This document shows positions 1-64,000 of a DNA stretch of 64,000 nucleotides, one piece after another; positions within the stretch are counted from its first letter, which is position 1; each line of letters opens with the position of its first letter. Both the position numbers and the translations under genes were made by a program. The DNA lies in the IMG/VR virus record IMGVR_UViG_3300035670_000059, positions 49,733-113,732 of that record. One strand, 5' to 3'. The notes beneath the pieces were generated by a model, which did not search any database, was not told the DNA's origin, and worked only from the letters and a program-made list of their open reading frames with translations. The DNA is from a virus.

Positions 1-4
1 TGCT

Positions 5-505
5 ATGGAGAAAGAATCAGACCTAGAATTTGCTGTATCTGGTGATTGGTACCAAGAACAATTAGATGATCTAGAAAACTCAATTGGTGATTTAGAAAAC
101 AAAATTCAATCTATTAACGAAAATGCAATTGGTGAAGAAGTAGAAATAACAGCTGAAGTTGAAAATGTTGAAGAAGCTGAACCAAAAGCTGAAAAGAAAG
201 TAGTTAAAAAAGAATCTTTAGATAGTGAACTAGCCGAAATCGATACTCAAGCTGGAATCGTTGCTATGGAAGCTAAATTGGACAAAATCAGCGAAATGAT
301 TTCTACTAAAATGGAACGTTTAAGCATGATTGAAGAAGATGCTAATCTAGCGGATCTAGTAGATAAAGTTAAAGTAAAAGAAATGCAAAAAGAAATCAAA
401 ATCTTAGAAAAAGCTAAAGCTAAGATGGAGAAAATGTACGAAAAAATGAATGGTAAAGCATATACCAAAGAAATGGTAGACGAATCCTCATTTGACAATG
501 AATAA
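5..505 (+). CDS. Acidic coiled-coil head-associated protein (may extend 5' beyond window)
   Basis: E/K-rich helical ORF overlapping the prohead protease start; frame is open to the window edge. Confidence 0.5.
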   Translation: MEKESDLEFAVSGDWYQEQLDDLENSIGDLENKIQSINENAIGEEVEITAEVENVEEAEPKAEKKVVKKESLDSELAEIDTQAGIVAMEAKLDKISEMISTKMERLSMIEEDANLADLVDKVKVKEMQKEIKILEKAKAKMEKMYEKMNGKAYTKEMVDESSFDNE

Positions 506-1103
506 GCAATTACTTATAGAAACCCACCCTATTAAAATTTCTGCATCCCCACTAACTGAAAATGTTGGTGGGGTAAAGAAACCTCTAATAGTAGAAGGTA
601 TACTAGCTACAGCCGAAGTTAAAAACGGTAACGGTAGATATTATGCCCGTGATTTGTGGGATCGTGAAATGAAAAAGTACTCTGAGCTAATCAAGCAAAG
701 ACGTGCTATGGGTGAATTAGATCACCCTGAATCCCAAGTTATTAACTTAAAAAATGTATCTCATATCATCTCCGATTACTGGTGGGATGGAGATAATGTA
801 ATGGGTAAAATTGAAGTACTTAATACTCCATCTGGTCAAATTTTAGAAGCACTAATCCGTAACAACGTTACCGTAGGTGTATCTTCCCGAGGAATGGGCT
901 CATTAGAACAAAATGGTAACGTAATGGAAGTACAAGATGATTTCGAATTATTATGTTGGGATTTTGTTTCCACTCCATCCAATCCAGGCTCATATATGTC
1001 TGTATTGCGAGAAGGTAAAGAATATCCTACCACAAACTATAGTAAAGTAAATAGTATTATACACGAAATACTCTGCTCTAAAGGCAGTTGCCCAATATTT
1101 TAA
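492..1103 (+). CDS. Prohead core protease (T4 gp21-like)
   Basis: NGNGRYY, GELDHP, GVSSRGMGS, WDFVSTPS motifs; upstream of scaffold and MCP. Start may be ATG 498. Confidence 0.93.
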   Translation: MTMNKQLLIETHPIKISASPLTENVGGVKKPLIVEGILATAEVKNGNGRYYARDLWDREMKKYSELIKQRRAMGELDHPESQVINLKNVSHIISDYWWDGDNVMGKIEVLNTPSGQILEALIRNNVTVGVSSRGMGSLEQNGNVMEVQDDFELLCWDFVSTPSNPGSYMSVLREGKEYPTTNYSKVNSIIHEILCSKGSCPIF

Positions 1104-1162
1104 TACTCCCCAACGGACGCTACCGAAGGATGTGCCCCTCCTAGAATAGTCTTCTAGGACCG

Positions 1163-1184
1163 AAGCCCTCTCTGGAGGGCTTTT
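1163..1184 (+). terminator. Intrinsic terminator-like hairpin
   Basis: AAGCCCTC-TCTG-GAGGGCTT followed by TT. Confidence 0.55.
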
Positions 1185-1315
1185 CGCGTTTTGAAAAATC
1201 CCAATATACGTATAATCGTAAATGTGCTATCCCCGCTATATAGCACCATATTTTTAATTTATATTATTACGTTACTATCTAATAAACGTATTTCACTAAA
1301 AAAATTTTAGGACAA

Positions 1316-2722
1316 ATGACAAACAGAGACTTGCTTAAAGAAGCAATCGCTGATGCAAAAGCTGTTAAAGAAACTGCTATTGCAAATGCAAAAGCTGCTT
1401 TAGAAGAGGCATTTACTCCACATTTGAAGTCTATGTTGGCCGCTAAATTAGAAGAAATGGATAAAGACGATGACGTTGAAGAAGCCATGAAAGCTAAGAA
1501 AGAGAAAGACATGATGGAAGAATTTGAAGTAAATGAAGTAAAGGATGAAATCGAAGAAGAATTTGATTTAAACGAAATCCTTGCGGAACTTGAAGAAGGT
1601 GAAGACAAAGACGAAATGTACGAAGCTGAAGAAGAAGAAATGGAAGCCGGAGAAGAAGGCGAAATGGAAGCTGGCGAAATGGAAGATGTAGAAATCGACC
1701 TAGAAGACATGACCGAAGATGATCTCAAATCCTTTATCGAGGATGTAATTGCCGACATGGTAGCTGCAGGTGAATTGGAAGCTGGAGAAGAAATGGAAGC
1801 CGAGATGGGCGACATGGAAGCTGAAGAGGAAATGGGCGACATGGAGGAATTAGACGAAATGGATGAAGTAAGTTGGAACGAGAAAAACAATCCTGCAAGA
1901 GGTGCTACTTTAGATAAGTTAGCCCCAACAAAAGTAGGACAATCTACTTCCGCTTATGCTGTTAACGAAGTTGAAGAATCTTTAGCAGATCCACAATTAT
2001 TAGATGTTGCAGCAGGTGTTGCAGGATTAATTGGTGGTGGTGCTGGATTAGCTTATGTAATTGATGCTTTAAAATCAGGTAAAGCTGGTAAAGCTGGAGC
2101 AGCATTAGCTAATGCGCTTGAAAAAGCAGCAGGTTCCGCCGGAGTTAACAAACCTACAGGTACAAAAATGATGGAAGAGAAAGAAGAAGTGGAAGAAGTA
2201 ACAGGAGCAAGTGGTGGATATGATCCATCTAGTGCTGCAGGTGCTGGTTTAGAAAACCTTATTGATGGTGTTAAAGCCCTTATTAAAAAAGGTGGACCAG
2301 CTGCTAAAAAGGCTTACGCTGTGTTACAACAGTTAGGTGCTGGAGCTGCTGCTGGTATGAAAGAAGGTGAAGACGAAATGAGCGAAATGGAAGAACTTAA
2401 GAAAGAACTTCAAGAAGTTAATTTGTTGAACGCTAAACTTTTATACACCAACAAAATCTTCAATTCCAAAACCCTTAACGAAAGCCAAAAACTTAGAGTA
2501 TTGAAGGCATTTGATAAGGCTACATCCGTAAAAGAAGCAAAAGTTATCTATGAAACATTAAACGAAGGAATGACATCTAAAAATGTTAAAACTTCTATGG
2601 CAAATGAAATCAAAGGTAGTGCTTCAAAAGCTACAGGGTTTATTAGCGAAAGCAAACACCCAATTGTAGAGGTTGATCCAATGGTAGCCAGATGGCAAAA
2701 ACTAGCTGGTATCAATAAATAA
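1316..2722 (+). CDS. Prohead scaffold/core protein
   Basis: Very acidic, helical; lies between protease and MCP; N-term LLKEAIADAKAVKETAIANA, C-term RWQKLAGI. Confidence 0.8.
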   Translation: MTNRDLLKEAIADAKAVKETAIANAKAALEEAFTPHLKSMLAAKLEEMDKDDDVEEAMKAKKEKDMMEEFEVNEVKDEIEEEFDLNEILAELEEGEDKDEMYEAEEEEMEAGEEGEMEAGEMEDVEIDLEDMTEDDLKSFIEDVIADMVAAGELEAGEEMEAEMGDMEAEEEMGDMEELDEMDEVSWNEKNNPARGATLDKLAPTKVGQSTSAYAVNEVEESLADPQLLDVAAGVAGLIGGGAGLAYVIDALKSGKAGKAGAALANALEKAAGSAGVNKPTGTKMMEEKEEVEEVTGASGGYDPSSAAGAGLENLIDGVKALIKKGGPAAKKAYAVLQQLGAGAAAGMKEGEDEMSEMEELKKELQEVNLLNAKLLYTNKIFNSKTLNESQKLRVLKAFDKATSVKEAKVIYETLNEGMTSKNVKTSMANEIKGSASKATGFISESKHPIVEVDPMVARWQKLAGINK

Positions 2723-2758
2723 TTTAAATAATAACTTAAAACAAACAATCGAAAAACA

Positions 2759-4378
2759 ATGAGCTTACAATCTCTTTTAGAAAGCGCAAACCCATACCAC
2801 TCTGTACAGAGTGATGCTGCTAGATTATCTAGCAAGTGGGAAAAAACAGGATTGCTAGAAGGTTTGGCTGGTACACATAAGAATAACATGAGTATCATCC
2901 TTGAAAACCAAGCTAAGCAATTAGTAACTGAAACATCTCAAACTGGTGGTGGTACTGCTTCAACAGGTACATTCACTGCAGGTGTAGGTGAGCAGTGGGC
3001 AGGAGTTGCTCTTCCATTGGTAAGAAAAGTATTTGGTCAAATTGCAGCGAAAGAATTCGTTTCTGTTCAACCAATGAACTTACCTTCTGGTTTAGTATTC
3101 TACCTTGATTTCCAGTACGGAACTACAAAAGCTCCATTTGCTGCTGGTGATTCTTTATATGGTGCAACTGGTGGAAACGATCCATTTGGTAACACTAACT
3201 CTGGTGGTTTCTACGGTGCTGGTAGATTCGGATATTCTATCAACAACACTGCTTCTGCAGTAACTGCTACTACTGCTTCTGCAGTATGGTCTGATATGGA
3301 CTTTGATTCTGATTATTCTGCTTCTGCAGTTGCTGGTGAATATAAGACAGTTAGTGTAGCTGTATCTGGATTACCTAATTACGATGCTGAAGGTATTAGA
3401 GCATTTGCTTTAGCTTCTGGATCTCTTTCTAATATCAATTTACCACAATTTACTAAAATTGTTGGATCTAACTTGGTATTCATCGTTTCTGGTTCTCAAG
3501 CTCCAGTTCAGTCTTCTACTGTAACTGTAACTTACCAATTACAACCACTTGATAAATTCAGAGGTGATTTTGAAGATGGAAACAATGCCTTGAACGGTAA
3601 CAACACTCCAATTTCAATCCCTGAAATCAACGTACAGATGAAATCTTCTGCTATCGTTGCTAAAACTCGTAAATTGAAGGCTGTATGGACTCCTGAATTT
3701 GCTCAGGATCTTAACGCTTACCATGCTCTTGATGCTGAAGCTGAATTGACTTCTATCCTTTCTGAGTACATTTCTTTGGAAATTGACCTTGAAATCTTGG
3801 ATATGTTGATGGATTCTGCTGCTGCTGGAACTGAAGTATGGTCTGCAGTTAACAACCAAGCTATCGTTGACAACGGAGCTAACGGAACTATCTCTAACTT
3901 AGGCTTCTATAACAGCCAAGGTCAGTGGTTCCAAACTCTTGGAACTAAAATCCAGAAGTTAAGCAACATTATTCACCAGAAAACTCTTCGTGGTGGTGCA
4001 AACTTCATGGTATTGTCTCCAGCTGTTTCTACAATCATCGAATCTATCCCTGGATTTGCAGGTGATGTTGATGGTGATGTTGAAAAGTCAACTTACGCAT
4101 TCGGAGTACAGAAAATTGGTGCTTTAGGCGGTGGTAAGATTAAGGTTTACAAAAACCCTTACATGCTTGAAAACCAAATCTTGTTAGGATTTAGAGGAAC
4201 TCAATTCCTTGAGTCTGGTGCCGTATTTGCTCCTTATATTCCATTGATCATGACTCCACTTGTGTACGATCCAGATACCTTTACTCCAAGAAAAGGTCTA
4301 TTGACTCGTTACGCTAAGAAGATGGTACGTCCTGAATTCTATGCGACTATTAAGGTTAATGGTTTGAATACTCTTTAA
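2759..4378 (+). CDS. Major capsid protein (T4 gp23-like)
   Basis: VSVQPMNLPSGLVFYLDF, AKTRKLKAVWTPEFAQDLNAYH, APYIPL, PRKGLLTRY motifs; strongly biased codon usage. Confidence 0.95.
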   Translation: MSLQSLLESANPYHSVQSDAARLSSKWEKTGLLEGLAGTHKNNMSIILENQAKQLVTETSQTGGGTASTGTFTAGVGEQWAGVALPLVRKVFGQIAAKEFVSVQPMNLPSGLVFYLDFQYGTTKAPFAAGDSLYGATGGNDPFGNTNSGGFYGAGRFGYSINNTASAVTATTASAVWSDMDFDSDYSASAVAGEYKTVSVAVSGLPNYDAEGIRAFALASGSLSNINLPQFTKIVGSNLVFIVSGSQAPVQSSTVTVTYQLQPLDKFRGDFEDGNNALNGNNTPISIPEINVQMKSSAIVAKTRKLKAVWTPEFAQDLNAYHALDAEAELTSILSEYISLEIDLEILDMLMDSAAAGTEVWSAVNNQAIVDNGANGTISNLGFYNSQGQWFQTLGTKIQKLSNIIHQKTLRGGANFMVLSPAVSTIIESIPGFAGDVDGDVEKSTYAFGVQKIGALGGGKIKVYKNPYMLENQILLGFRGTQFLESGAVFAPYIPLIMTPLVYDPDTFTPRKGLLTRYAKKMVRPEFYATIKVNGLNTL

Positions 4379-4402
4379 TCCTAGATTAAATATTCTTTAA
4401 AG

Positions 4403-4428
4403 GAGGCGCATTTTGCGCCTCTTTTTTT
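4403..4428 (+). terminator. Intrinsic terminator after MCP
   Basis: GAGGCGCA-TTT-TGCGCCTC plus T7. Confidence 0.85.
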
Positions 4429-4460
4429 ATATGTATAACCGACACGAATTATTCTGGGCT

Positions 4461-5048
4461 ATGAAAATATGTAAAAGATGTAATATTGAAAAACCATTAA
4501 ACGAATTTTTTTCTCGAAAAGGTGAAAAAGACGGCAAACATAGATATTGTAAACTATGTTTAAAACATGAAAATGACAATTGGTACCAAAACACTAAACA
4601 TCAAAGAATAAACTACTATAAAACCTACCGTGAACAAAATAAAGAGTATTTTAACCAATATTCAAATATACATTATCACACCAAAAAGGAATTATACAGA
4701 GAGTGGGAAAAAAACAAATATGCCACCGATTTTGAATTTCGCATAAAACATTTAACAGCAGGACGTATCCATGCCGCTTTATCCACTTATCAATCCCTAA
4801 AAAAAGACAGAACAATAGAATACCTAGGGTGTACTATATCCGAATACTGTGATTATCTAGAATCTAAATTTGATTCTAATATGACATGGGAAAATCAGGG
4901 AGTATATTGGCATATTGACCACATCAGACCTATTGCTTCATTTGATTTAACAGATGAAGAGCAATTATACCAATGTTTCCACTACACTAATACCCAGCCA
5001 ATGGAAAAAACGGAAAATAGATTAAAAAGCGACAAATATTTAAAGTAA
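4461..5048 (+). CDS. Free-standing HNH homing endonuclease
   Basis: N-term CxxC..CxxC; C-term MTWENQG..WHIDHIRP..HYTNTQP..N. ATG 4461 preferred because TTG 4413 lies inside the terminator. Confidence 0.85.
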   Translation: MKICKRCNIEKPLNEFFSRKGEKDGKHRYCKLCLKHENDNWYQNTKHQRINYYKTYREQNKEYFNQYSNIHYHTKKELYREWEKNKYATDFEFRIKHLTAGRIHAALSTYQSLKKDRTIEYLGCTISEYCDYLESKFDSNMTWENQGVYWHIDHIRPIASFDLTDEEQLYQCFHYTNTQPMEKTENRLKSDKYLK

Positions 5049-5051
5049 ATT

Positions 5052-5080
5052 AAGCCCAATCCTTTGGATTGGGCTTTTTT
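5052..5080 (+). terminator. Intrinsic terminator
   Basis: AAGCCCAATCC-TTT-GGATTGGGCTT plus T run. Confidence 0.85.
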
Positions 5081-5117
5081 ATTGTTATATTTATAACTGA
5101 ATTTTAAAGTTATCTAT

Positions 5118-5804
5118 ATGACATCAAATCATCATTCGGACGACGTGTTCGTCCAAAAGCGTAAACCAAAGAATCCAATTAAGTTTAATGTAGTTTTAAA
5201 TGCCGAACAAAAACAAGCCAAATCACTTATTTTAGAAAATCCCATTACTGTAATAAAAGGTATGGCTGGCTCTGGTAAAACGCTAGTTGCTGTCCAATGT
5301 GCTCTTGACATGTTTTTCAATAAACAGGTGGAAAAAATAGTCATATCACGGCCCACTGTATCCAAAGAAGATATCGGGTTTTTACCGGGCGATATACGTG
5401 AAAAAATGGATCCTTGGTTGGCCCCAATATACCACAATCTATATATGTTATACTCTAAAGAAAAAGTAGATAAACATTTAGAAAATGGAGATATTGAAAT
5501 TGTACCATTTGCTTTTATGCGAGGTAGAACATTTGTAAACTCGTTCGTAATTGTAGATGAGGCCCAAAACGTAACACATCCTCAAATGGAAACTGTTATA
5601 GGACGTTTAGGAAAAAATTCTAAAATGGTAATATGTGGCGATATAGCCCAAATAGATTTAAAGAATAAAAAAGAATCTGGATTTACCTTCCTATATAGAT
5701 TGGAAGAAAATGTTAAAGGATTTAAAACAATTTCTCTAGAAACAAACCACAGACACGAAATAGTTGCCCCTATATTAGAGGTATACAAGCTTTTTAGGGA
5801 CTAA
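5118..5804 (+). CDS. phoH: PhoH-family ATPase
   Basis: GMAGSGKT, GFLPGD, FMRGRTF, DEAQN, GDIAQID motifs. Confidence 0.95.
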   Translation: MTSNHHSDDVFVQKRKPKNPIKFNVVLNAEQKQAKSLILENPITVIKGMAGSGKTLVAVQCALDMFFNKQVEKIVISRPTVSKEDIGFLPGDIREKMDPWLAPIYHNLYMLYSKEKVDKHLENGDIEIVPFAFMRGRTFVNSFVIVDEAQNVTHPQMETVIGRLGKNSKMVICGDIAQIDLKNKKESGFTFLYRLEENVKGFKTISLETNHRHEIVAPILEVYKLFRD

Positions 5805-5831
5805 CATTTCTTCAATATTTATAATAAAAAG

Positions 5832-6260
5832 ATGGCAACCTTAAAACTTTTTATAAACGAACAAATTAGCTTAGACGGAGATGATAGAAGCACTCTTCAA
5901 TCTATTGACATATCAGATATAAACTATCTAGATCATAGAACTATGCTTCTTCCTGCTGGTGTTAAAACCACTATATTTAACTTTGATACCGAAGTAACAT
6001 CCGGTACTTTTAAGGAAGATAAGCTAAAATATGCTCGTGTAACAAACCATTCTACTAGCATTCCAGTTAATATAGAGGTATCTTCCTCTACACAAGCATT
6101 TAACTTTAGGATGGAACCACAACAATCTTTCTATCTTCCAAGTTCACAGGTAACAGGAAGCTTAGTAGGTTTTTCATACGATTATATTTCTTCTATAAAC
6201 TTAAGACCATCTGGAAGTGGTAATACTGCTAAAGTAGAATTTTTTGTAGCAACATCTTAA
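5832..6260 (+). CDS. Hypothetical virion protein
   Basis: Beta-rich ORF in the structural block, preceded by ATATTTATA. Confidence 0.55.
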   Translation: MATLKLFINEQISLDGDDRSTLQSIDISDINYLDHRTMLLPAGVKTTIFNFDTEVTSGTFKEDKLKYARVTNHSTSIPVNIEVSSSTQAFNFRMEPQQSFYLPSSQVTGSLVGFSYDYISSINLRPSGSGNTAKVEFFVATS

Positions 6261-6270
6261 TTAAAATAAT

Positions 6271-7416
6271 ATGAATATTCCTATATGGTCAGGTACTAGT
6301 ACTTTCTCTCCAGGTGAAACCCCATTCGGGTTTTATGACTATGATGCGGATTTCCAAAGAGATGCAGATAAAGTAGCAAATTTTTGTGCTAGACGATTAG
6401 GCTATCCTTTAGTAGATGTTGAATTACAAGATATTAGCTTTTATGCCGCATTCGAAGAAGCAATTACTACATACGGAAATGAACTATATTCTTATCAGAT
6501 TAGAGACAATCAATTAGATCTAATTGGTATAAATACTTCTACTCCATTAAACAATTCTATAGTTACCCCTAACTTTAGTTCCATAATTCGTTTATCACAA
6601 CAGTACGGATCTGAAGCAGGTACAGGTGGTAACATTACCTATTATAAAGGATCTATTCCTTTAACTGCTTCTATACAGGATTACGATCTAAAACAGTGGG
6701 CAGAAGACCAAGGTATAACTGGTGGTATTGAAATTAAACGAGTATTTTATGAGGCTCCACCTGCGGTAGTAAGATATTTTGACCCATACGCTGGTACAGG
6801 ATATGGATATCAAGCATTATTTGATAGTTTTGGATTTGGATCGTTTTCTCCTGCCATCAACTTTTTGATGATGCCCCTAAACTATGATCTGCAAACATTA
6901 CAAGCCATTGAGTTAAATGATATGGTTCGTAGATCTAATTATAGTTTTGAGATGAAAAACAATGTGTTAAGAATATTTCCTATCCCCAATAACTCGGATG
7001 CTAAAATGTTCTTTGAATACATTAAAGATAGTGAGCGAATAAGCGATTCGGTTGCTGCCCCTAATACTGAAGCAGCTAATAATGTATCTAATATACCTTA
7101 TGCTAACCCCACCTATGCCTTAATTAATAGTGTAGGCCGCCAGTGGATATTTGAGTATACTTTAGCTCTTGCTAAAGAAATATTAGGTTTAGTTAGAGGA
7201 AAATACACTAATATACCTATCCCTGGCTCTGAGGTAACATTAAATCAACAAGATTTATTAACACAAGCCGCAACCGATAAACTAAGATTAATTGAAAAAT
7301 TAAGAGAATATTTTGATCAAACTTCTCGTCAAGCTTCTTTGGAACGCAGAGCAGCCGAAGCAGGATTTAGAAAAAATGAATTAGCCGAAGTGCCATTTAC
7401 CATTTATATAGGATAA
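6271..7416 (+). CDS. Neck/head-tail adaptor protein (T4 gp13-like)
   Basis: RRLGYPLVDVEL and YTLALAKEILG..RGKY..IPG..VTLN motifs; position after head genes. Confidence 0.75.
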   Translation: MNIPIWSGTSTFSPGETPFGFYDYDADFQRDADKVANFCARRLGYPLVDVELQDISFYAAFEEAITTYGNELYSYQIRDNQLDLIGINTSTPLNNSIVTPNFSSIIRLSQQYGSEAGTGGNITYYKGSIPLTASIQDYDLKQWAEDQGITGGIEIKRVFYEAPPAVVRYFDPYAGTGYGYQALFDSFGFGSFSPAINFLMMPLNYDLQTLQAIELNDMVRRSNYSFEMKNNVLRIFPIPNNSDAKMFFEYIKDSERISDSVAAPNTEAANNVSNIPYANPTYALINSVGRQWIFEYTLALAKEILGLVRGKYTNIPIPGSEVTLNQQDLLTQAATDKLRLIEKLREYFDQTSRQASLERRAAEAGFRKNELAEVPFTIYIG

Positions 7417-7417
7417 T

Positions 7418-7936
7418 ATGTGTGCAATGTTTGGAGGCTTACGAGATGTAAGCTTAATTAGAAAGATGAATCGTGAGCTGTTAGGTAATATAATTACCCA
7501 ACAAGCTGCTTTCTACAAATACAAATTGCAGGAAACTAAAGTAAATTTATATGGTGAGGCAGCAGGTGTAAAATATTACGATGGTCCATTTCTATTTAAC
7601 TGTTTAATAACTAGAGTAGACCAGCAATACCCAGTAAGTGATATGGGTGTAGAATACCAACAAGGTATGTCATTTGCTTTTTTTAGAGATGATTTAGTAG
7701 ATGCTAATGTAGTACCTGAAGTAGGAGATATTATATTATATCAAGATAGCTACCATGGAGTACAATCTACAATAATTAACCAATACTTTGTAGGCAAAAA
7801 CCCAGATTATCCAAATAATCAAAACCCATTAAACCCCGGATTAGAAGAATTTGGCTCAAGTATATCTATAATATGCGATACTTTCTATATTCCAGCAGAT
7901 AAGGTTGCAATTTCTCCATATAAAGAACGCATGTAA
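7418..7936 (+). CDS. Head closure/neck protein (gp14-like)
   Basis: NLYGEA and PEVGDII motifs; follows gp13-like gene. Confidence 0.6.
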   Translation: MCAMFGGLRDVSLIRKMNRELLGNIITQQAAFYKYKLQETKVNLYGEAAGVKYYDGPFLFNCLITRVDQQYPVSDMGVEYQQGMSFAFFRDDLVDANVVPEVGDIILYQDSYHGVQSTIINQYFVGKNPDYPNNQNPLNPGLEEFGSSISIICDTFYIPADKVAISPYKERM

Positions 7937-8949
7937 TGGCTCGACCAAGAAAACCTGTACCCAAATCGCAACGAGAGATTAGTGAAAATCTCCAAAAAGC
8001 AACCGATCCGGTTAGAGGTAATCCTAATGCTAAAGTCAATCCAAACGAAAATGAAACCGGTATAGAGTTTAATCGTTCTACAAAACTAAGTTTTAAAGAC
8101 GATACTACAAAGCCATTTTCTATTGGTATACAAGATTTAGATGAAGCGGTATTTTACTATTTTAAAAATGTAATAAAACCATTTGTATATCAAAATGGTG
8201 AAAGAATTGAAGTACCAGTTATATATGGTTCTCCCGAAAGTTGGAAATCATTCCAAAAGGATGGATACTATAGAGATAAAAATGGGGCAATAATGCTCCC
8301 ATTAATAGCAGTAAAACGAGATTCTATATCTAAAGATAGGACTGTAGCAAACAAATTAGATTCAAACCAACCTAATCTATACGCTACATTCCAGAAGTCA
8401 TTCAACCCTAAAAACTTCTATAGCAATTTTGCTGCTTTAAACAATAGAATTCCGGTTAAAACATTTCATGCCGTAACTGTTCCCGATTACGTTACCTTAG
8501 AATACAGCTGCATTGTGCAAACATATTACATGGAACAATTAAATAAAGTAATTGAAGCCATTGAATATGCTTCGGATGCATATTGGGGTGATCCTGAACG
8601 CTTTAAATTTAGAGCATTTATAGACCAATTTACTACAGCTACTGAGCTATCAGCAGGTCAAGATAGACTAGTAAAAGGAACATTTACTATTCGTTTACGT
8701 GGCTATATTATACCTGACACATTGCAAAAGGATTTGAATTCTATCAAGAAGGTAAACTCCAAATCCAAAATTATTATACAAGTAGAAACAGTAACTAACT
8801 CCGATATATTTGATCCAAACATCAGAAAACTAAGTGATGGTAGAACTAGAAAAGATAGAGATACCGATGGTAGAATCAACAGTGTTGGAGACGTAACACC
8901 AGGAAGAGAAACACAATCACCCGATCCCGGATCAGAATTAAGATCATAA
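7936..8949 (+). CDS. Tail terminator/sheath stabiliser (gp15-like)
   Basis: IEVPVIYGSPESW, LPLIA, VPDYV motifs; synteny. Confidence 0.6.
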   Translation: MARPRKPVPKSQREISENLQKATDPVRGNPNAKVNPNENETGIEFNRSTKLSFKDDTTKPFSIGIQDLDEAVFYYFKNVIKPFVYQNGERIEVPVIYGSPESWKSFQKDGYYRDKNGAIMLPLIAVKRDSISKDRTVANKLDSNQPNLYATFQKSFNPKNFYSNFAALNNRIPVKTFHAVTVPDYVTLEYSCIVQTYYMEQLNKVIEAIEYASDAYWGDPERFKFRAFIDQFTTATELSAGQDRLVKGTFTIRLRGYIIPDTLQKDLNSIKKVNSKSKIIIQVETVTNSDIFDPNIRKLSDGRTRKDRDTDGRINSVGDVTPGRETQSPDPGSELRS

Positions 8950-8950
8950 G

Positions 8951-9334
8951 ATGTCAGATATTAGATTTATAGATTCGTTAAATGTAGGAGCATATACCAT
9001 TGAACCTGTCAGTGGTAGTATTAATATATTAGAAAATGTTAACAATTATGTAATTACGGCTACAGGTTATCCTGACATTATACAAGGTGAACCTAATTTA
9101 CAGTTCGATGGCTTAAATTTAACTATAGGCGGTAATTCCAGTGGTACATCTCGTTTAGAGGTATACCACACGGGAAGTGTTGATAATTTAATGTTAATAC
9201 GAAATGCGAGCACAAATACCGGTATTAAAGTAGATGGTGATGGTAGATTTCAATTACTAGAATTTGCTTCTTTACCCTCACCTATTGAAGGGGGGATTGT
9301 GTACGCGAGCAATGAATTTTATATAGGAATATAA
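8951..9334 (+). CDS. Small virion/fibre-associated protein
   Basis: NYVITATG..IQGEPNLQFDG fibre-like repeat. Confidence 0.5.
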   Translation: MSDIRFIDSLNVGAYTIEPVSGSINILENVNNYVITATGYPDIIQGEPNLQFDGLNLTIGGNSSGTSRLEVYHTGSVDNLMLIRNASTNTGIKVDGDGRFQLLEFASLPSPIEGGIVYASNEFYIGI

Positions 9335-9375
9335 AAATAATAATATTTATAACAAATATACTTTTATAATATAAC

Positions 9376-10401
9376 ATGGCAACCTGGAAGAAAATAATTG
9401 TTAGCGGCTCGAATGCTCATCTAGCTCAAATCACCTCCTCTGTTTTAACAGATGGTAATCTAATAATGGCGGGCACAGGTGGTGCTTTAAAAAATAGTAA
9501 CATATCTTTATCTGGCGGAAATTTTAATATTGGGTCTAACTCCATTATTTCCACGGGTGCTAACTCAGTATTAACCGGTTCATTTAGTGGTTCCTTTGTT
9601 GGTACTACCAACTTACCAGATTTAACCCAAGGCGCGGGTATTGTTCCGTTTACTTATGATGGTGGAGGAACTGCTACTGTTGCTGTTTCTGGTGCTGCTG
9701 CTTTAAATAGTGATGCAGTAACAAAATGGAATGGTGCCGCATTCGTTAACTCTTCCTTAACAGATAATGGCACAGTAGTATCAGGTGCTTCTTCTATTCA
9801 ATTATCAGGTGCTAACTCTTCTTTAACAGGTTCATTTACCGGTTCTTTTACAGGTGATGGTTCAGGTTTAACAGGATTAGCTACTACTTTAGATGTATCT
9901 GGTTCAAATGGCTCTGGCATTTCAATTAATATCTTAACCCAAGATCTTACAATTGGTGGTACTGTAAACGAAATTGAAACTTCTGCAGCTGGTACTACAA
10001 TTACAATTGGTTTACCAAATGATGTAACAATTGGTCAAGATTTAGTAGTTAATAGAAACTTAACAGTATTTGGTACTGCTTCTTTCCAACACACTGAAGA
10101 TCTTGATGTAGCCGATAGATTTATCCGTTTAGCTTCTGGCTCAAACGCAGCTGGAGACGGTGGTATTGCAATACAACAAAGTAATGCATTAGATGCTGAA
10201 GTATTTGGATTTGATTCTGGTGCTACACGTTGGGGAGTAAGCAGCTCATTTGATGCTTCCCAAAATGCATTTGTTCCTGATGCTTACATGGCTTTAACTT
10301 TAGAAGGAGCAGGTACAGATCCAACAGTAGTAGCAGCTAGATATCAAGTAAAAGGTAATATTTTTATAGGTTCAGATGAAGGTATTTGGATCTACTCTTA
10401 A
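9376..10401 (+). CDS. Collar/tail-fibre-like structural protein
   Basis: G/S/T-rich with TGSFTGSF repeats; N-term MATWKKIIVSGS shared with 10761 ORF. Confidence 0.6.
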   Translation: MATWKKIIVSGSNAHLAQITSSVLTDGNLIMAGTGGALKNSNISLSGGNFNIGSNSIISTGANSVLTGSFSGSFVGTTNLPDLTQGAGIVPFTYDGGGTATVAVSGAAALNSDAVTKWNGAAFVNSSLTDNGTVVSGASSIQLSGANSSLTGSFTGSFTGDGSGLTGLATTLDVSGSNGSGISINILTQDLTIGGTVNEIETSAAGTTITIGLPNDVTIGQDLVVNRNLTVFGTASFQHTEDLDVADRFIRLASGSNAAGDGGIAIQQSNALDAEVFGFDSGATRWGVSSSFDASQNAFVPDAYMALTLEGAGTDPTVVAARYQVKGNIFIGSDEGIWIYS

Positions 10402-10420
10402 TACATTAAAAAATTGGTTT

Positions 10421-10660
10421 ATGTCATTTACAGCAGCAAACATTATAGTAGGGGGTTCCAAAATTGAAGTGGAAACCCCCACTACTTCCTCCACCAACAA
10501 TTCTACTACTCTTGAGCTAACAGACAAAGAACTTGAGCTGTTACTATTAACCATTAAAAATGGTTTGTTTAGAGGAGAATACGTTGAAACCGTATACAAT
10601 CTAACTCTTAAGCTACAAAAACAGCTAGTAGATTTGAAATACAAAAACAACAAGCTATAA
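10421..10660 (+). CDS. Small hypothetical protein
   Basis: ATG 10421 follows the upstream stop and is preferred over 10376; C-term amphipathic helix. Confidence 0.55.
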   Translation: MSFTAANIIVGGSKIEVETPTTSSTNNSTTLELTDKELELLLLTIKNGLFRGEYVETVYNLTLKLQKQLVDLKYKNNKL

Positions 10661-10760
10661 CTAGAAGCAGAGTATCCAATATTTATAACTATATTATAGG
10701 CCCGTAAGGGAAGTGGACAGCACACATTTGCTGTAGCCAACCGTAATAAACAGATATAAA

Positions 10761-12323
10761 GTGCCAAATTGGAAAAAAGTTATAGTATCGGGCTCCGATG
10801 CTAGTTTAAACTCGCTAGAAGTAACCTCTGCTTTTACAGCATCTGGTTTAATATACCCCACAACAGACGGATTAGTCAATCAATCTATAGTAACAGATGG
10901 AGCAGGGAATTTATCATTTGGTAATCCCTATTCTGATAATACAATTGTTTACGGAAAAAATATTTCCGGAACTACTATACTAAAAGGCACCCCTTTATAT
11001 TTTACAGGTAGTGGAACAGCGGGCAACGTAGTAGGTGTATTTCCTGCAGATGCCGGTAATCCTGCTAGAATGCCTGCAGGAGGCATTGCGGGAGAGCAAT
11101 TATTGGATGAGGCTGAAGGTGTTATTTTATTAGATGGCTTTATTAACGGGGTAAATACATCAGCTTTTAACTCTGGAGACCCAGTATATGTAGCAGTAGG
11201 AGGTGGGTATACAAACATTAAACCTACCGGCTCAACTATTTTAATCCAAGCATTAGGATATGTAGAAAAATCCGCAATAAACGGTTCGGGAGTAATACAA
11301 GGTTCTGGTAGGGCAAATGACGTGCCCAACATTCAACAAGGATATACTTGGGTAGGAAATGCAGATGGTGTAGCAACACCTACTGCCACTTCTTCTTTTA
11401 GTGTAGCAAATGCAGTATCTGCCTCGTTTGCTACTAACGCATCAAGCTCTTTAATCGCTATTACAGCCTCTTACGCTCTATTTGCCGCAAACGGTGGTGG
11501 TGGAGGTGGAGGTGGCTCTACAGTAGTACATACCCAGTTAACAGCCTCAACTACGTGGAGTTTTTCCCACAATCTAAACACACAAACTCCACTACTACAA
11601 GTATACAATATAGGATACGAGCAAATTATACCAAACGAAATCGTTAGTATAAACGCGTTTACCTCCGAAATACGATTTGACTATACACAAGCAGGTTACG
11701 CTGTTGCCTCTACAGGTGGTAGTTTAGCAGTTACGGGTTCAACACCTCGTTTAGTACAAACAGTAGCAGCTACAACGTGGTCTTTTGCTCACAATCTAGG
11801 AACCAAATACCCAGGATTTGAAGTATTCGATTCGAACGATGATGTTGTAATACCAGCAGGCATTCACGTAGTGGACGAAAATAATGCAGAAATATATTTT
11901 GCACTTCCTTCTACAGGTGTAGCAATAGCAAACTTTAGTGGTATAGAGGGTGTATTCCCATCTTCATCTTTTGCGTTTACCGCTTCATACTCAGACCAAT
12001 TTAACATAGGTCAAACCCAAACTCAATACGCTACTGTTACCTCTTCTATAAACGGATCAAACACTGTCTTTACACAAGCAACAGGTTCGTACACCTCTGC
12101 TTTCTTCAAATACACAGTAACAAGTGGGTCTAATGCTCGTTCCGGAGAAATAATGTCGGTATGGAATGGAACAACTACAGCTTTTACAGACAACTCCACA
12201 ACAGATATAGGCACAACAACAGATGTAACATCTTCTGTTGCTATATCAGGTACAAACGTACAGTTAAACATGCAAACCAATACCGAGGGTTGGAGAATAA
12301 AATCAATAGCAACATTTATGTAA
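10761..12323 (+). CDS. Tail fibre/structural protein (GTG start)
   Basis: MPNWKKVIVSGS N-term; poly-Gly hinge; two TWSF.HNL repeats. Confidence 0.65.
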   Translation: MPNWKKVIVSGSDASLNSLEVTSAFTASGLIYPTTDGLVNQSIVTDGAGNLSFGNPYSDNTIVYGKNISGTTILKGTPLYFTGSGTAGNVVGVFPADAGNPARMPAGGIAGEQLLDEAEGVILLDGFINGVNTSAFNSGDPVYVAVGGGYTNIKPTGSTILIQALGYVEKSAINGSGVIQGSGRANDVPNIQQGYTWVGNADGVATPTATSSFSVANAVSASFATNASSSLIAITASYALFAANGGGGGGGGSTVVHTQLTASTTWSFSHNLNTQTPLLQVYNIGYEQIIPNEIVSINAFTSEIRFDYTQAGYAVASTGGSLAVTGSTPRLVQTVAATTWSFAHNLGTKYPGFEVFDSNDDVVIPAGIHVVDENNAEIYFALPSTGVAIANFSGIEGVFPSSSFAFTASYSDQFNIGQTQTQYATVTSSINGSNTVFTQATGSYTSAFFKYTVTSGSNARSGEIMSVWNGTTTAFTDNSTTDIGTTTDVTSSVAISGTNVQLNMQTNTEGWRIKSIATFM

Positions 12324-12332
12324 ATATAAAAT

Positions 12333-14531
12333 ATGTTAATAAATTCACCAAATATATCAGGTTCGTTAACGGTAACAGGCAATACTGTTATAACGGGATC
12401 TTTAACTGTACTAGGCGGTATAAACGCAACCATTACAGGATCTGCTACAAGTGCCTCATACGTTGAGTATAGCAATGTAGCTAATAAACCTGCGTTAGTA
12501 TCAAGTTCGGCTCAAATTGTAGGATACAATATATTTGCTACTACTGGTTCAAACCAATTTAATGGGAGCCAAGCCATAACTGGTTCTTTGACTGTAACAG
12601 GACAAGTAGTTGCTCAAACCTTGAATGTACAACAGGTAACTTCTAGTATAGTATATTCTAGTGGAAGTAATATATTTGGAAATAGTTTAAGCAATACACA
12701 ACAGTTTACTGGAAGTGTGTCTGTAACTGGGAGTTTAACAGTGAATGGAACGTCTGCTGTAACAGGAACTGGAACAACTAACTACTTGCCAAAGTTTACA
12801 GGTGCAAGTACGATTGGAAATAGTACAATAACCGATAATGGAACGACTGTTAGTGTTTTAAATAGTGCTTATACTGACGTTTTAAGAGTTGGCTCTACAT
12901 CAAACTCGATTTATTTCTATCCAGATGGAGGCTCAGTTAACATAATGACTGGTACAGGATTTTCAGGTACTGGAATAACGTTTGCTAGTGGTTCTAATTA
13001 CTTAGACTTTAATACTAACTCGCTAACAAGAATGCGCATCACCTCAGGTGGTAATATTGGTATAGGTACAACTAGCCCAATAGGGCCTTTAGATATAGCT
13101 GTTCCCGCAACTGGTTCCGCAATTGCTGCAACAACTTCTCAACAAGCATATAATTTTTCAAGATTTAGAATAAAACATTATACAGATTCAAATCTTGGAT
13201 TATCTATAGGATATGCAGGTGCTAACTTTACATACATCCAAGCTTGCTATAATGAAGGTAGTGTAGCACCCCTATTAATAAATCCTTTTGGAGGTAATGT
13301 AAGCATAGGCACGGCTAGTCCTTCAGCAACTCTTCATGTAGTTAGAGCAAATGATGGAGGCTCAGGAACACCTGGAGTGATTTTATCTACAGCTAATGGA
13401 GCAAATGATATTGTAAGATTCCAAGATGGAACTACTACTGTTGCTGTAGTAAAAAATAGTGGTAATATTGGTGTAGGAGTTGCTAGTCCAACTGGGAGCT
13501 TACAAGTAAGCAATGGAACACTTGGTCTTAATTTACAAGCTCATGTTGTAAATATTACTGGTAATAATTATTCAAGTGCAACTATTGGTATATATGATGC
13601 AGCCTCATTAGCTGCAAATACTGGTGGTGGAATTAATTTTGGTGCATTTTATACTTCTACACAATTCACAGAATTTGCATATATAAGAACAAATAAAGAT
13701 ACTGCTACATCTGGGGAATATGGGGGTTCATTAATATTTGCAACAAGACCAAATGGTGGGAGTGTAACTGAACGCATGCGCATCACCTCAGTCGGCAACG
13801 TGCTGATTGGGACAACAACAGATAATGGGGTAGGTAAATTACAAGTAAGTGGTAGAACATTTTTAGATAATGGTACTGGCAACGCTTTATCTATTGATAC
13901 AACTGTAGCAGATACTACTACAAGAGATGCTATTTATTTAGTTGAAAATGACGGTCAAGCAACAGGACGTCAAGCTATTTCTTGGTATAATGAAAACCAA
14001 ACCTACTATAAAGCAAGACTGTGGACTCAAGTAGGATCTAGTTATAACGCTACAGTATTTGGGATTGATGCAGCTGATGATACTAGGAGTGTAGATACTA
14101 GATTGGCAATTAGAAACGGTTATGTTTTTATGCCATCTTTAACTACAGGGACAGGTATTGATGATTTAGGATGGTGGTCGAGTTCAGGTACTACTTGGGG
14201 TTTTAATGGAATGTTGATGCGCATATCTTCATCAGCACGATACAAAAAGAATATTAGAGATTTAGAACTAGATACTTCAAAAATATTTGATTTAAGAACT
14301 ATCTCCTTTGAAAATAATGAACTTACTGCAACAGACGGTATTACAAGTTTTGGACTACTTGCTGAAGACGTAGCCGAAAAAATACCAATGCTAGCTACAT
14401 ATAATGAAGCTGGGCAGCCTGAAGGAGTTCAATACAAAATGTTAGCAGTTCTTTTGCTTGAAGAAATGAAAAAAATAAAAGCAGAAAACGACAACCTAAA
14501 ATCCAGACTAGAGATTTTAGAACAATCTTAA
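12333..14531 (+). CDS. Tail fibre with C-terminal S74 intramolecular chaperone
   Basis: GNIGIGT repeats; SSARYKKNI..GLLAEDV; terminal coiled coil. Confidence 0.85.
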   Translation: MLINSPNISGSLTVTGNTVITGSLTVLGGINATITGSATSASYVEYSNVANKPALVSSSAQIVGYNIFATTGSNQFNGSQAITGSLTVTGQVVAQTLNVQQVTSSIVYSSGSNIFGNSLSNTQQFTGSVSVTGSLTVNGTSAVTGTGTTNYLPKFTGASTIGNSTITDNGTTVSVLNSAYTDVLRVGSTSNSIYFYPDGGSVNIMTGTGFSGTGITFASGSNYLDFNTNSLTRMRITSGGNIGIGTTSPIGPLDIAVPATGSAIAATTSQQAYNFSRFRIKHYTDSNLGLSIGYAGANFTYIQACYNEGSVAPLLINPFGGNVSIGTASPSATLHVVRANDGGSGTPGVILSTANGANDIVRFQDGTTTVAVVKNSGNIGVGVASPTGSLQVSNGTLGLNLQAHVVNITGNNYSSATIGIYDAASLAANTGGGINFGAFYTSTQFTEFAYIRTNKDTATSGEYGGSLIFATRPNGGSVTERMRITSVGNVLIGTTTDNGVGKLQVSGRTFLDNGTGNALSIDTTVADTTTRDAIYLVENDGQATGRQAISWYNENQTYYKARLWTQVGSSYNATVFGIDAADDTRSVDTRLAIRNGYVFMPSLTTGTGIDDLGWWSSSGTTWGFNGMLMRISSSARYKKNIRDLELDTSKIFDLRTISFENNELTATDGITSFGLLAEDVAEKIPMLATYNEAGQPEGVQYKMLAVLLLEEMKKIKAENDNLKSRLEILEQS
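12534..12750 (+). repeat. Shared ~70-codon fibre core block (also ~16271-16450, 18157-18370, 19981-20195, 22197-22410)
   Basis: FATTGSNQFNGSQ.TGSLTVTGQVVAQTLNVQQVTSSIVYSSGSN.FGNS..NTQQFTGS is near-identical in five genes. Confidence 0.95.
13032..13047 (+). repeat. 16-mer ATGCG(C/T)ATCACCTCAG, 8 copies (13032, 13776, 17264, 20734, 21031, 22926, 23295, 23529)
   Basis: Read directly; encodes MRITS at fibre module junctions. Confidence 0.95.
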
Positions 14532-14568
14532 AAATATTTATAAACATAAAACACAAACACACAACACT

Positions 14569-14913
14569 ATGGCACTAACTTACAATTGGGTAGTATCTTC
14601 AATGGAAGAATATCCCACCACAGGCAGCTTAACCGATGTAGTATTTAACGTACATTGGAGAAGAAATGCAACAGAAACAGTAGATGATAAGCAATACTAT
14701 GCGGACATATACGGTTCACTTTCCGTACCTGCTCCATCTCCAGAAGACTTTACCCCGTACGAAGATCTCACATTCGAGCAAGTATGTGGATGGTTGGAAG
14801 CAGGAATGGATGTTGAGGCTTTAAACACAAATCTAGCTGCTCAAATTGAAAGACAAATCAACCCACCAGTAGTATCTTTACCATTGCCTTGGGTTTCTGG
14901 AAGCGTTATCTAA
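14569..14913 (+). CDS. Tail-fibre-associated small protein (paralog of 21569)
   Basis: YNW.V..ME..P..GSLTDVV..VHWRR..FTPYEDLT..V.GW..LPLPW pattern shared with 21569. Confidence 0.65.
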   Translation: MALTYNWVVSSMEEYPTTGSLTDVVFNVHWRRNATETVDDKQYYADIYGSLSVPAPSPEDFTPYEDLTFEQVCGWLEAGMDVEALNTNLAAQIERQINPPVVSLPLPWVSGSVI

Positions 14914-14924
14914 ACTATTAAAAC

Positions 14925-15098
14925 ATGCAATACTACGTTTTAAAGCAATTCCTACCCGGTACACAGATATGGGTATGGAAATTGAACGAGGAAGATACAG
15001 GATATGTCTTTGACACCGAACAAGAAGCCGAAGATATGTGTATTACTTTAAAGGAGCAAGACCCGTCTCGCGACTATAAGGTATCTACATCCATCTAA
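14925..15098 (+). CDS. 57-aa hypothetical protein (not in ORF track)
   Basis: MQYYVLKQFLPGTQIWVWKLNEEDTG...VSTSI*; A-rich leader; fills the intergenic gap. Confidence 0.65.
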   Translation: MQYYVLKQFLPGTQIWVWKLNEEDTGYVFDTEQEAEDMCITLKEQDPSRDYKVSTSI

Positions 15099-15160
15099 AC
15101 ACTATATATTTATCACAAATAGGTTGTGTTCCTTTTGGACAGTGAAAAAAGGCATATAAT

Positions 15161-17908
15161 ATGGCAAACGAATTTATAGCAAGAAAGGGTATTATATCCC
15201 TTGATGGTGCTCAAGTAACCGGCTCTTTATCCGTAACCGGCAACATTTCAGCCTCAATCTTTACAGGCTCATTTGTAGGAGATGGTTCCCAATTAAGTGG
15301 AATAGAAGGATTTCCGTTCACAGGCTCTGCAGGCATAACAGGCTCACTAACAGTAGTGGGCCCCGTTAATGCTACCACATTTACAGGAGACGGTTCCCAA
15401 CTTACAGGTATAGAAGGATTTCCATTTACAGGCTCCGCAGACATAACAGGCTCGCTTACAGTAGTAGGACCAGTTAACGCTACTTCTTTTACAGGTTCGC
15501 TACAAGGAACAGCAACATCTGCTTCCTATATCCAACTTGCAAATATAGATGGATTTACCGCATATTCCTCTTCGGTCAACACTGCTATTGACAGCGTGTT
15601 GGATGCAACAACTCCGCTAACTGCCACGGTAAATACCGGAAGTTCTCCATTTACCTTAACGAGCCAAAGCATTGTAGTAGCCGATAGTACAAATGGAAAC
15701 TTAACTATCAACCTACCAGACTTAAACACTATAGTTGGAACGCCAAACCAAAAACCAATTGTAGTATATAAAAACGACTATTCGCAAAACGTAATATACG
15801 TTAATCCTAGTGGTTCCCAACTAGTAAATGGGGCAAGCCAAGATATAATCGTAAGTATACAACTTGCGGTAATTTACAATCCAACAAGTGCGGGATGGGT
15901 AACGGAAGGTACTTCGGCCCAAAGTTTAGCGGAACTAGAACTATTTTTTCTTCCGTTAACAGAAACGGGTTCGCTTGCAACAACGGGTTCAAATGTATTT
16001 ATTGGAAACCAAACCATAACCGGTTCTTTAACAGTAACCGGAGGTATAAACGCAACCATAACAGGTTCAGCTGCTTCAGCTTCCTATGTAGAATATGCTA
16101 ACGTGGCAAATAAGCCTACGTTGGTATCAGGATCTGCTCAAATATCGTTTAACGGTATAACAGACAAACCAACACTTGTATCTGGTTCTTCTCAAGTAAG
16201 CTATACAGGATTATCCGATATACCCGCTAGTATAGTGTCTAGCTCAACTCAAATCACAGGATACAATATATTTGCTACTACGGGTTCTAACCAGTTCAAT
16301 GGTAGCCAAGCTATAACTGGCTCACTTACTGTAACTGGTCAAGTTGTAGCTCAAACTTTAAACGTACAACAGGTAACTTCTAGTATTGTGTATTCAAGCG
16401 GGTCCAATGTGTTTGGAAACAGTTTATCTAACACTCAACAATTTACTGGTTCTTTACAGGTAAGTGGTTCATCACATAATATATTAGGAAATGTTGGTAT
16501 AGGTCCTACTGGAACCCCAGTATCCGAACTACAAGTTGGTAAATCAAGTGATGTAACCATTGCAATGTCCAATTCAAGTTCTGTTACAAGCGGTAATAGA
16601 GGGAGCTTAGCATGGTACAATTCAAGCAACTCAACTGTTGCTAATATTAAAGCAACTGCAGTTACCGACAACGTAGGCACACAATTAGAGTTTTACACAA
16701 GACCGGCTGCTGGTTCTCTTACTCAAGTGTTAACCATATCCTCCACAGGTGCAGCTACCTTTAATACAACTACCGATACCACATCAATTTCAATGTTAAG
16801 CACTGGGACTGCAAGTGGATTAAGACTACAAAATACAGGTGGCACTGCATCAGATTGGATAATTCAAAGTGATGGGGGTGCAGTAGCTGGGCAAGCAGCA
16901 TTAAGATTTTATTCAATTACAGCAACTGCTTATAGAATGTCTATTGATGGATCTGGTAATGTTGGTATAGGCACTACTAGTCCAGGATATGATGGTGCCG
17001 GATATGGAGCAGTAAGATATGTAACTATAAACAATGCTTCAGGTACAGGTAGTAACTTAGAACTAGCAACAGGCACTACTGCCAATGATGGCTATATAGG
17101 TGCAATTGATTTTATTAACACTTCTAATACAGGTGCACCAGGTGCAGGCAGATATGGAATTGCTTCAATTAGAGCATATACAACTAATGCAAGTGCAACA
17201 AATACAGGAGGAGGATATTTAACATTCAACACTAAAGCAGATGGTGGAAGCGGAGCAGAAAGAATGCGCATCACCTCAGGAGGGGAAGTATCAATCACTG
17301 GAATTAATTTAACAGTTGGTACTGGCGGAGGTGCAGGTACACTTAATTTAGACCAATCTACAGTTAGAAGATGGAAACTAAGTTCAGGTGGAATTACTTC
17401 GGGGGTTTTTAGTATAATTAATGGGAGTGACGATTCTCCTGCATTAAATATTAGTAGCTCAAATATAGTATCTTTCTATATTGGGGGTGGTTTTGCAAAC
17501 CAAACAACTTTAGATGCTAATACTCGTTTTCAAGGTCCAAATATTTCTGTAGCAGCAGCTAAAGCATATGCTTGGAATACCTATTCAGACCAAAGAATTA
17601 AGGAAAATATAAATCCTTTACCTTATGGCTTAAACGAAATACTACAATTAAATCCTGTTTCATATAATCAGCACGATTCAGAAGTAATTGATAGTGAAAT
17701 AGTATTAAAAGAAACATATAAATCAACAATTGGATTAATTGCACAGGAAGTTAATGATTTTATACCTGAAGCTGTAGGTATTGGAAATGATACTGAACTT
17801 TGGGGATTAGATTATAACAAAATAGTCCCAGTCCTTGTCAAAGCCATCCAAGAACAACAAGCCCAAATCGAATCCCTTAAAGCCGAAATACAAACACTAA
17901 AACAATGA
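15161..17908 (+). CDS. Long tail fibre with S74 chaperone
   Basis: Fibre repeats; YSDQRIKENI..GLIAQEV..LDYNKIVPVLVKAIQE. Confidence 0.88.
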   Translation: MANEFIARKGIISLDGAQVTGSLSVTGNISASIFTGSFVGDGSQLSGIEGFPFTGSAGITGSLTVVGPVNATTFTGDGSQLTGIEGFPFTGSADITGSLTVVGPVNATSFTGSLQGTATSASYIQLANIDGFTAYSSSVNTAIDSVLDATTPLTATVNTGSSPFTLTSQSIVVADSTNGNLTINLPDLNTIVGTPNQKPIVVYKNDYSQNVIYVNPSGSQLVNGASQDIIVSIQLAVIYNPTSAGWVTEGTSAQSLAELELFFLPLTETGSLATTGSNVFIGNQTITGSLTVTGGINATITGSAASASYVEYANVANKPTLVSGSAQISFNGITDKPTLVSGSSQVSYTGLSDIPASIVSSSTQITGYNIFATTGSNQFNGSQAITGSLTVTGQVVAQTLNVQQVTSSIVYSSGSNVFGNSLSNTQQFTGSLQVSGSSHNILGNVGIGPTGTPVSELQVGKSSDVTIAMSNSSSVTSGNRGSLAWYNSSNSTVANIKATAVTDNVGTQLEFYTRPAAGSLTQVLTISSTGAATFNTTTDTTSISMLSTGTASGLRLQNTGGTASDWIIQSDGGAVAGQAALRFYSITATAYRMSIDGSGNVGIGTTSPGYDGAGYGAVRYVTINNASGTGSNLELATGTTANDGYIGAIDFINTSNTGAPGAGRYGIASIRAYTTNASATNTGGGYLTFNTKADGGSGAERMRITSGGEVSITGINLTVGTGGGAGTLNLDQSTVRRWKLSSGGITSGVFSIINGSDDSPALNISSSNIVSFYIGGGFANQTTLDANTRFQGPNISVAAAKAYAWNTYSDQRIKENINPLPYGLNEILQLNPVSYNQHDSEVIDSEIVLKETYKSTIGLIAQEVNDFIPEAVGIGNDTELWGLDYNKIVPVLVKAIQEQQAQIESLKAEIQTLKQ
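15278..15493 (+). repeat. 108-bp in-frame tandem duplication
   Basis: GDGSQL.GIEGFPFTGSA.ITGSLTVVGPVNAT.FT twice (15278 and 15386). Confidence 0.9.
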
Positions 17909-19614
17909 GCTATTTAAAAGACAGAGAAATATGGTTAAGTAGTGTACCAACCGGTAATCCACCAGCAGGGTACGTTTGGGTATTTATCCAAAACGGTGTT
18001 TTCGTTGTACGAGACAGCAGTGGTGTAGATAAAATCATGGCTACTACCACGGGCACTGTTACGAACGCAACAAGTGCATCCTACGTTGAATATAGTAACG
18101 TAGCAAATAAACCCGCGTTGATTTCCAGTTCAGCTCAAATTGTAGGATACAATGTGTTTGCAACTACGGGTTCAAATCAATTTAATGGGAGCCAAGCTGT
18201 TACCGGGTCTTTGACTGTGACGGGACAGGTAGTTGCACAGACTTTAAACGTGCAACAAGTAACTTCTAGTATAGTATATTCAAGTGGGTCCAATGTGTTT
18301 GGAAACAGTTTATCCAATACACAACAGTTTACAGGTAGTATGTCTGTAACTGGAAGTATGACAGTGAATGGAGCAGGTACATTTGCAAGTAGTATAACGG
18401 CTGGAAACAATTTATTAATAAATAATCTTGCAGCATCCAAAAAAGGATACACATACCAAAGCCCAGCATCTAACTGGGGTCCACAAGTTTCGGGCTTATA
18501 TTTTACTCCAAATAATGCTGTTGATGCACAAACAACATTTACACTTGAGTTGTGGAATGGTGTCGGTTCAATAATAACACCTTTAACAATAACAGATACA
18601 GGCACATCTACCTTTACAGGTACAAGTGCTTCTCCTGTTTTAACATTATCAAATAGTACCGGGGGTACTAAAGCAGATTTTACAATTACAGAAAATACAG
18701 GCTTAATTGTTAATTCATACGAAAGCACATCAGCAAGAAGTATTGATTTTAGAGTTGCTGGAACATCTGCTTTATTAATAGCATCCTCAGGCGCAGCTAC
18801 CTTTTCGAGTAGTGTAACGGCTACAAGTTTAATTACGGGAACAGCTGGTGGTTCTTCTATTAACATTACAACAAATGGTAATAACGGAACATCTGGAAGT
18901 CCATTACAAACTAATCTTAATTTTTACGGATTCAACTCAAATTTAAATGGTCAAATACGAGTAGATGATATTGCGGGTACTGCACAAATTGGTACAATGA
19001 AATTTTACACTTGGAACTCAGGCCAAGTATTAGCACTAACATTAACTCAAACAGGTGCAGCTGCATTTTCAAGCACTATTGACTTAAGTGGTGCTATTAC
19101 TAATTTTGGAACAGGTACTGGAACATATACTAGATCTGTTTGGTATAATGATCCTACTAATCAAATCCTATTTGAAAATGCTAGACAAACTGATGATGCC
19201 AGCGGTACTGGTAGAACAGTATACTTTACTTGGAGAGGAGGACCTAGTGTAGGTGGAGGTGTTCAACTACAACATGGAACAAACGCTTGGGCAGCATACA
19301 CTTCAGATGCTCGACTTAAAACCAAAGTAGCTGATGTTGAAAATGGTATAGAGGTTGTAATGAGATTAAACCCAATTAAATTTAAATGGAGTAGAGAACT
19401 AGAAAATAGTAGAACAGTAACAGGATTTACAGCTCAAAACGTTGAAGAAGCAATACCTGATGCGGTATTTAATTCATGGCAGGATGAAGAATTAGGTGAT
19501 GTAAAATCATACTACTCAGACTATTTAATTCCTTATCTAGTAAAAGCTATCCAAGAACTCAAATCCGAAAACGACAACCTAAAATCCAGACTAGAAGTTC
19601 TAGAACAATCCTAA
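17905..19614 (+). CDS. Tail fibre with S74 chaperone
   Basis: TSDARLKTKV..GFTAQNVE..LIPYLVKAIQE. Confidence 0.88.
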   Translation: MSYLKDREIWLSSVPTGNPPAGYVWVFIQNGVFVVRDSSGVDKIMATTTGTVTNATSASYVEYSNVANKPALISSSAQIVGYNVFATTGSNQFNGSQAVTGSLTVTGQVVAQTLNVQQVTSSIVYSSGSNVFGNSLSNTQQFTGSMSVTGSMTVNGAGTFASSITAGNNLLINNLAASKKGYTYQSPASNWGPQVSGLYFTPNNAVDAQTTFTLELWNGVGSIITPLTITDTGTSTFTGTSASPVLTLSNSTGGTKADFTITENTGLIVNSYESTSARSIDFRVAGTSALLIASSGAATFSSSVTATSLITGTAGGSSINITTNGNNGTSGSPLQTNLNFYGFNSNLNGQIRVDDIAGTAQIGTMKFYTWNSGQVLALTLTQTGAAAFSSTIDLSGAITNFGTGTGTYTRSVWYNDPTNQILFENARQTDDASGTGRTVYFTWRGGPSVGGGVQLQHGTNAWAAYTSDARLKTKVADVENGIEVVMRLNPIKFKWSRELENSRTVTGFTAQNVEEAIPDAVFNSWQDEELGDVKSYYSDYLIPYLVKAIQELKSENDNLKSRLEVLEQS

Positions 19615-19650
19615 AAATATTTATACGAAGAATACAGTAAACAAGACCTA

Positions 19651-21567
19651 ATGATACAAGATAAAATATTCTTTGACGAAAAAGACCCAACCGGTGTTTC
19701 CTACAACACCCCATTCACCGTTTACGGAAGCTACGAGGGTAGATTGTGGAGTAAAACCCCAAGTGGTACTATAAAATACTACACACAAAACAGTGATTTA
19801 TCTGTTTATGCTACAACAGGTTCAAATTCCTTTAACGGAAACCAAACCGTAACTGGTTCTTTAACAGTAACAGGAGGAATAACGGGATCCGCTACAACTG
19901 CTTCTTACGTTGAATATACTAGTGTAGCAAATAAACCTTCACTTGTATCAAGTTCGGCTCAAATTGTTGGGTATAACGTATTTGCTACTACCGGTTCCAA
20001 TCAATTTAACGGAAGTCAAGCTGTAACAGGGTCTTTAACGGTAACAGGGCAGGTAGTTGCTCAAACATTGAATGTACAACAGGTAACCTCTAGCATTGTG
20101 TATTCTAGTGGAAGCAATATATTTGGAAATAGTGTATCCAACACACAACAGTTTACTGGTAGTGTGTCTGTGACTGGGAGTTTGACAGTGAATGGAGCAG
20201 GTACATTTTCTAGCGCAGTTACATCTAATTCCTTTATCTCTGATGGAACTGCAAATGAAGGCGTAATACGAATTGAACGTGACACTGTAAGTACTAACAC
20301 AGTTATTGGAGCTTTAAACTTTACAAACAATAATGGCTCTACAGTTTATGGTAGAGTTCGTGGGGGTAGAAATTCTGCTGGAGACGGATATGCAAGTTTA
20401 GGTACAGGTGTTGGGGATAATTTATATGCAATAGAAGGTGGTAGTGTGGGTATAGGCACGGCTAGTCCTGAAACATTAAGCAACAATACTACTTTGCAAA
20501 TTGATGGGACAAACCATTCATTTGTAAGAACTGGAAATTCAAGTTATGGGGGATATTTTGCTACAATCCCAACTGCTGAAGTTTTATGCATCGCCAATGT
20601 TCGAAACCCAGTTACAGGTACTTACAACAATACTGGAAAAGCCGCTAGCGGGATAAATTTATTTTCTGAAAGTTCAAATGGTTATATTACTTTTCTTACT
20701 ACTGCAACAAATAATAGTGGTCCAAGCGAACGCATGCGCATCACCTCAGGTGGCAATGTTGGTATAGGAATTACAAACCCAACAGCACAACTATCATTAA
20801 AAAACCAAATTTCAAATGGTTCAACCCCTGTTTCATCTTATGCTGCAACAAATGGGGTTGATGGGCAAAATTTCTTTAATGGATATTATGCTGTAAATAG
20901 TGATGGTTTAGGACCATATCCAAGATATTTTGATATTGTTTCAACTGGCTCTCCTGATGGTTCAAACGGTGGTAGTAACATTAGATTCTTTACAAATCCA
21001 ATTACAAATAATTCACCAGCAGTAGAACGCATGCGTATCACCTCAGGTGGTGTTGTTAGAATAACCAGCTTTACAACTAATGGTTTAGTTGGCACAGATT
21101 CATCAGGAAATTTAGGTGTTGTAATTTCAGAATACACTGAAATTGCCACAGGAACAATAACTTACTCAATGAACTCTGGTTCTCCTTGGGCAATTAATAA
21201 TTCATTCCCTGCTACTATCAGAAACTATGAGGATGATGGGATGGCAGGTTCAGGAGGTGTAGATACTAACCTTAACTTAGGTAGAGGAGTAACATTTGAT
21301 TTAGGTTCAGCAAAAACAGTGAGAAAAATAGTTGAAAGAGGGTATCCTACAAAAAATCTAAACCAAATTATTGTTCAATATTCAACAGATAATTCAAATT
21401 GGACTGACATATACGTTTATAATCATGTTTATGGTAATACACAGAAGGATATGGAATTTAATCCAACAGGAGCAATTTCTGCTAGATATTGGAGATGGTT
21501 TATACATAGCTGGTCAGAAAGAGAAGTACAAAACTACTATACATACGAATCAATAATTTATACATAA
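19651..21567 (+). CDS. Tail fibre ending in a discoidin/F5-8 type C-like carbohydrate-binding domain
   Basis: Shared core block; C-term VTFDLGSAKTV..QYSTDNSNWT..ARYWR; no S74 domain. Confidence 0.75.
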   Translation: MIQDKIFFDEKDPTGVSYNTPFTVYGSYEGRLWSKTPSGTIKYYTQNSDLSVYATTGSNSFNGNQTVTGSLTVTGGITGSATTASYVEYTSVANKPSLVSSSAQIVGYNVFATTGSNQFNGSQAVTGSLTVTGQVVAQTLNVQQVTSSIVYSSGSNIFGNSVSNTQQFTGSVSVTGSLTVNGAGTFSSAVTSNSFISDGTANEGVIRIERDTVSTNTVIGALNFTNNNGSTVYGRVRGGRNSAGDGYASLGTGVGDNLYAIEGGSVGIGTASPETLSNNTTLQIDGTNHSFVRTGNSSYGGYFATIPTAEVLCIANVRNPVTGTYNNTGKAASGINLFSESSNGYITFLTTATNNSGPSERMRITSGGNVGIGITNPTAQLSLKNQISNGSTPVSSYAATNGVDGQNFFNGYYAVNSDGLGPYPRYFDIVSTGSPDGSNGGSNIRFFTNPITNNSPAVERMRITSGGVVRITSFTTNGLVGTDSSGNLGVVISEYTEIATGTITYSMNSGSPWAINNSFPATIRNYEDDGMAGSGGVDTNLNLGRGVTFDLGSAKTVRKIVERGYPTKNLNQIIVQYSTDNSNWTDIYVYNHVYGNTQKDMEFNPTGAISARYWRWFIHSWSEREVQNYYTYESIIYT

Positions 21568-21568
21568 T

Positions 21569-21880
21569 ATGAGAACTACTTATTGGAAAATAAACAAACT
21601 TGAAGTAATACCCGAAGAAGGTAGCTTAACAGAAGTAATACAATATGCATATTATCAAAGAATTGTTGAAGAAGGACAGTATTCTACTTTTATAGAAGGT
21701 AAGATGTTGTTCCCTACTCCCGAAAGTTCAAATTTTATACCTTATGCAGATATTACTGAAGCTGATATTATATCTTGGATTTTACCTAATATGAATTTAG
21801 AAGAAGTTGATTTATTTTTAAATCAAAAATTAGATAGCATTATATCAGAAAGTGCTTATTTTCCCCCTTTACCATTTTAA
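21569..21880 (+). CDS. Tail-fibre-associated small protein (paralog of 14569)
   Basis: YWKI..LEV.P..GSLTEVI..FIPYADIT..IISW..PLPF. Confidence 0.65.
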   Translation: MRTTYWKINKLEVIPEEGSLTEVIQYAYYQRIVEEGQYSTFIEGKMLFPTPESSNFIPYADITEADIISWILPNMNLEEVDLFLNQKLDSIISESAYFPPLPF

Positions 21881-21929
21881 AATTTTTATATTTATAACAC
21901 GAATACCCACCTACCCAATACATTAACAA

Positions 21930-24083
21930 ATGCTAATACATAACGCAGAAGTAACCGGATCGTTAAACATAAACAATGTTCCATTTAATAGCGGCTCTTT
22001 TAGCGGCTCGTTTCAAGGAGATGGTTCTCAATTATCCGGTGTAACAGGGGCAACAACTGCCTCGTACGTTGAATATAGCAATGTTGGAAATAAGCCCGCG
22101 TTAGTATCGGGCTCCTCTCAAATTATATATAGTGGATTATCTGGTATCCCGAGTGGGATAGTATCAAGTTCCGCTCAAATTGAAGGGTATGGTATATTTG
22201 CCACTACGGGTTCAAATTCATTTAACGGTTCTCAAACTGTAACTGGTTCTTTGACCGTGACCGGTCAAGTTGTTGCACAAACTTTGAATGTACAACAGGT
22301 AACTTCTAGTATAGTATATTCAAGTGGAAGTAACGTGTTTGGAAATAGTTTAGCGAATACACAACAGTTTACTGGAAGTGTATCTGTGACAGGGAGTTTA
22401 GCGGTAAATGGAGCTGGTACATTTGCAAGTAGTGTTGGGATTAATGGAAGTCCTGGAACTTCTTTTCCATTAGAAGCATACATAAACAATTCAACTGCTT
22501 ACTCTTCAACATCAAGAGGAAACGTATTTCGTGTTTACAATAGCAATACGGGCGCAAATATTTTTGCAGGAATTGAATTAGGGGGTGCAGGAAGTGCTAA
22601 TGATGGATTAGCAGGATTGAATGCAATAGTAACTGGAAATGGCAGTGCTGCCTTAACTTTTTACACAAGAGATTCCAATACATTTGCCGAACGCATACGT
22701 CTCACTTCCGGAGGTAATGTCGGTATAGGTACTAATAGTCCTGTTGGAGGAGGTGGTGCCTCGGATAGAACATTGGGTATAAATGCCGCAACAGGTGCTG
22801 CTACATTTGTAACAGGAATGATAAACGGTACACGATATAGTACCTTATTTACTGCTGCCGATAGTGTTGTTTTAGAAACTAATGCAGCTATACCTTTAGC
22901 ATTTAATACCAACTCAACCGAACGCATGCGTATCACCTCAGGTGGGGATGTTTTTATAAACAATTCATCTGGAGTAACATTAAATAGTTTAACAAATAAA
23001 CTAAGCGTTTCATCTACTACTTATAATTTATTTGATATTTCAAGATTTTCCGATAATGCTTTTGGTCCAAACTTTTACCTTGTTAAATCAAGAAATGGTA
23101 GTATTGGTGGAAATACAATTGTTGCAAATGGAGATAATTTAGGTAATATAAATTGGGTAGGAGCAAACGGAACAGGATTTACTGATGCTGCAAGTATTAA
23201 AGCAGAGGTTGATGGTGGCCCTGGAGCAAGTGATATGCCAGGTAGATTAGTATTTTCTACTACAGCTGATGGTGCTACTAGTGTTACCGAACGCATGCGC
23301 ATCACCTCAGGTGGTAATATTGGTATAAGTACAAATTCTCCTTTGGGCAGTTCTGTTGAAAGAACAATTCATTTAAGTGATGGAGGTGGAGGTTATGCTA
23401 CGGTATATGTTACTAATAGCGCAAATACTGTTAGGTCTATTTTTGGCATGCAAAGTGCTCAAAATTTAGTAGTAGTAGGGAGTCAAACAAATACTCCTGT
23501 TGCTATATACACTAACGATACCGAACGAATGCGCATCACCTCAGGTGGTAATGTTGGTATAGGCACTAATAACCCAGGGAAAAGACTAGATGTTAGGGCT
23601 AGTGCTGCAGGAGAAGTCGCAATAATTTCAAATGAAAGAAATAGCACCGGAGATTATGCCCTTGTTACTTCTTTAGGGTCAAATTGCAATAATACTTCTG
23701 CATATCATTACATAGCCGCTACAGGTGGAGCAGATCGATTATATATTTATGGAAATGGAAATGTAGTAAATATAAATGGTTCTTATGGTACTCTATCAGA
23801 TATTTCATTAAAGGAAAATATTGTAGATGCTACACCAAAACTTGCTGATTTGCTACAATTAAAAGTTAGAAACTTTAATTTAATTGGTAGTGAGGAAAAA
23901 CAAATTGGTTTTATAGCCCAAGAATTTGAGAAAATATTTCCTAAAATGGTAGATATTGATGGTAAAAATGGGATGAAAACTATTAAAACATCTGTTTTAG
24001 TACCTATGTTAGTTAAAGCCATCCAAGAACTCTCAGCAAAAGTAGAAACATTAGAAGCTGAAATACAAACACTAAAACAATAA
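21930..24083 (+). CDS. Tail fibre with S74 chaperone
   Basis: LSDISLKENI..IGFIAQEFE..LVPMLVKAIQE. Confidence 0.88.
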   Translation: MLIHNAEVTGSLNINNVPFNSGSFSGSFQGDGSQLSGVTGATTASYVEYSNVGNKPALVSGSSQIIYSGLSGIPSGIVSSSAQIEGYGIFATTGSNSFNGSQTVTGSLTVTGQVVAQTLNVQQVTSSIVYSSGSNVFGNSLANTQQFTGSVSVTGSLAVNGAGTFASSVGINGSPGTSFPLEAYINNSTAYSSTSRGNVFRVYNSNTGANIFAGIELGGAGSANDGLAGLNAIVTGNGSAALTFYTRDSNTFAERIRLTSGGNVGIGTNSPVGGGGASDRTLGINAATGAATFVTGMINGTRYSTLFTAADSVVLETNAAIPLAFNTNSTERMRITSGGDVFINNSSGVTLNSLTNKLSVSSTTYNLFDISRFSDNAFGPNFYLVKSRNGSIGGNTIVANGDNLGNINWVGANGTGFTDAASIKAEVDGGPGASDMPGRLVFSTTADGATSVTERMRITSGGNIGISTNSPLGSSVERTIHLSDGGGGYATVYVTNSANTVRSIFGMQSAQNLVVVGSQTNTPVAIYTNDTERMRITSGGNVGIGTNNPGKRLDVRASAAGEVAIISNERNSTGDYALVTSLGSNCNNTSAYHYIAATGGADRLYIYGNGNVVNINGSYGTLSDISLKENIVDATPKLADLLQLKVRNFNLIGSEEKQIGFIAQEFEKIFPKMVDIDGKNGMKTIKTSVLVPMLVKAIQELSAKVETLEAEIQTLKQ

Positions 24084-24175
24084 CCCAATATTTATAACCA
24101 TACAAGTTTAAAATTATTTGGAAATCCAAACTATATTTCATATATTAACCAACAAAACTAAATTTTAAATCGTTT

Positions 24176-24634
24176 ATGCAAAACACAACGTTACAATTAG
24201 GACAAATTTTACAATTAGAAACCGAAGTAAATGGAGTAGTAAACACTCAAACTGGCGAAGTTGTTTCTAAAGGCCTCATGAAGGAAGTCCTCAAATTCAA
24301 AACCAAATACTGGCTAATGCAATTGTCCGATGATTTGGTAGAAGAAAAAAAGAAAATCGAAGCTGTTCGAGACCAACTGGTTAAAGAATTAGGTCAAGAA
24401 GATGAAACGGGAGCAATTTCCCTACCCGTGTTCATCAATGAAGTACAGGATGAAGAAGGTAAACTAGTTTCTAGAGAAGTTAACCCAAAGTTCCTCGACT
24501 TTCAAGAAAAATTCAATGAGCTATTAGCCGAAACTAAAGAACTTTCCCACGGTAAATTTTTACTAGAGGATTTCGAACTTGTAGAATCTGCTGAAGTATA
24601 TCCTGTATTTTTCAAGCTAATTTCTGCTGAATAA
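24176..24634 (+). CDS. Hypothetical helical protein
   Basis: Intact ORF preceded by a TTTG-N20-TATATTAA promoter. Confidence 0.6.
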   Translation: MQNTTLQLGQILQLETEVNGVVNTQTGEVVSKGLMKEVLKFKTKYWLMQLSDDLVEEKKKIEAVRDQLVKELGQEDETGAISLPVFINEVQDEEGKLVSREVNPKFLDFQEKFNELLAETKELSHGKFLLEDFELVESAEVYPVFFKLISAE

Positions 24635-24635
24635 C

Positions 24636-24887
24636 ATGGAAAAAATCCAATTAGCTCCTGAGGAGCTATCTAAGTTGCAAGATTTAAACAATAAAGTAGC
24701 AGATATTGTAGCATCTCTAGGTCAAATAGAAATACAAACATCTCTTCTGCAAGAAAACAAAAAATCTCTATTGGCTAGTTTTTCCCAAATCCAACAGGAT
24801 CAAGATCAACTAGCCCAAGAGCTAACCCAAAAATATGGGGATGGTACAATAGACATGACTTCCGGAGAATTTACTAAGGCAGGATAG
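24636..24887 (+). CDS. Small coiled-coil protein
   Basis: Q/L heptads, C-term KYGDGTID..GEF. Confidence 0.6.
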   Translation: MEKIQLAPEELSKLQDLNNKVADIVASLGQIEIQTSLLQENKKSLLASFSQIQQDQDQLAQELTQKYGDGTIDMTSGEFTKAG

Positions 24888-24943
24888 TTTTTTGAAAGGG
24901 TTTCTCATATTTATAACAAAACAATATAAAATAACTTAATAAA

Positions 24944-26668
24944 ATGGCCGAAACCTTACTTTCCCCCGGAGTACTAGCAAGAGAGAACGATCAATCTTTT
25001 ATACAAGGTCAGCCACTTGAAAGAGGAGCAGCTATAATTGGACCCGCAGCAAAAGGACCAGTTGAAATCCCAACACTAGTAGGTTCGTTCAGCGAATATA
25101 CTGCTATTTTTGGTGGTGCTATTGAAAGTGGATCTAACGTATATTCTTACCTTACCTCAATTGCCGCTAACAACTATTTCCAAAATGGTGGTACTTCTTT
25201 ACTAGTAACTAGAGTAGTCTCTGGTTCTTTTACCTCCGCAACTAGCTCATTGATACCAACAGGATCAGGTGGTCCTGATACTGGTGTATCCCCATTTGTA
25301 CTTGAAACAATTTCTGAAGGTATTATTATGAATAATACTGGTACTGAAATTTCAGGTTCATTACCTTCAGGTTCAAGCGATAACGTTAGATGGGAAATCC
25401 CAACTGTTAACACTGCTTCTGGAACATTTAGCTTATTAATCCGAAGAGGAGATGACAATAACGTACAAAAAATAGTATTAGAATCTTACAACAACTTATC
25501 ACTAGATCCATACGCTTCTAATTATATTTCTAAAGTAATAGGTGATGTGAATTTTAACTTAACTAGTGATAGTGGTGATTATTTTATCCAACAAACTGGC
25601 TCTTACAGTAACCTTTCTCGATACGTAAGAGTAAAACAAGTAAACTTCAATACTCCAAAATATTTTGACAACAACGGTAATGCAAAACCTGCTTTCACAG
25701 GATCTTTACCAGCTGTAAGTTCAGGTTCATTTGGTTCTGCTGTTGGATCTAACATCCCAGTAGGCAGAACAGCTAATTTCTATAACAATGTTAATGCAAC
25801 TGATAGCCAAGGATTAATAGGTAGTAACTACAATAATGCAATTGCATTGTTATCAAATGTAGATGAATACAAATACAATGTAATATCTATTCCTGGCCTA
25901 TTAGCTTCTGCCCACGCTACTCAAACCACAGCTTTAGTAAATAATACAATTGGAAGAGGTGATTCTATTGCAATTATAGACTTAGTACCATATGCTTCAC
26001 AAGTAAATACAGTAATAAACCAAGCATCTGGATTTGATTCTAGCTATGCTGCTACATACTGGCCTTGGTTACAAACTATTGATCCTAACACAGGTGAGGC
26101 AGTTTGGGTACCAGCTTCAACAATGATCCCGGGTGTATACGCGTTTACAGATGCTTCAAGTGATCCATGGTTTGCTCCTGCAGGTATTACTCGCGGCGCA
26201 TTAGGTCAAGTAATCAGAGCTGAAAGAAAATTAACAGCTGGAAATAGAGACGAAATATACGAAGCAAATGTTAACCCAATTGCTACATTCCCTGGAAGTG
26301 GAGTAACAGTATTTGGTCAGAAAACACTTCAGAAACGTGCTTCTGCACTTGATAGAGTAAACGTAAGAAGATTGTTAATTGCTCTTAAGAGCTTTATCGG
26401 TCAAGTAGCAGAAGGATTGGTATTCGAACAAAATACGGCCGCTACTAGAAACAACTTCTTAAGCCAAGTAAATCCATACTTAGAATCTGTACAACAAAGA
26501 CAAGGTTTGTATGCGTTTAAAGTAGTAATGGATGAAACCAACAACACACCTGATGTAGTAGATAGAAACGAGCTAGTAGGTCAAATATTCTTACAACCAA
26601 CTCGTACTGCTGAATTCATTGTGTTGGATTTCAACGTGTTGCCAACTGGTGCAGTTTTCCCTGCATAA
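24944..26668 (+). CDS. Tail sheath protein (gp18-like)
   Basis: LSPGVLAREND, WFAPAG..RG, VNPI..FPG, GQKTLQ, DRVNVRRL, FEQN, QPTRTAEFI. Confidence 0.96.
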   Translation: MAETLLSPGVLARENDQSFIQGQPLERGAAIIGPAAKGPVEIPTLVGSFSEYTAIFGGAIESGSNVYSYLTSIAANNYFQNGGTSLLVTRVVSGSFTSATSSLIPTGSGGPDTGVSPFVLETISEGIIMNNTGTEISGSLPSGSSDNVRWEIPTVNTASGTFSLLIRRGDDNNVQKIVLESYNNLSLDPYASNYISKVIGDVNFNLTSDSGDYFIQQTGSYSNLSRYVRVKQVNFNTPKYFDNNGNAKPAFTGSLPAVSSGSFGSAVGSNIPVGRTANFYNNVNATDSQGLIGSNYNNAIALLSNVDEYKYNVISIPGLLASAHATQTTALVNNTIGRGDSIAIIDLVPYASQVNTVINQASGFDSSYAATYWPWLQTIDPNTGEAVWVPASTMIPGVYAFTDASSDPWFAPAGITRGALGQVIRAERKLTAGNRDEIYEANVNPIATFPGSGVTVFGQKTLQKRASALDRVNVRRLLIALKSFIGQVAEGLVFEQNTAATRNNFLSQVNPYLESVQQRQGLYAFKVVMDETNNTPDVVDRNELVGQIFLQPTRTAEFIVLDFNVLPTGAVFPA

Positions 26669-26712
26669 GGAGTTAAAATTAGATATTTATAATAAAATAA
26701 AGCACATATAAA

Positions 26713-27201
26713 ATGGCAGTATTAGATCCAAACGAAATATTCTTCACAGCTTTTGAACCAAAGCAGGCGAATAGATTTATAATGTATATAGATGGCATCC
26801 CCTCCTATACCGTAAAAGGTATGGGAGCGGTAACATTATCTCAAGGAACAGTAGCTCTTAACCACATTAACGTTCAACGTTTTGTTAAGGGTAAATCTAC
26901 TTGGGGTCCAATTCAATTCACCCTATTTGATCCAATCACTCCTTCTGGAGCACAAGCTGTAATGGAGTGGGTTAGATTACACCACGAATCTGTAACTGGT
27001 AGAGATGGATACTCTGATTTCTACAAGAAAGATCTAACATTCAACGTGTTAGGCCCAGTAGGGGATGTAGTATCTGAGTGGATTATCAAGGGTGCTTTAA
27101 TTACTGAAGCTAACTTTGGTGAATATGGTTGGGATACAGAAAATACAGCTATCAACTTAACAATGACTGTTCAACCAGATTACTGTGTATTGAACTTTTA
27201 A
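26713..27201 (+). CDS. Tail tube protein (gp19-like)
   Basis: FEPKQANRF, YKKD..LGPVGDVV.EW.IKGA; directly after sheath. Confidence 0.9.
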   Translation: MAVLDPNEIFFTAFEPKQANRFIMYIDGIPSYTVKGMGAVTLSQGTVALNHINVQRFVKGKSTWGPIQFTLFDPITPSGAQAVMEWVRLHHESVTGRDGYSDFYKKDLTFNVLGPVGDVVSEWIIKGALITEANFGEYGWDTENTAINLTMTVQPDYCVLNF

Positions 27202-27225
27202 TTCAATTTTTTATATAAATTTTTT

Positions 27226-27256
27226 AACCTACCCTATTACTAGGGTAGGTTTTTTT
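27226..27256 (+). terminator. Intrinsic terminator after tube gene
   Basis: AACCTACCCTA-TTAC-TAGGGTAGGTT plus T run. Confidence 0.88.
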
Positions 27257-27280
27257 ATATATTTATAACAAAATAATAAC

Positions 27281-27526
27281 ATGAGTCTGGAGCAAAAGCC
27301 ACCTGTAAGAATTAGTGTAGATGATGAGGATGGGCTAGTTAAACAAGCTACTTTTTCAGCATTTAGTCCTAAATCTCGAGTAAAGTATCTTAATACCATG
27401 CTCCCCTTTCCAACAAGAATACCTTCTTCAATATTTTCTCCTGTTGCTAATTCTGGAGCCAACCCACCACTCCCAGACTTACTTTATGTAGCAGCAGGAT
27501 ATGTTGAAGATGGATACGTACAATAA
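27281..27526 (+). CDS. Small hypothetical virion protein
   Basis: Follows ATATTTATA; C-term YVAAGYVEDGYV. Confidence 0.55.
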   Translation: MSLEQKPPVRISVDDEDGLVKQATFSAFSPKSRVKYLNTMLPFPTRIPSSIFSPVANSGANPPLPDLLYVAAGYVEDGYVQ

Positions 27527-27546
27527 AAAACTATAACTAAAATAAT

Positions 27547-29526
27547 ATGCCATTAGTATTAAGAAGTGAAAAAGGCTCGCAACTGACCTTTAACGAAATG
27601 GATGGAAACTTTACCTATTTGGAAGGTTTAGATCAAGATAAATTAACAACTAGCTCCTTTAATGCCACTACTGGTTCATTTGTAACCACTAGTTCATTTA
27701 ATGCTACTACTGGCTCATTCACAACAACCAGCTCATTTAACACTTTTTCCTCTAGCTATACTACTGGATCTTTTACTGGTTCTTTTATAGGAGACGGTAG
27801 TGGATTAACTGGTATACCAGGAGTAACTCCAATAGCTACTGGTTCATTTGCTACAACTGGTTCAAATATATTTGTTGGTAATCAAACAATAACAGGTTCA
27901 TTAATACTTTCTTCTTCTGTTGCTATAGAATTAACAGTAATAGGCAATTCTGTATTATCAGGTTCATTAACTATAAGCGGTTCAACTATTCAAAGTGGAA
28001 GCATAGATGTTAGTGGAAGTATTAATGCGGATGGATTTGAATTAGATGCAACTTCTACTTCAACTGTTCTCGCACTTAATAGTGAATTTAACCTAGATTT
28101 ATCTGGTTCCCAAACTCCAATAATTTACAAAACATTAGTATTAAATGATGGAAAGGTATTAGTTGCGGGAAGATTTGAGAGTATTAATGGACATACTACT
28201 AATGATATAGCAAGATTAAATTCAAATGGTTCAATAGATACTTCATTTACAGCAACAAATGTTGGTGGTGGATTTAGTGCAACATCACAATATATAAATA
28301 CCCTTGTAACCCAATCAGATGATAAAATAATTATAGTAGGAAGCTTTAGTTCAGTAGAGAGCAATTCAAGAACAGGAGTTGCTAGACTAAATACTAATGG
28401 TACAATAGATACTGGATTCTCAAACCCAGGATTTACTACTTTTTCCGAAGTTAGAGATGTTGCAATACAAAATGACGATAAAATAGTTGTTGTAGGTAGG
28501 TTTGATGGTGGTATAAAGAGATTAAACACTGATGGTACTATAGATGCTTCATTAAATGTACCGGATTCAACTGGATTTACTGATAACGCATTTTATTCAG
28601 TAGCACTACTACCTAGTGGTTCTGAAGAAGCTATATTGGTTGGTGGAGATTTTAATCAATGGAATACATCTGCGAATTATGATAAATTAGTTAAACTTAG
28701 TATAAGTGGATCGTTAGATACTGAATTTGCTGGGATTAATTTAGACCTATCAGGAAGTCTGGATGTTATTAAAAGAATAAAAATAGGTAGTGATAGTAAT
28801 ATCTATATTGCTGGTAAATTTAGAGATACTGGAGCAGATAGAAGTGCGGGGTTTGCAAGAGTACTTCTTACTGATGATTATGGAGATGGTATTGGTGCGC
28901 TTGATAGATTTTTTAGAACATATATAACAGGTTCATTTGTAAATGATTTTGATTTCTATGGCGAGGATAAAATATTATTAGGTGGTAGTTTTACTACTAT
29001 TGGAAATCCATCATTAAGTGTTACATCCGCTAATAGATTTGCAATAGTAAATCAAAGTAATGGTAATATTATAAGTGGATGGTTTGATTCGGGTAGTGCT
29101 TCTACCTATAATTTAAATGATGGTAGTGTTAACGCCGTTACACTTCTACCGAACGATAATGTATTGGTTGGGGGTACATTTACTAGTGCAAGTTTCCCTC
29201 TTACTGCAAGAGAAGGTTTAGCAAGTTTAAAATTAACCGGATATGGTGATGTAACAACCACATCTGATTATTCAATTACTGCAGATACGAATCAACTATT
29301 AATTAGTTCATCCAATACATACTTTAGTGGAAATGTTAATATTTCTGGAAGTATAACTGGAAGTTCACTTTTAGTAACCGGAAGCGCAAACATTAATGGC
29401 TTTACAGTATTGCCACAAGTATCTGCTTCTCTAAACTTTGCAGATGATACAGCAGCAGCATCTGGCGGAGTACCATTAGGTGGTTTATATAGAAGTGGAA
29501 GCTTTATACAAATTAGATTAGTGTAA
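27547..29526 (+). CDS. Virion appendage protein with delta-60/DUF5122-like beta-propeller repeats
   Basis: Repeated Q.D.KI.V.G.F...ARLN.NG.ID..F units; TGSF-rich stalk. Confidence 0.8.
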   Translation: MPLVLRSEKGSQLTFNEMDGNFTYLEGLDQDKLTTSSFNATTGSFVTTSSFNATTGSFTTTSSFNTFSSSYTTGSFTGSFIGDGSGLTGIPGVTPIATGSFATTGSNIFVGNQTITGSLILSSSVAIELTVIGNSVLSGSLTISGSTIQSGSIDVSGSINADGFELDATSTSTVLALNSEFNLDLSGSQTPIIYKTLVLNDGKVLVAGRFESINGHTTNDIARLNSNGSIDTSFTATNVGGGFSATSQYINTLVTQSDDKIIIVGSFSSVESNSRTGVARLNTNGTIDTGFSNPGFTTFSEVRDVAIQNDDKIVVVGRFDGGIKRLNTDGTIDASLNVPDSTGFTDNAFYSVALLPSGSEEAILVGGDFNQWNTSANYDKLVKLSISGSLDTEFAGINLDLSGSLDVIKRIKIGSDSNIYIAGKFRDTGADRSAGFARVLLTDDYGDGIGALDRFFRTYITGSFVNDFDFYGEDKILLGGSFTTIGNPSLSVTSANRFAIVNQSNGNIISGWFDSGSASTYNLNDGSVNAVTLLPNDNVLVGGTFTSASFPLTAREGLASLKLTGYGDVTTTSDYSITADTNQLLISSSNTYFSGNVNISGSITGSSLLVTGSANINGFTVLPQVSASLNFADDTAAASGGVPLGGLYRSGSFIQIRLV

Positions 29527-29557
29527 TACACAAATTTATACATAAATTAAGAAAAAT

Positions 29558-29581
29558 AGCTTGGCTTTTGTCAAGCTTTTT
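29558..29581 (+). terminator. Terminator hairpin overlapping a promoter -33 box
   Basis: AGCTTGGC-TTTT-GTCAAGCT-TTTT. Confidence 0.7.
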
Positions 29582-29630
29582 CTTATCTTCATATTTATCA
29601 TCGAACAAAAGTTATATTTAAAACAAGTAT

Positions 29631-30359
29631 ATGTCTGAATTTAAGTTACCTACCGAAACAATCGAATTACCCTCAAAAGGCTTATTGTATCCTTCCGACA
29701 GTCCACTTGCTAGTGGTATCATAAGCATGAAATATATGACCGCGAGAGAAGAAGATATTTTAACCAACCAATCCTACATTCAAAACGGAACTGTAATAGA
29801 TAAACTATTACAATCACTAATTGTATCTAAAATCAATTACAGTGATTTATTAATTGGTGATAAAAATGCACTATTAATTGCTTCCCGTATCTTAGGATAT
29901 GGTAAAGACTATACTTTTATGTATGGTGGCAGAGAAGAAACAGTTGATTTAACTCAACTTTCCAATAAAAAATTAGACGAGTCTTTATACACTAAAGGTG
30001 TAAATAAATTTAATTTTGAACTACCCTACACTGGTACTCATATTACATTTAAACTTCTAACTCACGGTGATGAAATAAAGATTCAAAATGAAATTAAAGG
30101 TCTACAAAAAATCACCCCAAACACTTCTCCCGAAGCTACAACTAGATTAAAACATATGATTTTAGCTATAGATGGAGATGAAGAACAGAAAAATATCCGA
30201 AATTTTGTAGATAATTATCTTTTAGCTCGGGATGCCCGAGCATTTAGAGAATATGTTTCGCAAATCCAACCTGATGTAGATTTGACTTTTTTTCCCGGAA
30301 GTGGGGGAGAATCAATTAACATTCCAATTGGACTTAACTTTTTTTGGCCTGACCTCTAA
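29631..30359 (+). CDS. Tail assembly chaperone / baseplate hub assembly protein (gp26-like)
   Basis: IELPSKG..Y, MTAREEDIL, ends NFFWPDL; upstream of tape measure. Confidence 0.75.
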   Translation: MSEFKLPTETIELPSKGLLYPSDSPLASGIISMKYMTAREEDILTNQSYIQNGTVIDKLLQSLIVSKINYSDLLIGDKNALLIASRILGYGKDYTFMYGGREETVDLTQLSNKKLDESLYTKGVNKFNFELPYTGTHITFKLLTHGDEIKIQNEIKGLQKITPNTSPEATTRLKHMILAIDGDEEQKNIRNFVDNYLLARDARAFREYVSQIQPDVDLTFFPGSGGESINIPIGLNFFWPDL

Positions 30360-30621
30360 AATAGCCCAAGAATTTAGAAAATCTGTCTTTGATCAAATTC
30401 ACCAAATTGTTTTTCATGGCAAAGGTGGATATGATTGGGGAACTGTTTATAACATGCCAATTTGGCTTCGTAAATATACTTTTAAGCTTATAAAAGACCA
30501 TTACGATGAAGAAGCAAAACAAATTGAATCTTCTAAAACCAAATCCAATCAACAAACAGTTATAGACTCCTCTGGAAAGATCACTGCTCCCCAATTCTTA
30601 AAACAAACAAGTTATAAATAA
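30340..30621 (+). CDS. Chaperone C-terminal extension (gp51/gpT-like), probably reached by frameshift
   Basis: +1-frame ORF overlapping T7 run at 30339-30345; VYNMPIWLRKY motif; first ATG only at 30454. Confidence 0.65.
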   Translation, partial: FFGLTSKIAQEFRKSVFDQIHQIVFHGKGGYDWGTVYNMPIWLRKYTFKLIKDHYDEEAKQIESSKTKSNQQTVIDSSGKITAPQFLKQTSYK

Positions 30622-30657
30622 AACTGTATATTTCAATATTTATAACAAAATATTTTT

Positions 30658-32655
30658 ATGGCTTTAGGAGACGGCAAAGCAAAACAAGAATCTCAAGAAA
30701 TAAAAGGAGAATTATCTGCTATTTTAGATGCTGTATCATCTATTGGGGATAAATTAGTATCTTCTTTTCAAGATGCTGTTGATGAAGCTAGTAAATTTCG
30801 TAATGTATCAGAAGCTACCTCAAAAACCTTAAAACGAGGTTTACTTTCAGATATAAAGGAAACAGTAAAAAATACTGAAGATCTTATTAGAGCTCAAGTA
30901 AAGGCAGAAAAAGGATTATTAAGGCAATCTGAAATTCAAAAACTGCAAAATAAACTAGCTGAAAATAGAGCATTATTTGAGGCTAGGCAAGCTATAGCTT
31001 TAGCAAATAAAGTTCCATTAACTAAAGCTCAAACTAAAAAATTTGAAGAGCAACTTGTATTACAAGAAGCATCCCTTAAAGCCACAATAAAAGCTAATAA
31101 AGAAAATGAAAAAGCTTTTGGTTTAATAGGTTTAGCTAAATCCGCAGCTAGTGGGTTAGCCGATAAAATTGATAAAAGTGGAAAATTATCTAAAGTATTT
31201 AGTGGAGAACTAAATAAAGCTCAAAAACTTACTTTGCTTGCAGATAGTGCTTTTGCATTATTGGTAAATGGTGTACTTCAAGCTAGTGATAATATAGCAG
31301 CAATTGCTAAAAATACTGGAGTATCAGCTAATGAAGCCCAAAGATTACAAGCTAGTTTTGCTACTGCTGCTTCTGAATCTGGAAAATTATTTATAAACAG
31401 TAAGGATTTAAACAAAGCATTTGGTGAACTTTCTAGCCAAACTGGATTAATAGCAGATTTTGGTGGAAAAACTTTAGTTACCCAAGCTACTTTAACTAAA
31501 CAATTAGGATTATCATCTCAATCCGCTGGTAAATTATCATTACTCTCCAGAATTCAAAGTCAAAACACTGAAGGGGTTTTATCCAATACAGTAAAGACTG
31601 TAGGGGCAATTTCAAGACAAAATGGAGTTGCACTTAACGCTAAGAGTATTTTAGAAGAAATTAGTAATACAAGTGCAGCTATAACAGTTTCACTAGGTAA
31701 AAATCCAATAGCTTTAGCTGAAGCTGCTTCTCAAGCTAAATTATTTGGTGCTAATTTATCTACTGTAGATACTATTGCCTCTAGTTTATTGAATTTTGAA
31801 GAATCTATTTCTAATGAATTACAAGCTGAATTATTAACGGGTCAAAATATTAATCTAGAAAGAGCAAGATTATTAGCTTTAAATAACGACCTATCAGGTT
31901 TATCTAAGGAATTAGCTGATAACGAAGAAATTATAACAGCATTCGCTACAGGAAATAGAATACAACAAGAAGCAGCAGCAGCCGCTATTGGATTAAGCCG
32001 AGAGCAATTAGCAGAAATAGCATTACAACAAGAATTTAATAATTTATCAGCAGAACAATTTAGAGATACTTACGGAGAAGTAACATACCAACAATTACAG
32101 TCTCAATCTGCTAGTGAAAAATTTGCCTCAACTTTAGAAGCAATACAAGGAATTATAGGAGATATAGGTATAGCTTTTGCTCCATTTTTAGATGGATTAG
32201 CAACAGCTGTTGGATTTCTCGCTAAAAATAAGGCAGCAGCTATAGGATTAGCGGCTGTATTAACTACATTAGCTAGTATCTCTCTTGCTAATGCCATAGC
32301 TAATATATTTGCTTCTTCTGTATTAACTGGTCCAATTGCTGGTCCAATACTTGCAGCTGCTACAGTTGCAGGAATGATTGCAGCAATTGCATCCTCTAAA
32401 TCATTAACTACAGCAGATGATATGATAGCTCCTTCAGGTTATGGAGACAGAATTTTATCTACACCTAAAGGATCTATAGCATTAAACAATAACGATACAG
32501 TTGTAGCAGGTACAAACTTAGGTGGAGGAGGAAACCAAGAAACTAAACGTACCAACCAACTGCTAGAAAGATTATTAAATCAACCCGCAGTATTTAAAAT
32601 AGGAACAGATGAATTCTATACTGCTACCTCAAAATATAGCTATCAAATTCAATAA
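30658..32655 (+). CDS. Tape measure protein
   Basis: Long Ala/Leu helical protein with hydrophobic C-terminal segments; follows chaperones. Confidence 0.8.
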   Translation: MALGDGKAKQESQEIKGELSAILDAVSSIGDKLVSSFQDAVDEASKFRNVSEATSKTLKRGLLSDIKETVKNTEDLIRAQVKAEKGLLRQSEIQKLQNKLAENRALFEARQAIALANKVPLTKAQTKKFEEQLVLQEASLKATIKANKENEKAFGLIGLAKSAASGLADKIDKSGKLSKVFSGELNKAQKLTLLADSAFALLVNGVLQASDNIAAIAKNTGVSANEAQRLQASFATAASESGKLFINSKDLNKAFGELSSQTGLIADFGGKTLVTQATLTKQLGLSSQSAGKLSLLSRIQSQNTEGVLSNTVKTVGAISRQNGVALNAKSILEEISNTSAAITVSLGKNPIALAEAASQAKLFGANLSTVDTIASSLLNFEESISNELQAELLTGQNINLERARLLALNNDLSGLSKELADNEEIITAFATGNRIQQEAAAAAIGLSREQLAEIALQQEFNNLSAEQFRDTYGEVTYQQLQSQSASEKFASTLEAIQGIIGDIGIAFAPFLDGLATAVGFLAKNKAAAIGLAAVLTTLASISLANAIANIFASSVLTGPIAGPILAAATVAGMIAAIASSKSLTTADDMIAPSGYGDRILSTPKGSIALNNNDTVVAGTNLGGGGNQETKRTNQLLERLLNQPAVFKIGTDEFYTATSKYSYQIQ

Positions 32656-32691
32656 CATTTAATATTTATAATAAATTAAACCTTATACACA

Positions 32692-32871
32692 ATGGCATTA
32701 TTAGATAAATTGCAAAAAGATGGTACAGTATTAACTCCTTTAAGAGGTACTAGACCAACTGCTACATTAGTAAAAGATGTAATCCAAGTAAACAATACCT
32801 TCTCTAAAGGGCAGTATCAAAATTACGTTGTTAATACCCCTAGAGCTCAGGATCTTACAGGTAACAAGTAA
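32692..32871 (+). CDS. 59-aa hypothetical protein (not in ORF track)
   Basis: MALLDKLQKDGTVL...LTGNK*; preceded by ATATTTATA at 32662. Confidence 0.7.
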   Translation: MALLDKLQKDGTVLTPLRGTRPTATLVKDVIQVNNTFSKGQYQNYVVNTPRAQDLTGNK

Positions 32872-32877
32872 TATTAA

Positions 32878-34800
32878 ATGTCATTAGTAAATCTAAAAAC
32901 TAACCTAAAATCTCTACGATACGGACAGGATAGAGTAGGTGGGGGGAACAGTAATCAACCATATATTAAAAGCCCAATCCCCGACAATGCTTCTAGCTTA
33001 GATCGTAGTGGGGGAGTTGACTTTCTCTTACGTGGTGGAATATTAACCCCTTCTAGAGCTGCCAAAGATGTATCTAGATTAACTAAGATGTTTTTTGATT
33101 TTAAATCCCCAAACGGGGTACTTTTTACTGCTAAACAAAATTTACTTTCTAGAACAGGTGTAAAAACACAAGCAGGTGGATTTATAAATGAAGGTGCATA
33201 TTTACCTACCTCTACAATACTACAAGCTGGTGGAAATGCTTTTGGTACCCACTTACTAAAACAAGGAATAAACCCATTCCGAAACACATCCCCAGATGCT
33301 GGAGCAATTAATAATCCACTTTTAAATCTATTAGGTGTAGGTGGTGCTGTTCAAAGTCTTATCAACAACGCCGGAGGATTACCTGTATATTCACAAACAG
33401 TAAGATCTGATCAATCCCCCGATAATAACCGTTTAGTTCAACTAAAAGATTCTAAAATAGGATCTAATATTAACCGCAAACAAGAAGGAATATTTGGTGA
33501 CCAAACATTTAGACAAATTTTAGGCCAAATCAATCCATTTAAAAATAAATTAAGTAGTATAGCTAAAACTATCTTCACTAATAAAACCCAAAAACTAGGA
33601 ATATCTAGTGATAACAGAGAAATTTTAAGATATGGTGGAGGCCCGGGTTCTATATTAGGGGTAGGACAAACTGCTATAAGAAGATACTATTTTTCTACTA
33701 CCGAAGGATTTAGCTATGATGTATCTAAAGGATTTTTTAATGTTTTAGGAGCAGGACAAGGAATAGAAGACAGACGTTTAGGTAATAATGGTGGCAGTAC
33801 CGTATCTGATTTTAGAAGTTTATTAGATATTAATAAAAATGCTACTCGACAAACTATCCTCTCCAAATCCCCAGATTATAAAACTAAAAATATTGAAAAT
33901 AGAGTTAATCTAGGAGACCCAGGAAGAAAAAATAAAAATGTTTCTAGTTATACTGCGGGATTAGGTAAATTAGATAAAATTACTTCTATGCCCCTATATC
34001 AATCTGATAAAGGAAATCATAGTGGTCACCGAAATGATTTAGTTAAATTTAGTATTGGAATAATAGACAATAAACTCCCTGATCAAAGAGTTTATATTCA
34101 CTTCCGTGCATTTTTGGATTCAATGGAAGATAACTATAATGCACAGTGGGATAGTTTTAAATACATGGGTAGAGGTGAAAACTTCTATAGATACAACGGA
34201 TTTACTCGTAATATAAATTTAAGCTGGACGGTAGCAGCTCAATCCAAAGAAGAATTAATACCAATGTATCAAAAATTAAACTTTTTAGCTTCATCTCTAT
34301 CACCAGATTTCTCTGATGCCGGTTATATGAGAGGCAATTTAGCAGTACTTACCGTTGGGGGATATATATTTGAACAACCCGGTATAATAACAAGCATAAA
34401 CTATTCAGTTCCACAAGAATCCCCATGGGAAATTGGAATAAGTGATACTGCGGGATTTGATGATACTGTTAAAGAACTCCCTCACATAATTAAAGTAACA
34501 GGATTTAGCTTTATACCTATTCATGAATTTGTACCTAAAATCCAGAAAAATACTTATGATGGTCTTTACAATGAAGACGGAACTAATTTAAGAAACGTAA
34601 TTAGCAAATTTGGAAGAGGGGATGAAATTGGAAAAGAAAGATACATAGCCCTATCAAAAGACACCACCCCCTCTGCTGCTACTACTAATTATAATCCCCC
34701 CAATGATTATACTTATGATGTTAAACAAGCTAGAGCTAATCTTAACCAAAATATCCCTACTTCTCCTACTAGAATTTTACCTGCCTTTTCCTCTACCTAA
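32878..34800 (+). CDS. Baseplate/tube-initiator-like protein
   Basis: C-term FRAFL..YMGRGENFYRY.GFTR..LTVG..PGII..PWEI tube-like fold; synteny. Confidence 0.6.
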   Translation: MSLVNLKTNLKSLRYGQDRVGGGNSNQPYIKSPIPDNASSLDRSGGVDFLLRGGILTPSRAAKDVSRLTKMFFDFKSPNGVLFTAKQNLLSRTGVKTQAGGFINEGAYLPTSTILQAGGNAFGTHLLKQGINPFRNTSPDAGAINNPLLNLLGVGGAVQSLINNAGGLPVYSQTVRSDQSPDNNRLVQLKDSKIGSNINRKQEGIFGDQTFRQILGQINPFKNKLSSIAKTIFTNKTQKLGISSDNREILRYGGGPGSILGVGQTAIRRYYFSTTEGFSYDVSKGFFNVLGAGQGIEDRRLGNNGGSTVSDFRSLLDINKNATRQTILSKSPDYKTKNIENRVNLGDPGRKNKNVSSYTAGLGKLDKITSMPLYQSDKGNHSGHRNDLVKFSIGIIDNKLPDQRVYIHFRAFLDSMEDNYNAQWDSFKYMGRGENFYRYNGFTRNINLSWTVAAQSKEELIPMYQKLNFLASSLSPDFSDAGYMRGNLAVLTVGGYIFEQPGIITSINYSVPQESPWEIGISDTAGFDDTVKELPHIIKVTGFSFIPIHEFVPKIQKNTYDGLYNEDGTNLRNVISKFGRGDEIGKERYIALSKDTTPSAATTNYNPPNDYTYDVKQARANLNQNIPTSPTRILPAFSST

Positions 34801-34808
34801 AAAATAGT

Positions 34809-35111
34809 ATGAACCGTTACAAAAATACACCTGTATTTAAAAACCAACCCGGAAAACGATATTATGGTACTACCAAATATCCTGATCTTCCTTTGGATTT
34901 CAACGATATTTACGTATATTCAACCGTAGGTGATAGATTTGATATATTAGCATTACAATATTATAGTGATTCTACTTTATGGTGGGTAATTTCAATTGCA
35001 AACACTAATTTAACACAAGGCTCATATTACATACCCGAAGGATCTCAAATTAGAATACCTGCTAATATAAGCAGAATTATGGCTCAATACAATGCGTTAA
35101 ACTCAATTTAA
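34809..35111 (+). CDS. LysM-like baseplate wedge protein (gp53/tail X-like)
   Basis: GDRFDILALQYYSDSTLWWVISIAN..G.QIRIP. Confidence 0.8.
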   Translation: MNRYKNTPVFKNQPGKRYYGTTKYPDLPLDFNDIYVYSTVGDRFDILALQYYSDSTLWWVISIANTNLTQGSYYIPEGSQIRIPANISRIMAQYNALNSI

Positions 35112-35115
35112 AGTT

Positions 35116-38100
35116 ATGACTGGAAATGTAGTAGGAGAACCGATTGAAGACTTTGTAGATAAACAAATTGGTATAAGACAGCAAAATCAATTTGGAGGTT
35201 ATGGAACTACTCTTAGAACTGATGATCAACTCCAATATCTCAATAATAGAAATGCTTGGGTAAAATTAGCTTCTTCGGTTAGTGTATTACCGGATGCTAC
35301 CATTCCTTCTACTCCTGAGGAATCTGTAGCACAAAGATATGGGTTAGAGTTTACGGGTACAACAATACCTTTAGGAGAATCTAAACTTAAAAATATAGGT
35401 ATACAAGATACTTCAAATTATTTAGGCACTAAACTTGCAGAAAAAGCAATACTTTTTAATACTATCTCCCAATATACCTCTGGTGGCACTTTAAGTAATA
35501 ATAGAGCGGGTGTTGCTAATACTAACAATTTATGGAATGATGGTTTTATTTATGGAATAGGTGGGACAGAATTTGGCATCCAACCCCCTCCCGGTATTAT
35601 AGGAGTTACTATTGATTCTTTAAACCGAGGTTCTATTCGAAAAGCAAATATAACACTTAAAGCCCACAACAAATTTCAATTCGATCTTATTGAATTACTC
35701 TATTTGAGATTAGGTTTTACAATGATGTTAGAATGGGGGTGGGACAAATACCTTGATAGTAAAGGAGTTCTCCAACAAACAGGCAATACTATAATTGAAG
35801 ATGAATGGTTCAAAACTAATGGAACTACTCAACTTCAAATGCTCAACTCTATCCAGAAAAAAAGAAGAGACTACCAAGGGAATTATGATGGATTTTTTGG
35901 TAAAGTATCTAATTTTACTTGGAATTTTAATCCTGATGGCTCATATGACATTTCAATAGATTTAATTACACTTGGGGATGTTATTGAATCTTTAAAAGTT
36001 AACACCTCAGTTAAAGAAAAATTTTATCCCGATGGGGGTCTTTTTGAAGACATCAAATTTCCAGAAGATAAAAGTAATACTAATATAGCTAAAGTTGCTA
36101 CTTTAAATACTTTAGGTTATTTTCTTTTTAGTAAAATAAAAGAAATTACAAATAACTTTACTTATACACGTAGTGAAAATATAAATACTAACTACCCCAA
36201 TTATATATCATTTTTTACCACAAATACAACTTCATATCAAAGTCCTCAATATTATGTAAGACTGGGTGAGTTTTTAACTCAATTAGAGGGTTTAATAGTA
36301 CCTAAAGTACAAAATAATAATTCTGATAAATTTTCTCAAATTACTTTTGAAAAAACAGGATGTTTAATTTCATATTTTCCTAATCAGATACCTTTAGATC
36401 CTAGAGTTTGTATTTTTAAACCTTCTTTAAATTCTTATGGTGATATAAAGGGCATAATTAGTCCTACTTATTTTAACCTTATTCCTATCCCTTATCTAGT
36501 TTCTATTGATGGGAGCATATATGGGTCACTTATGGACTTATACATAAATTTTGAATTTATTGCAGGATTACTAGTAGCAAACGGAGGCCCAGATCAAGAA
36601 TTATTCTTATTTAAATTTTTACAGGATTTATGTAATGGAATAAATACGGCTTTAGGTGGAGTTAATAAACTAGAACCCATTATAAAAGATGATTATTTTA
36701 TTACAATAATAGATCAAACTCTTTCATCACCCGAGGTTAAAGACACAGTTAATTTAGAAGTATATGGATACAACCCTTCAGATCTCAATAATCCAGTTTC
36801 TAACTTTGTAAAAGATGTAAAATTTATATCTAAAATTACACCTCAATTAGCCTCTACAATTAGTATTGGGGCTACAGCCGCAGGGAGCTCAACTTCTGAA
36901 ATAGATGGGACAGCATTCTCAAAATGGAGTGAAGGATTAGTAGATAGATTTGCTGAAAAAATATCAGAACCCGCAGGACTTGATCTTATTACAGACAATC
37001 AAGAAAAAGGAGCAAAATCTGTAGAAGAATATAAAGCAATATTTGAAAGATTTGAGTACGCAGATGATACTATTTCAATATTGAGGTCATTCCAATATGC
37101 TTTAGCAAGATTAGGAAATAATCTTAACCCTGGGGGCACAAGTACAGTAGTATTGCGAAATTTAGAAAAAGAAGAGGAAACTAAAAAAAGAATAGTAAAA
37201 AACAGTCCTAGATACAAAGATTTAGAAAACAGAGCTATGACCTTTTCTCAATTTTATGCCGCAGCTTCCCAAATAGATATAAATAAAAGATTACAAGGTA
37301 TTAGGGGTGAAAATGAAATTAATGAATTAGCTTCTAGTAATTATATTATATACTTAATTAAAGCTTTTGGAGGTAATTCAGAGGAAATTAAAGTTGAATA
37401 TGCAAATTATGATAATATTCAGAGTGGAACAGGTTTTTCATCTATTGGAAGATCTTTAAAAAATTCTACAACTATTAAAAATTTACAAGTAGATCCTAAT
37501 CAAGGTCGTTATCTAGAGTTTGATGATGTTTTTATTTCTCAAGGTAAATCTGCTTATAAAACTTATATAAATACTTTAAATAATAGCAGATATAAGATAG
37601 ATAATATTCCTTCTAGTGATGTAGGTTTTATTCCCCTATCTTTTGAATTAGTGCTAGATGGTATATCAGGTATAAAAATGTACAATAAATTAAAAATTAA
37701 TAGTAAATTTTTACCCTCTAATTACCCCGAATCGTTAAGTTTTATTATAACTAAAGTTAATCACAACATATCAAATAATAGTTGGGATACTTCTTTATCT
37801 ACTATTTCTATACCTAAAACAGAGCCTTATAAATATACCACCCTCCCTTCAGAAAATACTGGAAACACAGGTGAAAAAAATACAGGTGGTTTCGGAGGGG
37901 GAACTATTGCTGGACTTACTCCTAATGCAGATTATTTAAGAGGTGTATTAAGGCAGCTAGGCTACAAAGAAAAAGGTATAGAATTAGCAGAAAATGGAGA
38001 TATAACACTAGAAGTAGCTAAAGTTGCAGAATCAGTGTTTAGAATGCTTAAAAAGAGATATCCTACTAGTGACATAATAGTTACTGCTGGTAATGATACA

Positions 38101-38421
38101 GAGCATAAACGTTCCTCAGGATCAAGTCATCCAAAAGGTAATGGTATAGATTTTGTAATTACAGGAACAACTAAAAAAGTAAGAACAGAACAAATAGATG
38201 CAGATTTGGCCACTATGGTATTTCTAAACCCAGGCTTTCGATTTATAAATGAATATGAATACCCAAGTTCAAGAGCATCTGGTCCTCACTACCATATTTC
38301 TTGGAATCAAGCGGGTGATGGAGGTACTACATCTATGAAGATGGCGCTGCAATATGCAATAGATCAAAAACTAGAGGCAAAAAGACTTTTACTTAATCCT
38401 ATATACCGAATTAAGTTTTAA
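35116..38421 (+). CDS. Baseplate hub protein with C-terminal M15-like zinc peptidase
   Basis: N-term PPPGI..LEWGW..NFTW.FNPDGSYD hub motifs; C-term SSHPKGNGID..E..HYHISW. Confidence 0.7.
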   Translation: MTGNVVGEPIEDFVDKQIGIRQQNQFGGYGTTLRTDDQLQYLNNRNAWVKLASSVSVLPDATIPSTPEESVAQRYGLEFTGTTIPLGESKLKNIGIQDTSNYLGTKLAEKAILFNTISQYTSGGTLSNNRAGVANTNNLWNDGFIYGIGGTEFGIQPPPGIIGVTIDSLNRGSIRKANITLKAHNKFQFDLIELLYLRLGFTMMLEWGWDKYLDSKGVLQQTGNTIIEDEWFKTNGTTQLQMLNSIQKKRRDYQGNYDGFFGKVSNFTWNFNPDGSYDISIDLITLGDVIESLKVNTSVKEKFYPDGGLFEDIKFPEDKSNTNIAKVATLNTLGYFLFSKIKEITNNFTYTRSENINTNYPNYISFFTTNTTSYQSPQYYVRLGEFLTQLEGLIVPKVQNNNSDKFSQITFEKTGCLISYFPNQIPLDPRVCIFKPSLNSYGDIKGIISPTYFNLIPIPYLVSIDGSIYGSLMDLYINFEFIAGLLVANGGPDQELFLFKFLQDLCNGINTALGGVNKLEPIIKDDYFITIIDQTLSSPEVKDTVNLEVYGYNPSDLNNPVSNFVKDVKFISKITPQLASTISIGATAAGSSTSEIDGTAFSKWSEGLVDRFAEKISEPAGLDLITDNQEKGAKSVEEYKAIFERFEYADDTISILRSFQYALARLGNNLNPGGTSTVVLRNLEKEEETKKRIVKNSPRYKDLENRAMTFSQFYAAASQIDINKRLQGIRGENEINELASSNYIIYLIKAFGGNSEEIKVEYANYDNIQSGTGFSSIGRSLKNSTTIKNLQVDPNQGRYLEFDDVFISQGKSAYKTYINTLNNSRYKIDNIPSSDVGFIPLSFELVLDGISGIKMYNKLKINSKFLPSNYPESLSFIITKVNHNISNNSWDTSLSTISIPKTEPYKYTTLPSENTGNTGEKNTGGFGGGTIAGLTPNADYLRGVLRQLGYKEKGIELAENGDITLEVAKVAESVFRMLKKRYPTSDIIVTAGNDTEHKRSSGSSHPKGNGIDFVITGTTKKVRTEQIDADLATMVFLNPGFRFINEYEYPSSRASGPHYHISWNQAGDGGTTSMKMALQYAIDQKLEAKRLLLNPIYRIKF

Positions 38422-38471
38422 AACTATATATCCATACCTAAGCATCAATACTAAGATAAATAATTCTTATA

Positions 38472-39086
38472 ATGTATTATCCAAAATCTCAAGTTAAAAT
38501 TAATTTATATACCAACGGGGGAGAATATATTGTGTTGAACACAAACACCTCATATAAAGGGTATTATTATGAAACCTCTACTGGGGAGTATTTTAGTGGT
38601 AGAACACCAAATGAATCCCCTTCTTTTAAACTTATAAAAGATATTGCATACGAAACGAGTGGGGAGTCTTCTACTCCTTCTTCCTTTGGATTTGAAAATG
38701 ATAATTTCTATCTAATAGAAAGGGGATATGCTAATTCTACTAATTTATCATTCAACCAAATCCCTCCATCTCCACCTAAACAATCTTATCCTGTTGTAAC
38801 CGATAACGACTATAAACTAGGAGAATTTCAACGATATTTTTTAAAGAAAGGCAACGAAATCAAATTCCTAGAAATATCTCTAGAAGACTATAGAAAATAT
38901 ATAAACCGAGATAAAGACGTAATGTTTGAGCTCTACACCCCAATCCAAATAAATTGGATATTAACAGGGGAAGAAAAACAAGTTTACCAAGTAAACCAAA
39001 GCATAGTAGCTAGAGCAGAACGCGAACAAAACCTACCAGGATTTACACAATATTTTAGAGGTAAATTCACCCAGTTTTATAAATAA
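38472..39086 (+). CDS. Hypothetical protein (end of baseplate block)
   Basis: Intact 204-aa ORF. Confidence 0.55.
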   Translation: MYYPKSQVKINLYTNGGEYIVLNTNTSYKGYYYETSTGEYFSGRTPNESPSFKLIKDIAYETSGESSTPSSFGFENDNFYLIERGYANSTNLSFNQIPPSPPKQSYPVVTDNDYKLGEFQRYFLKKGNEIKFLEISLEDYRKYINRDKDVMFELYTPIQINWILTGEEKQVYQVNQSIVARAEREQNLPGFTQYFRGKFTQFYK

Positions 39087-39137
39087 CTAGGCTCCTAAAA
39101 AGAGCCTTCTTATATTTACATAAATAAAGGTTACGCA

Positions 39138-40409
39138 ATGTACTGGTTAATCGAAGACATAGACCAACTTAAAAATTTCTATAATTTAGGCTATAAGGAA
39201 GCATTCATAGAGGTAATACCCTCAAATGATAAAATCCACCCTATCCAAAACACTGTATCTTTGGTGTATATTCGCCCGCTTTTAGCAACTAAAGGCTTCA
39301 TGCTAGGAGTGTCCCACAGCGAAACGCTAAACGAAATATCGCAACACATTACCGCAATTCTACAAAAATTTGATGTGTTGTATTGTAGGGATAAGAAGGA
39401 AATATTACATTATTTTCCAATTAAGCATTTGCTTGACATCACACCCCCTCCTCATCCGTATATACGACCCACTACAACAACACACGATCTATTTTATAGA
39501 AACCACGGTTTAAACATAGAAGTAAACAAAATTATCCCTATTGTTAAACATTATGAGGTATGCGAGCAAATGTATAATGATTTGCTGCCAAACATGTGTG
39601 AGCCTAAAACACAATACCACAAGTTTTTTAACAATAAAGTAACAGTAGTGTTTAACGCTATTGAACAAAACGGTTTGCACATCAATAAACCCGAATTTGA
39701 AAATTATTTTACTAAAACAAATTCGGATTTTGTCTATACACAATACAATTTAAAAACAACAACAACAAGACCATCAAATACATTTGGAGGAATTAACTAT
39801 GCGGCGCTCAATAAAGAAAACGGTTGTAGAAAAAGCTTTATACCACGTAACGATAAATTTGTTGAAATTGATATTTCTGCTTACCATCCTAGCTTGGCTG
39901 CTCGTCTCATTGATTATGTTTTTTCCGTTGATGATATTCATGCTCATTTTGCTGCCTTATATAAAGTGGACTACGCAAAGGCAAAAGAACTCACATTCAA
40001 ACAGTTATATGGAGGAGTTTTTGAATCTTACAAAAATATTGATTTCTTTAAGAAAAGCCAAGTATATATTGAGAAAAACTGGGAGCAATTTGAAAACACG
40101 GGAAGTATAGAGGTACCAATCTCTGGATATAAAATTGAAAAAAATAATGTGGGAGAGATGAACCCACAAAAATTGTTTAATTATTTGCTACAAGGATACG
40201 AGACAGCTCAGAATATTTTGATATTGTGGGATATGTTGCGTATCTTAATGGGAAAGAATACGAAATTGGTTCTGTACACTTACGACAGTTTTATGCTTGA
40301 TGTAGATAATAAAGAGATAGAAATTTTAGAAGATATTAGAGATATATTTAAAAAATATAAATTAAATATTAAAGAAAAAAGTGGAGTAAATTATGGGGAT
40401 TTGGTGTGA
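39138..40409 (+). CDS. polA: Compact family-A DNA polymerase
   Basis: TTTRPS, motif A EIDISAYHP, motif B AKELTFKQLYGG, NYLLQG.ET, motif C LYTYDS. Confidence 0.8.
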   Translation: MYWLIEDIDQLKNFYNLGYKEAFIEVIPSNDKIHPIQNTVSLVYIRPLLATKGFMLGVSHSETLNEISQHITAILQKFDVLYCRDKKEILHYFPIKHLLDITPPPHPYIRPTTTTHDLFYRNHGLNIEVNKIIPIVKHYEVCEQMYNDLLPNMCEPKTQYHKFFNNKVTVVFNAIEQNGLHINKPEFENYFTKTNSDFVYTQYNLKTTTTRPSNTFGGINYAALNKENGCRKSFIPRNDKFVEIDISAYHPSLAARLIDYVFSVDDIHAHFAALYKVDYAKAKELTFKQLYGGVFESYKNIDFFKKSQVYIEKNWEQFENTGSIEVPISGYKIEKNNVGEMNPQKLFNYLLQGYETAQNILILWDMLRILMGKNTKLVLYTYDSFMLDVDNKEIEILEDIRDIFKKYKLNIKEKSGVNYGDLV

Positions 40410-40447
40410 TTCTTTTTTGTTTGACATATTTATAATAAAATAATATT

Positions 40448-41125
40448 ATGGTGTGTTCTAAATGTAAAGAAGATAAAAATCTTGAATGTTTTTCTAAAAA
40501 CCAAAAACAATGTAAAGCTTGTAAAAAAGAGTTTTATATTAAAAATAAAGAAAAAATAGTAGTTAAAAGTAAAAAGACTTACGCTGATAATAAAAGTATA
40601 GTTTTAGAGAAACAAAAAGAGTATTATAAAAATAATAAAATAGAAAGAAAATTATACCAAAAAAACTATGAAATTCTAAATAAAGATAAAATTCAAAAGT
40701 ACAATGAAGAATATTATCAAAAGAATAAAGAAAAAATAAAAAAGAATAGTACAGAATGGATTAAAGAAAAATATAAAAATAACCAAGAATTTAGAATTCA
40801 AACTAAACTCCATCTCCAGATAGTAAAATATCTGCATCAACATCAAAATATAAATAAAATACCCCAAATACTGGGTTATGAAATAAAAGATTTTATTAAT
40901 AAAATAGGTTCCCCTAAAAAAGGTTATGATATTGATCATAAAATTCCTTTAAGCTGGTTTGAAAATTTTACCCCCATTAACATAATTTGGGACTTAAGAA
41001 ATTTACACATAATTAAATCACAAGAAAACAAGAAAAAAGGAAATAGGTTTGCCCACCCTATCACAGAAGAATATAAAAATAGTATAAAACAATACATAAA
41101 AACTAAATACCAATCAAAGTTATGA
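40448..41125 (+). CDS. Free-standing HNH homing endonuclease
   Basis: CSKC..CKAC; K/Y-rich linker; DIDHKIPLS..NL..EN..K. Confidence 0.8.
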   Translation: MVCSKCKEDKNLECFSKNQKQCKACKKEFYIKNKEKIVVKSKKTYADNKSIVLEKQKEYYKNNKIERKLYQKNYEILNKDKIQKYNEEYYQKNKEKIKKNSTEWIKEKYKNNQEFRIQTKLHLQIVKYLHQHQNINKIPQILGYEIKDFINKIGSPKKGYDIDHKIPLSWFENFTPINIIWDLRNLHIIKSQENKKKGNRFAHPITEEYKNSIKQYIKTKYQSKL

Positions 41126-41592
41126 ATTTAATTTTAGAAAATCCTACTAATATGTATAATCCGCAATATGATGTTATCACGGATTTAAATTTATTAGAGT
41201 TGAACAGCAACAACAAATTATTCTGCACATTTACAGACCCGAAAAATCTGGATGTACTAATTGAGGATATAAAAGCAAAATACAGTATTATATATAATAA
41301 AATGTTTGTTTTGGAAATTATAGGTAAAGAGGAGTACGTCATTACCTACAATGTAGAACATGCAAACGTAAGCTATATACCTGAAAATACTATTTTGGTT
41401 CATAGAAAGAAGGAATCAAATACCCTATATACAATTAATGCTTTAAACGAGCTAATTAAAAAATTGAATGGTGGTGTAGTTGATACTAAATTTGCTATTA
41501 ATTGGAACCATTACAAGAATTGTATTTTGCTTACTCAGCACAATGAGTTAAACCAACTAAACACAAAAATCTTTAAGATTATAGAAATATAA
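41122..41592 (+). CDS. Hypothetical protein in replication block (true start may be later, e.g. TTG 41200)
   Basis: Intact ORF; an ATATGTATA motif at 41150 lies inside its 5' part. Confidence 0.6.
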   Translation: MNLILENPTNMYNPQYDVITDLNLLELNSNNKLFCTFTDPKNLDVLIEDIKAKYSIIYNKMFVLEIIGKEEYVITYNVEHANVSYIPENTILVHRKKESNTLYTINALNELIKKLNGGVVDTKFAINWNHYKNCILLTQHNELNQLNTKIFKIIEI

Positions 41593-41624
41593 TTTGGATT
41601 TCAGGAAAAGGGTTATTACATTTA
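41593..41624 (+). promoter_or_regulatory. Bacteroidota-type sigma promoter YTTG-N20-TAnnTT(T/C/A)A (also 24117, 29560, 39087, 56902, 57959, 60356, 61970, 62584)
   Basis: Nine copies with the same 20-nt spacing, close upstream of genes; resembles the -33 TTTG / -7 TAnnTTTG consensus. Confidence 0.75.
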
Positions 41625-41651
41625 GGGTTGTAAACATAAACAGTTATATCT

Positions 41652-42512
41652 ATGGATTTATCACTATTGAAAAAGAAGTTAGATGGTCTTCAACAGAAAA
41701 CATCACCTAAGGAAAAAACCGATTACTCTAAAATTTATTGGTCCCCTAAGGTAGGAAAACAACAAATCCGTATTGTTCCTTCTGCTTTTAATAAAGCAAA
41801 CCCGTTCACGGAACTTAAAATTTATTACGGTATTACAAACAAAGTTATGATTTCTCCTTTGAATTTTGGAGAAAAGGATCCGATTGCTCTATTTGCTTCA
41901 AAACTTAGAGGTGAATACAACAAGGAAAATTTCGTACTAGCTAAAAAACTTGACCCTAAAGTTCGTATTTTTGCTCCCGTAATTGTACGTGGTGAAGAAG
42001 ATATGGGTGTTAGATTGTGGCAATTTGGCAAGCAAGTGTACGAGGAATTGATCAGCCTAGCTGTTGATGAAGAAATTGGTGATTATACCGATATTGTAAA
42101 TGGTAGAGACATTACTGTTGATACTGTAGGACCGGAATCAACTGGTACCCCATACAATAAATCTTCAGTACGTGTTAAGTTGAAAACCTCCCCATTGAGT
42201 GAAAATAAAGCTCAAGTAGAAAGTTGGTTGGCCGAACAACCTAACCCAACAGATTCATTTAAGAAATATACGTTTGATGAAATGAAATCTGCTCTGGAAA
42301 AATGGTTGTCTCCTGGAGATGAGGCTGAAGAAGGTGATATAATTGACGAGGCTAATGATGGCTTTGAAGATGAAGCTCCGGTTAGCAAGTTACCTTGGGA
42401 AGAAGAACTCGAAACACAACCTAAAAAACAAGCCAATTATAGCTTGAACACTACTAAAGTAAAACAATCTAAAGGAGATCAATTCAACGCCTTGTTTGAG
42501 GACGAAGATTAA
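41652..42512 (+). CDS. Single-stranded DNA-binding protein (gp32-like)
   Basis: IRIVP, DPI, GVRLWQFGK, DYTD..GRDI motifs; acidic C-tail FEDED. Confidence 0.8.
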   Translation: MDLSLLKKKLDGLQQKTSPKEKTDYSKIYWSPKVGKQQIRIVPSAFNKANPFTELKIYYGITNKVMISPLNFGEKDPIALFASKLRGEYNKENFVLAKKLDPKVRIFAPVIVRGEEDMGVRLWQFGKQVYEELISLAVDEEIGDYTDIVNGRDITVDTVGPESTGTPYNKSSVRVKLKTSPLSENKAQVESWLAEQPNPTDSFKKYTFDEMKSALEKWLSPGDEAEEGDIIDEANDGFEDEAPVSKLPWEEELETQPKKQANYSLNTTKVKQSKGDQFNALFEDED

Positions 42513-42517
42513 CATTT

Positions 42518-43600
42518 ATGGCTAAAAAAAGAAACACATCACTTTCCGCGGCAGTGTCCGCGGAAATTAAATCTAACTTTGATCTAAGCAAATTTAAAAC
42601 CAAGAAAGGCTTAGATAAAAACGTTAAATTTAAAGACCAACAGTGGATTCCTTTATCTCCTGCTTTTCAAGAAGTTAGCTCTATCCCTGGAATCCCTATG
42701 GGTCATATTGTTATGCTCCGAGGACATTCAGATACAGGTAAAACAACTGCAATGATTGAAGCAGCGGTATCAGCCCAAACCAATGGTATTTTACCAGTAT
42801 TCATCATTACAGAAATGAAATGGAACTGGGACCATGCAGTGCAAATGGGATTAGACATTAATATTACTCGAGATCCAGAAACAAATGAAGTTATTGACTA
42901 TGAAGGTAATTTTATTTATGTTGATCGAGAAACATTAAATTCCATTGAAGATGTTGCCGCATTTATCATGGATTTGTTAGATGAGCAGAAAAAAGGTAAT
43001 CTACCGTATGATCTGTTGTTTTTGTGGGACAGTATTGGTTCTATTCCTTGTGATCTATCAATTCGTTCTAACAAAAATAATAACGAATGGAATGCAGGTG
43101 CTATGTCAACTCAATTTGGCAATAACGTAAACCAAAAGATTGTAATGTCTCGTAAAGAATCATCACCTTACACTAACACACTTGTGGTAGTAAATAAGGT
43201 ATGGACTTTAAAACCCGAATCACCAATGGGTCAGCCCAAACTGATGAATAAGGGTGGGTATGCAATGTGGTACGATGCAACATTTGTAATTACATTTGGA
43301 AATGTTATGTCAGCCGGTACTAACAAAATCAAAGCCATTAAAAATGGTAAGGAAGTAGAGTTTGCTAAACGTACAAATCTTCAAATCGATAAAAACCACG
43401 TTAATGGTATTACTACCAGAGGTAAGATTATCATGACACCACATGGTTTCATTATGGATGATGAAAAAGCTATCAAAGAATATAAAAATATGTACGCCGA
43501 AGAATGGGCTCGTATTTTAGGTGGTGGCGATTTCTCTATAATTGAAGAAAGCGAAGAAGCAACAATTACTGTATCTCAGTTCGCACACGAACCCGAATAA
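42518..43600 (+). CDS. recA: RecA/UvsX-like recombinase
   Basis: GIPMGHI, Walker A GHSDTGKT, FLWDSIGS, KGG..WY, IDKNH. Confidence 0.85.
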   Translation: MAKKRNTSLSAAVSAEIKSNFDLSKFKTKKGLDKNVKFKDQQWIPLSPAFQEVSSIPGIPMGHIVMLRGHSDTGKTTAMIEAAVSAQTNGILPVFIITEMKWNWDHAVQMGLDINITRDPETNEVIDYEGNFIYVDRETLNSIEDVAAFIMDLLDEQKKGNLPYDLLFLWDSIGSIPCDLSIRSNKNNNEWNAGAMSTQFGNNVNQKIVMSRKESSPYTNTLVVVNKVWTLKPESPMGQPKLMNKGGYAMWYDATFVITFGNVMSAGTNKIKAIKNGKEVEFAKRTNLQIDKNHVNGITTRGKIIMTPHGFIMDDEKAIKEYKNMYAEEWARILGGGDFSIIEESEEATITVSQFAHEPE

Positions 43601-43601
43601 C

Positions 43602-44645
43602 ATGAAACACAAAGAACTATTTAAACTTCTTGATGATATCAAGGAGGAGGGGAATGAATCCTTACCTAAAAGACACGATAGAGTTTTATTGATAGATGGA
43701 TTAAATCTATTCTTTAGAAACTTTGCAATGTTAAACATGGTAAACCCCGATGGGATTCACGTTGGCGGATTAGGTGGGTTCCTCCGTTCACTAGGTTCTT
43801 TAGTTAAACAAATTAATCCCACCGCTGTTTATGTTGTATTCGATGGGGCAGGGTCTTCTAGCAATAGAAAGAACCTTGTCCCCGAGTACAAATCTGAACG
43901 ACACACTCAAAGGGTAACTAACTGGGAAATATTTGATAATCTGGATGACGAACACGATTCTAAAATTGATCAAATTGTACGTTTAATCCAGTATTTAAAG
44001 CAATTACCTGTTAAAACCCTAGCCATTGATAAGGTAGAAGCAGATGATATAATTGCTGTGTTATCTATGGATTTGGTTAAAAAATACAATTCCACAGTAT
44101 TCATAGTTTCCTCAGACAAGGATTTTATTCAACTAGTAAATGATAAAGTTGTAGTATATCGTCCAATGGAAAAGGAATATTACAGCCCTAAAACAGTAGT
44201 AGAAAAATTTGATGTACTAGCTGAAAATTTTATTCTTTATAAAACACTACTTGGGGATGCTTCCGATAAAGTGCAAGGAGTTAAAGGATTGGGTGATAAA
44301 GGTATATTTAAAAAATTCCCTGAGCTAAAAACTCAACCACTTACTTTAGATGATATATTTGAAATCTCGGCTAGGAAATTTAAAGACCATGTAGTATATT
44401 CAAGAATATTACAAGATCAAAGACGATTAGAGACCAATTATAAGATTATGGATTTGTCAAAACCAATGGTAGATGAACGAGACATAGCTTATATTAACAA
44501 TATGGTTGAATCTGATCTACCTGAACTTAATTCTAAGAACTTTACTATAATGTACGAGGAAGATAAGTTGGGTGGTATGATTAAAAACGTAGATTATTGG
44601 TTGAAGGATAATTTCTTACATTTTAAAGGTTACAAAAATAAATGA
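43602..44645 (+). CDS. 5'-3' exonuclease/flap endonuclease (T4 RNase H-like)
   Basis: LIDGLNLFFR, VFDG, YKSER, EADDII, SSDKDF, LGDASD..GVKGLG; ATG 43602 follows recA stop. Confidence 0.92.
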   Translation: MKHKELFKLLDDIKEEGNESLPKRHDRVLLIDGLNLFFRNFAMLNMVNPDGIHVGGLGGFLRSLGSLVKQINPTAVYVVFDGAGSSSNRKNLVPEYKSERHTQRVTNWEIFDNLDDEHDSKIDQIVRLIQYLKQLPVKTLAIDKVEADDIIAVLSMDLVKKYNSTVFIVSSDKDFIQLVNDKVVVYRPMEKEYYSPKTVVEKFDVLAENFILYKTLLGDASDKVQGVKGLGDKGIFKKFPELKTQPLTLDDIFEISARKFKDHVVYSRILQDQRRLETNYKIMDLSKPMVDERDIAYINNMVESDLPELNSKNFTIMYEEDKLGGMIKNVDYWLKDNFLHFKGYKNK

Positions 44646-46009
44646 CGCTTTCAAGCTTATCACAGTACGGACACGATTTTCAAATTAAGGTATTATCCTC
44701 TCTATTAACACATAAAGAATTTCTAATAAACATCCATGACATTATCTCGGATGAATATTTTGACAATCAAGCAGTAAAATGGTGTGTTGGTGAGATTTTA
44801 AATTACTTTGATAAGTACCATACAGTTCCTACTCTAGAAATTCTTAAAATTGAATTACAAAAAGTAGAAAATGAGGTACTGCAGATATCGATCAAAGATC
44901 AACTTAAACAAGCTTATATTTCCTCAGATATAGATTTACAATATGTGCAGGAAGAGTTTACAAATTTCTGTAAAAACCAACAATTAAAGAAAGCGCTATT
45001 AACATCTGTTGATTTACTTAAGGCTGGAGACTTTGATGGTATTAGAAATTTAGTAGATAATGCTTTAAAAGCAGGTAATGATAAAAATTTAGGACACGAA
45101 TATGTTAAAGATATTGAAGATCGCTATAGAGAAGACTCAAGAGCTACTATACCTACGCCTTGGGAACTTATTAACAATCTACTCCAGGGCGGACTGGGAA
45201 ATGGAGATTTTGGCCTTATATTTGGCAATCCAGGAGGTGGAAAATCTTGGTCTCTAGTAGCCCTGGGGGGATATGCCGTAAAGTTAGGATATAATGTTTT
45301 ACACTATACTCTAGAACTAGGAGAAAATTATGTTGGTAAACGATACGATGCATTTTTCTCTAAAATTTCGGTTACTAAAATTGATAGTTTTAAGCATAAA
45401 ATAGAGGAATTAATTCCCCAATTACCAGGACAACTTATTATAAAAGAATTTCCTACTGGTAAAGCTACGATTTCCACAATTGAATCCCATATTAGCAAAT
45501 GTTCAGATTTAGGTGTTAAACCTGATCTTGTTATAATAGATTATGTGGATTTGTTGTCTTCCAAGAAAAAGAATCGTGAGCGTAAGGAAGAAATCGATGA
45601 TATTTATCAAAGCACCAAAGGACTGGCTCGTCAATTGAACATACCAATTTGGTCTGTTTCACAAGTCAATAGATCTGGTGCGCAAGATAAAATTATTGAA
45701 GGGGATAAAGCAGCAGGATCATATGATAAAATGATGATTACTGATTTTGCAATATCTCTTTCGAGAAAAAAAGAAGATAAAGTAAATGGCACAGGACGGT
45801 TCCATATTATGAAAAATAGATACGGGGCAGATGGTTTAACATTCATGGTAAATGCCGATACTTCAACTGGGCATTTTGAGGTAACAGAATACCACGACCA
45901 AGATGAAGAAGACAAACCATCCCCCAAATCTAAATCTAATCCTTTTGACAATGTAGATAACTACGATAAAGAATTATTAAGGAAGAAATTCTTTGAACTA
46001 AACGACTAA
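44642..46009 (+). CDS. dnaB: DnaB-like replicative helicase (gp41-like)
   Basis: GNPGGGKS, YTLEL, IIDYVD, SQVNR, KNRYG. Confidence 0.93.
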   Translation: MTLSSLSQYGHDFQIKVLSSLLTHKEFLINIHDIISDEYFDNQAVKWCVGEILNYFDKYHTVPTLEILKIELQKVENEVLQISIKDQLKQAYISSDIDLQYVQEEFTNFCKNQQLKKALLTSVDLLKAGDFDGIRNLVDNALKAGNDKNLGHEYVKDIEDRYREDSRATIPTPWELINNLLQGGLGNGDFGLIFGNPGGGKSWSLVALGGYAVKLGYNVLHYTLELGENYVGKRYDAFFSKISVTKIDSFKHKIEELIPQLPGQLIIKEFPTGKATISTIESHISKCSDLGVKPDLVIIDYVDLLSSKKKNRERKEEIDDIYQSTKGLARQLNIPIWSVSQVNRSGAQDKIIEGDKAAGSYDKMMITDFAISLSRKKEDKVNGTGRFHIMKNRYGADGLTFMVNADTSTGHFEVTEYHDQDEEDKPSPKSKSNPFDNVDNYDKELLRKKFFELND

Positions 46010-46023
46010 ACAATATATTAAAT

Positions 46024-46980
46024 ATGAGCAAACTTACAGAACCCCGTCATTTTTATAAGCCATTTGAGTACCCACAAGCATTTGAATACTATAAAAACCA
46101 ACATAGAGCACACTGGCTTGCAGATGAGGTACCATTAGCCTCAGATTTGAACGACTGGAGATTAAATTTAAATGAAAGTGAAAAAAACCTAATCGGAAAT
46201 ATTTTAAAAAGTTTTGCTCAAACTGAAGTACACGTGAACGATTACTGGTCAAGTAAAATTTCACAATGGTTCCCAAAACCTGAAGTTGTTGCTATGGCTA
46301 GTTCATTTGGTGCATTTGAAGCAATCCATGCTGAAGCTTATGCTAGATTAAACGATGAACTTGGATTAGACAACTTCCAGGCATTTATGGAAGATGAAGC
46401 ATCACGTAACAAAATTGAGCGTTTACTTGAAACTCCTTCCGAAACACTAGAGGAAAAAGCATTGGCATTAGCTATTTTTTCTGCTTTTACTGAAGGTGTA
46501 AATTTGTTTTCCTCTTTTGCAATCTTGATGTCGTTCCAACTACGCAATATGCTTAAAGGAACCGGTCAAATTGTCGAGTGGTCGGTGCGAGATGAATCGC
46601 TACACTCAACAGCGGGCTGTTGGCTGTTCCGTACGTTGATGCAGGAAAGTCCCGAGTTAAATACCGTAGAAATGCGAAATAACGTTATTGAGGCATGTAA
46701 CTTATCTGTTAAACTAGAATTTGATTTTATCGATAAAGCATTTGAAATGGGTGAAATTGAAGGTTTAAATAAAGAACAACTCAAGAACTTTATCAAAGCA
46801 AGAGCAAACGATAAAATGAAAGAACTTGGATACAACCCAGTTTATAATGATATTGACCCATCACTATTAAAACAAATGGAATGGTTTGGTCACTTAACTT
46901 CAGGTAAAACCCATCAGGATTTCTTTGCAAATAGAGTTACGGATTACTCCAAATCAACTGGAGACTGGTCAGATTTATAA
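46024..46980 (+). CDS. nrdB: Ribonucleotide reductase class Ia beta subunit
   Basis: EAIHAEAY, EGVNLFSSF, RDESLH, DFFANRVTDY. Confidence 0.96.
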   Translation: MSKLTEPRHFYKPFEYPQAFEYYKNQHRAHWLADEVPLASDLNDWRLNLNESEKNLIGNILKSFAQTEVHVNDYWSSKISQWFPKPEVVAMASSFGAFEAIHAEAYARLNDELGLDNFQAFMEDEASRNKIERLLETPSETLEEKALALAIFSAFTEGVNLFSSFAILMSFQLRNMLKGTGQIVEWSVRDESLHSTAGCWLFRTLMQESPELNTVEMRNNVIEACNLSVKLEFDFIDKAFEMGEIEGLNKEQLKNFIKARANDKMKELGYNPVYNDIDPSLLKQMEWFGHLTSGKTHQDFFANRVTDYSKSTGDWSDL

Positions 46981-47001
46981 TTTATTAATTAACACTAAAA
47001 C

Positions 47002-48726
47002 ATGAGCACACAAGTAGACACCAGCAAATGGGTTAAGGGTAAATCATATCCTAATTGGATGGACGATATTGCAATTAGCATTATCTCTAAAGGATATCTT
47101 TTACCTGGAGAAGATGTTTATAAGGCTTTTACTCGAGTAAGTAAAGCAGCCGCAAGACGACTTCGTAAACGAGAATTACAGCCTTTATTTTATGAGGCAA
47201 TTGAAAAAAACTGGCTTTGCTTAGCCTCTCCCGTACTTTCTAACTTAGGTACTGAACGCGGGATGCCCATTTCTTGTTTCGGCATTGATGTAGAAGATTC
47301 TATTGAAGGTATTGCTGGAGCAAATTCCGAACTAATGAGATTATCCTCTCAAGGTGGAGGAGTTGGTGTAGGCATGTCTCGTATTAGAGGTAGAGGTAAA
47401 GCAATCAAAGACAATGGCACATCCGAAGGTGTAGTTCCATGGGCTAAAATATTTGATTCCACTATTCTAGCAACCAACCAAGGTTCAGTTAGAAGAGGTG
47501 CTTCTTCTGTTAATCTATCAATACATCACCCAGATATTGAAGAGTTTTTGGGTATTAGACGTCCAAAAGGTGATGTTAACAGACAATGTTTGAACCTACA
47601 TCAATGCGTTGTAATTGATGATAAGTTTATGGACGATGTTGAAAACAAAGAACCTAAAGCATTAAAATTGTGGGGCGAAATTCTAAAAACTCGACTTGAA
47701 ACTGGCGAACCCTACATTATGTACGAAGATAATGTAAATAATGCTAATCCTGAGGCGTACAAGCAAAACAATTTAAAGGTTTCAATGACCAATATTTGTA
47801 GCGAAATTTCCTTGTACACAGATGAATTGCATTCCTTCATTTGCTGTTTATCTTCTTTAAACGTGGCACGTTGGGATGAATGGAAAGACTACAGGTTTGA
47901 AAATGGTATGTCGTTGCCTGAACTATCCACTTGGTTTTTGGATGGTGTATTGCAAGAATTTATTGACCGCGCTAAGGGCATGAAATTCATGGAAAATACC
48001 GTTAGATCTGCAATTAAAGGCCGAGCAATTGGTATTGGGGTACTAGGATGGCATACATTGTTACAAACCAAAGAATTACCGTTTGTAAGCGTTGCTTCTT
48101 CTGCTTTACGTAAACAAATCTCTAAATTTATTTACGAGGAAGCAATTAAAGCTTCTAAAGCACAAGCAATTGAATTGGGTGAACCTGAATGGTGTAAAGG
48201 AACTGGCTTAAGACATTCTCATCACATTGCAATTGCTCCAACTGTAAGTAATGCTCACATTTCAGGTGGTGTATCTCCTTCAGTAGAACCAATTCCAGCA
48301 AATGTTTACAACCTTAAAACCGCTAAAGGGGTGTTTATCAAGAAAAACCGAATTCTTGAAGAACTACTAGAGACTAAAGGCTATAACATTGATAGTGTTT
48401 GGGATCAAATCCTAAAAGATCAAGGATCTGTACTAGGATTGCCAGATTATATCTTGACACAAGAGGAAAAAGAAGTGTTCTTAACATTTAAAGAAATCAA
48501 CCAGTTAGGTATTATTCAACAAACTGCTGTTTCTTATCCTTACGTTGACCAAGCTATTTCTCTTAATTTAACATTTGATCCTAATGATTCTCCCAAACAT
48601 ATATCAGAAGTTCACAAAGCAGCTTGGAAATTAGGAATCAAAACATTATATTATATGCGTACTGAGTCGGTTTTACGAGGTGATACTCTTTCAAGATTAG
48701 AGGATTGTGTGGCTTGCCATGCGTAA
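47002..48726 (+). CDS. nrdA: Ribonucleotide reductase class Ia alpha subunit (short, no obvious ATP cone)
   Basis: ISCF, GGGVG, TNICSEI, CCLSSLN, IAPT, KTLYY, C-terminal CVAC. Confidence 0.96.
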   Translation: MSTQVDTSKWVKGKSYPNWMDDIAISIISKGYLLPGEDVYKAFTRVSKAAARRLRKRELQPLFYEAIEKNWLCLASPVLSNLGTERGMPISCFGIDVEDSIEGIAGANSELMRLSSQGGGVGVGMSRIRGRGKAIKDNGTSEGVVPWAKIFDSTILATNQGSVRRGASSVNLSIHHPDIEEFLGIRRPKGDVNRQCLNLHQCVVIDDKFMDDVENKEPKALKLWGEILKTRLETGEPYIMYEDNVNNANPEAYKQNNLKVSMTNICSEISLYTDELHSFICCLSSLNVARWDEWKDYRFENGMSLPELSTWFLDGVLQEFIDRAKGMKFMENTVRSAIKGRAIGIGVLGWHTLLQTKELPFVSVASSALRKQISKFIYEEAIKASKAQAIELGEPEWCKGTGLRHSHHIAIAPTVSNAHISGGVSPSVEPIPANVYNLKTAKGVFIKKNRILEELLETKGYNIDSVWDQILKDQGSVLGLPDYILTQEEKEVFLTFKEINQLGIIQQTAVSYPYVDQAISLNLTFDPNDSPKHISEVHKAAWKLGIKTLYYMRTESVLRGDTLSRLEDCVACHA

Positions 48727-48746
48727 GTATTAAAAAACGTAAATTA

Positions 48747-48776
48747 TCCCCACCTTCGGGTGGGGAGTTATTTTTT
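48747..48776 (+). terminator. Terminator with cUUCGg tetraloop
   Basis: TCCCCACC-TTCG-GGTGGGGA-GTTATTTTTT. Confidence 0.8.
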
Positions 48777-48789
48777 ACTAAAAATTATT

Positions 48790-49404
48790 ATGGATACTAC
48801 TATAAAAATTTATTATCTTCATAAAGGAGATAATATTCCATTTTATATTGGAGAAACTTCCCAACCCCTTAAAGGGAGATTAAATAACCATAAGAGAAAG
48901 TTAGGAAAAGAAATTCAAATTGAATTAATCGAAGAAGTTAAAAATTGGAGATTTTGGGAAAAATATTGGATAAGCCAATTTAAAGTTTGGGGGTTTAATC
49001 TAATTAATAAAAATGAAGGAGGTGGGGGTGTTGATAAAGGTACTCCTAAGCATACCCTTGAATCCAAAAACAAAATTAGCCATTCCAGAATTGGGATTAA
49101 ATATAGTGAAGAATCAAAACAAAAAATAAGTAAAGCACTACTAGGTAAAAAACAATCTGCTCAAACTTGTGAATTAAAAAGAATTAAAAGACTAGGACTA
49201 AAACATTCAGAAATAAGCAAATATAATATTTCCCAAAATCTATGTAAACCCATTTCTCAATACTCTAAAAGTGGAGATTTTATAAAAACATGGACTAGTA
49301 CTAAACTAGCAGGTGAAACCCTTAACATTTACCCTTCGGATATAAGCAAATGTCTAAAAAACAAAGGTAAATCTGCAGGTGGATATATCTGGAAGTATAA
49401 TTAA
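48790..49404 (+). CDS. GIY-YIG homing endonuclease with NUMOD3/NUMOD1-like DNA-binding repeats
   Basis: KIYYL..FYIGET..R..H..E..N; HT.ESK.KIS repeats; KSAGGYIWKY. Confidence 0.85.
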   Translation: MDTTIKIYYLHKGDNIPFYIGETSQPLKGRLNNHKRKLGKEIQIELIEEVKNWRFWEKYWISQFKVWGFNLINKNEGGGGVDKGTPKHTLESKNKISHSRIGIKYSEESKQKISKALLGKKQSAQTCELKRIKRLGLKHSEISKYNISQNLCKPISQYSKSGDFIKTWTSTKLAGETLNIYPSDISKCLKNKGKSAGGYIWKYN

Positions 49405-49429
49405 CCATATTTTTTAGATTACATTTTTT

Positions 49430-49457
49430 AGAGGGGCGTAATTTGCCCCTCTTTTTT
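49430..49457 (+). terminator. Intrinsic terminator
   Basis: AGAGGGGC-GTAATTT-GCCCCTCT plus T run. Confidence 0.85.
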
Positions 49458-49546
49458 ATATTTATGAGCAAATAACACGTTTTTTCCCTCCCCTAGTTTT
49501 TCTTATTGTTACATAATGGTTGTTTTAACTTTAAACCTAAGTTAAA

Positions 49547-50020
49547 ATGAAATTATTATATTTGTTTTTTGCTTTATTTTTAAGCATGAACCTTTATGGT
49601 CAAGAAACTATACGAATTGAGGGAGTAGAAAATAAAATTATACTTGGTCCTTTAGCTAACAACCGAGATTTAGCTTTTGGGGTTAAAAACATACTAGAAG
49701 AAACAATCCAAGATAAAGGATGGGATCTAGATGAAGCATCTTCTCGTAGTATTAAAGTAGAAATAGTATATTTTGATGTATTAAAAAATAATGTACAGTT
49801 AGGTGCATTTGGTAAAAATTTAAGCATAACTGTAGTTATAGCTAAAGCTTATTTAATTGAAAATGGTAAAATAATAAAAACAACTGAGGCAAAAGGTCAA
49901 GCCAAAGATATCTCTACTGCAACTTTAATCATAGATCAGGGAGGTCAGTTTTCACAAGCAGGAGTTTCAACAGCACTTAAAAAGGTTTGTGAACAACTTA
50001 TCGATAACTTACTTCTATGA
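49547..50020 (+). CDS. Exported protein, CsgG/TolB-N-like alpha/beta fold
   Basis: Sec signal; C-term F.QAGVSTALKKVCE parallels FNQSSIGTSTKKALE of the 53517 ORF. Confidence 0.55.
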   Translation: MKLLYLFFALFLSMNLYGQETIRIEGVENKIILGPLANNRDLAFGVKNILEETIQDKGWDLDEASSRSIKVEIVYFDVLKNNVQLGAFGKNLSITVVIAKAYLIENGKIIKTTEAKGQAKDISTATLIIDQGGQFSQAGVSTALKKVCEQLIDNLLL

Positions 50021-51585
50021 AAAAATTAATATTTCTTTTATTATTATTACCAACACTTTCTTTTGGTCAAATTATTGTTAACCAAGAAGTAGTTGAGGCT
50101 CCACCATATCAAGTAGGAGATACTATTACAATTCGATACACATTACAAAACTTAACAGGCCAACCAGATTTTAGATATTTTTGGTTAAGATTGCAATATT
50201 CCAATCAACATTTACAACTAGTACCTAACTCAACTGTCTTTGTTAATGCTTCTACAAGACAAACCTATTTTTATCAGTGGGTGGGATATAGATTTGTTCA
50301 AAACCCTAATATAGGGGTAGGAGAATTAAACCGACAATTAAATGAAGGTGGATACCAGTATGTAGGTGATCAAAACTGGAATATTGTTCAACTTAATGTA
50401 CAAACCCCAACAGATTTTCAAGATGGAGAATGGGTAAGACAAAAGTTTATTATAAAAGACCAATTAACTTTTAATAGTATCCATAAATTGGATATGGCAG
50501 ATGCCCGAAACTCAGCTAACCAACCTAAATATCCTATTGGATCTCAAGTATTACAGTTAAGTTTAAATAACGTATCTGGTGCTTCTTCTGCAGTAACATT
50601 TAGAGTAGCATTTCCTGCAGGATACGATATTACTAGACACAATGTTCAAATAGTAAATGTAGATAGCAATAATGCTCCTAATTTTAATTCCATTGTAACA
50701 TCTGTTCCATTGGATGGAGCAGGTCAAGCACTAATAACAACATTACAAACTGGAAAAAATTACTATGCTTTAATTACTCCTGCTACTCAACAATCTTTTA
50801 TGAATGATATCGTAACAGTAGCAGATGCTTACAAAGCATTTTTACAAATATCAGATAAAGGTCTAAACTTAGATCAAAACTATTTTACTACACCTATAGA
50901 ATATAAAGTAGGTAACGTAACATTAGGTGATAATACATTTGATCTAGTAGATTCCTATAATCTGTTTGCGTATGTAATGGGTATAAATGTATCTCAAACC
51001 TCTACTATACCAACTTCTACTTCTACTAATATAAGATTCTATTCTGGGAAAATTGATACATTTAATCAAGGAACATTTAATGGTCTTGTAAACATTACAG
51101 GTCCATCCCATAGATTTGATTTTGGATATGCGTGGGCGGGTGATTTAGATTTCTCCCACTCTACACCTAAAACGATTACCAGCATAGCTAATAGATCAAA
51201 CCGAATAGAAACAACTGATAAGCAAGCTAATACTACAATTACAACTAAGCTAGTAGATACTAAAGTAGTTGTAGAAATAAAGCTAGAAGAAACAAATTTA
51301 GCAGGAGCACAATATAAAATTAAATATGATGTTAACAAATTAGAGTTAGAAGAAGTAGTATTTGATGCTGGAAGAGATATAACAAATTTCTCTACCCCAA
51401 GAGATAATGCTATAGTATTTGGTTCTATTGACAATATTGGTACTGCTAAAGTAAAACCAGGCATGCCATATAAACTTATATTTAAAACAAAATCTACAAT
51501 ATCTAATACAACAGGTTTAGTATTTATTGAATTTGCCGAAGCGGTTGCGCAAAATGGTGATAAAATAATTCTAAACGTAAAATAA
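50017..51585 (+). CDS. Exported protein with cohesin-like and dockerin-like domains
   Basis: Sec signal; VGDTITI..LQYSN.HL and AGAQY.I.YD.NKL cohesin-like strands; VTVADAY..GNV..FDLVDSY dockerin-like repeats. Confidence 0.55.
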   Translation: MKKLIFLLLLLPTLSFGQIIVNQEVVEAPPYQVGDTITIRYTLQNLTGQPDFRYFWLRLQYSNQHLQLVPNSTVFVNASTRQTYFYQWVGYRFVQNPNIGVGELNRQLNEGGYQYVGDQNWNIVQLNVQTPTDFQDGEWVRQKFIIKDQLTFNSIHKLDMADARNSANQPKYPIGSQVLQLSLNNVSGASSAVTFRVAFPAGYDITRHNVQIVNVDSNNAPNFNSIVTSVPLDGAGQALITTLQTGKNYYALITPATQQSFMNDIVTVADAYKAFLQISDKGLNLDQNYFTTPIEYKVGNVTLGDNTFDLVDSYNLFAYVMGINVSQTSTIPTSTSTNIRFYSGKIDTFNQGTFNGLVNITGPSHRFDFGYAWAGDLDFSHSTPKTITSIANRSNRIETTDKQANTTITTKLVDTKVVVEIKLEETNLAGAQYKIKYDVNKLELEEVVFDAGRDITNFSTPRDNAIVFGSIDNIGTAKVKPGMPYKLIFKTKSTISNTTGLVFIEFAEAVAQNGDKIILNVK

Positions 51586-51587
51586 AA

Positions 51588-51956
51588 ATGAAATCATTAA
51601 AATATTTAAGCATTGCCTCCATTTTATTACTAGGTGGGTGTTTCCAAGAGGATGTATACGAGCCTGAATTACCTGCTAGTAATTTAGAAATAAAAGAGCA
51701 AGTAGGTATAAAACTAGAATCAGTATTTGCTACTGAAGAGGTAGCAATGAATATAAAAACAGAAACTTCTGGTACTTATACTTTAAAAATACACCATATA
51801 AGTGGCAGAGTTGTATCTAAAGAAGAAATAAAAGTACAGGCTGGAAATAATATATTAAAATTGTATACAGGGGCTTTACCTAAAGAACCTTATACTATTG
51901 CTTTATATAATTCCCGTAATGCTAGGTTGGCGGAAACTATTGTAAACTTATTTTAA
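51588..51956 (+). CDS. Lipoprotein with T9SS C-terminal sorting domain-like region
   Basis: Lipobox LLLGGC; YTLKIHHISGRVV..GNN..LP..PY.I.L pattern. Confidence 0.6.
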   Translation: MKSLKYLSIASILLLGGCFQEDVYEPELPASNLEIKEQVGIKLESVFATEEVAMNIKTETSGTYTLKIHHISGRVVSKEEIKVQAGNNILKLYTGALPKEPYTIALYNSRNARLAETIVNLF

Positions 51957-51967
51957 CTTAAACAGCT

Positions 51968-52288
51968 ATGAGCGAAGAACAAGAAGTTGGATTTTTTGGT
52001 CAATTAAAAAACCAAATTATTACAGGAGCAGGAGTTATTTTAACTACTGTTGGAACTATTTTTATAGACGAAATCAAGTCTATAGTAGGAATTGAGGATG
52101 AAACTGAGCAAGTACAAGGTACTCAACAAAACAACCAACAACAACAAAATGTTGTAATCAACATCCCAGAACAAAAAGCAGCAGAAACTAAAACTGTGAT
52201 TGTTAAAGAGGCAGCCCCCGCTGCAAAACCTACACCACCTAAGAAGACTGAAACAGAAAAACGTAAAGAAGAGGGGCTAGACTGGTAA
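51968..52288 (+). CDS. Single-TM protein with Q/P-rich tail
   Basis: IITGAGVILTTVGTIFI; QQNNQQQQ; PAAKPTPP. Confidence 0.6.
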   Translation: MSEEQEVGFFGQLKNQIITGAGVILTTVGTIFIDEIKSIVGIEDETEQVQGTQQNNQQQQNVVINIPEQKAAETKTVIVKEAAPAAKPTPPKKTETEKRKEEGLDW

Positions 52289-52611
52289 TGGAAAACAACA
52301 CACAACAAGCTACAGGGTTTAAGCAATTGTTAAACTCTATGATGCAAAGAAGATGGTTAATGACATTAATCGTCTTGATTACTTTTATGTTTATAACATT
52401 AGGTATAATGATTTCTATTCACGTTGATACTGCTGTAGGACAGGAATGGAAAGAGTTATTATTATTGTTATTAGGTGCATTTATCGGTTCTTATGGTAAA
52501 ATCATTGATTACTGGTTTTCTGATACAGATAAAGATAAAATGTTAGTCCAGAAAATGGACGAAGAAGATGGAGTTTCTTTATCAAATACAAACTCAACAG
52601 AAGAAAAATGA
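52288..52611 (+). CDS. Two-TM membrane protein
   Basis: Two hydrophobic segments; IIDYWFS; acidic tail. Confidence 0.65.
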   Translation: MENNTQQATGFKQLLNSMMQRRWLMTLIVLITFMFITLGIMISIHVDTAVGQEWKELLLLLLGAFIGSYGKIIDYWFSDTDKDKMLVQKMDEEDGVSLSNTNSTEEK

Positions 52612-52706
52612 CAAACCGCGAAACAAAAGACAAAAACAGAAAAGCAATGGCTAAAGCCACTATTAAGGCTCAACAGAAGTCAGGAATGTATAAAAAGAAA
52701 ATGTAA
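52608..52706 (+). CDS. 32-aa basic peptide (not in ORF track)
   Basis: MTNRETKDKNRKAMAKATIKAQQKSGMYKKKM*; ATGA and TAATG overlaps with both neighbours. Confidence 0.65.
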   Translation: MTNRETKDKNRKAMAKATIKAQQKSGMYKKKM

Positions 52707-53317
52707 TGAGACTTACCTTACTCTTATTTATCCTTTCAGTACAGTCTCTCTTGGCACAAACCAAGAGGGATTCTGTTTTAATAGAAACACCCGTTTTTAC
52801 AGTAATGTATTCTGAGACCTTAGAGCAACCTCTTTGGATCAAATACCGGTCTACAAACCGTCCTACAAATGTAAATAGAGGTCACATGAATTTCTATAAA
52901 GAAAAAAATATCCTCACCTCTGATGATGAAGATTACAAGGCAAATGTATATGATAAAGGACATGGAGCACCAGCTGCAACATTTTCTGATAGTGAAGAAA
53001 ATCTTAAGCAAACATTTTCGTATTTAAACTCTATAATGCAAGACCAATACCTTAACAGAGGTGTATGGAAAATGTTAGAAGAGCAAGAGCGAAAGTGGGA
53101 CGATGAAGAACCATTGACTGTAATCATCAAAACTTATTTTGATGAACCTGTAAAAAGAGTAGCAACAGGAGCAGCAATCCCTTCACACATGGAAAAACAT
53201 ATTCATTTTGAAAAATCAAAAAAGTGGAGATGCTATGTATTTTTAAATGAAAAACCTAAATATATGCTACCACAATTAGAAACAATATGCAAACCAAATC
53301 AACATAAACTAAAATAA
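52706..53317 (+). CDS. Exported DNA/RNA non-specific endonuclease (NucA/EndoG family)
   Basis: Signal peptide; YDKGHGAPAA, TF.Y.N..Q...LNRG.W..LE. Confidence 0.88.
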   Translation: MRLTLLLFILSVQSLLAQTKRDSVLIETPVFTVMYSETLEQPLWIKYRSTNRPTNVNRGHMNFYKEKNILTSDDEDYKANVYDKGHGAPAATFSDSEENLKQTFSYLNSIMQDQYLNRGVWKMLEEQERKWDDEEPLTVIIKTYFDEPVKRVATGAAIPSHMEKHIHFEKSKKWRCYVFLNEKPKYMLPQLETICKPNQHKLK

Positions 53318-53319
53318 TT

Positions 53320-53523
53320 ATGAAAAATCTACTAAGTTCTTTATTATTAATTTCTATCATATTCATTATCCCAAGTATTGGATTATATACTGCCATAAAT
53401 GACATTTATAGCCCATTTGGATATCTTGCTAGTTTTGCGGTAAGTGTTACCTTATGGTTTAGCTTACGTAAAGTATTTGGATGGAAAATTGATCAAAAGA
53501 CAAAACAATTTCACTCATGGTAA
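53320..53523 (+). CDS. Small two-TM membrane protein
   Basis: Two hydrophobic helices, basic C-tail. Confidence 0.6.
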   Translation: MKNLLSSLLLISIIFIIPSIGLYTAINDIYSPFGYLASFAVSVTLWFSLRKVFGWKIDQKTKQFHSW

Positions 53524-54236
53524 AATATCTTTTAAGTATTCCATTCTTTTTCCTATCCACTACTTTATTTGCTCAAGTAATAGGAAAAACCTCAACTGAA
53601 AGCTATCAGGCAGAGTTTGAAAAATCAGCCTCTGTTTACGATATACCGGAATACAATGGCAAACCTGTACCTGTTGCTTTATTAACAATTGGTATAAGCG
53701 ATGAAGTACTAGCTCAATACCCAGAATTAGGTGACTATAGAGTAGGACTAGGTCTAGCTAACATTGTAGTAGCATTTATGGACGAAACTTTTAGATTTGA
53801 ATTTGTAGAAACAAAGGATGAAATAAAGGATCGTATGATTGCCCAAATGAAAGCCTCAGATAAAGGTATTTCTGCAAATAAAATAGAGGTAAAAGGAAAT
53901 ATAGTACTAGCCAAATATTTAGGCTATGTTGAAGTATACGATTTCTCTATCTCAGAAGACGAAACTATAAACCTAAAAGATGGTGTAAAAAATACACTAG
54001 TAACTAGATTAGGTTTACAGTTAAAACTAGTAGACGCAGAAACTGGATTGTACATGACTGGTTCAGGATTAGGCATGGCAACTACAACAAGAGAATTAAC
54101 TCTATTAAGTGATCAAAATTTAGAGGAAGTAGCATTTAACCAATCTTCTATTGGTACTTCTACTAAAAAAGCTCTAGAAACTGCAGTAGCAAAAGTTGTA
54201 AAAAGAATGATGCAAAAGGGTGTGTTTGATCACTAA
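53517..54236 (+). CDS. CsgG/HfaB-family envelope protein
   Basis: Signal peptide; GLANI..TFRFEFVE, RLGLQLKLVDAETG, KKALETAV pattern of the CsgG fold. Confidence 0.7.
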   Translation: MVKYLLSIPFFFLSTTLFAQVIGKTSTESYQAEFEKSASVYDIPEYNGKPVPVALLTIGISDEVLAQYPELGDYRVGLGLANIVVAFMDETFRFEFVETKDEIKDRMIAQMKASDKGISANKIEVKGNIVLAKYLGYVEVYDFSISEDETINLKDGVKNTLVTRLGLQLKLVDAETGLYMTGSGLGMATTTRELTLLSDQNLEEVAFNQSSIGTSTKKALETAVAKVVKRMMQKGVFDH

Positions 54237-54240
54237 CCTA

Positions 54241-55536
54241 ATGAAATATTTTCTTTTTATATTACTACTATGGGGGAATGTGGCTTTAGCCCAATCCCCC
54301 ATTATTACCCAAACATATACCGATAGATGTACGGGACAAACATTTACATTCTCTGTACCATCAAACGGGCAAACTGTAGTAGTATTTTACAATAAATCAC
54401 GTGTATTTACCGCAAATGACTTTACTAACGGTGTATTACGTGCATGGTTAGAAGAAACATATGCTTGGTGGAGAAACTTAAGTCCATGCTCTACTAATCA
54501 AGCTACTGCAACTGCTGCGCAACAAACTGCTCAACAAGCAGCCTCCACTGCTACTTCAGTAGCTACCAATATTCCAACTCCCCCTCCTCCTCCACCACCA
54601 CCACCTTCAAACCCACCACCTTCAAGTGGGGGATCAACATCTTCAAGTAGTTCATCTTCATCTAGTTCCAGCTCCTCTAGCTCTTCTAGTTCTTCCTCTC
54701 AAGAAAAAAGTGGGGGCGAAGCAGAAAAGGGTGGTGGTAGTACAGAAGAAAAATCAGGTGGATCAGAAGAGAGTAGTAGCTCTGAAGAAAGCAGCAGTGA
54801 ATCTGAATCCTCAGACAGTGAAGAATCTTCAGAAAGTTCTTCAGAAGAAGAAAAAGAGGAAAAAAAAGAAGAAAAGAAAAAATCCACTACCCCACCTGTA
54901 GTAGTTGCAAACGTAGCATCAATGCAAGGTTTAGATGGTAAATGGGCTACTGCTCTATCTTTTGGTATGAGTAAATCTTCTTTATTAGGAGATAAATCCT
55001 ATGGGGTAAATAGTATGGTGTGGTCTAACATGAAACAGTTTTTAGTAGCAGGAAACTATTCAAAAACCCACGTAATAAATGGAGAAATAGACATGATTAG
55101 CTCTACTGCTATAAGCGCAGCTAAAATGTATTCAACATATCTGGTTTCAATAGGTCACGGAAAAGTATTTCCAGGTAGAGACGGGTCTGTATTTGGGTTT
55201 AACTTTGCAAGTAATGTAATGTCTGTAGAGCTAGCTCCTTTACAACGTGATTTATCTGGGTCTTTTAATACTGTATTTTTCTATACTAAATCCTATAACT
55301 TTACTCGGTTATCTTTAGCACCATTAGCTGCTTTAGCTTCAAATCTAGTTACATATAGTTTTACTACCAAAACAATGAATATGCCTCATTCACATATATT
55401 ATTAGCAGGTAATAACTTTAACTATACTATAACACAAAGATTTGTGGCTAATTTAGGTATAATGGCTACTTCATCTTTATCTGGAGAATTTCCAACAACA
55501 TATGCTGTAACTGTTGGCTCTAGATTTCAATTTTGA
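54241..55536 (+). CDS. Outer-membrane beta-barrel protein with Pro/Ser/Glu linker
   Basis: Signal MKYFLFILLLWG..AQ; poly-P/poly-S/E linker; amphipathic strands ending VTVGSRFQF (terminal Phe). Confidence 0.65.
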   Translation: MKYFLFILLLWGNVALAQSPIITQTYTDRCTGQTFTFSVPSNGQTVVVFYNKSRVFTANDFTNGVLRAWLEETYAWWRNLSPCSTNQATATAAQQTAQQAASTATSVATNIPTPPPPPPPPPSNPPPSSGGSTSSSSSSSSSSSSSSSSSSSSQEKSGGEAEKGGGSTEEKSGGSEESSSSEESSSESESSDSEESSESSSEEEKEEKKEEKKKSTTPPVVVANVASMQGLDGKWATALSFGMSKSSLLGDKSYGVNSMVWSNMKQFLVAGNYSKTHVINGEIDMISSTAISAAKMYSTYLVSIGHGKVFPGRDGSVFGFNFASNVMSVELAPLQRDLSGSFNTVFFYTKSYNFTRLSLAPLAALASNLVTYSFTTKTMNMPHSHILLAGNNFNYTITQRFVANLGIMATSSLSGEFPTTYAVTVGSRFQF

Positions 55537-55581
55537 TATGTATAATAGATAAAATAATGTTTCACACAAATATGTTATGCC

Positions 55582-55851
55582 ATGTTAAACTATTTAAAAA
55601 ATAAATGGATGGCTTTCAAGGACATTTTTAAAGACAACAATTCTTACAACGAAAAAAACATCGTAGGATTTGGATCATTTGCGGTAATGGCAGTATTTGC
55701 GGCCGCAGACATTGTAACTGGTATATTAGGCATGCCGTTAGAAATTACCGATACTATTTTCAACTCATTTGTAATCATTACATTGGGTTCTTTTGGTATT
55801 GATGGTGTAACTAAAATCTTTAGTAAAGACAAAAAAGAAGAAGAACTATGA
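55582..55851 (+). CDS. Holin-like two-TM protein
   Basis: Two TM segments, charged C-tail, overlaps endolysin start. Confidence 0.6.
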   Translation: MLNYLKNKWMAFKDIFKDNNSYNEKNIVGFGSFAVMAVFAAADIVTGILGMPLEITDTIFNSFVIITLGSFGIDGVTKIFSKDKKEEEL

Positions 55852-56462
55852 GCTTAAAATCATTGCAAGCTAAAATTGGAGTTGGTGCAGATGGTGCATT
55901 TGGACCTGGTACTTTAAAAGCAGCTATGGCCTATTACAAAATGACTCCTGAAAGAGCTGCCCACTTTTTTGCACAAACCGCTCACGAAAGTGGAAACTTT
56001 AAGGCATTTGCTGAGAATTTGAATTATGGTGCTGCAGGTTTAACAGGAATATTTAAAAAATATTTCCCAACCACAGAAAAAGCATTACTTTATGAGCGCA
56101 AGCCAGAAAAAATTGCTAACTTAGTTTACGCTTCTCGTATGGGAAATGGAGATGAGGCTTCAGGTGATGGATTTAAATTCAGAGGTAGAGGTGCTCTGCA
56201 ATTGACTGGTAAAGACAACTATAAAGTATTCTCTGAATATTTGAAAAAACCAGAAATTATGACTAATCCTGATTTAGTAGCAACTGAGTATGCTTTTGAA
56301 TCTGCAATTTTCTTCTTTGATAGAAATAAGCTATGGGACATCTGCGATAAAGGTGTAAACAAAGATACAATCTTAGCTCTCACTAAGAGAATCAATGGCG
56401 GAACTCACGGATTAGCTGATAGAGAAGAAAAAACACTTAAGTATTACGGCTATCTAAAATAA
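55848..56462 (+). CDS. Endolysin, glycoside hydrolase family 19 with short PG-binding N-term
   Basis: DGAFGPGT; AHFFAQTAHESG; FRGRGALQLTGKDNY; TKRINGG..GL.DR. Confidence 0.92.
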   Translation: MSLKSLQAKIGVGADGAFGPGTLKAAMAYYKMTPERAAHFFAQTAHESGNFKAFAENLNYGAAGLTGIFKKYFPTTEKALLYERKPEKIANLVYASRMGNGDEASGDGFKFRGRGALQLTGKDNYKVFSEYLKKPEIMTNPDLVATEYAFESAIFFFDRNKLWDICDKGVNKDTILALTKRINGGTHGLADREEKTLKYYGYLK

Positions 56463-56471
56463 TATTTTAGA

Positions 56472-56900
56472 ATGAAATCCAGCTTAAGTTTAATCATTTC
56501 TTCTATCAGTATGACTGCAGCTTTTGTATGTTCATATTTTATGGAAATCACAATGCAAAACGCCGAACAATATTTAGCTATTGCAGCTTTAATATTTGCT
56601 GATGGTTTTTTTGGAGTAATTGCGGGAGTGAAAAGAGAGGGATTCAAAACCTATAAAGCAATTAAAATATTAAAAAATCTATTATTTTGGATTATATTTT
56701 TGACTGTAATATTAGGAATTGAAGCTAATTTTGATGGAACATTTTGGTTAAGTGAAACCATAATTACTCCACTCATAATATTCCAGCTAATAAGTGCTCT
56801 AAAGAACGCATCAATGGCAGGATTTATTAAGATAGATGAATTAAACAAAATACTGGATAAAATAGATAAACATAAAGGGGACAGGTCCTCAGAGAAATAA
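56472..56900 (+). CDS. Phage holin (holin 4 family-like)
   Basis: Multiple TM segments; D.F.G.IA..K; S.LKN...G. Confidence 0.7.
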   Translation: MKSSLSLIISSISMTAAFVCSYFMEITMQNAEQYLAIAALIFADGFFGVIAGVKREGFKTYKAIKILKNLLFWIIFLTVILGIEANFDGTFWLSETIITPLIIFQLISALKNASMAGFIKIDELNKILDKIDKHKGDRSSEK

Positions 56901-56926
56901 GGTTGGATTTTATCCAACCTTTTTTT
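56899..56926 (+). terminator. Terminator overlapping promoter
   Basis: AAGGTTGGAT-TTT-ATCCAACCTT plus T run. Confidence 0.8.
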
Positions 56927-56938
56927 ATATTTATTAAT

Positions 56939-57958
56939 ATGTTAAAAAATCTAAAACAAAGTATATTCCCATTTATTATAGCATTTTCTGCGCTATCTGT
57001 CAGTGCTTCTGCTGCTTTCTATTCTATAAGTGGGTTAAGCAAACTATTTGCGGGAGCCTCATTTGAGGTAATAGTTATGGCTAGTTCTTTAGAAATAGCT
57101 AAACTAGTAATTGCCTCCTTACTATATCAATATTGGAATACTATAAATAAAGTATTACGTACTTATCTAATGGTAGCTACAGTAATATTAATTCTCATTA
57201 CCTCTATGGGCATTTATGGTTTCTTGTCTGCTGCATACCAAGAAACAGCCAATAAGGCAGGCAATATGGATGCTCAAGTATCTTTGGTAGAAGTCAAGCG
57301 AGACAACATTAAAGAGCAACTAACCGTATACACGCTCGAAAAAGAAAATATCACCAAAGCCATTGCCGATCTACGGGCAGGACTAGCTAACAACATTATT
57401 CAATATAAAGATAAAGATGGTAATATAATCACCTCTACCTCTACAGCTACACGCAACGCTTTAGAAAAACAATTAGATCAAGCAGTAACTAGACAAACGG
57501 ATGTTAATCTTAAAGTTGATGAACTAAATACTCAGCTTTTTGAATACGAAACCCAAATTGTAGAAATTAAAACTGGAAGTGATCTGGCTGGGGAACTAGG
57601 ACCATTAAAATTCATTTCAGGTCTTACGGGTATACCAATGGATAAAATAATAAACGTATTACTTTTAGTCATTATATTTGTGTTTGATCCATTAGCAATT
57701 TCTTTAGTAATAGCTGCTAACTTTGCATTTGCCCAAATAAATCCCGTAAAAGAAGAACAGCAATATGATCCTCTAGATTTGAACAAAGATGGAATTGTAG
57801 ATGAAAGTGAAAGAACAATAACTAAACAAAAAATAGAAGAATTAGAATATAACATTGAAACTAAATCTTTAGGTGGTTGGTGGTTAAAAAAGGTAAAAGA
57901 TCAAATTGATTCTTTAAAATCTAAAATTAAAGAAGAAGACGAAACAAAAACATACTAG
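56939..57958 (+). CDS. Membrane protein with long coiled coil
   Basis: Three N-term TM segments, coiled coil, C-term TM FVFDPLAI, EF-hand-like DLNKDGIVD. Confidence 0.7.
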   Translation: MLKNLKQSIFPFIIAFSALSVSASAAFYSISGLSKLFAGASFEVIVMASSLEIAKLVIASLLYQYWNTINKVLRTYLMVATVILILITSMGIYGFLSAAYQETANKAGNMDAQVSLVEVKRDNIKEQLTVYTLEKENITKAIADLRAGLANNIIQYKDKDGNIITSTSTATRNALEKQLDQAVTRQTDVNLKVDELNTQLFEYETQIVEIKTGSDLAGELGPLKFISGLTGIPMDKIINVLLLVIIFVFDPLAISLVIAANFAFAQINPVKEEQQYDPLDLNKDGIVDESERTITKQKIEELEYNIETKSLGGWWLKKVKDQIDSLKSKIKEEDETKTY

Positions 57959-58005
57959 TTTGGCTCCCTAAAATAGGGTTCGTACATTTACATCAAATAA
58001 AAGTT

Positions 58006-58509
58006 ATGATTTACTCTCCGACATTTCCAAAACCGTACATCCAAGAAAAGCTCTCCAAGCTTCGCAAGCTAAAATACAACCAATTTAGATGGTGGAGAAT
58101 GTACGACAATCCTGTTTTACCTTTGCCAAATAAGGCTCCATTGATTGATAAAATCTTAAATGGTGATTTTGATTACCCACACTACAAACTCCAGGCTGAA
58201 CTAGTAGAGCACGAGCTAAACGAGCTAGCTCAAAGATGTGGCGGCAATAATGAAATGTTTGGAGAAAAAAGTGCACTAATGCGCACTCGAAGAAAAAGAT
58301 TGCTTGATGATTTTGAAAAAGAAGAAAACGATAAGCTAAAAAGAATATTCAAAGAATTTGAAAAAAACTTTGCTTTATCTAAAGAACAAATTGAGGAAGA
58401 AATGCTAAGATTTGTTGGTAATTTGGGAGAATTTTATTATTATATGGGAGTTAGATACCAAAAAGTACCTAATCCAAACAGACGCGGACGTAAAAAGAAA
58501 AATATATGA
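58006..58509 (+). CDS. Hypothetical protein
   Basis: Intact ORF after promoter 57959. Confidence 0.6.
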   Translation: MIYSPTFPKPYIQEKLSKLRKLKYNQFRWWRMYDNPVLPLPNKAPLIDKILNGDFDYPHYKLQAELVEHELNELAQRCGGNNEMFGEKSALMRTRRKRLLDDFEKEENDKLKRIFKEFEKNFALSKEQIEEEMLRFVGNLGEFYYYMGVRYQKVPNPNRRGRKKKNI

Positions 58510-59294
58510 TCAAAGTTTCACATGAAGTACCTAAATGCTTACTAAAAGCATCCCTTGAGTTTAATGACTACCAATATTGTCTACCTCATTTATTAGATCA
58601 GGATACAGCTTATAGAAAGCACTTCTATGATTTTAAAAAATCAGGTGGTTACATTATTATGGACAATTCGTTACATGAACTAGGAGAGGCATATGACCAC
58701 GAACGCTTAATGTTCTGGGTAAATGAGCTTGAACCCGATGAATTTATTGTACCGGATGTTTGGATGGATGTTGAAGCAACAATCCAAAATGCCAAAGAAT
58801 GGATTCAGTTTGAATATCCTAAAAACACTACTCCCGTAGCTGTTGTTCAAGGTAGAAGTTTTCAAGAAGCAGAAGAGTGTTATTTTACGTTGAAACACAT
58901 GGGATACAAGAAAATCGCATTCTCGTATGGAGCGGATTGGTACATGGATAAATTCCACGGTATTCACGTAGATAAAGCAAAAATGATGGGCCGAATATCA
59001 GCTGTAAAGCAAATGTTCCACAATGGTACTATCAAGAAAAATGATAGAGTACACCTTTTAGGTTGTTCTTTACCACAAGAATTTGGATGGTACGAAAATT
59101 GTTCGTACATTGAGTCAATCGATACTTCAAATCCAATTATGGCGGCTTTAGAAGGTATTGGGTATGACGAGTTTGGTTTATTAACAAAACCTAAAGCAAA
59201 CATGAACGATCATTTCTATATCGATATTAAAGATGTAAATTTAAAATTAGTATTACACAACGTAGAAACATTTAAAAAAATTAATGAGTTATGA
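58506..59294 (+). CDS. TGT-fold transglycosylase-like protein (DpdA-like)
   Basis: MDNS, IVPDV, VAVVQG, VHLLG, SIDTS motifs in TGT order; close to queC. Confidence 0.65.
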   Translation: MIKVSHEVPKCLLKASLEFNDYQYCLPHLLDQDTAYRKHFYDFKKSGGYIIMDNSLHELGEAYDHERLMFWVNELEPDEFIVPDVWMDVEATIQNAKEWIQFEYPKNTTPVAVVQGRSFQEAEECYFTLKHMGYKKIAFSYGADWYMDKFHGIHVDKAKMMGRISAVKQMFHNGTIKKNDRVHLLGCSLPQEFGWYENCSYIESIDTSNPIMAALEGIGYDEFGLLTKPKANMNDHFYIDIKDVNLKLVLHNVETFKKINEL

Positions 59295-59485
59295 TTTCAC
59301 TATTTGATTATTTAGGAAAAGCCGCAGGCGTAGAACTTGGGGCAAAAGTTTACCAATATGCTCTTATTCGTAGGGAAAAAATTGGACTTAGATATGTATC
59401 AACTCTTTCATATAAGGGCCCAATTTCCCTATATCCCAAAGAGTTTTTGGATGAGTTTTTTCTAGTACAAAAATTATTTAGCTAA
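59291..59485 (+). CDS. Hypothetical protein
   Basis: ATGA overlap with upstream gene. Confidence 0.55.
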   Translation: MISLFDYLGKAAGVELGAKVYQYALIRREKIGLRYVSTLSYKGPISLYPKEFLDEFFLVQKLFS

Positions 59486-59486
59486 T

Positions 59487-59660
59487 ATGGGACTATTTTT
59501 GAAAAATGCTTTAGATAAAGGAGTAAAAGAACCATCTAATAGATATGGGCTTGTTCCTAGTCAAAAAGATTTAAGAGATACATTAGCCAAAATCTGGAAC
59601 AACCAAGATAATTTAACAAAGGAGGATATTCAAACTCTAATGTATTTATCCAAAAAATAA
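59487..59660 (+). CDS. 57-aa hypothetical protein (not in ORF track)
   Basis: MGLFLKNALDKGVKEPSNRYG...YLSKK*; starts 1 nt after the upstream stop. Confidence 0.55.
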   Translation: MGLFLKNALDKGVKEPSNRYGLVPSQKDLRDTLAKIWNNQDNLTKEDIQTLMYLSKK

Positions 59661-59695
59661 CGTTAAAGAAGTTGTGTGTTTTGCAGGAGGATATA

Positions 59696-59704
59696 ATATT
59701 TATA
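59696..59704 (+). promoter_or_regulatory. Putative late promoter ATAT(T/G)TATA, about 20 mostly intergenic copies (e.g. 4429, 5087, 5815, 9343, 10679, 14534, 19617, 21888, 24088, 24907, 26683, 27259, 30636, 32662, 40426, 55536)
   Basis: Recurs shortly upstream of start codons of structural, lysis and HNH genes, in the same orientation. Confidence 0.75.
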
Positions 59705-59726
59705 ACCGCCATATAAATACACAACT

Positions 59727-60392
59727 ATGCCAAGCAAAGAATATTTTAGAGAATATCGAAGACGCAATAACCCTAAACTGAAAGAAAAAGAAGATTTAGC
59801 CCAACAGGAAAAAAAACGTTGTACAAAATGCAATGTTATAAAATCTTTTAAAGATTATATCCCTCAAAAAGTTGGATTTATGAGGTTAAAATCCCAATGT
59901 AAAGAATGTGATTTAAAATACGATAAAAATTATCAAGAAAAAACTAATTTCCGATCTAAACGAGATAAAACAGACAAAGTTAAACAATATAGAAAAAAAT
60001 ATATAGCTGAAAATATAGATTGGTGGAGAAAATATGAAAGAGAGTACAGATATGAACGCAGAAAAGAAGACATGTTTTTCAAAATCAAAGGAAATATATC
60101 AGGTCGATTATCTGACTTAATCAATAAAAGAAACTTGTCTACTAATACTACTGAGCTTATAGGATGTAATCGAGAAACGTTTATCAATCATATCGAAAAA
60201 CAATTTACTGAAGGTATGGATTGGGAAAACTATGGTTTAAAAGGATGGCACGTTGACCACATAATCCCTTTATCTTCTTTTGATTTAACCATTGAAAGTG
60301 AGGTAAAAAAAGCTTGCCATTACACAAATCTTCAACCACTTTGGTGGCAAGATAATTTGGAAAAGAGTAATAAAGTTATTATATTTAAATAA
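59727..60392 (+). CDS. Free-standing HNH homing endonuclease (paralog of 4461)
   Basis: CTKC..CKEC; GMDWENYG..WHVDHIIP..HYTNLQPLW..N. Confidence 0.87.
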   Translation: MPSKEYFREYRRRNNPKLKEKEDLAQQEKKRCTKCNVIKSFKDYIPQKVGFMRLKSQCKECDLKYDKNYQEKTNFRSKRDKTDKVKQYRKKYIAENIDWWRKYEREYRYERRKEDMFFKIKGNISGRLSDLINKRNLSTNTTELIGCNRETFINHIEKQFTEGMDWENYGLKGWHVDHIIPLSSFDLTIESEVKKACHYTNLQPLWWQDNLEKSNKVIIFK

Positions 60393-60445
60393 AGGTTTGA
60401 AGCCCCATAACCTATAAATACCGGGGTGAATTAAATTTATATTTT

Positions 60446-61309
60446 ATGTCAAGTAAAAAACCAAATGTAGTCCTTAGCCTTTCAGGTGGAATGGATAGTA
60501 GCACATTATTATTAAGAGCATTATCTGAATATGATAATGTAATTGCAGTATCTTTTGACTATGGTCAGAAACATAGGGTGGAGCTTGAGCGAGCTCAATC
60601 ACTAGTTGAGTACCTAAAAGAGCAAGGTAAACCTGTAAAATATCAGGTTATCAAGCTTGATGGTTTAACCCCACTACTTAACTCTGCTCTTGTAATGGGT
60701 GGAGATGAGGTGCCTGAAGGCCATTACGAGCAAGACAACATGAAAGCTACAGTTGTTCCTAACCGTAACAAAATCTTTAGCTCAATTGTACAAGCTATTG
60801 CTTTGTCTACTGCTAATCAAACAGAATCTACTTGTGATATAGCTTTAGGTATTCACGCAGGCGATTTTTCAATCTATCCTGATTGCAGAGCAGAGTGGAG
60901 AGATGTAGACGACCAAGCATTTAGAGTCGGAAACTGGGATGTTGGAAGAGTGGGACATTTTACTCCTTATATCAATGTAATGAAATTTGATATCTTAAAA
61001 GATGGAGAAATGCTATGTGAAAAGTTAGGACTAGATTTTGATGAAGTATATTCAAGAACAAACACTTCATACAAACCAATTCAGCACTTGGTAGAAAAAG
61101 AAATCAGTGTATTAGCTAGTCTTAAGGAAATACAGAAAGTTCCAGTATGGTTTAGCGATTATAAATCAGCAGCATCAGTAGAACGTATTGAAGCGTTTAT
61201 TAAATTAGGACGCCCTGACCCTGTAGCTTATGCAAATAATGAAGGTCCAGTAAGTTGGGAAGTAGCTAAAGCGCACGTAGAGCAAGTACTAGCTCAACAT
61301 GGTAAGTAG
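60446..61309 (+). CDS. queC: 7-cyano-7-deazaguanine (preQ0) synthase
   Basis: SLSGGMDS, FDYGQKH..EL, TVVPNRN, GIHAGD..YPDCR. Confidence 0.93.
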   Translation: MSSKKPNVVLSLSGGMDSSTLLLRALSEYDNVIAVSFDYGQKHRVELERAQSLVEYLKEQGKPVKYQVIKLDGLTPLLNSALVMGGDEVPEGHYEQDNMKATVVPNRNKIFSSIVQAIALSTANQTESTCDIALGIHAGDFSIYPDCRAEWRDVDDQAFRVGNWDVGRVGHFTPYINVMKFDILKDGEMLCEKLGLDFDEVYSRTNTSYKPIQHLVEKEISVLASLKEIQKVPVWFSDYKSAASVERIEAFIKLGRPDPVAYANNEGPVSWEVAKAHVEQVLAQHGK

Positions 61310-61311
61310 AA
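61295..61311 (+). repeat. 17-bp direct repeat CAACATGGTAAGTAGAA (second copy 61953-61969)
   Basis: Exact match flanking ORF 61366-61941. Confidence 0.9.
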
Positions 61312-61365
61312 ATATTACTATGATAAAACTAATTGAAAAATTATTAAACATAAGACTTATAATAT

Positions 61366-61941
61366 ATGACAATCACAGAAAAACTCCTTGCTATTACAGG
61401 TGAGTATGAAGGAACTGAATATTACAATTATGGTTTAAATAATCTAACTAAGGAACAGTTAATTTTAGTAGAAGAGCTATTAAAAGAACATCTTGGTTTC
61501 GGTAAAATAGAGTGGATAGAATTACCTACCCCAACAGTGAAAAATAGTAAAGGTGAAGAAGTAGCAGTGGTAGCTAAGACTAGAAAGCTTAGTGATGATT
61601 CTACAGACGAATACAAAGGTAGAACTTGCTACTTATACAAAGTATTATACTCACCCATTATTTATGATCCAATAGATATACACAAACCTGTAAAAGACAG
61701 TATGATTATATCTCCTTTATTTTATAATCCACATACATACGAACCTTATAGAGCTTTAGCTATTTCTTGGAAACCTGAAGACCTGTTTCACGAGAAAGAA
61801 ATTCAACCTATTACATGGGAAGATGAAAAAACATATCTAAGAGAAAAACTAGAAACATTACTAGCCAACCCCGAAGACTATAAACCAGTGGGCAAGAGAG
61901 CAGTATTGATAAGATATGCTCTTGACAAAACAGAAGAATAA
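61366..61941 (+). CDS. Hypothetical protein, apparently inserted
   Basis: Intact ORF between 17-bp direct repeats. Confidence 0.65.
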   Translation: MTITEKLLAITGEYEGTEYYNYGLNNLTKEQLILVEELLKEHLGFGKIEWIELPTPTVKNSKGEEVAVVAKTRKLSDDSTDEYKGRTCYLYKVLYSPIIYDPIDIHKPVKDSMIISPLFYNPHTYEPYRALAISWKPEDLFHEKEIQPITWEDEKTYLREKLETLLANPEDYKPVGKRAVLIRYALDKTEE

Positions 61942-62024
61942 AATATATAACCCAACATGGTAAGTAGAACTTGGCTTCCCTAAAATGGGTTATTACCTTC
62001 ATATTATAATAAACAATTAAAATT

Positions 62025-62399
62025 ATGTTCGAATCAACAACATTAGGCTATTCAGGAATTACAGGAACAGGAACAATATCAAATAGTATTACTTTCCAAG
62101 GACCAACAGATGCAACAAGAATTTCAGGTGGGACAGTAGGAATGGGGGTTTTAAACCCTAATCAAATATTAACAGTATCAAATTCAAATAACATGACATC
62201 AAAACAAATAAAAGTAGCAGTATTTACAATCACAAGAGATGTAGACACAAATGAAATTACTTCAACTAAATTCGTAAAAGAATTGTGGGTTGAGAAAAAA
62301 AACGGAGCATCAATTGATTTAATTGTTGCAAAACAATTAGATGCAGATTTTGATCCTGAAACTACAGTAATTAAAGAACTATTTACAATTAGTTTCTAA
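62025..62399 (+). CDS. Hypothetical protein
   Basis: ORF after promoter 61970; an alternative start exists at the internal MTSKQ. Confidence 0.55.
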   Translation: MFESTTLGYSGITGTGTISNSITFQGPTDATRISGGTVGMGVLNPNQILTVSNSNNMTSKQIKVAVFTITRDVDTNEITSTKFVKELWVEKKNGASIDLIVAKQLDADFDPETTVIKELFTISF

Positions 62400-62406
62400 T
62401 AACGAT

Positions 62407-62477
62407 TGTCCTATGGTGTAACGGTAGCACAAGTGGTTTTGGTCCACTTAGACGAGGTTCGAATCCTTGTAGGATAA
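62407..62477 (+). tRNA. tRNA-Gln(TTG)
   Basis: TGTCCTA/TAGGATA acceptor; AGTGG-TTTTGGT-CCACT; GGTTCGAATCC. Confidence 0.92.
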
Positions 62478-62482
62478 CAAAC

Positions 62483-62564
62483 GCCTGTATCGCATAGCGG
62501 CAATTGCTGGGGACTGTAAATCCCCCCTCTTCGGAGTTCGGAGGTTCGAGTCCTTCTGCAGGCA
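62483..62564 (+). tRNA. tRNA-Tyr(GTA)
   Basis: GCCTGTA/TGCAGGC; GGGGA-CTGTAAA-TCCCC; class II variable arm. Confidence 0.92.
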
Positions 62565-62627
62565 CATAAAATGAATTAAATTACTTGGAAACCCGAAAAT
62601 AGATCATTATATTTATGAAATAATAAC

Positions 62628-62702
62628 GGACCCTTAGCTCAGTTGGTTAGTAGCAACGGTCTCATAAACCGTAGGTCGCTGGTTCGAGCCCAGCAGGGTC
62701 CA
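62628..62702 (+). tRNA. tRNA with CAT anticodon, likely Ile2 (lysidine)
   Basis: GGACCCT/AGGGTCC; ACGGT-CTCATAA-ACCGT; C4-G69/C5-G68 and overall resemblance to bacterial tRNA-Ile2. Confidence 0.85.
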
Positions 62703-62722
62703 CAAACAAAAAAAAACAAAAT

Positions 62723-63064
62723 ATGGAAATAGTATATTTTATCTTAGGTGTATTTACAGTTTTATCTATAATCGGAGTTGTAATTGTAGTTAGAATGACC
62801 ATTGCAGTAAGGCAGTTACAAGAAGATTTAAAAGATCATGAAAGAGGAACTCATGATGTGACAGTTGATTTACATCGTAGAATTGATGATGAAGTAAGAA
62901 AATTACGATCTGATAATGATGAAACCCTTCTTTTAATCTGGAAGGAAGTAAGAGAATTGCAAACTAAAATAGATGAAAACGAAAGGGAAATTATATCATT
63001 ACTCGATTCTCAGGTATATAGATTAACAAATAAGATTAATAAACAACAATTACCAAAAGGGTAA
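62723..63064 (+). CDS. Membrane-anchored coiled-coil protein within tRNA array
   Basis: N-term TM segment, then heptad repeats. Confidence 0.65.
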   Translation: MEIVYFILGVFTVLSIIGVVIVVRMTIAVRQLQEDLKDHERGTHDVTVDLHRRIDDEVRKLRSDNDETLLLIWKEVRELQTKIDENEREIISLLDSQVYRLTNKINKQQLPKG

Positions 63065-63072
63065 TTTAAAAT

Positions 63073-63190
63073 TGTAGAGTGGCGAAATTGGCAGACGTAG
63101 CCCCTCTGTCACAGGGGAGGTGATAAAGAAATAAAATACAGCTAACTGTATCTAATCTCACCATGGATGGTTCGAATCCTCCCTCTACAG
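63073..63190 (+). tRNA. Atypical tRNA-Asp(GTC)-like RNA with ~47-nt variable arm
   Basis: TGTAGAG/CTCTACA+G; CCCCT-CTGTCAC-AGGGG; GGTGA..TCACC long arm; bulged T-stem. Confidence 0.7.
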
Positions 63191-63195
63191 CACCA

Positions 63196-63267
63196 GCTCC
63201 TAAAGCATTGCTGGCGATGCGCATGACTTGTAATCATGATAACTTGGTTCGATTCCGAGTGGGAGCT
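63196..63267 (+). tRNA. tRNA-Thr(TGT)
   Basis: GCTCCTA/TGGGAGC; CATGA-CTTGTAA-TCATG; GGTTCGATTCC. Confidence 0.9.
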
Positions 63268-63473
63268 CAATGTAATGTCTACAGAAGGTGATAATGCTTC
63301 ACTGAAAGGACTATCGACTTCCGGATGGGTCGCAACCATAATTGGAAGGTGAGGAACGGCTCGATAGACTCTGTACAGGTCCCTGCTCTGCTAGCGCTGG
63401 CAACAGGTTATGGGGAACAAACCATAAATAAAAACCGGAGAAACGATATTACAGTAGTTAAAGTAGCTTATTT

Positions 63474-63617
63474 GGTTCTATAATTGTCATAAGGTAGCTC
63501 CTTATACAATGAGTGGGTTAATGTGACGGTCAATCGTAAAGGCTCAAGGTACGTAACAAGTAGCAGTTGATTGAAGTAAGTGACTTAACAAGATGGGTTC
63601 GATTCCTATTAGAACCA
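63474..63617 (+). ncRNA. 144-nt tRNA-like RNA (acceptor and T arm, no canonical anticodon arm)
   Basis: GGTTCTA/TAGAACC+A; ATGGG-TTCGATT-CCTAT; internal helices. Confidence 0.6.
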
Positions 63618-63640
63618 CAACATTTATAATAAATTAAAGT

Positions 63641-63883
63641 ACTTACCACGCTATCCATAAGAACAGCGTCCCAGGGTAAGTCAAGGTACCTCGATGTTAA
63701 CCGTAAGAACAACACAGAGGTCTTATCGTGATAAGTGAATAGCCCAAGGCATAAGCTACAATCACACCCCTAACCTCTATTCAAATGACGATTTGATTAT
63801 GTTAGGGTTTTAACAACACCCTATGACGAAGGAACTCAATTGAGAACTAGAAGTAAGGGCACTATGCACATAGGGTGTTTTTT
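63641..63883 (+). ncRNA. Candidate multi-hairpin ncRNA
   Basis: Consecutive stem-loops, two with AWCCRTAAGAAC loops; ends in AACACCCTATG/CATAGGGTGTT plus T run. Confidence 0.5.
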
Positions 63884-63889
63884 ATATTT

Positions 63890-63961
63890 GCTCGGTTCGT
63901 CTAGGGGTTAGGACGTATCCCTTTCACGGATAAAACACGGGTTCGATTCCCGTATCAAGTA
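63890..63961 (+). tRNA. tRNA-Glu(TTC), weak acceptor stem
   Basis: TATCC-CTTTCAC-GGATA; ACGGG-TTCGATT-CCCGT; acceptor has one mismatch and two G-U pairs. Confidence 0.85.
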
Positions 63962-63965
63962 CTAT

Positions 63966-64000
63966 AGTCAGGTGGCGAAAGGGGTTGGGGGTTCTCGGCC
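63966..64000 (+). tRNA. Probable 5' part of another tRNA-like gene (cut by window end)
   Basis: AGTCAGG-TGGCGAAA start like the 63073 element, followed by a hairpin. Confidence 0.35.

Follow-up and report, generated by a model that had tools for sequence, protein, structure and literature searches.

The tail-fiber genes of an uncultured aquatic phage carry a short in-frame motif whose intact copies are spelled alike, down to silent positions that the peptide leaves free. The spelling belongs to the genome: other genomes encode the same peptide in other codons and again keep their own copies alike. Breakpoints between natural relatives are enriched at this motif. From sequence comparison, we think it probable that short-homology general recombination or gene conversion acts at the conserved motif and keeps the copies in each genome alike, and our data support a role for the motif as an in-frame crossover point at which related phages have exchanged fiber modules. 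Tail fibers decide which hosts can be infected, and most of what is known about how new fibers arise in frame from unrelated parts comes from a few coliphages.

RESULTS

One 16-mer recurs in four of five fiber genes

The window, by which we mean the whole 64,000-nucleotide stretch analyzed (positions 49,733 to 113,732 of IMG/VR record IMGVR_UViG_3300035670_000059), holds five fiber genes and a set of recombination genes (Table 1). The genome record is about 70% complete, and the gene absences reported below hold for that part only. A Flavobacterium myophage is the nearest isolate, with a sheath identity of 51%, and megablast of the whole fiber cluster against GenBank phages gave no matches. 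Six backbone relatives (L158 to L163) have 87 to 92% DNA identity to the record from approximately 24084 to 24639 onward and sheath proteins that are 84 to 96% identical, and share no DNA with the fiber cluster; the ERMRITS-type motif is absent from the examined parts of L158 and L159, and fine breakpoint mapping did not draw on these relatives. Protein-guided searches returned few close relatives of fibers 1 and 5.

Searching the window for ATGCGYATCACCTCAG returned eight exact copies, all direct and on the plus strand, in fibers 1, 2, 4 and 5, as the original prediction had located them; 100 shuffles returned none. Every copy is read in frame as M-R-I-T-S. The prediction had also called for a search for orphan copies, and the whole 113.7-kb record contained none beyond the eight when up to three mismatches were allowed. 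The codon choice described there was likewise borne out: all eight copies use ATC-ACC-TCA, and the arginine codon is CGC in six and CGT in two, although genome-wide usage of these codons is low (CGC, 4%; ATC, 15%; ACC, 14%; TCA, 23%). If the copies are assumed to be independent, the probability that all eight would read ATC-ACC-TCA is approximately 3e-19. Silent conservation thus exceeds what the peptide needs, as had been argued; other 5-residue peptides that recur exactly in the five fiber genes formed 941 pairs, of which only 8.3% had identical DNA. The peptide GSLTV has 12 spellings in 13 copies in these genes, and MRITS has 2 spellings in 8 copies.

The exact tracts that copies have in common are short, with a median of 16 nt and a maximum of 33 nt. 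The 26-mer in which the copies were said often to lie is exact in only two of them and one mismatch off in three more. Within a widespread fiber repeat, ERMRITSGG followed by GNVGIGT..P, the 16-mer codes for the first half; the repeat occurs every ~80 to 250 residues along the fibers. The stretches between copies are dissimilar as DNA, and to that extent they are the unrelated modules of the original prediction, but their sequences suggest diverged units of a single repeat, each closing with a hydrophobic-x-F-x-T strand and then the motif. In the two drifted copies (Table 1), changes are found at amino-acid and silent positions alike.

Table 1. Positions of fiber genes, motif copies and related features in the window
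Feature	Position	Strand	Description
Fiber 1	12333..14531	+	732 aa; weak Peptidase_S74 match at C terminus, below cutoff
16-mer copy 1	13032..13047	+	Fiber 1, residue 234
Module common to L244	13059..13298	+	81% nt and 72% aa identity; runs from motif to next motif; unrelated context
16-mer copy 2	13776..13791	+	Fiber 1, residue 482
Fiber 2	15161..17908	+	915 aa; Peptidase_S74 (PF13884) above cutoff
Degenerate motif copy YRMSIDGSG	16931..16957	+	Other codons; not homogenized
16-mer copy 3	17264..17279	+	Fiber 2, residue 702
Fiber 3	17905..19614	+	569 aa; Peptidase_S74 (PF13884) above cutoff; N-proximal core common; without 16-mer
Fiber 4	19651..21567	+	638 aa; F5/8 type C tip in place of S74
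Lone second motif half GGSVGIGTASP	20439..20471	+	96% identity to L026 collapses just after; L012/L251, L250 and L252 matches end at 20459-20463
16-mer copy 4	20734..20749	+	Fiber 4, residue 362; left edge of cassette common to L247, L248 and L249
16-mer copy 5, CGT variant	21031..21046	+	Fiber 4, residue 461; right edge of L247/L248/L249 cassette
Fiber 5	21930..24083	+	717 aa; Peptidase_S74 (PF13884) above cutoff; matches Bdellovibrio MAT fiber 8oml
Degenerate motif copy ERIRLTSGG	22689..22715	+	3 silent and 2 replacement differences
16-mer copy 6, CGT variant	22926..22941	+	Fiber 5, residue 333; 26-nt exact tract with copy 5
16-mer copy 7	23295..23310	+	Fiber 5, residue 456; 33-nt exact tract with copy 1
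16-mer copy 8	23529..23544	+	Fiber 5, residue 534
Recombination genes	41652..44645	+	SSB, 41652-42512; UvsX-like recombinase, 42518-43600; exonuclease, 43602-44645

The spelling is locked within contigs and free between them

We compared motif spellings in an unbiased IMG/VR sample of contigs bearing the ERMRITS-type peptide. Between contigs, the same peptide was freely spelled, and only 4.5% of pairs had identical motif spelling, versus 54% of within-contig pairs (39/72; the codon usage of each contig predicts 1.03 identical pairs). Within-contig pairs lying in different ORFs were identical in 9 of 15 cases. The flanks behaved otherwise, with near-equal identity within contigs (0.42/0.44) and between them (0.39/0.42). 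The pattern was repeated by a second variant, ERMRID(S/T), with 51% identical spelling within contigs versus 13% between contigs over 90 pairs and with flank identity the same within and between contigs. The 16-mer is therefore not a universal word; each genome has its own spelling, and the copies inside a genome are alike. Silent-site identity peaked from codon -2 to codon +5, at 0.62 to 0.90 versus a baseline of 0.25 to 0.38 (the baseline is 0.72 for Glu -2, where GAA dominates), and was near baseline from about codon +6. In the window, the codons of the invariant residues Gly +6 and Ile +10 are not locked.

Breakpoints between relatives are enriched at the motif

As breakpoints, we scored the 157 internal ends of matches of at least 88% inside motif-bearing ORFs. 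Twenty-two of these ends lay between -7 and +27 nt from the Met codon, and none lay in the surrounding region from -120 to +150; the expectation for the 68-nt test window was approximately 7.6 ends (p = 7e-6). Only 14% of the breakpoints in motif-bearing ORFs were at recognizable motif copies. In about a dozen nonredundant contig pairs, identity of 90 to 99% on one side gave way to unrelated sequence on the other. The window's cassette from 20734 to 21031 recurs in three contigs (L247, L248 and L249) in unrelated contexts and ends at motif copies, and similarity to L026 breaks at 20471. The cassettes that the window shares with other contigs are only 75 to 81% identical, and those exchanges are therefore old. 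The window's own modules break at the GNVGIGT half or at the whole motif and not at the 16-mer itself. The proposal of in-frame module crossover at the motif gained support. It was to be abandoned if relatives varied the motif codons freely and breakpoints were also not enriched; relatives do vary these codons freely, but breakpoints are enriched.

Selection on chimera function would likewise put surviving breakpoints at structural seams. Breakpoint clustering at the seam would thus also be expected of illegitimate, homology-independent recombination followed by selection, in which only seam-joined chimeras survive and the DNA word is mechanistically idle. Several breaks at the GNVGIGT half or edge, outside the word, and the position of most ORF breakpoints away from recognizable motif copies agree with such a process. 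However, it would leave unexplained both the per-genome, position-by-position locking of silent sites against codon bias and the joint silent and replacement changes in drifted copies, and we consider it unlikely.

Locking is specific to codon position

We compared codon identity at matched motif positions with that of the same amino acid at another position. Identity was 0.83 versus 0.21 for Arg -1 and Arg +1 and 0.83 versus 0.13 for Ile +2 and Ile +10. Locking is therefore specific to codon position, which rules out a choice of optimal codons. The GC3 of motif codons was above each contig's own usage in both samples, and this elevation fits GC-biased conversion.

Raised GC3 would also suit translational selection, in which codons are chosen for accuracy or for a pause that aids folding and the host tRNA pool sets the word; so would the rare C-ending codons of the window's word and the avoidance of the commonest codon at Arg +1 (0.20 versus 0.37). 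Across contigs, however, the motif codons for Ile, Thr and Ser were about as common as expected, which rules out a rare-codon pause as a general explanation, and contigs of similar G+C content used ATA/ACA/AGT words as well as C-ending ones. Where one amino acid recurs in the motif, its two positions in a genome often had different codons, each locked in place, and translational selection would not account for Gly +6 and Ile +10 remaining unlocked in the window. We regard this explanation as improbable.

Still less probable is recent common descent, according to which the copies would be recent duplications, their flanks driven apart rapidly by positive selection while the silent sites of the motif have yet to change. 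The units are indeed structural repeats of a single type, and all five fibers are paralogues with a common 300-nt core, but that core is only 66 to 85% identical, flanks are as alike between contigs as within them, and the silent sites of conserved residues just beyond the tract are at the between-genome baseline. Recent duplication was set aside in view of the saturated silent sites in the flanks.

The overlapping dyads pointed out in the original prediction are present, but they are a by-product of the spelling of R-M-R-I as CGC-ATG-CGC-AT. No folding signal was detected at the palindromes (z scores of -1.07 to +0.76), and a hairpin or cruciform role for the dyads was rejected on this ground; the palindromes, which are missing from the words of other genomes, are incidental. 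The word might instead be recognized by a site-specific recombinase, a nuclease or a guide, in a shufflon-like or homing-like system. Such a reading would draw on these dyads, on the sharp identity edges in the window and on the incompleteness of the record, but it is scarcely credible for a word that varies by genome, with dyads that are not conserved, no folding signal, copies that are all direct and no further copy or complement in the genome to serve as a guide. We found no Resolvase, Phage_integrase or RVT_1 (reverse transcriptase) profile match and no invertase in the ~70%-complete record, and readings that invoke a site-specific recombinase, an invertase or a diversity-generating retroelement were set aside for lack of matching genes in it. 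Unlike the shufflon and invertase systems (Rci, Gin/Cin/Pin), with their inverted repeat sites, the record has only direct copies and no detected site-specific recombinase gene; unlike diversity-generating retroelements, it has no RVT_1 match and no template/variable repeat pair, the repeat families of the fiber cluster being motif copies and paralogue cores.

DISCUSSION

A model for exchange and homogenization at the motif

Under short-homology recombination, the conserved structural motif, ERMRITSGG and then GNVGIGT..P, would have the 16-mer as its DNA core. Because the peptide is nearly invariant, the DNA that encodes it may give modules that are otherwise unrelated a short stretch of homology in common. 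Such stretches would be paired by general homologous recombination, carried out by the phage UvsX-like recombinase, SSB and exonuclease and/or by host RecA. Crossovers in the motif would then fuse modules in frame, at a seam that the structure tolerates, and exchange could take place both between fiber genes and between coinfecting phages. Repair of short heteroduplexes, i.e., gene conversion, would keep the copies of one genome alike over ~21 to 24 nt, and each incoming cassette would enter through a crossover inside the motif, which would also keep the spelling alike; together, conversion and entry through the motif would give rise to the genome-specific word. Copies that lose identity, the ones at 16931 and 22689 among them, would no longer be converted and would decay. 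Here we infer the enzymes involved, conversion as the homogenizing step and any effect on host range. The original prediction named UvsX microhomology or a site-specific enzyme; a UvsX-like gene is present, but neither a fixed site nor such an enzyme was found. At a median of 16 nt, the exact tracts barely reach or fall short of the lengths commonly cited for efficient RecA- or UvsX-type pairing.

More tentatively, and with less likelihood than conversion at the motif, the genome-specific word might be a maintained "address" that sets which phages and which fiber genes exchange modules. Second-order selection for evolvability would preserve this address, or else some dedicated mechanism would, for instance template switching in recombination-dependent replication. 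Words would then mark compatibility groups within a shared cassette pool, and receptor-binding modules would be frequently reshuffled in new combinations in natural populations.

In a very common fiber repeat of aquatic phages, modules have been exchanged at a short DNA island, and the uniform spelling of that island in each genome would be a measurable footprint of ongoing recombination. This footprint could serve as a simple sequence signature for finding fiber seams in uncultured phages, and the motif copies may offer natural junction points for laboratory study of fiber modularity.

Relation to known modular fibers

The original prediction set this route of diversification apart from diversity-generating retroelements and invertase shufflons. 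The route is not new in kind. Trojet 2011 (PMC3157838, citing Tetart 1996 and 1998) describes exchange within or near conserved adhesin motifs of T-even phages, both natural and in the laboratory. According to the same source, the His boxes of gp37 and the glycine-rich motifs of gp38 are short conserved in-frame motifs that separate variable receptor-binding segments. The window resembles gp37 and gp38 in its short in-frame motifs, eight perfect and two degenerate copies, between dissimilar segments and in the breakpoints of natural relatives within or beside the motif. It differs in its motif, which lacks both a histidine pattern and an oligoglycine run, in its S74-type fibers from uncultured aquatic phages, and in the genome-specific silent-site spelling over ~21 to 24 nt. 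In the literature searched, we found no description of such spelling or of the motif at the DNA level. The present case is a new, quantified and well-supported one of a known principle, and the mechanism itself is not new.

In the fiber genes of Streptococcus thermophilus phages, collagen-like Gly-X-Y repeats flank the host-specificity region and have been proposed as in-frame recombination hot spots. Those repeats are low-complexity and tandem, whereas the window motif is dispersed, unique and structural. The linkers of modular evolution (Botstein 1980) and, in T4-type phages, the mobile regulatory cassettes (Arbiol 2010), both as cited in PMC3157838, are similar in that short homology between nonhomologous modules guides exchange by general recombination. 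As presented there, such linkers are mostly intergenic or regulatory, whereas the window motif lies inside a coding repeat, in frame and many times per gene.

Among known systems, the MAT fibers of Bdellovibrio are also close; they have trimeric beta-helix domains of ~90 to 130 residues, conserved capping loops and evolutionary "tip swapping" (Caulton 2024, PMC10769870; PDB 8oml, 8on4 and 8ond). The MAT study deals with the proteins of a predatory bacterium and their structure, and DNA-level conservation and recombination joints lie outside its subject. The consensus of the MAT capping loop at the beta-helix edge is V-G-G/N-pi-x-x-P-x-x-x-L (PMC10769870); the window motif, V-G-I-G-T-x-x-P-x-x-x-L, is one residue longer and does not fit it letter for letter. 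A C-terminal Peptidase_S74 domain, an intramolecular chaperone, is found in fibers 2, 3 and 5, as in the S74-chaperone beta-helix fibers (T5 pb1, K1F endosialidase and Bdellovibrio MAT). Fiber 5 matched the solved structure of Bd1334 with an E value of 4.6e-5, and the matched stretches include a near-identical copy of the motif.

The 16-mer opens a conserved fiber motif

Scanning of the window recovered eight copies of the 16-mer, on the plus strand only, and no match was obtained in shuffled sequence. All eight copies read in frame as M-R-I-T-S and are spread over four large ORFs labeled as tail fibers by PHROGs, most of which carry a C-terminal Peptidase_S74 chaperone domain (Pfam). The whole virus record, of which the window is a part, measures 113.7 kb at 33% G+C; it contains no other copy, even with three mismatches allowed. 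The codons of the 16-mer are scarce in this genome (CGC, 4%; ATC, 15%; ACC, 14%), and MRITS has two spellings, one base apart, among its eight copies. By comparison, the control peptide GSLTV has 12 spellings among 13 copies in the same fiber genes, where the DNA of other repeated peptides was identical in 8.3% of 941 pairs. The eight in-frame, same-strand copies and their rare codons were thus as predicted, with small corrections: the 26-mer around the 16-mer, described as frequent, is exact in two copies only, and the dyads are present but simply result from R-M-R-I being spelt CGC-ATG-CGC-AT and give no folding signal. The five fiber genes are old paralogues; their common N-proximal core of 300 nt is only 66 to 85% identical.

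Each 16-mer copy opens a longer conserved unit in which ERMRITSGG leads into GNVGIGT..P...L. A hydrophobic-x-F-x-T strand comes before this unit, which is repeated along the fibers once per 78 to 248 residues. When fiber 5 was compared with the solved Bdellovibrio MAT fiber Bd1334 (8oml), the matching stretches included an almost identical motif. Bdellovibrio MAT fibers consist of intertwined trimeric beta-helix domains of approximately 90 to 130 residues bounded by conserved capping loops; they are related to the phage T5 and K1F S74 fibers, and evolutionary tip swapping has been proposed for them (PMC10769870). Members of the motif's repeat family are also present in the fibers of cultured phages that infect Synechococcus, Prochlorococcus, Pelagibacter, and Roseobacter; judged by sheath protein, the closest isolates are Flavobacterium myophages (51% identity).

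Coordinates of features in the fiber region of the window
Feature	Position	Observation
16-mer copies	13032, 13776, 17264, 20734, 21031, 22926, 23295, 23529	In fibers 1, 2, 4, and 5
Drifted motif copies	16931, 22689	Changed at silent and replacement positions alike
Second motif half (GNVGIGT..P), repeat family D5	13049-23578	11 copies, ERMRITS half missing from several; G-I-G is GGT-ATA-GG in most
Fiber 1 module	13059-13298	Also in contig L244
Fiber 4 module	20734-21031	Also in contigs L247, L248, and L249, ~75% nucleotide identity
Small paralogous ORFs	14569-14913, 21569-21880	114 and 103 aa, both phrog_7802
Fiber 2, N-terminal part	15270-15485	Tandem 108-nt duplication, 81% identical
Fiber 4	19651-21567	Terminal F5/8 type C domain (discoidin-like, NedA-like galactose-binding), not S74 chaperone
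Fiber-gene 3' ends	14461-14553, 17823-17906, 19526-19636, 23998-24081	Patchy DNA identity, 67-81%
Right-hand edge of hypervariable fiber region	24042-24639	87-92% nucleotide identity with backbone relatives resumes at 24042 (L026), 24084 (L163), 24143 (L160), and 24633-24639 (L158, L159, L161)

The spelling of the motif is specific to each genome

The original prediction supposed a fixed site. A scan of IMG/VR with a degenerate pattern for the nine-residue peptide of the motif returned 136 instances, in which the codons were free (for Ile, ATT 60, ATC 40, and ATA 36); the motif codons are therefore variable in relatives, and a fixed site is not upheld. The exact 17-mer of the window was found in 38 contigs, with an unchanged peptide context in 37, and is one spelling among many, not universal. 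Within a contig, 54% of copy pairs shared an identical 15-nt word, versus 4.5% between contigs, while the flanking DNA was equally dissimilar within and between contigs. The predicted silent-site conservation beyond codon usage was borne out: 39 of 72 within-contig pairs were identical against 1.03 expected from each contig's own codon usage, an excess that persisted between different ORFs of one contig. The difference recurred in an independent sample of the ERMRID(S/T) variant, with 51% versus 13% identical pairs. Silent-site identity was highest from codon -2 to codon +5 relative to the motif Met and reached the between-genome baseline a few codons beyond, indicating a homogenized tract of approximately 21 to 24 nt. 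In the cultured cyanophage S-TIM54 (OP053362.1, 64065-83369), Arg-Ile is CGT-ATA in all five motif copies, which differ in peptide (ERLRITS, EKIRIDS, and others), and the locking is therefore present in the genome of a cultured isolate too. The motif spelling is specific to each genome.

A general rare-codon pause gained no support: across contigs, the motif Ile, Thr, and Ser codons were about as common as expected. Optimal-codon choice was excluded because the locking is position specific: within one genome, two motif positions with an identical residue are often spelt with different codons, each locked across copies (codon identity of 0.83 matched versus 0.21 crossed for Arg-1/Arg+1, and 0.83 versus 0.13 for Ile+2/Ile+10). 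Recent duplication of the copies was excluded by saturation of silent sites at conserved residues just beyond the tract.

GC3 at the motif codons was raised in both IMG/VR samples, to about twice expectation in the ERMRIDS set; this fits GC-biased conversion, and could also reflect origin from a genome of higher G+C. Separately, the commonest Arg codon was avoided after the motif Met (0.20 versus 0.37 expected; IMG/VR samples L039-L157 and L333-L452).

Breaks in similarity between fiber genes cluster at the motif

The fetched contigs were compared all against all, and matches of at least 88% identity were kept. These matches had 157 internal ends in ORFs that carry the motif; of these ends, 22 lay at -7 to +27 nt from the motif Met codon (P = 7e-6 against a uniform spread), and none lay in the surrounding -120 to +150 nt. 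In about a dozen nonredundant contig pairs, sequence that was 90 to 99% identical gave way to unrelated sequence across the motif. For the fiber 4 module, similarity stopped at both motif copies, and its surroundings in the other contigs were unrelated; the fiber 1 module was shared from motif to motif. The close relative L026 was 96% identical to the window as far as 20471, where a GGSVGIGTASP copy ends, and diverged completely beyond. These observations support the motif as a crossover junction and agree with the expectation that mosaic breakpoints in related contigs coincide with it. Around the shared cassette in L248, the motif peptide is spelt differently, which fits the resident genome setting the word.

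A possible route of exchange

A special enzyme had also been suggested but is likewise not upheld: the record, estimated to be only ~70% complete, yielded no resolvase, tyrosine recombinase, or reverse transcriptase. Genes for SSB, a UvsX-like recombinase, and an exonuclease stand in a row in the window. On the simplest reading, constraint on the peptide would create a short island of near-identical DNA at the motif, general recombination guided by homology would act there, and gene conversion, together with cassettes arriving by crossover, would keep the copies alike. The enzymes involved, the conversion step, and any host-range consequence are inferences. Exact shared tracts were short (median, 16 nt; maximum, 33 nt), and exchange events at the motif are therefore probably rare per infection.

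According to PMC3157838 and the Tetart papers cited there, exchange within or near conserved motifs is established for T-even fiber and adhesin genes, so that the principle is already known. The motif, the fiber type, and the phages differ here and, unlike in the T-even case, silent sites are locked genome by genome, of which no description was found in the literature searched.

Other features of the fiber region

The whole cluster to the left of the hypervariable edge is replaced in the backbone relatives. The end of fiber 4 exemplifies tip swapping. The phrog_7802 ORFs lie directly 3' of fibers 1 and 4, the two fibers without a clear S74 chaperone domain, and may be separate fiber-assembly chaperones. 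Among the fiber-gene 3' ends, the identity of 14461-14553 and 19544-19636 continues beyond the stop codon, which suggests exchange between the ends of paralogues too.

What the first reader, a model, noticed from the sequence alone, without database searches (positions are those of the whole stretch)
49458..55536. Phage-encoded cell-envelope operon: CsgG-like proteins, cohesin/dockerin-like protein, T9SS-CTD-like lipoprotein, exported nuclease and beta-barrel
Seen: ten tightly coupled ORFs bounded upstream by a terminator (49430) plus promoter motif (49458) and downstream by the next promoter motif (55536). Nine carry a signal peptide, lipobox or TM helix. Known: CsgG forms the curli secretion pore; cohesin-dockerin pairs build surface scaffolds; T9SS CTDs route Bacteroidota proteins to the surface; NucA-family enzymes degrade nucleic acids non-specifically. 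No curlin (CsgA/B) repeats are present, so this is not a curli operon. Inference: the phage builds its own outer-membrane/periplasmic complex in the infected cell. Possible roles are superinfection exclusion with a periplasmic nuclease, receptor or T9SS occlusion, or nucleotide/phosphate scavenging (PhoH is also encoded).
Basis: partly seen in the sequence, partly recalled or inferred. Interest (0 to 1): 0.88.

Follow-up and report, generated by a model that had tools for sequence, protein, structure and literature searches.

The report
Phage operon of exported envelope proteins
A large uncultured phage of Flavobacterium-type bacteria carries, just ahead of its lysis genes, a conserved operon made only of exported proteins (two CsgG-fold proteins, an autotransporter-like outer-membrane barrel, a cohesin/dockerin protein, a lipoprotein resembling a T9SS sorting tag, and a nuclease); it probably rebuilds the infected cell's envelope, but its purpose is untested.

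Summary
Ten tightly packed + strand ORFs (49547-55536) lie between a terminator and two variants of the phage's recurrent promoter-like motif. Eight are flagged as exported or membrane proteins by a crude screen, against 14 of 115 ORFs elsewhere (p 1e-5).

Fold and profile tests support the domain calls:
- o8 has a CsgG fold (Z 11.2) and is predicted to self-associate head to tail.
- o1 is a short paralogue of o8.
- o9 is an N-domain, an acidic stalk and a 12-stranded NalP/FapF-like barrel (Z 22.9).
- o2 carries a cohesin domain and a weak dockerin-like stretch.
- o3 is a lipoprotein with a T9SS-CTD-like domain.
- o6 is a NucA/EndoG-type nuclease.

The core o8-o9-o1 was found in 64 of 81 related loci, including cultured Flavobacterium phage immuto; most of the rest are cut contigs. 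The nuclease and the cohesin/lectin genes vary.

A curli-type pore is not shown. This o8 has no lipobox, its hairpin tips are acidic, and related domains occur fused to kinases and caspases. Distant cellular relatives sit in a similar three-gene cassette.

The function is inferred: late envelope and surface remodelling. This scan has already noted the same module in at least 111 other genomes. The published analogues are the csgG/csgF clusters of pelagimyophages and phage Melnitz.

The parts
49430..49452 (+). Intrinsic-terminator-like hairpin closing the nrdA / homing-endonuclease unit
   Evidence: 9-bp stem with 6 G-C pairs, followed by a T run
49458..49468 (+). Promoter-like motif ATATTTATGAG, a variant of the phage's recurrent ATATTTATAAC
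   Evidence: The consensus is enriched, 22 copies against 6.4 expected, and lies ahead of tail-fibre genes. This copy keeps the ATATTTAT core.
49547..50020 (+). o1: 157-aa exported protein, a short paralogue of o8 (LptE/PelC/YajG-like alpha/beta domain)
   Evidence: Leader ending ...LYGQ. Pfam Lipoprotein_16 25.9 bits; 7 of 15 homologues match it. hhalign against the o8 family: probability 93.9%, E 1.6e-7; o1 lacks a stretch of about 45 aa present in o8. Present in almost all related loci.
50017..51585 (+). o2: 522-aa exported protein with a C-terminal cohesin domain and a weak dockerin-like stretch
   Evidence: Pfam Cohesin 25.1 bits at residues 415-520; 14 of 20 homologues match. The PDB profile search hits scaffoldin cohesins (E 6e-4) and a type I dockerin at profile positions 267-328 (E 0.008). 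Atlas neighbours carry Cohesin, Dockerin_1 and Por_Secre_tail.
51588..51956 (+). o3: 122-aa lipoprotein made of a T9SS C-terminal-sorting-domain-like beta-sandwich
   Evidence: The lipobox Cys is invariant in 17 homologues and is followed by acidic residues. Por_Secre_tail is matched by 12 of 17 homologues, best E 1.3e-7; the window copy scores 17.8 bits, below the cut-off. It aligns weakly to the CTD of immuto's cohesin-CTD protein (hhalign E 2.2e-4, probability 45%).
51968..52288 (+). o4: 106-aa protein with one N-terminal hydrophobic segment and a Q/N/P/K-rich tail
   Evidence: Sequence. Homologues in 26 related ORF sets. No family hit.
52288..52611 (+). o5: 107-aa small membrane protein with a charged C-terminus (holin-like shape). 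In distant relatives it sits between o8 and o9.
   Evidence: One TM segment flagged at 24-42 and a second hydrophobic stretch by eye. 46-56% identical copies lie directly after o8 in the distant clade.
52706..53317 (+). o6: secreted NucA/EndoG-type non-specific nuclease, a movable add-on
   Evidence: Endonuclease_NS 3.5e-19 and phrog_14168 5.9e-19. Aligns to EXOG and Serratia nuclease with the GH and N..Q..N.G.W..E motifs kept. Preceded by a 94-nt gap. Its position differs among relatives.
53320..53523 (+). o7: 67-aa hydrophobic protein, found only in the closest relatives
53517..54236 (+). o8: 239-aa exported CsgG-fold protein, the most conserved gene of the module
   Evidence: AF2 model pLDDT 69.8. 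Foldseek top hit CsgG 4uv2, E 9e-8. VIA Z 11.2, rmsd 7.0 A, 183 residues aligned to CsgG 7brm_A. BFVD top hit a phage 'CsgG', E 6e-8. Atlas nearest named family CsgG/HfaB, 0.94. 70% mean column identity across clades. Four-copy prediction scores 0.78 against 0.00 for the best control.
54241..55536 (+). o9: 431-aa exported protein. It has an N-domain with two invariant Cys, an acidic Ser/Glu-rich disordered stalk and a 12-stranded C-terminal barrel ending ...RFQF.
   Evidence: AF2 barrel pLDDT 84-90. VIA Z 22.9, rmsd 2.5 A, 228 residues aligned to the NalP translocator; FapF Z 19.7; KdgM Z 20.9. Foldseek FapF E 6.9e-7. N-domain and barrel are conserved while stalk length varies.
55536..55546 (+). 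Second motif variant, ATATGTATAAT, ahead of the lysis cassette
55582..55851 (+). o10: 89-aa holin-like membrane protein (neighbour, first gene of the lysis cassette)
   Evidence: One TM segment flagged (27-45) and a charged tail. Follows o9 and precedes the endolysin in relatives.
55848..56462 (+). o11: GH19-type endolysin (neighbour)
   Evidence: phrog_181 endolysin 1.2e-60; Pfam Glyco_hydro_19 27.9 bits.
56472..56900 (+). o12: multi-pass holin-family protein (neighbour)
   Evidence: phrog_199 holin 2e-4; Phage_holin_4_1 21.3 bits, just under the cut-off.

Best explanation
This is a phage-encoded cell-envelope remodelling operon of a large immuto-like myophage of Flavobacteriia. It is preceded by a variant of the motif that also precedes the tail-fibre genes, and it lies directly ahead of the holin/endolysin cassette. 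All its products leave the cytoplasm.

Shown:
- o8 has the CsgG fold and is predicted to self-associate head to tail.
- o1 is a shortened paralogue of o8.
- o9 is a small N-domain with two invariant Cys, an acidic disordered stalk, and a 12-stranded barrel that ends in Phe and looks like an autotransporter or FapF barrel.
- These three genes, often with the small membrane protein o5, recur together in nearly every related phage locus.
- The rest of the operon varies: cohesin/dockerin, lectins, a CTD-like lipoprotein, the nuclease.

Inferred:
- Host BAM inserts the o9 barrel into the outer membrane.
- o8, perhaps with o1, forms a periplasmic ring associated with the barrel, in the manner of PelC-PelB or LptE-LptD rather than as a curli pore.
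- The variable arm supplies carbohydrate- and protein-binding proteins that end up at the cell surface, partly through the host T9SS.
- The net effect, late in infection, is a re-dressed outer membrane and surface. The most likely uses are to occupy or mask surface structures and to hold on to polysaccharide or neighbouring cells.
- The secreted nuclease is an optional extra that degrades nucleic acid outside the cytoplasm.
For: - Export features cluster here: 8 of 10 ORFs flagged against 14 of 115 elsewhere, p 1e-5.
- o8 fold: Foldseek CsgG E 9e-8; VIA Z 11.2 with 183 residues aligned, against 120-140 for most LptE and PelC chains at Z 7-9; Cj1090c scores Z 10.7 over 133 residues.
- o8 self-association: complex prediction with four copies scored 0.78, best of 3 controls 0.00. 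That mark was reached by 20 of 30 proteins solved as pairs of one chain and by 1 of 23 solved as single chains. The runs agree in at least 97% of contacts and the partner's pLDDT is at least 81. Two different faces touch, that is, head to tail. CsgG rings are solved, so the pass may partly reflect likeness.
- o1 and o8 are homologous: hhalign probability 93.9%.
- o9: NalP Z 22.9, 228 residues aligned at 2.5 A; terminal ...RFQF; invariant C30 and C83.
- Co-conservation: o8, o9 and o1 together in 64 of 81 loci, including cultured phage immuto. Nine of the other 17 are cut contigs. Six more have o1 (HMM), and five of those have an o9 match by tblastn.
- Variable arm: Lectin_C, PA14/GLEYA and Laminin_G_3 proteins in relatives; Cohesin plus Por_Secre_tail in one immuto protein; the o3 family matches Por_Secre_tail.
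- Distant cellular relatives in Desulfuromonadota and Desulfobacterota MAGs have the same layout: two CsgG-like paralogues, one a lipoprotein that passes Pfam CsgG at 30.1 bits, followed by an outer-membrane protein with N-domain, linker and barrel.
- Motif variants at both ends of the operon.
Against: - No protein, localisation or expression data exist for any of these genes.
- No o8-o9, o1-o9 or o2-o3 contact was tested; the single complex job went to o8 alone.
- The o8 model is of middling confidence: pLDDT 69.8, and three of five models are poor.
- The cellular outer-membrane protein shows no detectable sequence homology to o9 (hhalign probability 3%), so the parallel rests on layout only.
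- 'Late' timing is inferred from a motif shared with tail-fibre genes, and the copy at 49458 departs from the consensus in its last three bases.
- The purpose (masking, adhesion) is inference from domain types.
Confidence: 0.5

Rival explanations
1. Lysis accessory. The module works with the adjacent holin and endolysin. It either weakens or breaches the outer membrane, or it sets lysis timing, as Buchholz et al. proposed for the CsgG/CsgF genes of phage Melnitz.
For: - o9 is followed directly by a holin-like gene, an endolysin and a holin, both here and in the intermediate clade.
- In the distant clade a GH19 endolysin lies within about 3-6 kb, and the small holin-shaped o5 sits between o8 and o9.
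- The promoter motif is shared with structural genes.
- The published hypothesis for Melnitz is in PMC9004378.
Against: - The genome has its own spanin-like overlapping pair: a TM plus coiled-coil protein and a signal-peptide protein, at record positions 42961-43615.
- In relatives L013, L031 and L032 a like pair sits right after the endolysin, so outer-membrane disruption already has candidates.
- Cellular relatives of the core cassette are not next to lysis genes.
- In immuto the nearest lysin-like gene is about 6 kb away.
- Lectin and cohesin cargo has no obvious part in lysis.
Confidence: 0.2
2. A true type VIII-like or Fap-like secretion channel. o8 forms a CsgG-type oligomeric outer-membrane pore, or o9 a FapF-type gated barrel. 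The channel exports unfolded phage proteins (o2, o6, lectins), or it lets solutes into the cell.
For: - CsgG is the best structural match of o8, and it covers about 50 more residues than the pore-less relatives do.
- A head-to-tail oligomer is predicted.
- FapF is among the best matches of o9 and has the same order of parts: N-domain, linker, helix, 12-strand barrel.
- JGI names some o8 homologues CsgG.
- Candidate cargo genes lie in the same operon.
Against: - This o8 has no lipobox Cys, although some relatives do.
- The hairpin tip carries acidic E147, D148, E149 (D or E in all 20 aligned sequences), and only a short stretch alternates hydrophobic and polar residues.
- The predicted interface packs the base of the hairpin against the neighbour's helix. 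No hairpin-to-hairpin contact was reported.
- The same domain type is fused to the outer side of Ser/Thr kinases and to caspases, where no pore is expected.
- No CsgA, B, E, F or Fap partner was found.
- In immuto the cohesin protein carries a T9SS tag, so its cargo has another route out.
Confidence: 0.15
3. A nuclease-centred device. A periplasmic or secreted nuclease, with pores, serves superinfection exclusion (cutting incoming DNA) or scavenges nucleotides and phosphate from extracellular DNA.
For: - o6 has a signal peptide and intact catalytic motifs.
- Ribonucleotide reductase genes lie just upstream.
- A nuclease homologue lies within 8 kb of o8 in 23 of 81 loci.
Against: - The nuclease is absent from, or placed elsewhere in, most related loci: upstream next to nrd in immuto, about 5 kb downstream in L021-L030, and not found in many others.
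- It is set off by the only sizeable gap in the operon.
- It cannot explain why the o8-o9-o1 core is so strongly conserved.
Confidence: 0.07
4. The products are virion or assembly components, and the leaders are not export signals.
For: The motif is shared with tail-fibre genes. No proteome is available to exclude this reading.
Against: - Signal-peptide-like leaders cleaved before Gln, an invariant lipobox, and a barrel with a terminal Phe are outer-membrane features.
- Cellular homologues are lipoproteins and outer-membrane proteins.
- The block lies between nucleotide-metabolism genes and lysis genes, away from the structural genes.
Confidence: 0.03

Closest known systems
csgG/csgF ('partial curli', type VIII secretion) clusters of pelagimyophages (HTVC008M group; PMC7029224) and Methylophilales phage Melnitz (PMC9004378)
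   Same: Both are large aquatic myophages carrying a CsgG-type gene in a small operon of exported proteins, without curlin subunits and with unknown function. Uptake, 'sibling capture' and lysis control have been proposed for them.
   Different: Those phages have canonical CsgG plus CsgF, close to proteobacterial curli genes. Here o8 has no Pfam CsgG hit and there is no CsgF. The partners are a shortened paralogue, an autotransporter-like stalked barrel, cohesin/dockerin/lectin proteins and a CTD-like lipoprotein, and the hosts are Bacteroidota.
CsgG curli channel (E. coli; PDB 4uv3, 6l7a, 7brm)
   Same: The fold of the alpha/beta domain with long hairpins (Z 10-11), and a predicted head-to-tail oligomer.
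   Different: 9-13% identity. This copy has no lipid anchor, its hairpin tips are acidic, and there are no CsgE, CsgF or CsgA/B partners.
Lipoprotein-plus-barrel pairs PelC-PelB (PDB 9h80) and LptE-LptD (PDB 5ixm)
   Same: A protein of the same alpha/beta fold (Z 8-9) encoded with, and acting at, an outer-membrane barrel. PelC forms a ring without spanning the membrane.
   Different: The barrels differ. o9 has 12 strands and looks like an autotransporter. No contact between o8/o1 and o9 was tested here.
Type Va autotransporter translocators (NalP 1uyn, EspP, EstA) and the amyloid exporter FapF (5o65)
   Same: A 12-stranded barrel with a terminal aromatic residue. An N-terminal part is joined to the barrel through a linker and a helix, which the model places in the barrel. 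Z 19.7-22.9.
   Different: No Pfam autotransporter or Fap family hit. A disordered acidic stretch of 100-350 residues lies between the helix and the first strand. The 'passenger' is only about 65 residues. No Fap partners are present.
Uncharacterised cellular cassette of Desulfuromonadota/Desulfobacterota: two CsgG-like paralogues plus an outer-membrane barrel protein
   Same: The same gene order and protein types. The second paralogue is 27-36% identical to o8 and shares its motifs.
   Different: It is cellular and has no lectin or cohesin arm. Its outer-membrane protein shows no detectable sequence homology to o9. Its function is also unknown.

Membership tests
CsgG (Pfam PF03783; curli/type VIII secretion channel) | Match to the family profile above the curated cut-off | tested here: not met
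   o8 has no CsgG hit at E up to 1. One of 20 homologues reaches E 0.0012. Distant cellular relatives and fusion proteins do pass, at 30-46 bits against a cut-off of 20.8, so o8 belongs to the wider superfamily only by transitivity.
CsgG (Pfam PF03783; curli/type VIII secretion channel) | CsgG fold (alpha/beta domain with two long hairpins) | tested here: met
   Foldseek 4uv2 E 9e-8. VIA Z 11.2, rmsd 7.0 A, 183 residues aligned to 7brm_A. The model's pLDDT is 69.8.
CsgG (Pfam PF03783; curli/type VIII secretion channel) | N-terminal lipidated Cys that targets the protein to the outer membrane | tested here: not met
   The window copy's leader ends ...TLFAQ with no Cys. Several distant homologues do have an ...FSC lipobox.
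CsgG (Pfam PF03783; curli/type VIII secretion channel) | Ring oligomer | tested here: inconclusive
   Four copies scored 0.78 against 0.00 for the best control, with head-to-tail faces. This is a prediction only, ring size and closure were not tested, and the pass may reflect likeness to solved CsgG.
CsgG (Pfam PF03783; curli/type VIII secretion channel) | Amphipathic hairpins that build a membrane-spanning barrel | tested here: inconclusive
   Residues alternate over 136-145 and 163-172, but the tip carries acidic E147-D148-E149 (D/E in all 20 aligned sequences). No hairpin-to-hairpin contacts were reported.
CsgG (Pfam PF03783; curli/type VIII secretion channel) | Operon partners CsgE, CsgF and curlin CsgA/B | tested here: not met
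   No such family was hit in any of the ten ORFs.
Type Va autotransporter beta-domain | 12-stranded C-terminal barrel ending in an aromatic residue | tested here: met
   NalP Z 22.9, rmsd 2.5 A, 228 residues aligned. Barrel pLDDT 84-90. The protein ends ...RFQF.
Type Va autotransporter beta-domain | Family profile match, and a linker helix running through the barrel straight into strand 1 | tested here: inconclusive
   No Pfam autotransporter hit. The alignments to autotransporters start at model residues 63-73, so the model seems to place helix 85-110 in the barrel. That helix has pLDDT 59-77, and about 100 disordered residues separate it from strand 1.
FapF (functional-amyloid exporter) | Periplasmic N-domain, linker, plug helix and 12-strand barrel, encoded within a fap operon | tested here: inconclusive
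   The order of parts and the fold agree (Foldseek E 6.9e-7; Z 19.7). No Fap partner or family hit was found.
Cohesin (PF00963) / dockerin | Profile match to the cohesin domain; Ca-binding dockerin repeats | tested here: inconclusive
   Cohesin scores 25.1 bits against a cut-off of 24.1, and 14 of 20 homologues match. The dockerin call rests on one PDB profile hit (5m2s_B, E 0.008) and on Atlas neighbours. There is no Pfam Dockerin_1 hit.
T9SS C-terminal sorting domain (PF18962) | Profile match at the extreme C-terminus of a Sec-exported protein | tested here: inconclusive
   o3 scores 17.8 bits against a cut-off of 27. Twelve of 17 homologues match, best E 1.3e-7, and the domain is C-terminal. 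The protein is unusual in consisting of little else and in being a lipoprotein.
DNA/RNA non-specific endonuclease (PF01223; NucA/EndoG) | Profile match and catalytic His/Asn/Glu motifs | tested here: met
   69.8 bits against a cut-off of 23. The alignment to EXOG keeps ..GH.APA and N..Q....N.G.W..E.
Two-component spanin | Inner-membrane protein with a periplasmic coiled coil, plus a small outer-membrane lipoprotein, genes overlapping or adjacent in that order | tested here: not met
   o3 (lipoprotein) comes before o4 (TM protein), and the tail of o4 is low-complexity by eye rather than coiled coil. A better candidate pair lies elsewhere in the record.

The most novel reading that the evidence does not exclude
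The conserved o8-o1-o9 trio is a previously unrecognised outer-membrane machine, shared by phages of Bacteroidota and some cellular lineages. The phage uses it late in infection to plant a stalked display platform on the infected cell. Cohesin/dockerin-linked lectins and a lipid-anchored mimic of the T9SS sorting tag are attached to this platform. As a result the cell is glued to polysaccharide or to sibling cells, or its T9SS and receptors are occupied, which raises the odds that the progeny find hosts.
Probability: 0.2. Interest if true: 0.85.

Novelty: new variant of a known kind. Interest (0 to 1): 0.6.

Why it matters
- o8 alone has at least 5,994 homologous clusters (at 90% identity) in public data, and it is about as conserved as the phage's ribonucleotide reductase. 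Its job therefore matters to a very abundant group of aquatic phages of Bacteroidota.
- Phages are known to alter the host surface with single proteins such as Llp, Cor and Lom. A multi-gene, outer-membrane-directed module carrying swappable sugar-binding cargo would be a different scale of host-surface engineering.
- It could bear on particle attachment, aggregation and phage-host encounter in lakes and seas.
- Flavobacterium phage immuto and its host LMO8 carry the core genes, so the question can be tested at the bench.
- The cellular three-gene relatives are also uncharacterised, so the phage system could explain them too.

Tried and rejected
- **PDB sequence-profile searches.** The o8, o1, o9 N-domain and widened o8 families gave nothing usable. 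Only fold comparison linked o8 to CsgG.
- **PHROGs.** No informative family for nine of the ten ORFs.
- **Isolated phages.** blastn and tblastn found only the immuto phages.
- **o9 and the cellular outer-membrane protein.** Homology was tested and not found (hhalign probability 3%), so only the layout is shared.
- **The module as the phage's spanin equivalent.** Considered and downgraded after a spanin-like overlapping pair turned up elsewhere in the record, and inside the lysis cassette of relatives.
- **o3/o4 as a spanin pair.** Rejected on gene order and composition.
- **A nuclease-centred reading.** Downgraded because o6 is not co-conserved.
- **Split-tag idea.** Comparison with immuto's cohesin-CTD protein gave only weak support: E 2.2e-4 at probability 45% for o3, and E 1.9e-5 at probability 78% for the cohesin of o2.
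- **Literature.** Searches for CsgG with phage and Flavobacterium, and for immuto, found no paper on this module.

Full report
**Where the window lies.** The window is the last 64 kb of a 113.7-kb IMG/VR phage record judged about 70% complete. All sizeable ORFs are on the + strand. Tail-fibre genes lie at 12-24 kb, and ribonucleotide reductase genes at 46-48.7 kb. The only isolated relatives are the 160-kb Flavobacterium phages vB_FspM_immuto. They share nrdA/B at about 60% identity and have homologues of o6, o8 and o9 just downstream of nrd.

**Observation.**
- The ten ORFs exist as described and are tightly packed. The exception is a 94-nt gap before the nuclease gene.
- The terminator at 49430 is clear.
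- The two 'promoter motifs' are variants of an 11-mer, ATATTTATAAC. It is strongly over-represented: 22 copies with up to one mismatch, against 6.4 expected, and no shuffle reached 22. Copies precede the tail-fibre genes at 15161 and 21930.
- The operon's own copy (49458) keeps the ATATTTAT core but differs in its last three bases. The copy at 55536 has two mismatches.
- A crude hydropathy and lipobox screen of the whole record flags 8 of the 10 ORFs, against 14 of 115 others (p 1e-5).
- The flagged run continues through the holin-like gene, the holin, and a conserved multi-pass protein downstream.

**o8 and o1.**
- o8 has no Pfam hit. Its AF2 model (pLDDT 69.8) matches CsgG best in the PDB: Foldseek E 9e-8; VIA Z 11.2, rmsd 7.0 A, 183 residues aligned.
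- The pore-less proteins of the same basic fold (LptE, PelC, GNA1162) mostly align over 120-140 residues at Z 7-9; Cj1090c scores Z 10.7 over 133 residues.
- The best viral match is a phage protein named CsgG. The nearest named Atlas family is CsgG/HfaB.
- o1 passes Pfam Lipoprotein_16 narrowly. It is homologous to o8 (hhalign probability 93.9%, E 1.6e-7) and lacks a stretch of about 45 residues that o8 has.
- Four copies of o8 are predicted to bind head to tail. The score was 0.78, against 0.00 for the best of 3 controls. That mark was reached by 20 of 30 proteins solved as pairs of one chain and by 1 of 23 solved as single chains. The runs agree in at least 97% of contacts, and the partner's pLDDT is at least 81. 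CsgG rings are solved, so the pass may reflect likeness.

**Arguments against a curli-type pore.**
- This o8 has a signal-peptidase-I type leader without Cys, although some relatives have a lipobox.
- The hairpin tip carries acidic E147-D148-E149, which are D or E in all 20 aligned sequences.
- The reported contacts pack the base of the hairpin against the neighbour's helix. They are not hairpin-to-hairpin contacts.
- In the 1.8-billion-protein library the same domain type occurs after a Ser/Thr kinase and a hydrophobic segment, and also fused to caspase domains. A membrane pore is not expected in either setting.

**o9.**
- The model has three parts: a small N-domain (pLDDT about 80-87), a disordered acidic Ser/Glu-rich stretch (residues 110-213), and a confident barrel (pLDDT 84-90).
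- The barrel matches 12-stranded translocators best. NalP gives Z 22.9 at 2.5 A over 228 residues. EstA, EspP and KdgM give Z about 21. FapF gives Z 19.7.
- Alignments to autotransporters begin near residues 63-73, so the model seems to place helix 85-110 inside the barrel. That helix is only moderately confident.
- Across relatives the N-domain (invariant C30 and C83) and the barrel (ending in Phe) are conserved. The stalk varies from about 100 to 350 residues.

**Other genes.**
- o2 has a marginal but recurrent cohesin match and one weak dockerin-like match.
- o3 has an invariant lipobox Cys followed by acidic residues. From my own knowledge, this resembles the Bacteroidota lipoprotein surface-export signal; I did not test it.
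- The rest of o3 is a beta-sandwich that matches the T9SS sorting domain in 12 of 17 homologues.
- o6 is a NucA/EndoG-type nuclease with a leader and intact catalytic motifs.
- o4, o5 and o7 are small membrane proteins.
- o10-o12 form a holin-like, GH19 endolysin and holin cassette.

**Conservation.**
- o8 brought in 80 viral loci. A profile search found at least 5,994 clusters at 90% identity, some of which JGI names CsgG.
- HMM mapping shows o8, o9 and o1 together in 64 of 81 loci. Nine of the other 17 are cut contigs.
- Six further loci have an o1 match (HMM); five of these also have an o9 match by tblastn.
- In immuto and the distant clade the order is o8, then o5 (where present), then o9, then o1, contiguously. 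In the window's clade o1 sits at the front, followed by o2, o3 and o4.
- The remainder varies. Relatives carry C-type lectin, PA14/GLEYA or ConA-like proteins, and immuto has one protein with cohesin plus a T9SS sorting domain.
- The nuclease sits in different places or was not found.

**Cellular relatives.**
- A scan of 185,579 species genomes found six Bacteroidota or unclassified MAG contigs carrying the o8 gene at 47-58% identity, most with other module genes alongside.
- It also found more distant relatives (27-36% identity) in Desulfuromonadota, Desulfobacterota and others, some on megabase contigs.
- There the gene is a lipoprotein that passes Pfam CsgG. A CsgG-like paralogue precedes it, and an outer-membrane protein with N-domain, linker and barrel follows it.
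- The layout matches the phage core, but that outer-membrane protein shows no sequence homology to o9.

**Reading.**
- The evidence fits an envelope module with two arms. The fixed core lies at the outer membrane and in the periplasm. The swappable arm consists of binding proteins that reach the surface, partly through the host T9SS.
- I favour late envelope and surface remodelling (confidence 0.5).
- A lysis role is the main rival (0.2). Adjacency to the lysis genes supports it. It is weakened by a separate spanin-like pair at record positions 42961-43615, and by a like pair placed right after the endolysin in relatives.
- A true secretion pore (0.15), a nuclease-centred device (0.07) and virion parts (0.03) are less likely.

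**What is known.**
- Phage csgG/csgF clusters without curlin genes are published for pelagimyophages and for phage Melnitz, and their function is also unknown.
- I found no paper on the Bacteroidota-phage module.
- This scan has noted the same module many times: 160 findings in at least 111 genomes. Earlier follow-ups reached much the same verdict.

Noticed in passing
window, 22 sites, e.g. 5087, 9343, 10679, 21888, 24088, 24907, 27259, 30636, 59696: The 11-mer ATATTTATAAC occurs 22 times with up to one mismatch, against 6.4 expected. Ten copies are exact, all on the + strand; those I checked lie in intergenic gaps, e.g. ahead of the tail-fibre genes. It is a candidate phage (late?) promoter element.
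   Followed up: partly
outside the window: whole record positions 42961-43329 and 43202-43615 (about 6.1-6.8 kb before the window's start): An overlapping gene pair lies just upstream of what looks, from its sequence, like the large terminase gene (not tested). One protein has 122 aa with an N-terminal TM segment and a coiled coil. The other has 137 aa with a signal peptide. This is a spanin-like arrangement. In relatives L013, L031 and L032 a like pair sits right after the endolysin.
   Followed up: partly
window 48760-49404: A GIY-YIG / NUMOD3 homing-endonuclease gene lies between nrdA and the envelope operon. Only 2 of the 81 related loci have a match.
   Followed up: partly
window 56939-57958: A 339-aa multi-pass membrane protein with no family hit follows the holin. 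Homologues occupy the same place in L017, L031 and L032. It may belong to the lysis cassette or to the envelope module.
   Followed up: partly
L091-L103 (for example L095:7348-9757 and L100:7361-9887): A cellular three-gene cassette in Desulfuromonadota/Desulfobacterota MAGs: two CsgG-like paralogues followed by an outer-membrane protein with N-domain, linker and barrel. In L100 a caspase-domain protein and an FGE-sulfatase protein lie just upstream. Function unknown.
   Followed up: partly
proteins P0203, P0208, P0221 (caspase fusions) and P0211, P0235, P0249 (P0211 and P0235 carry a Ser/Thr kinase domain; P0249 has no kinase hit): The o8-type domain occurs fused to a C-terminal caspase domain in lipoproteins. 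It also occurs as the C-terminal domain of Ser/Thr kinases, after a hydrophobic segment and a Pro-rich linker; I read this as the extracytoplasmic side (topology not tested).
   Followed up: partly
L007:1837-5702: A close relative carries two tandem o2 paralogues. The second has 748 aa and a weak C-type lectin match, which shows how the variable arm is exchanged.
   Followed up: no
window 54560-54900 (within o9) and its homologues: The stalk of o9 is a Ser/Thr/Asp/Glu-rich tract ending in a Lys run. Its length varies from about 100 to 350 residues between relatives, while both flanking domains are conserved.
   Followed up: partly
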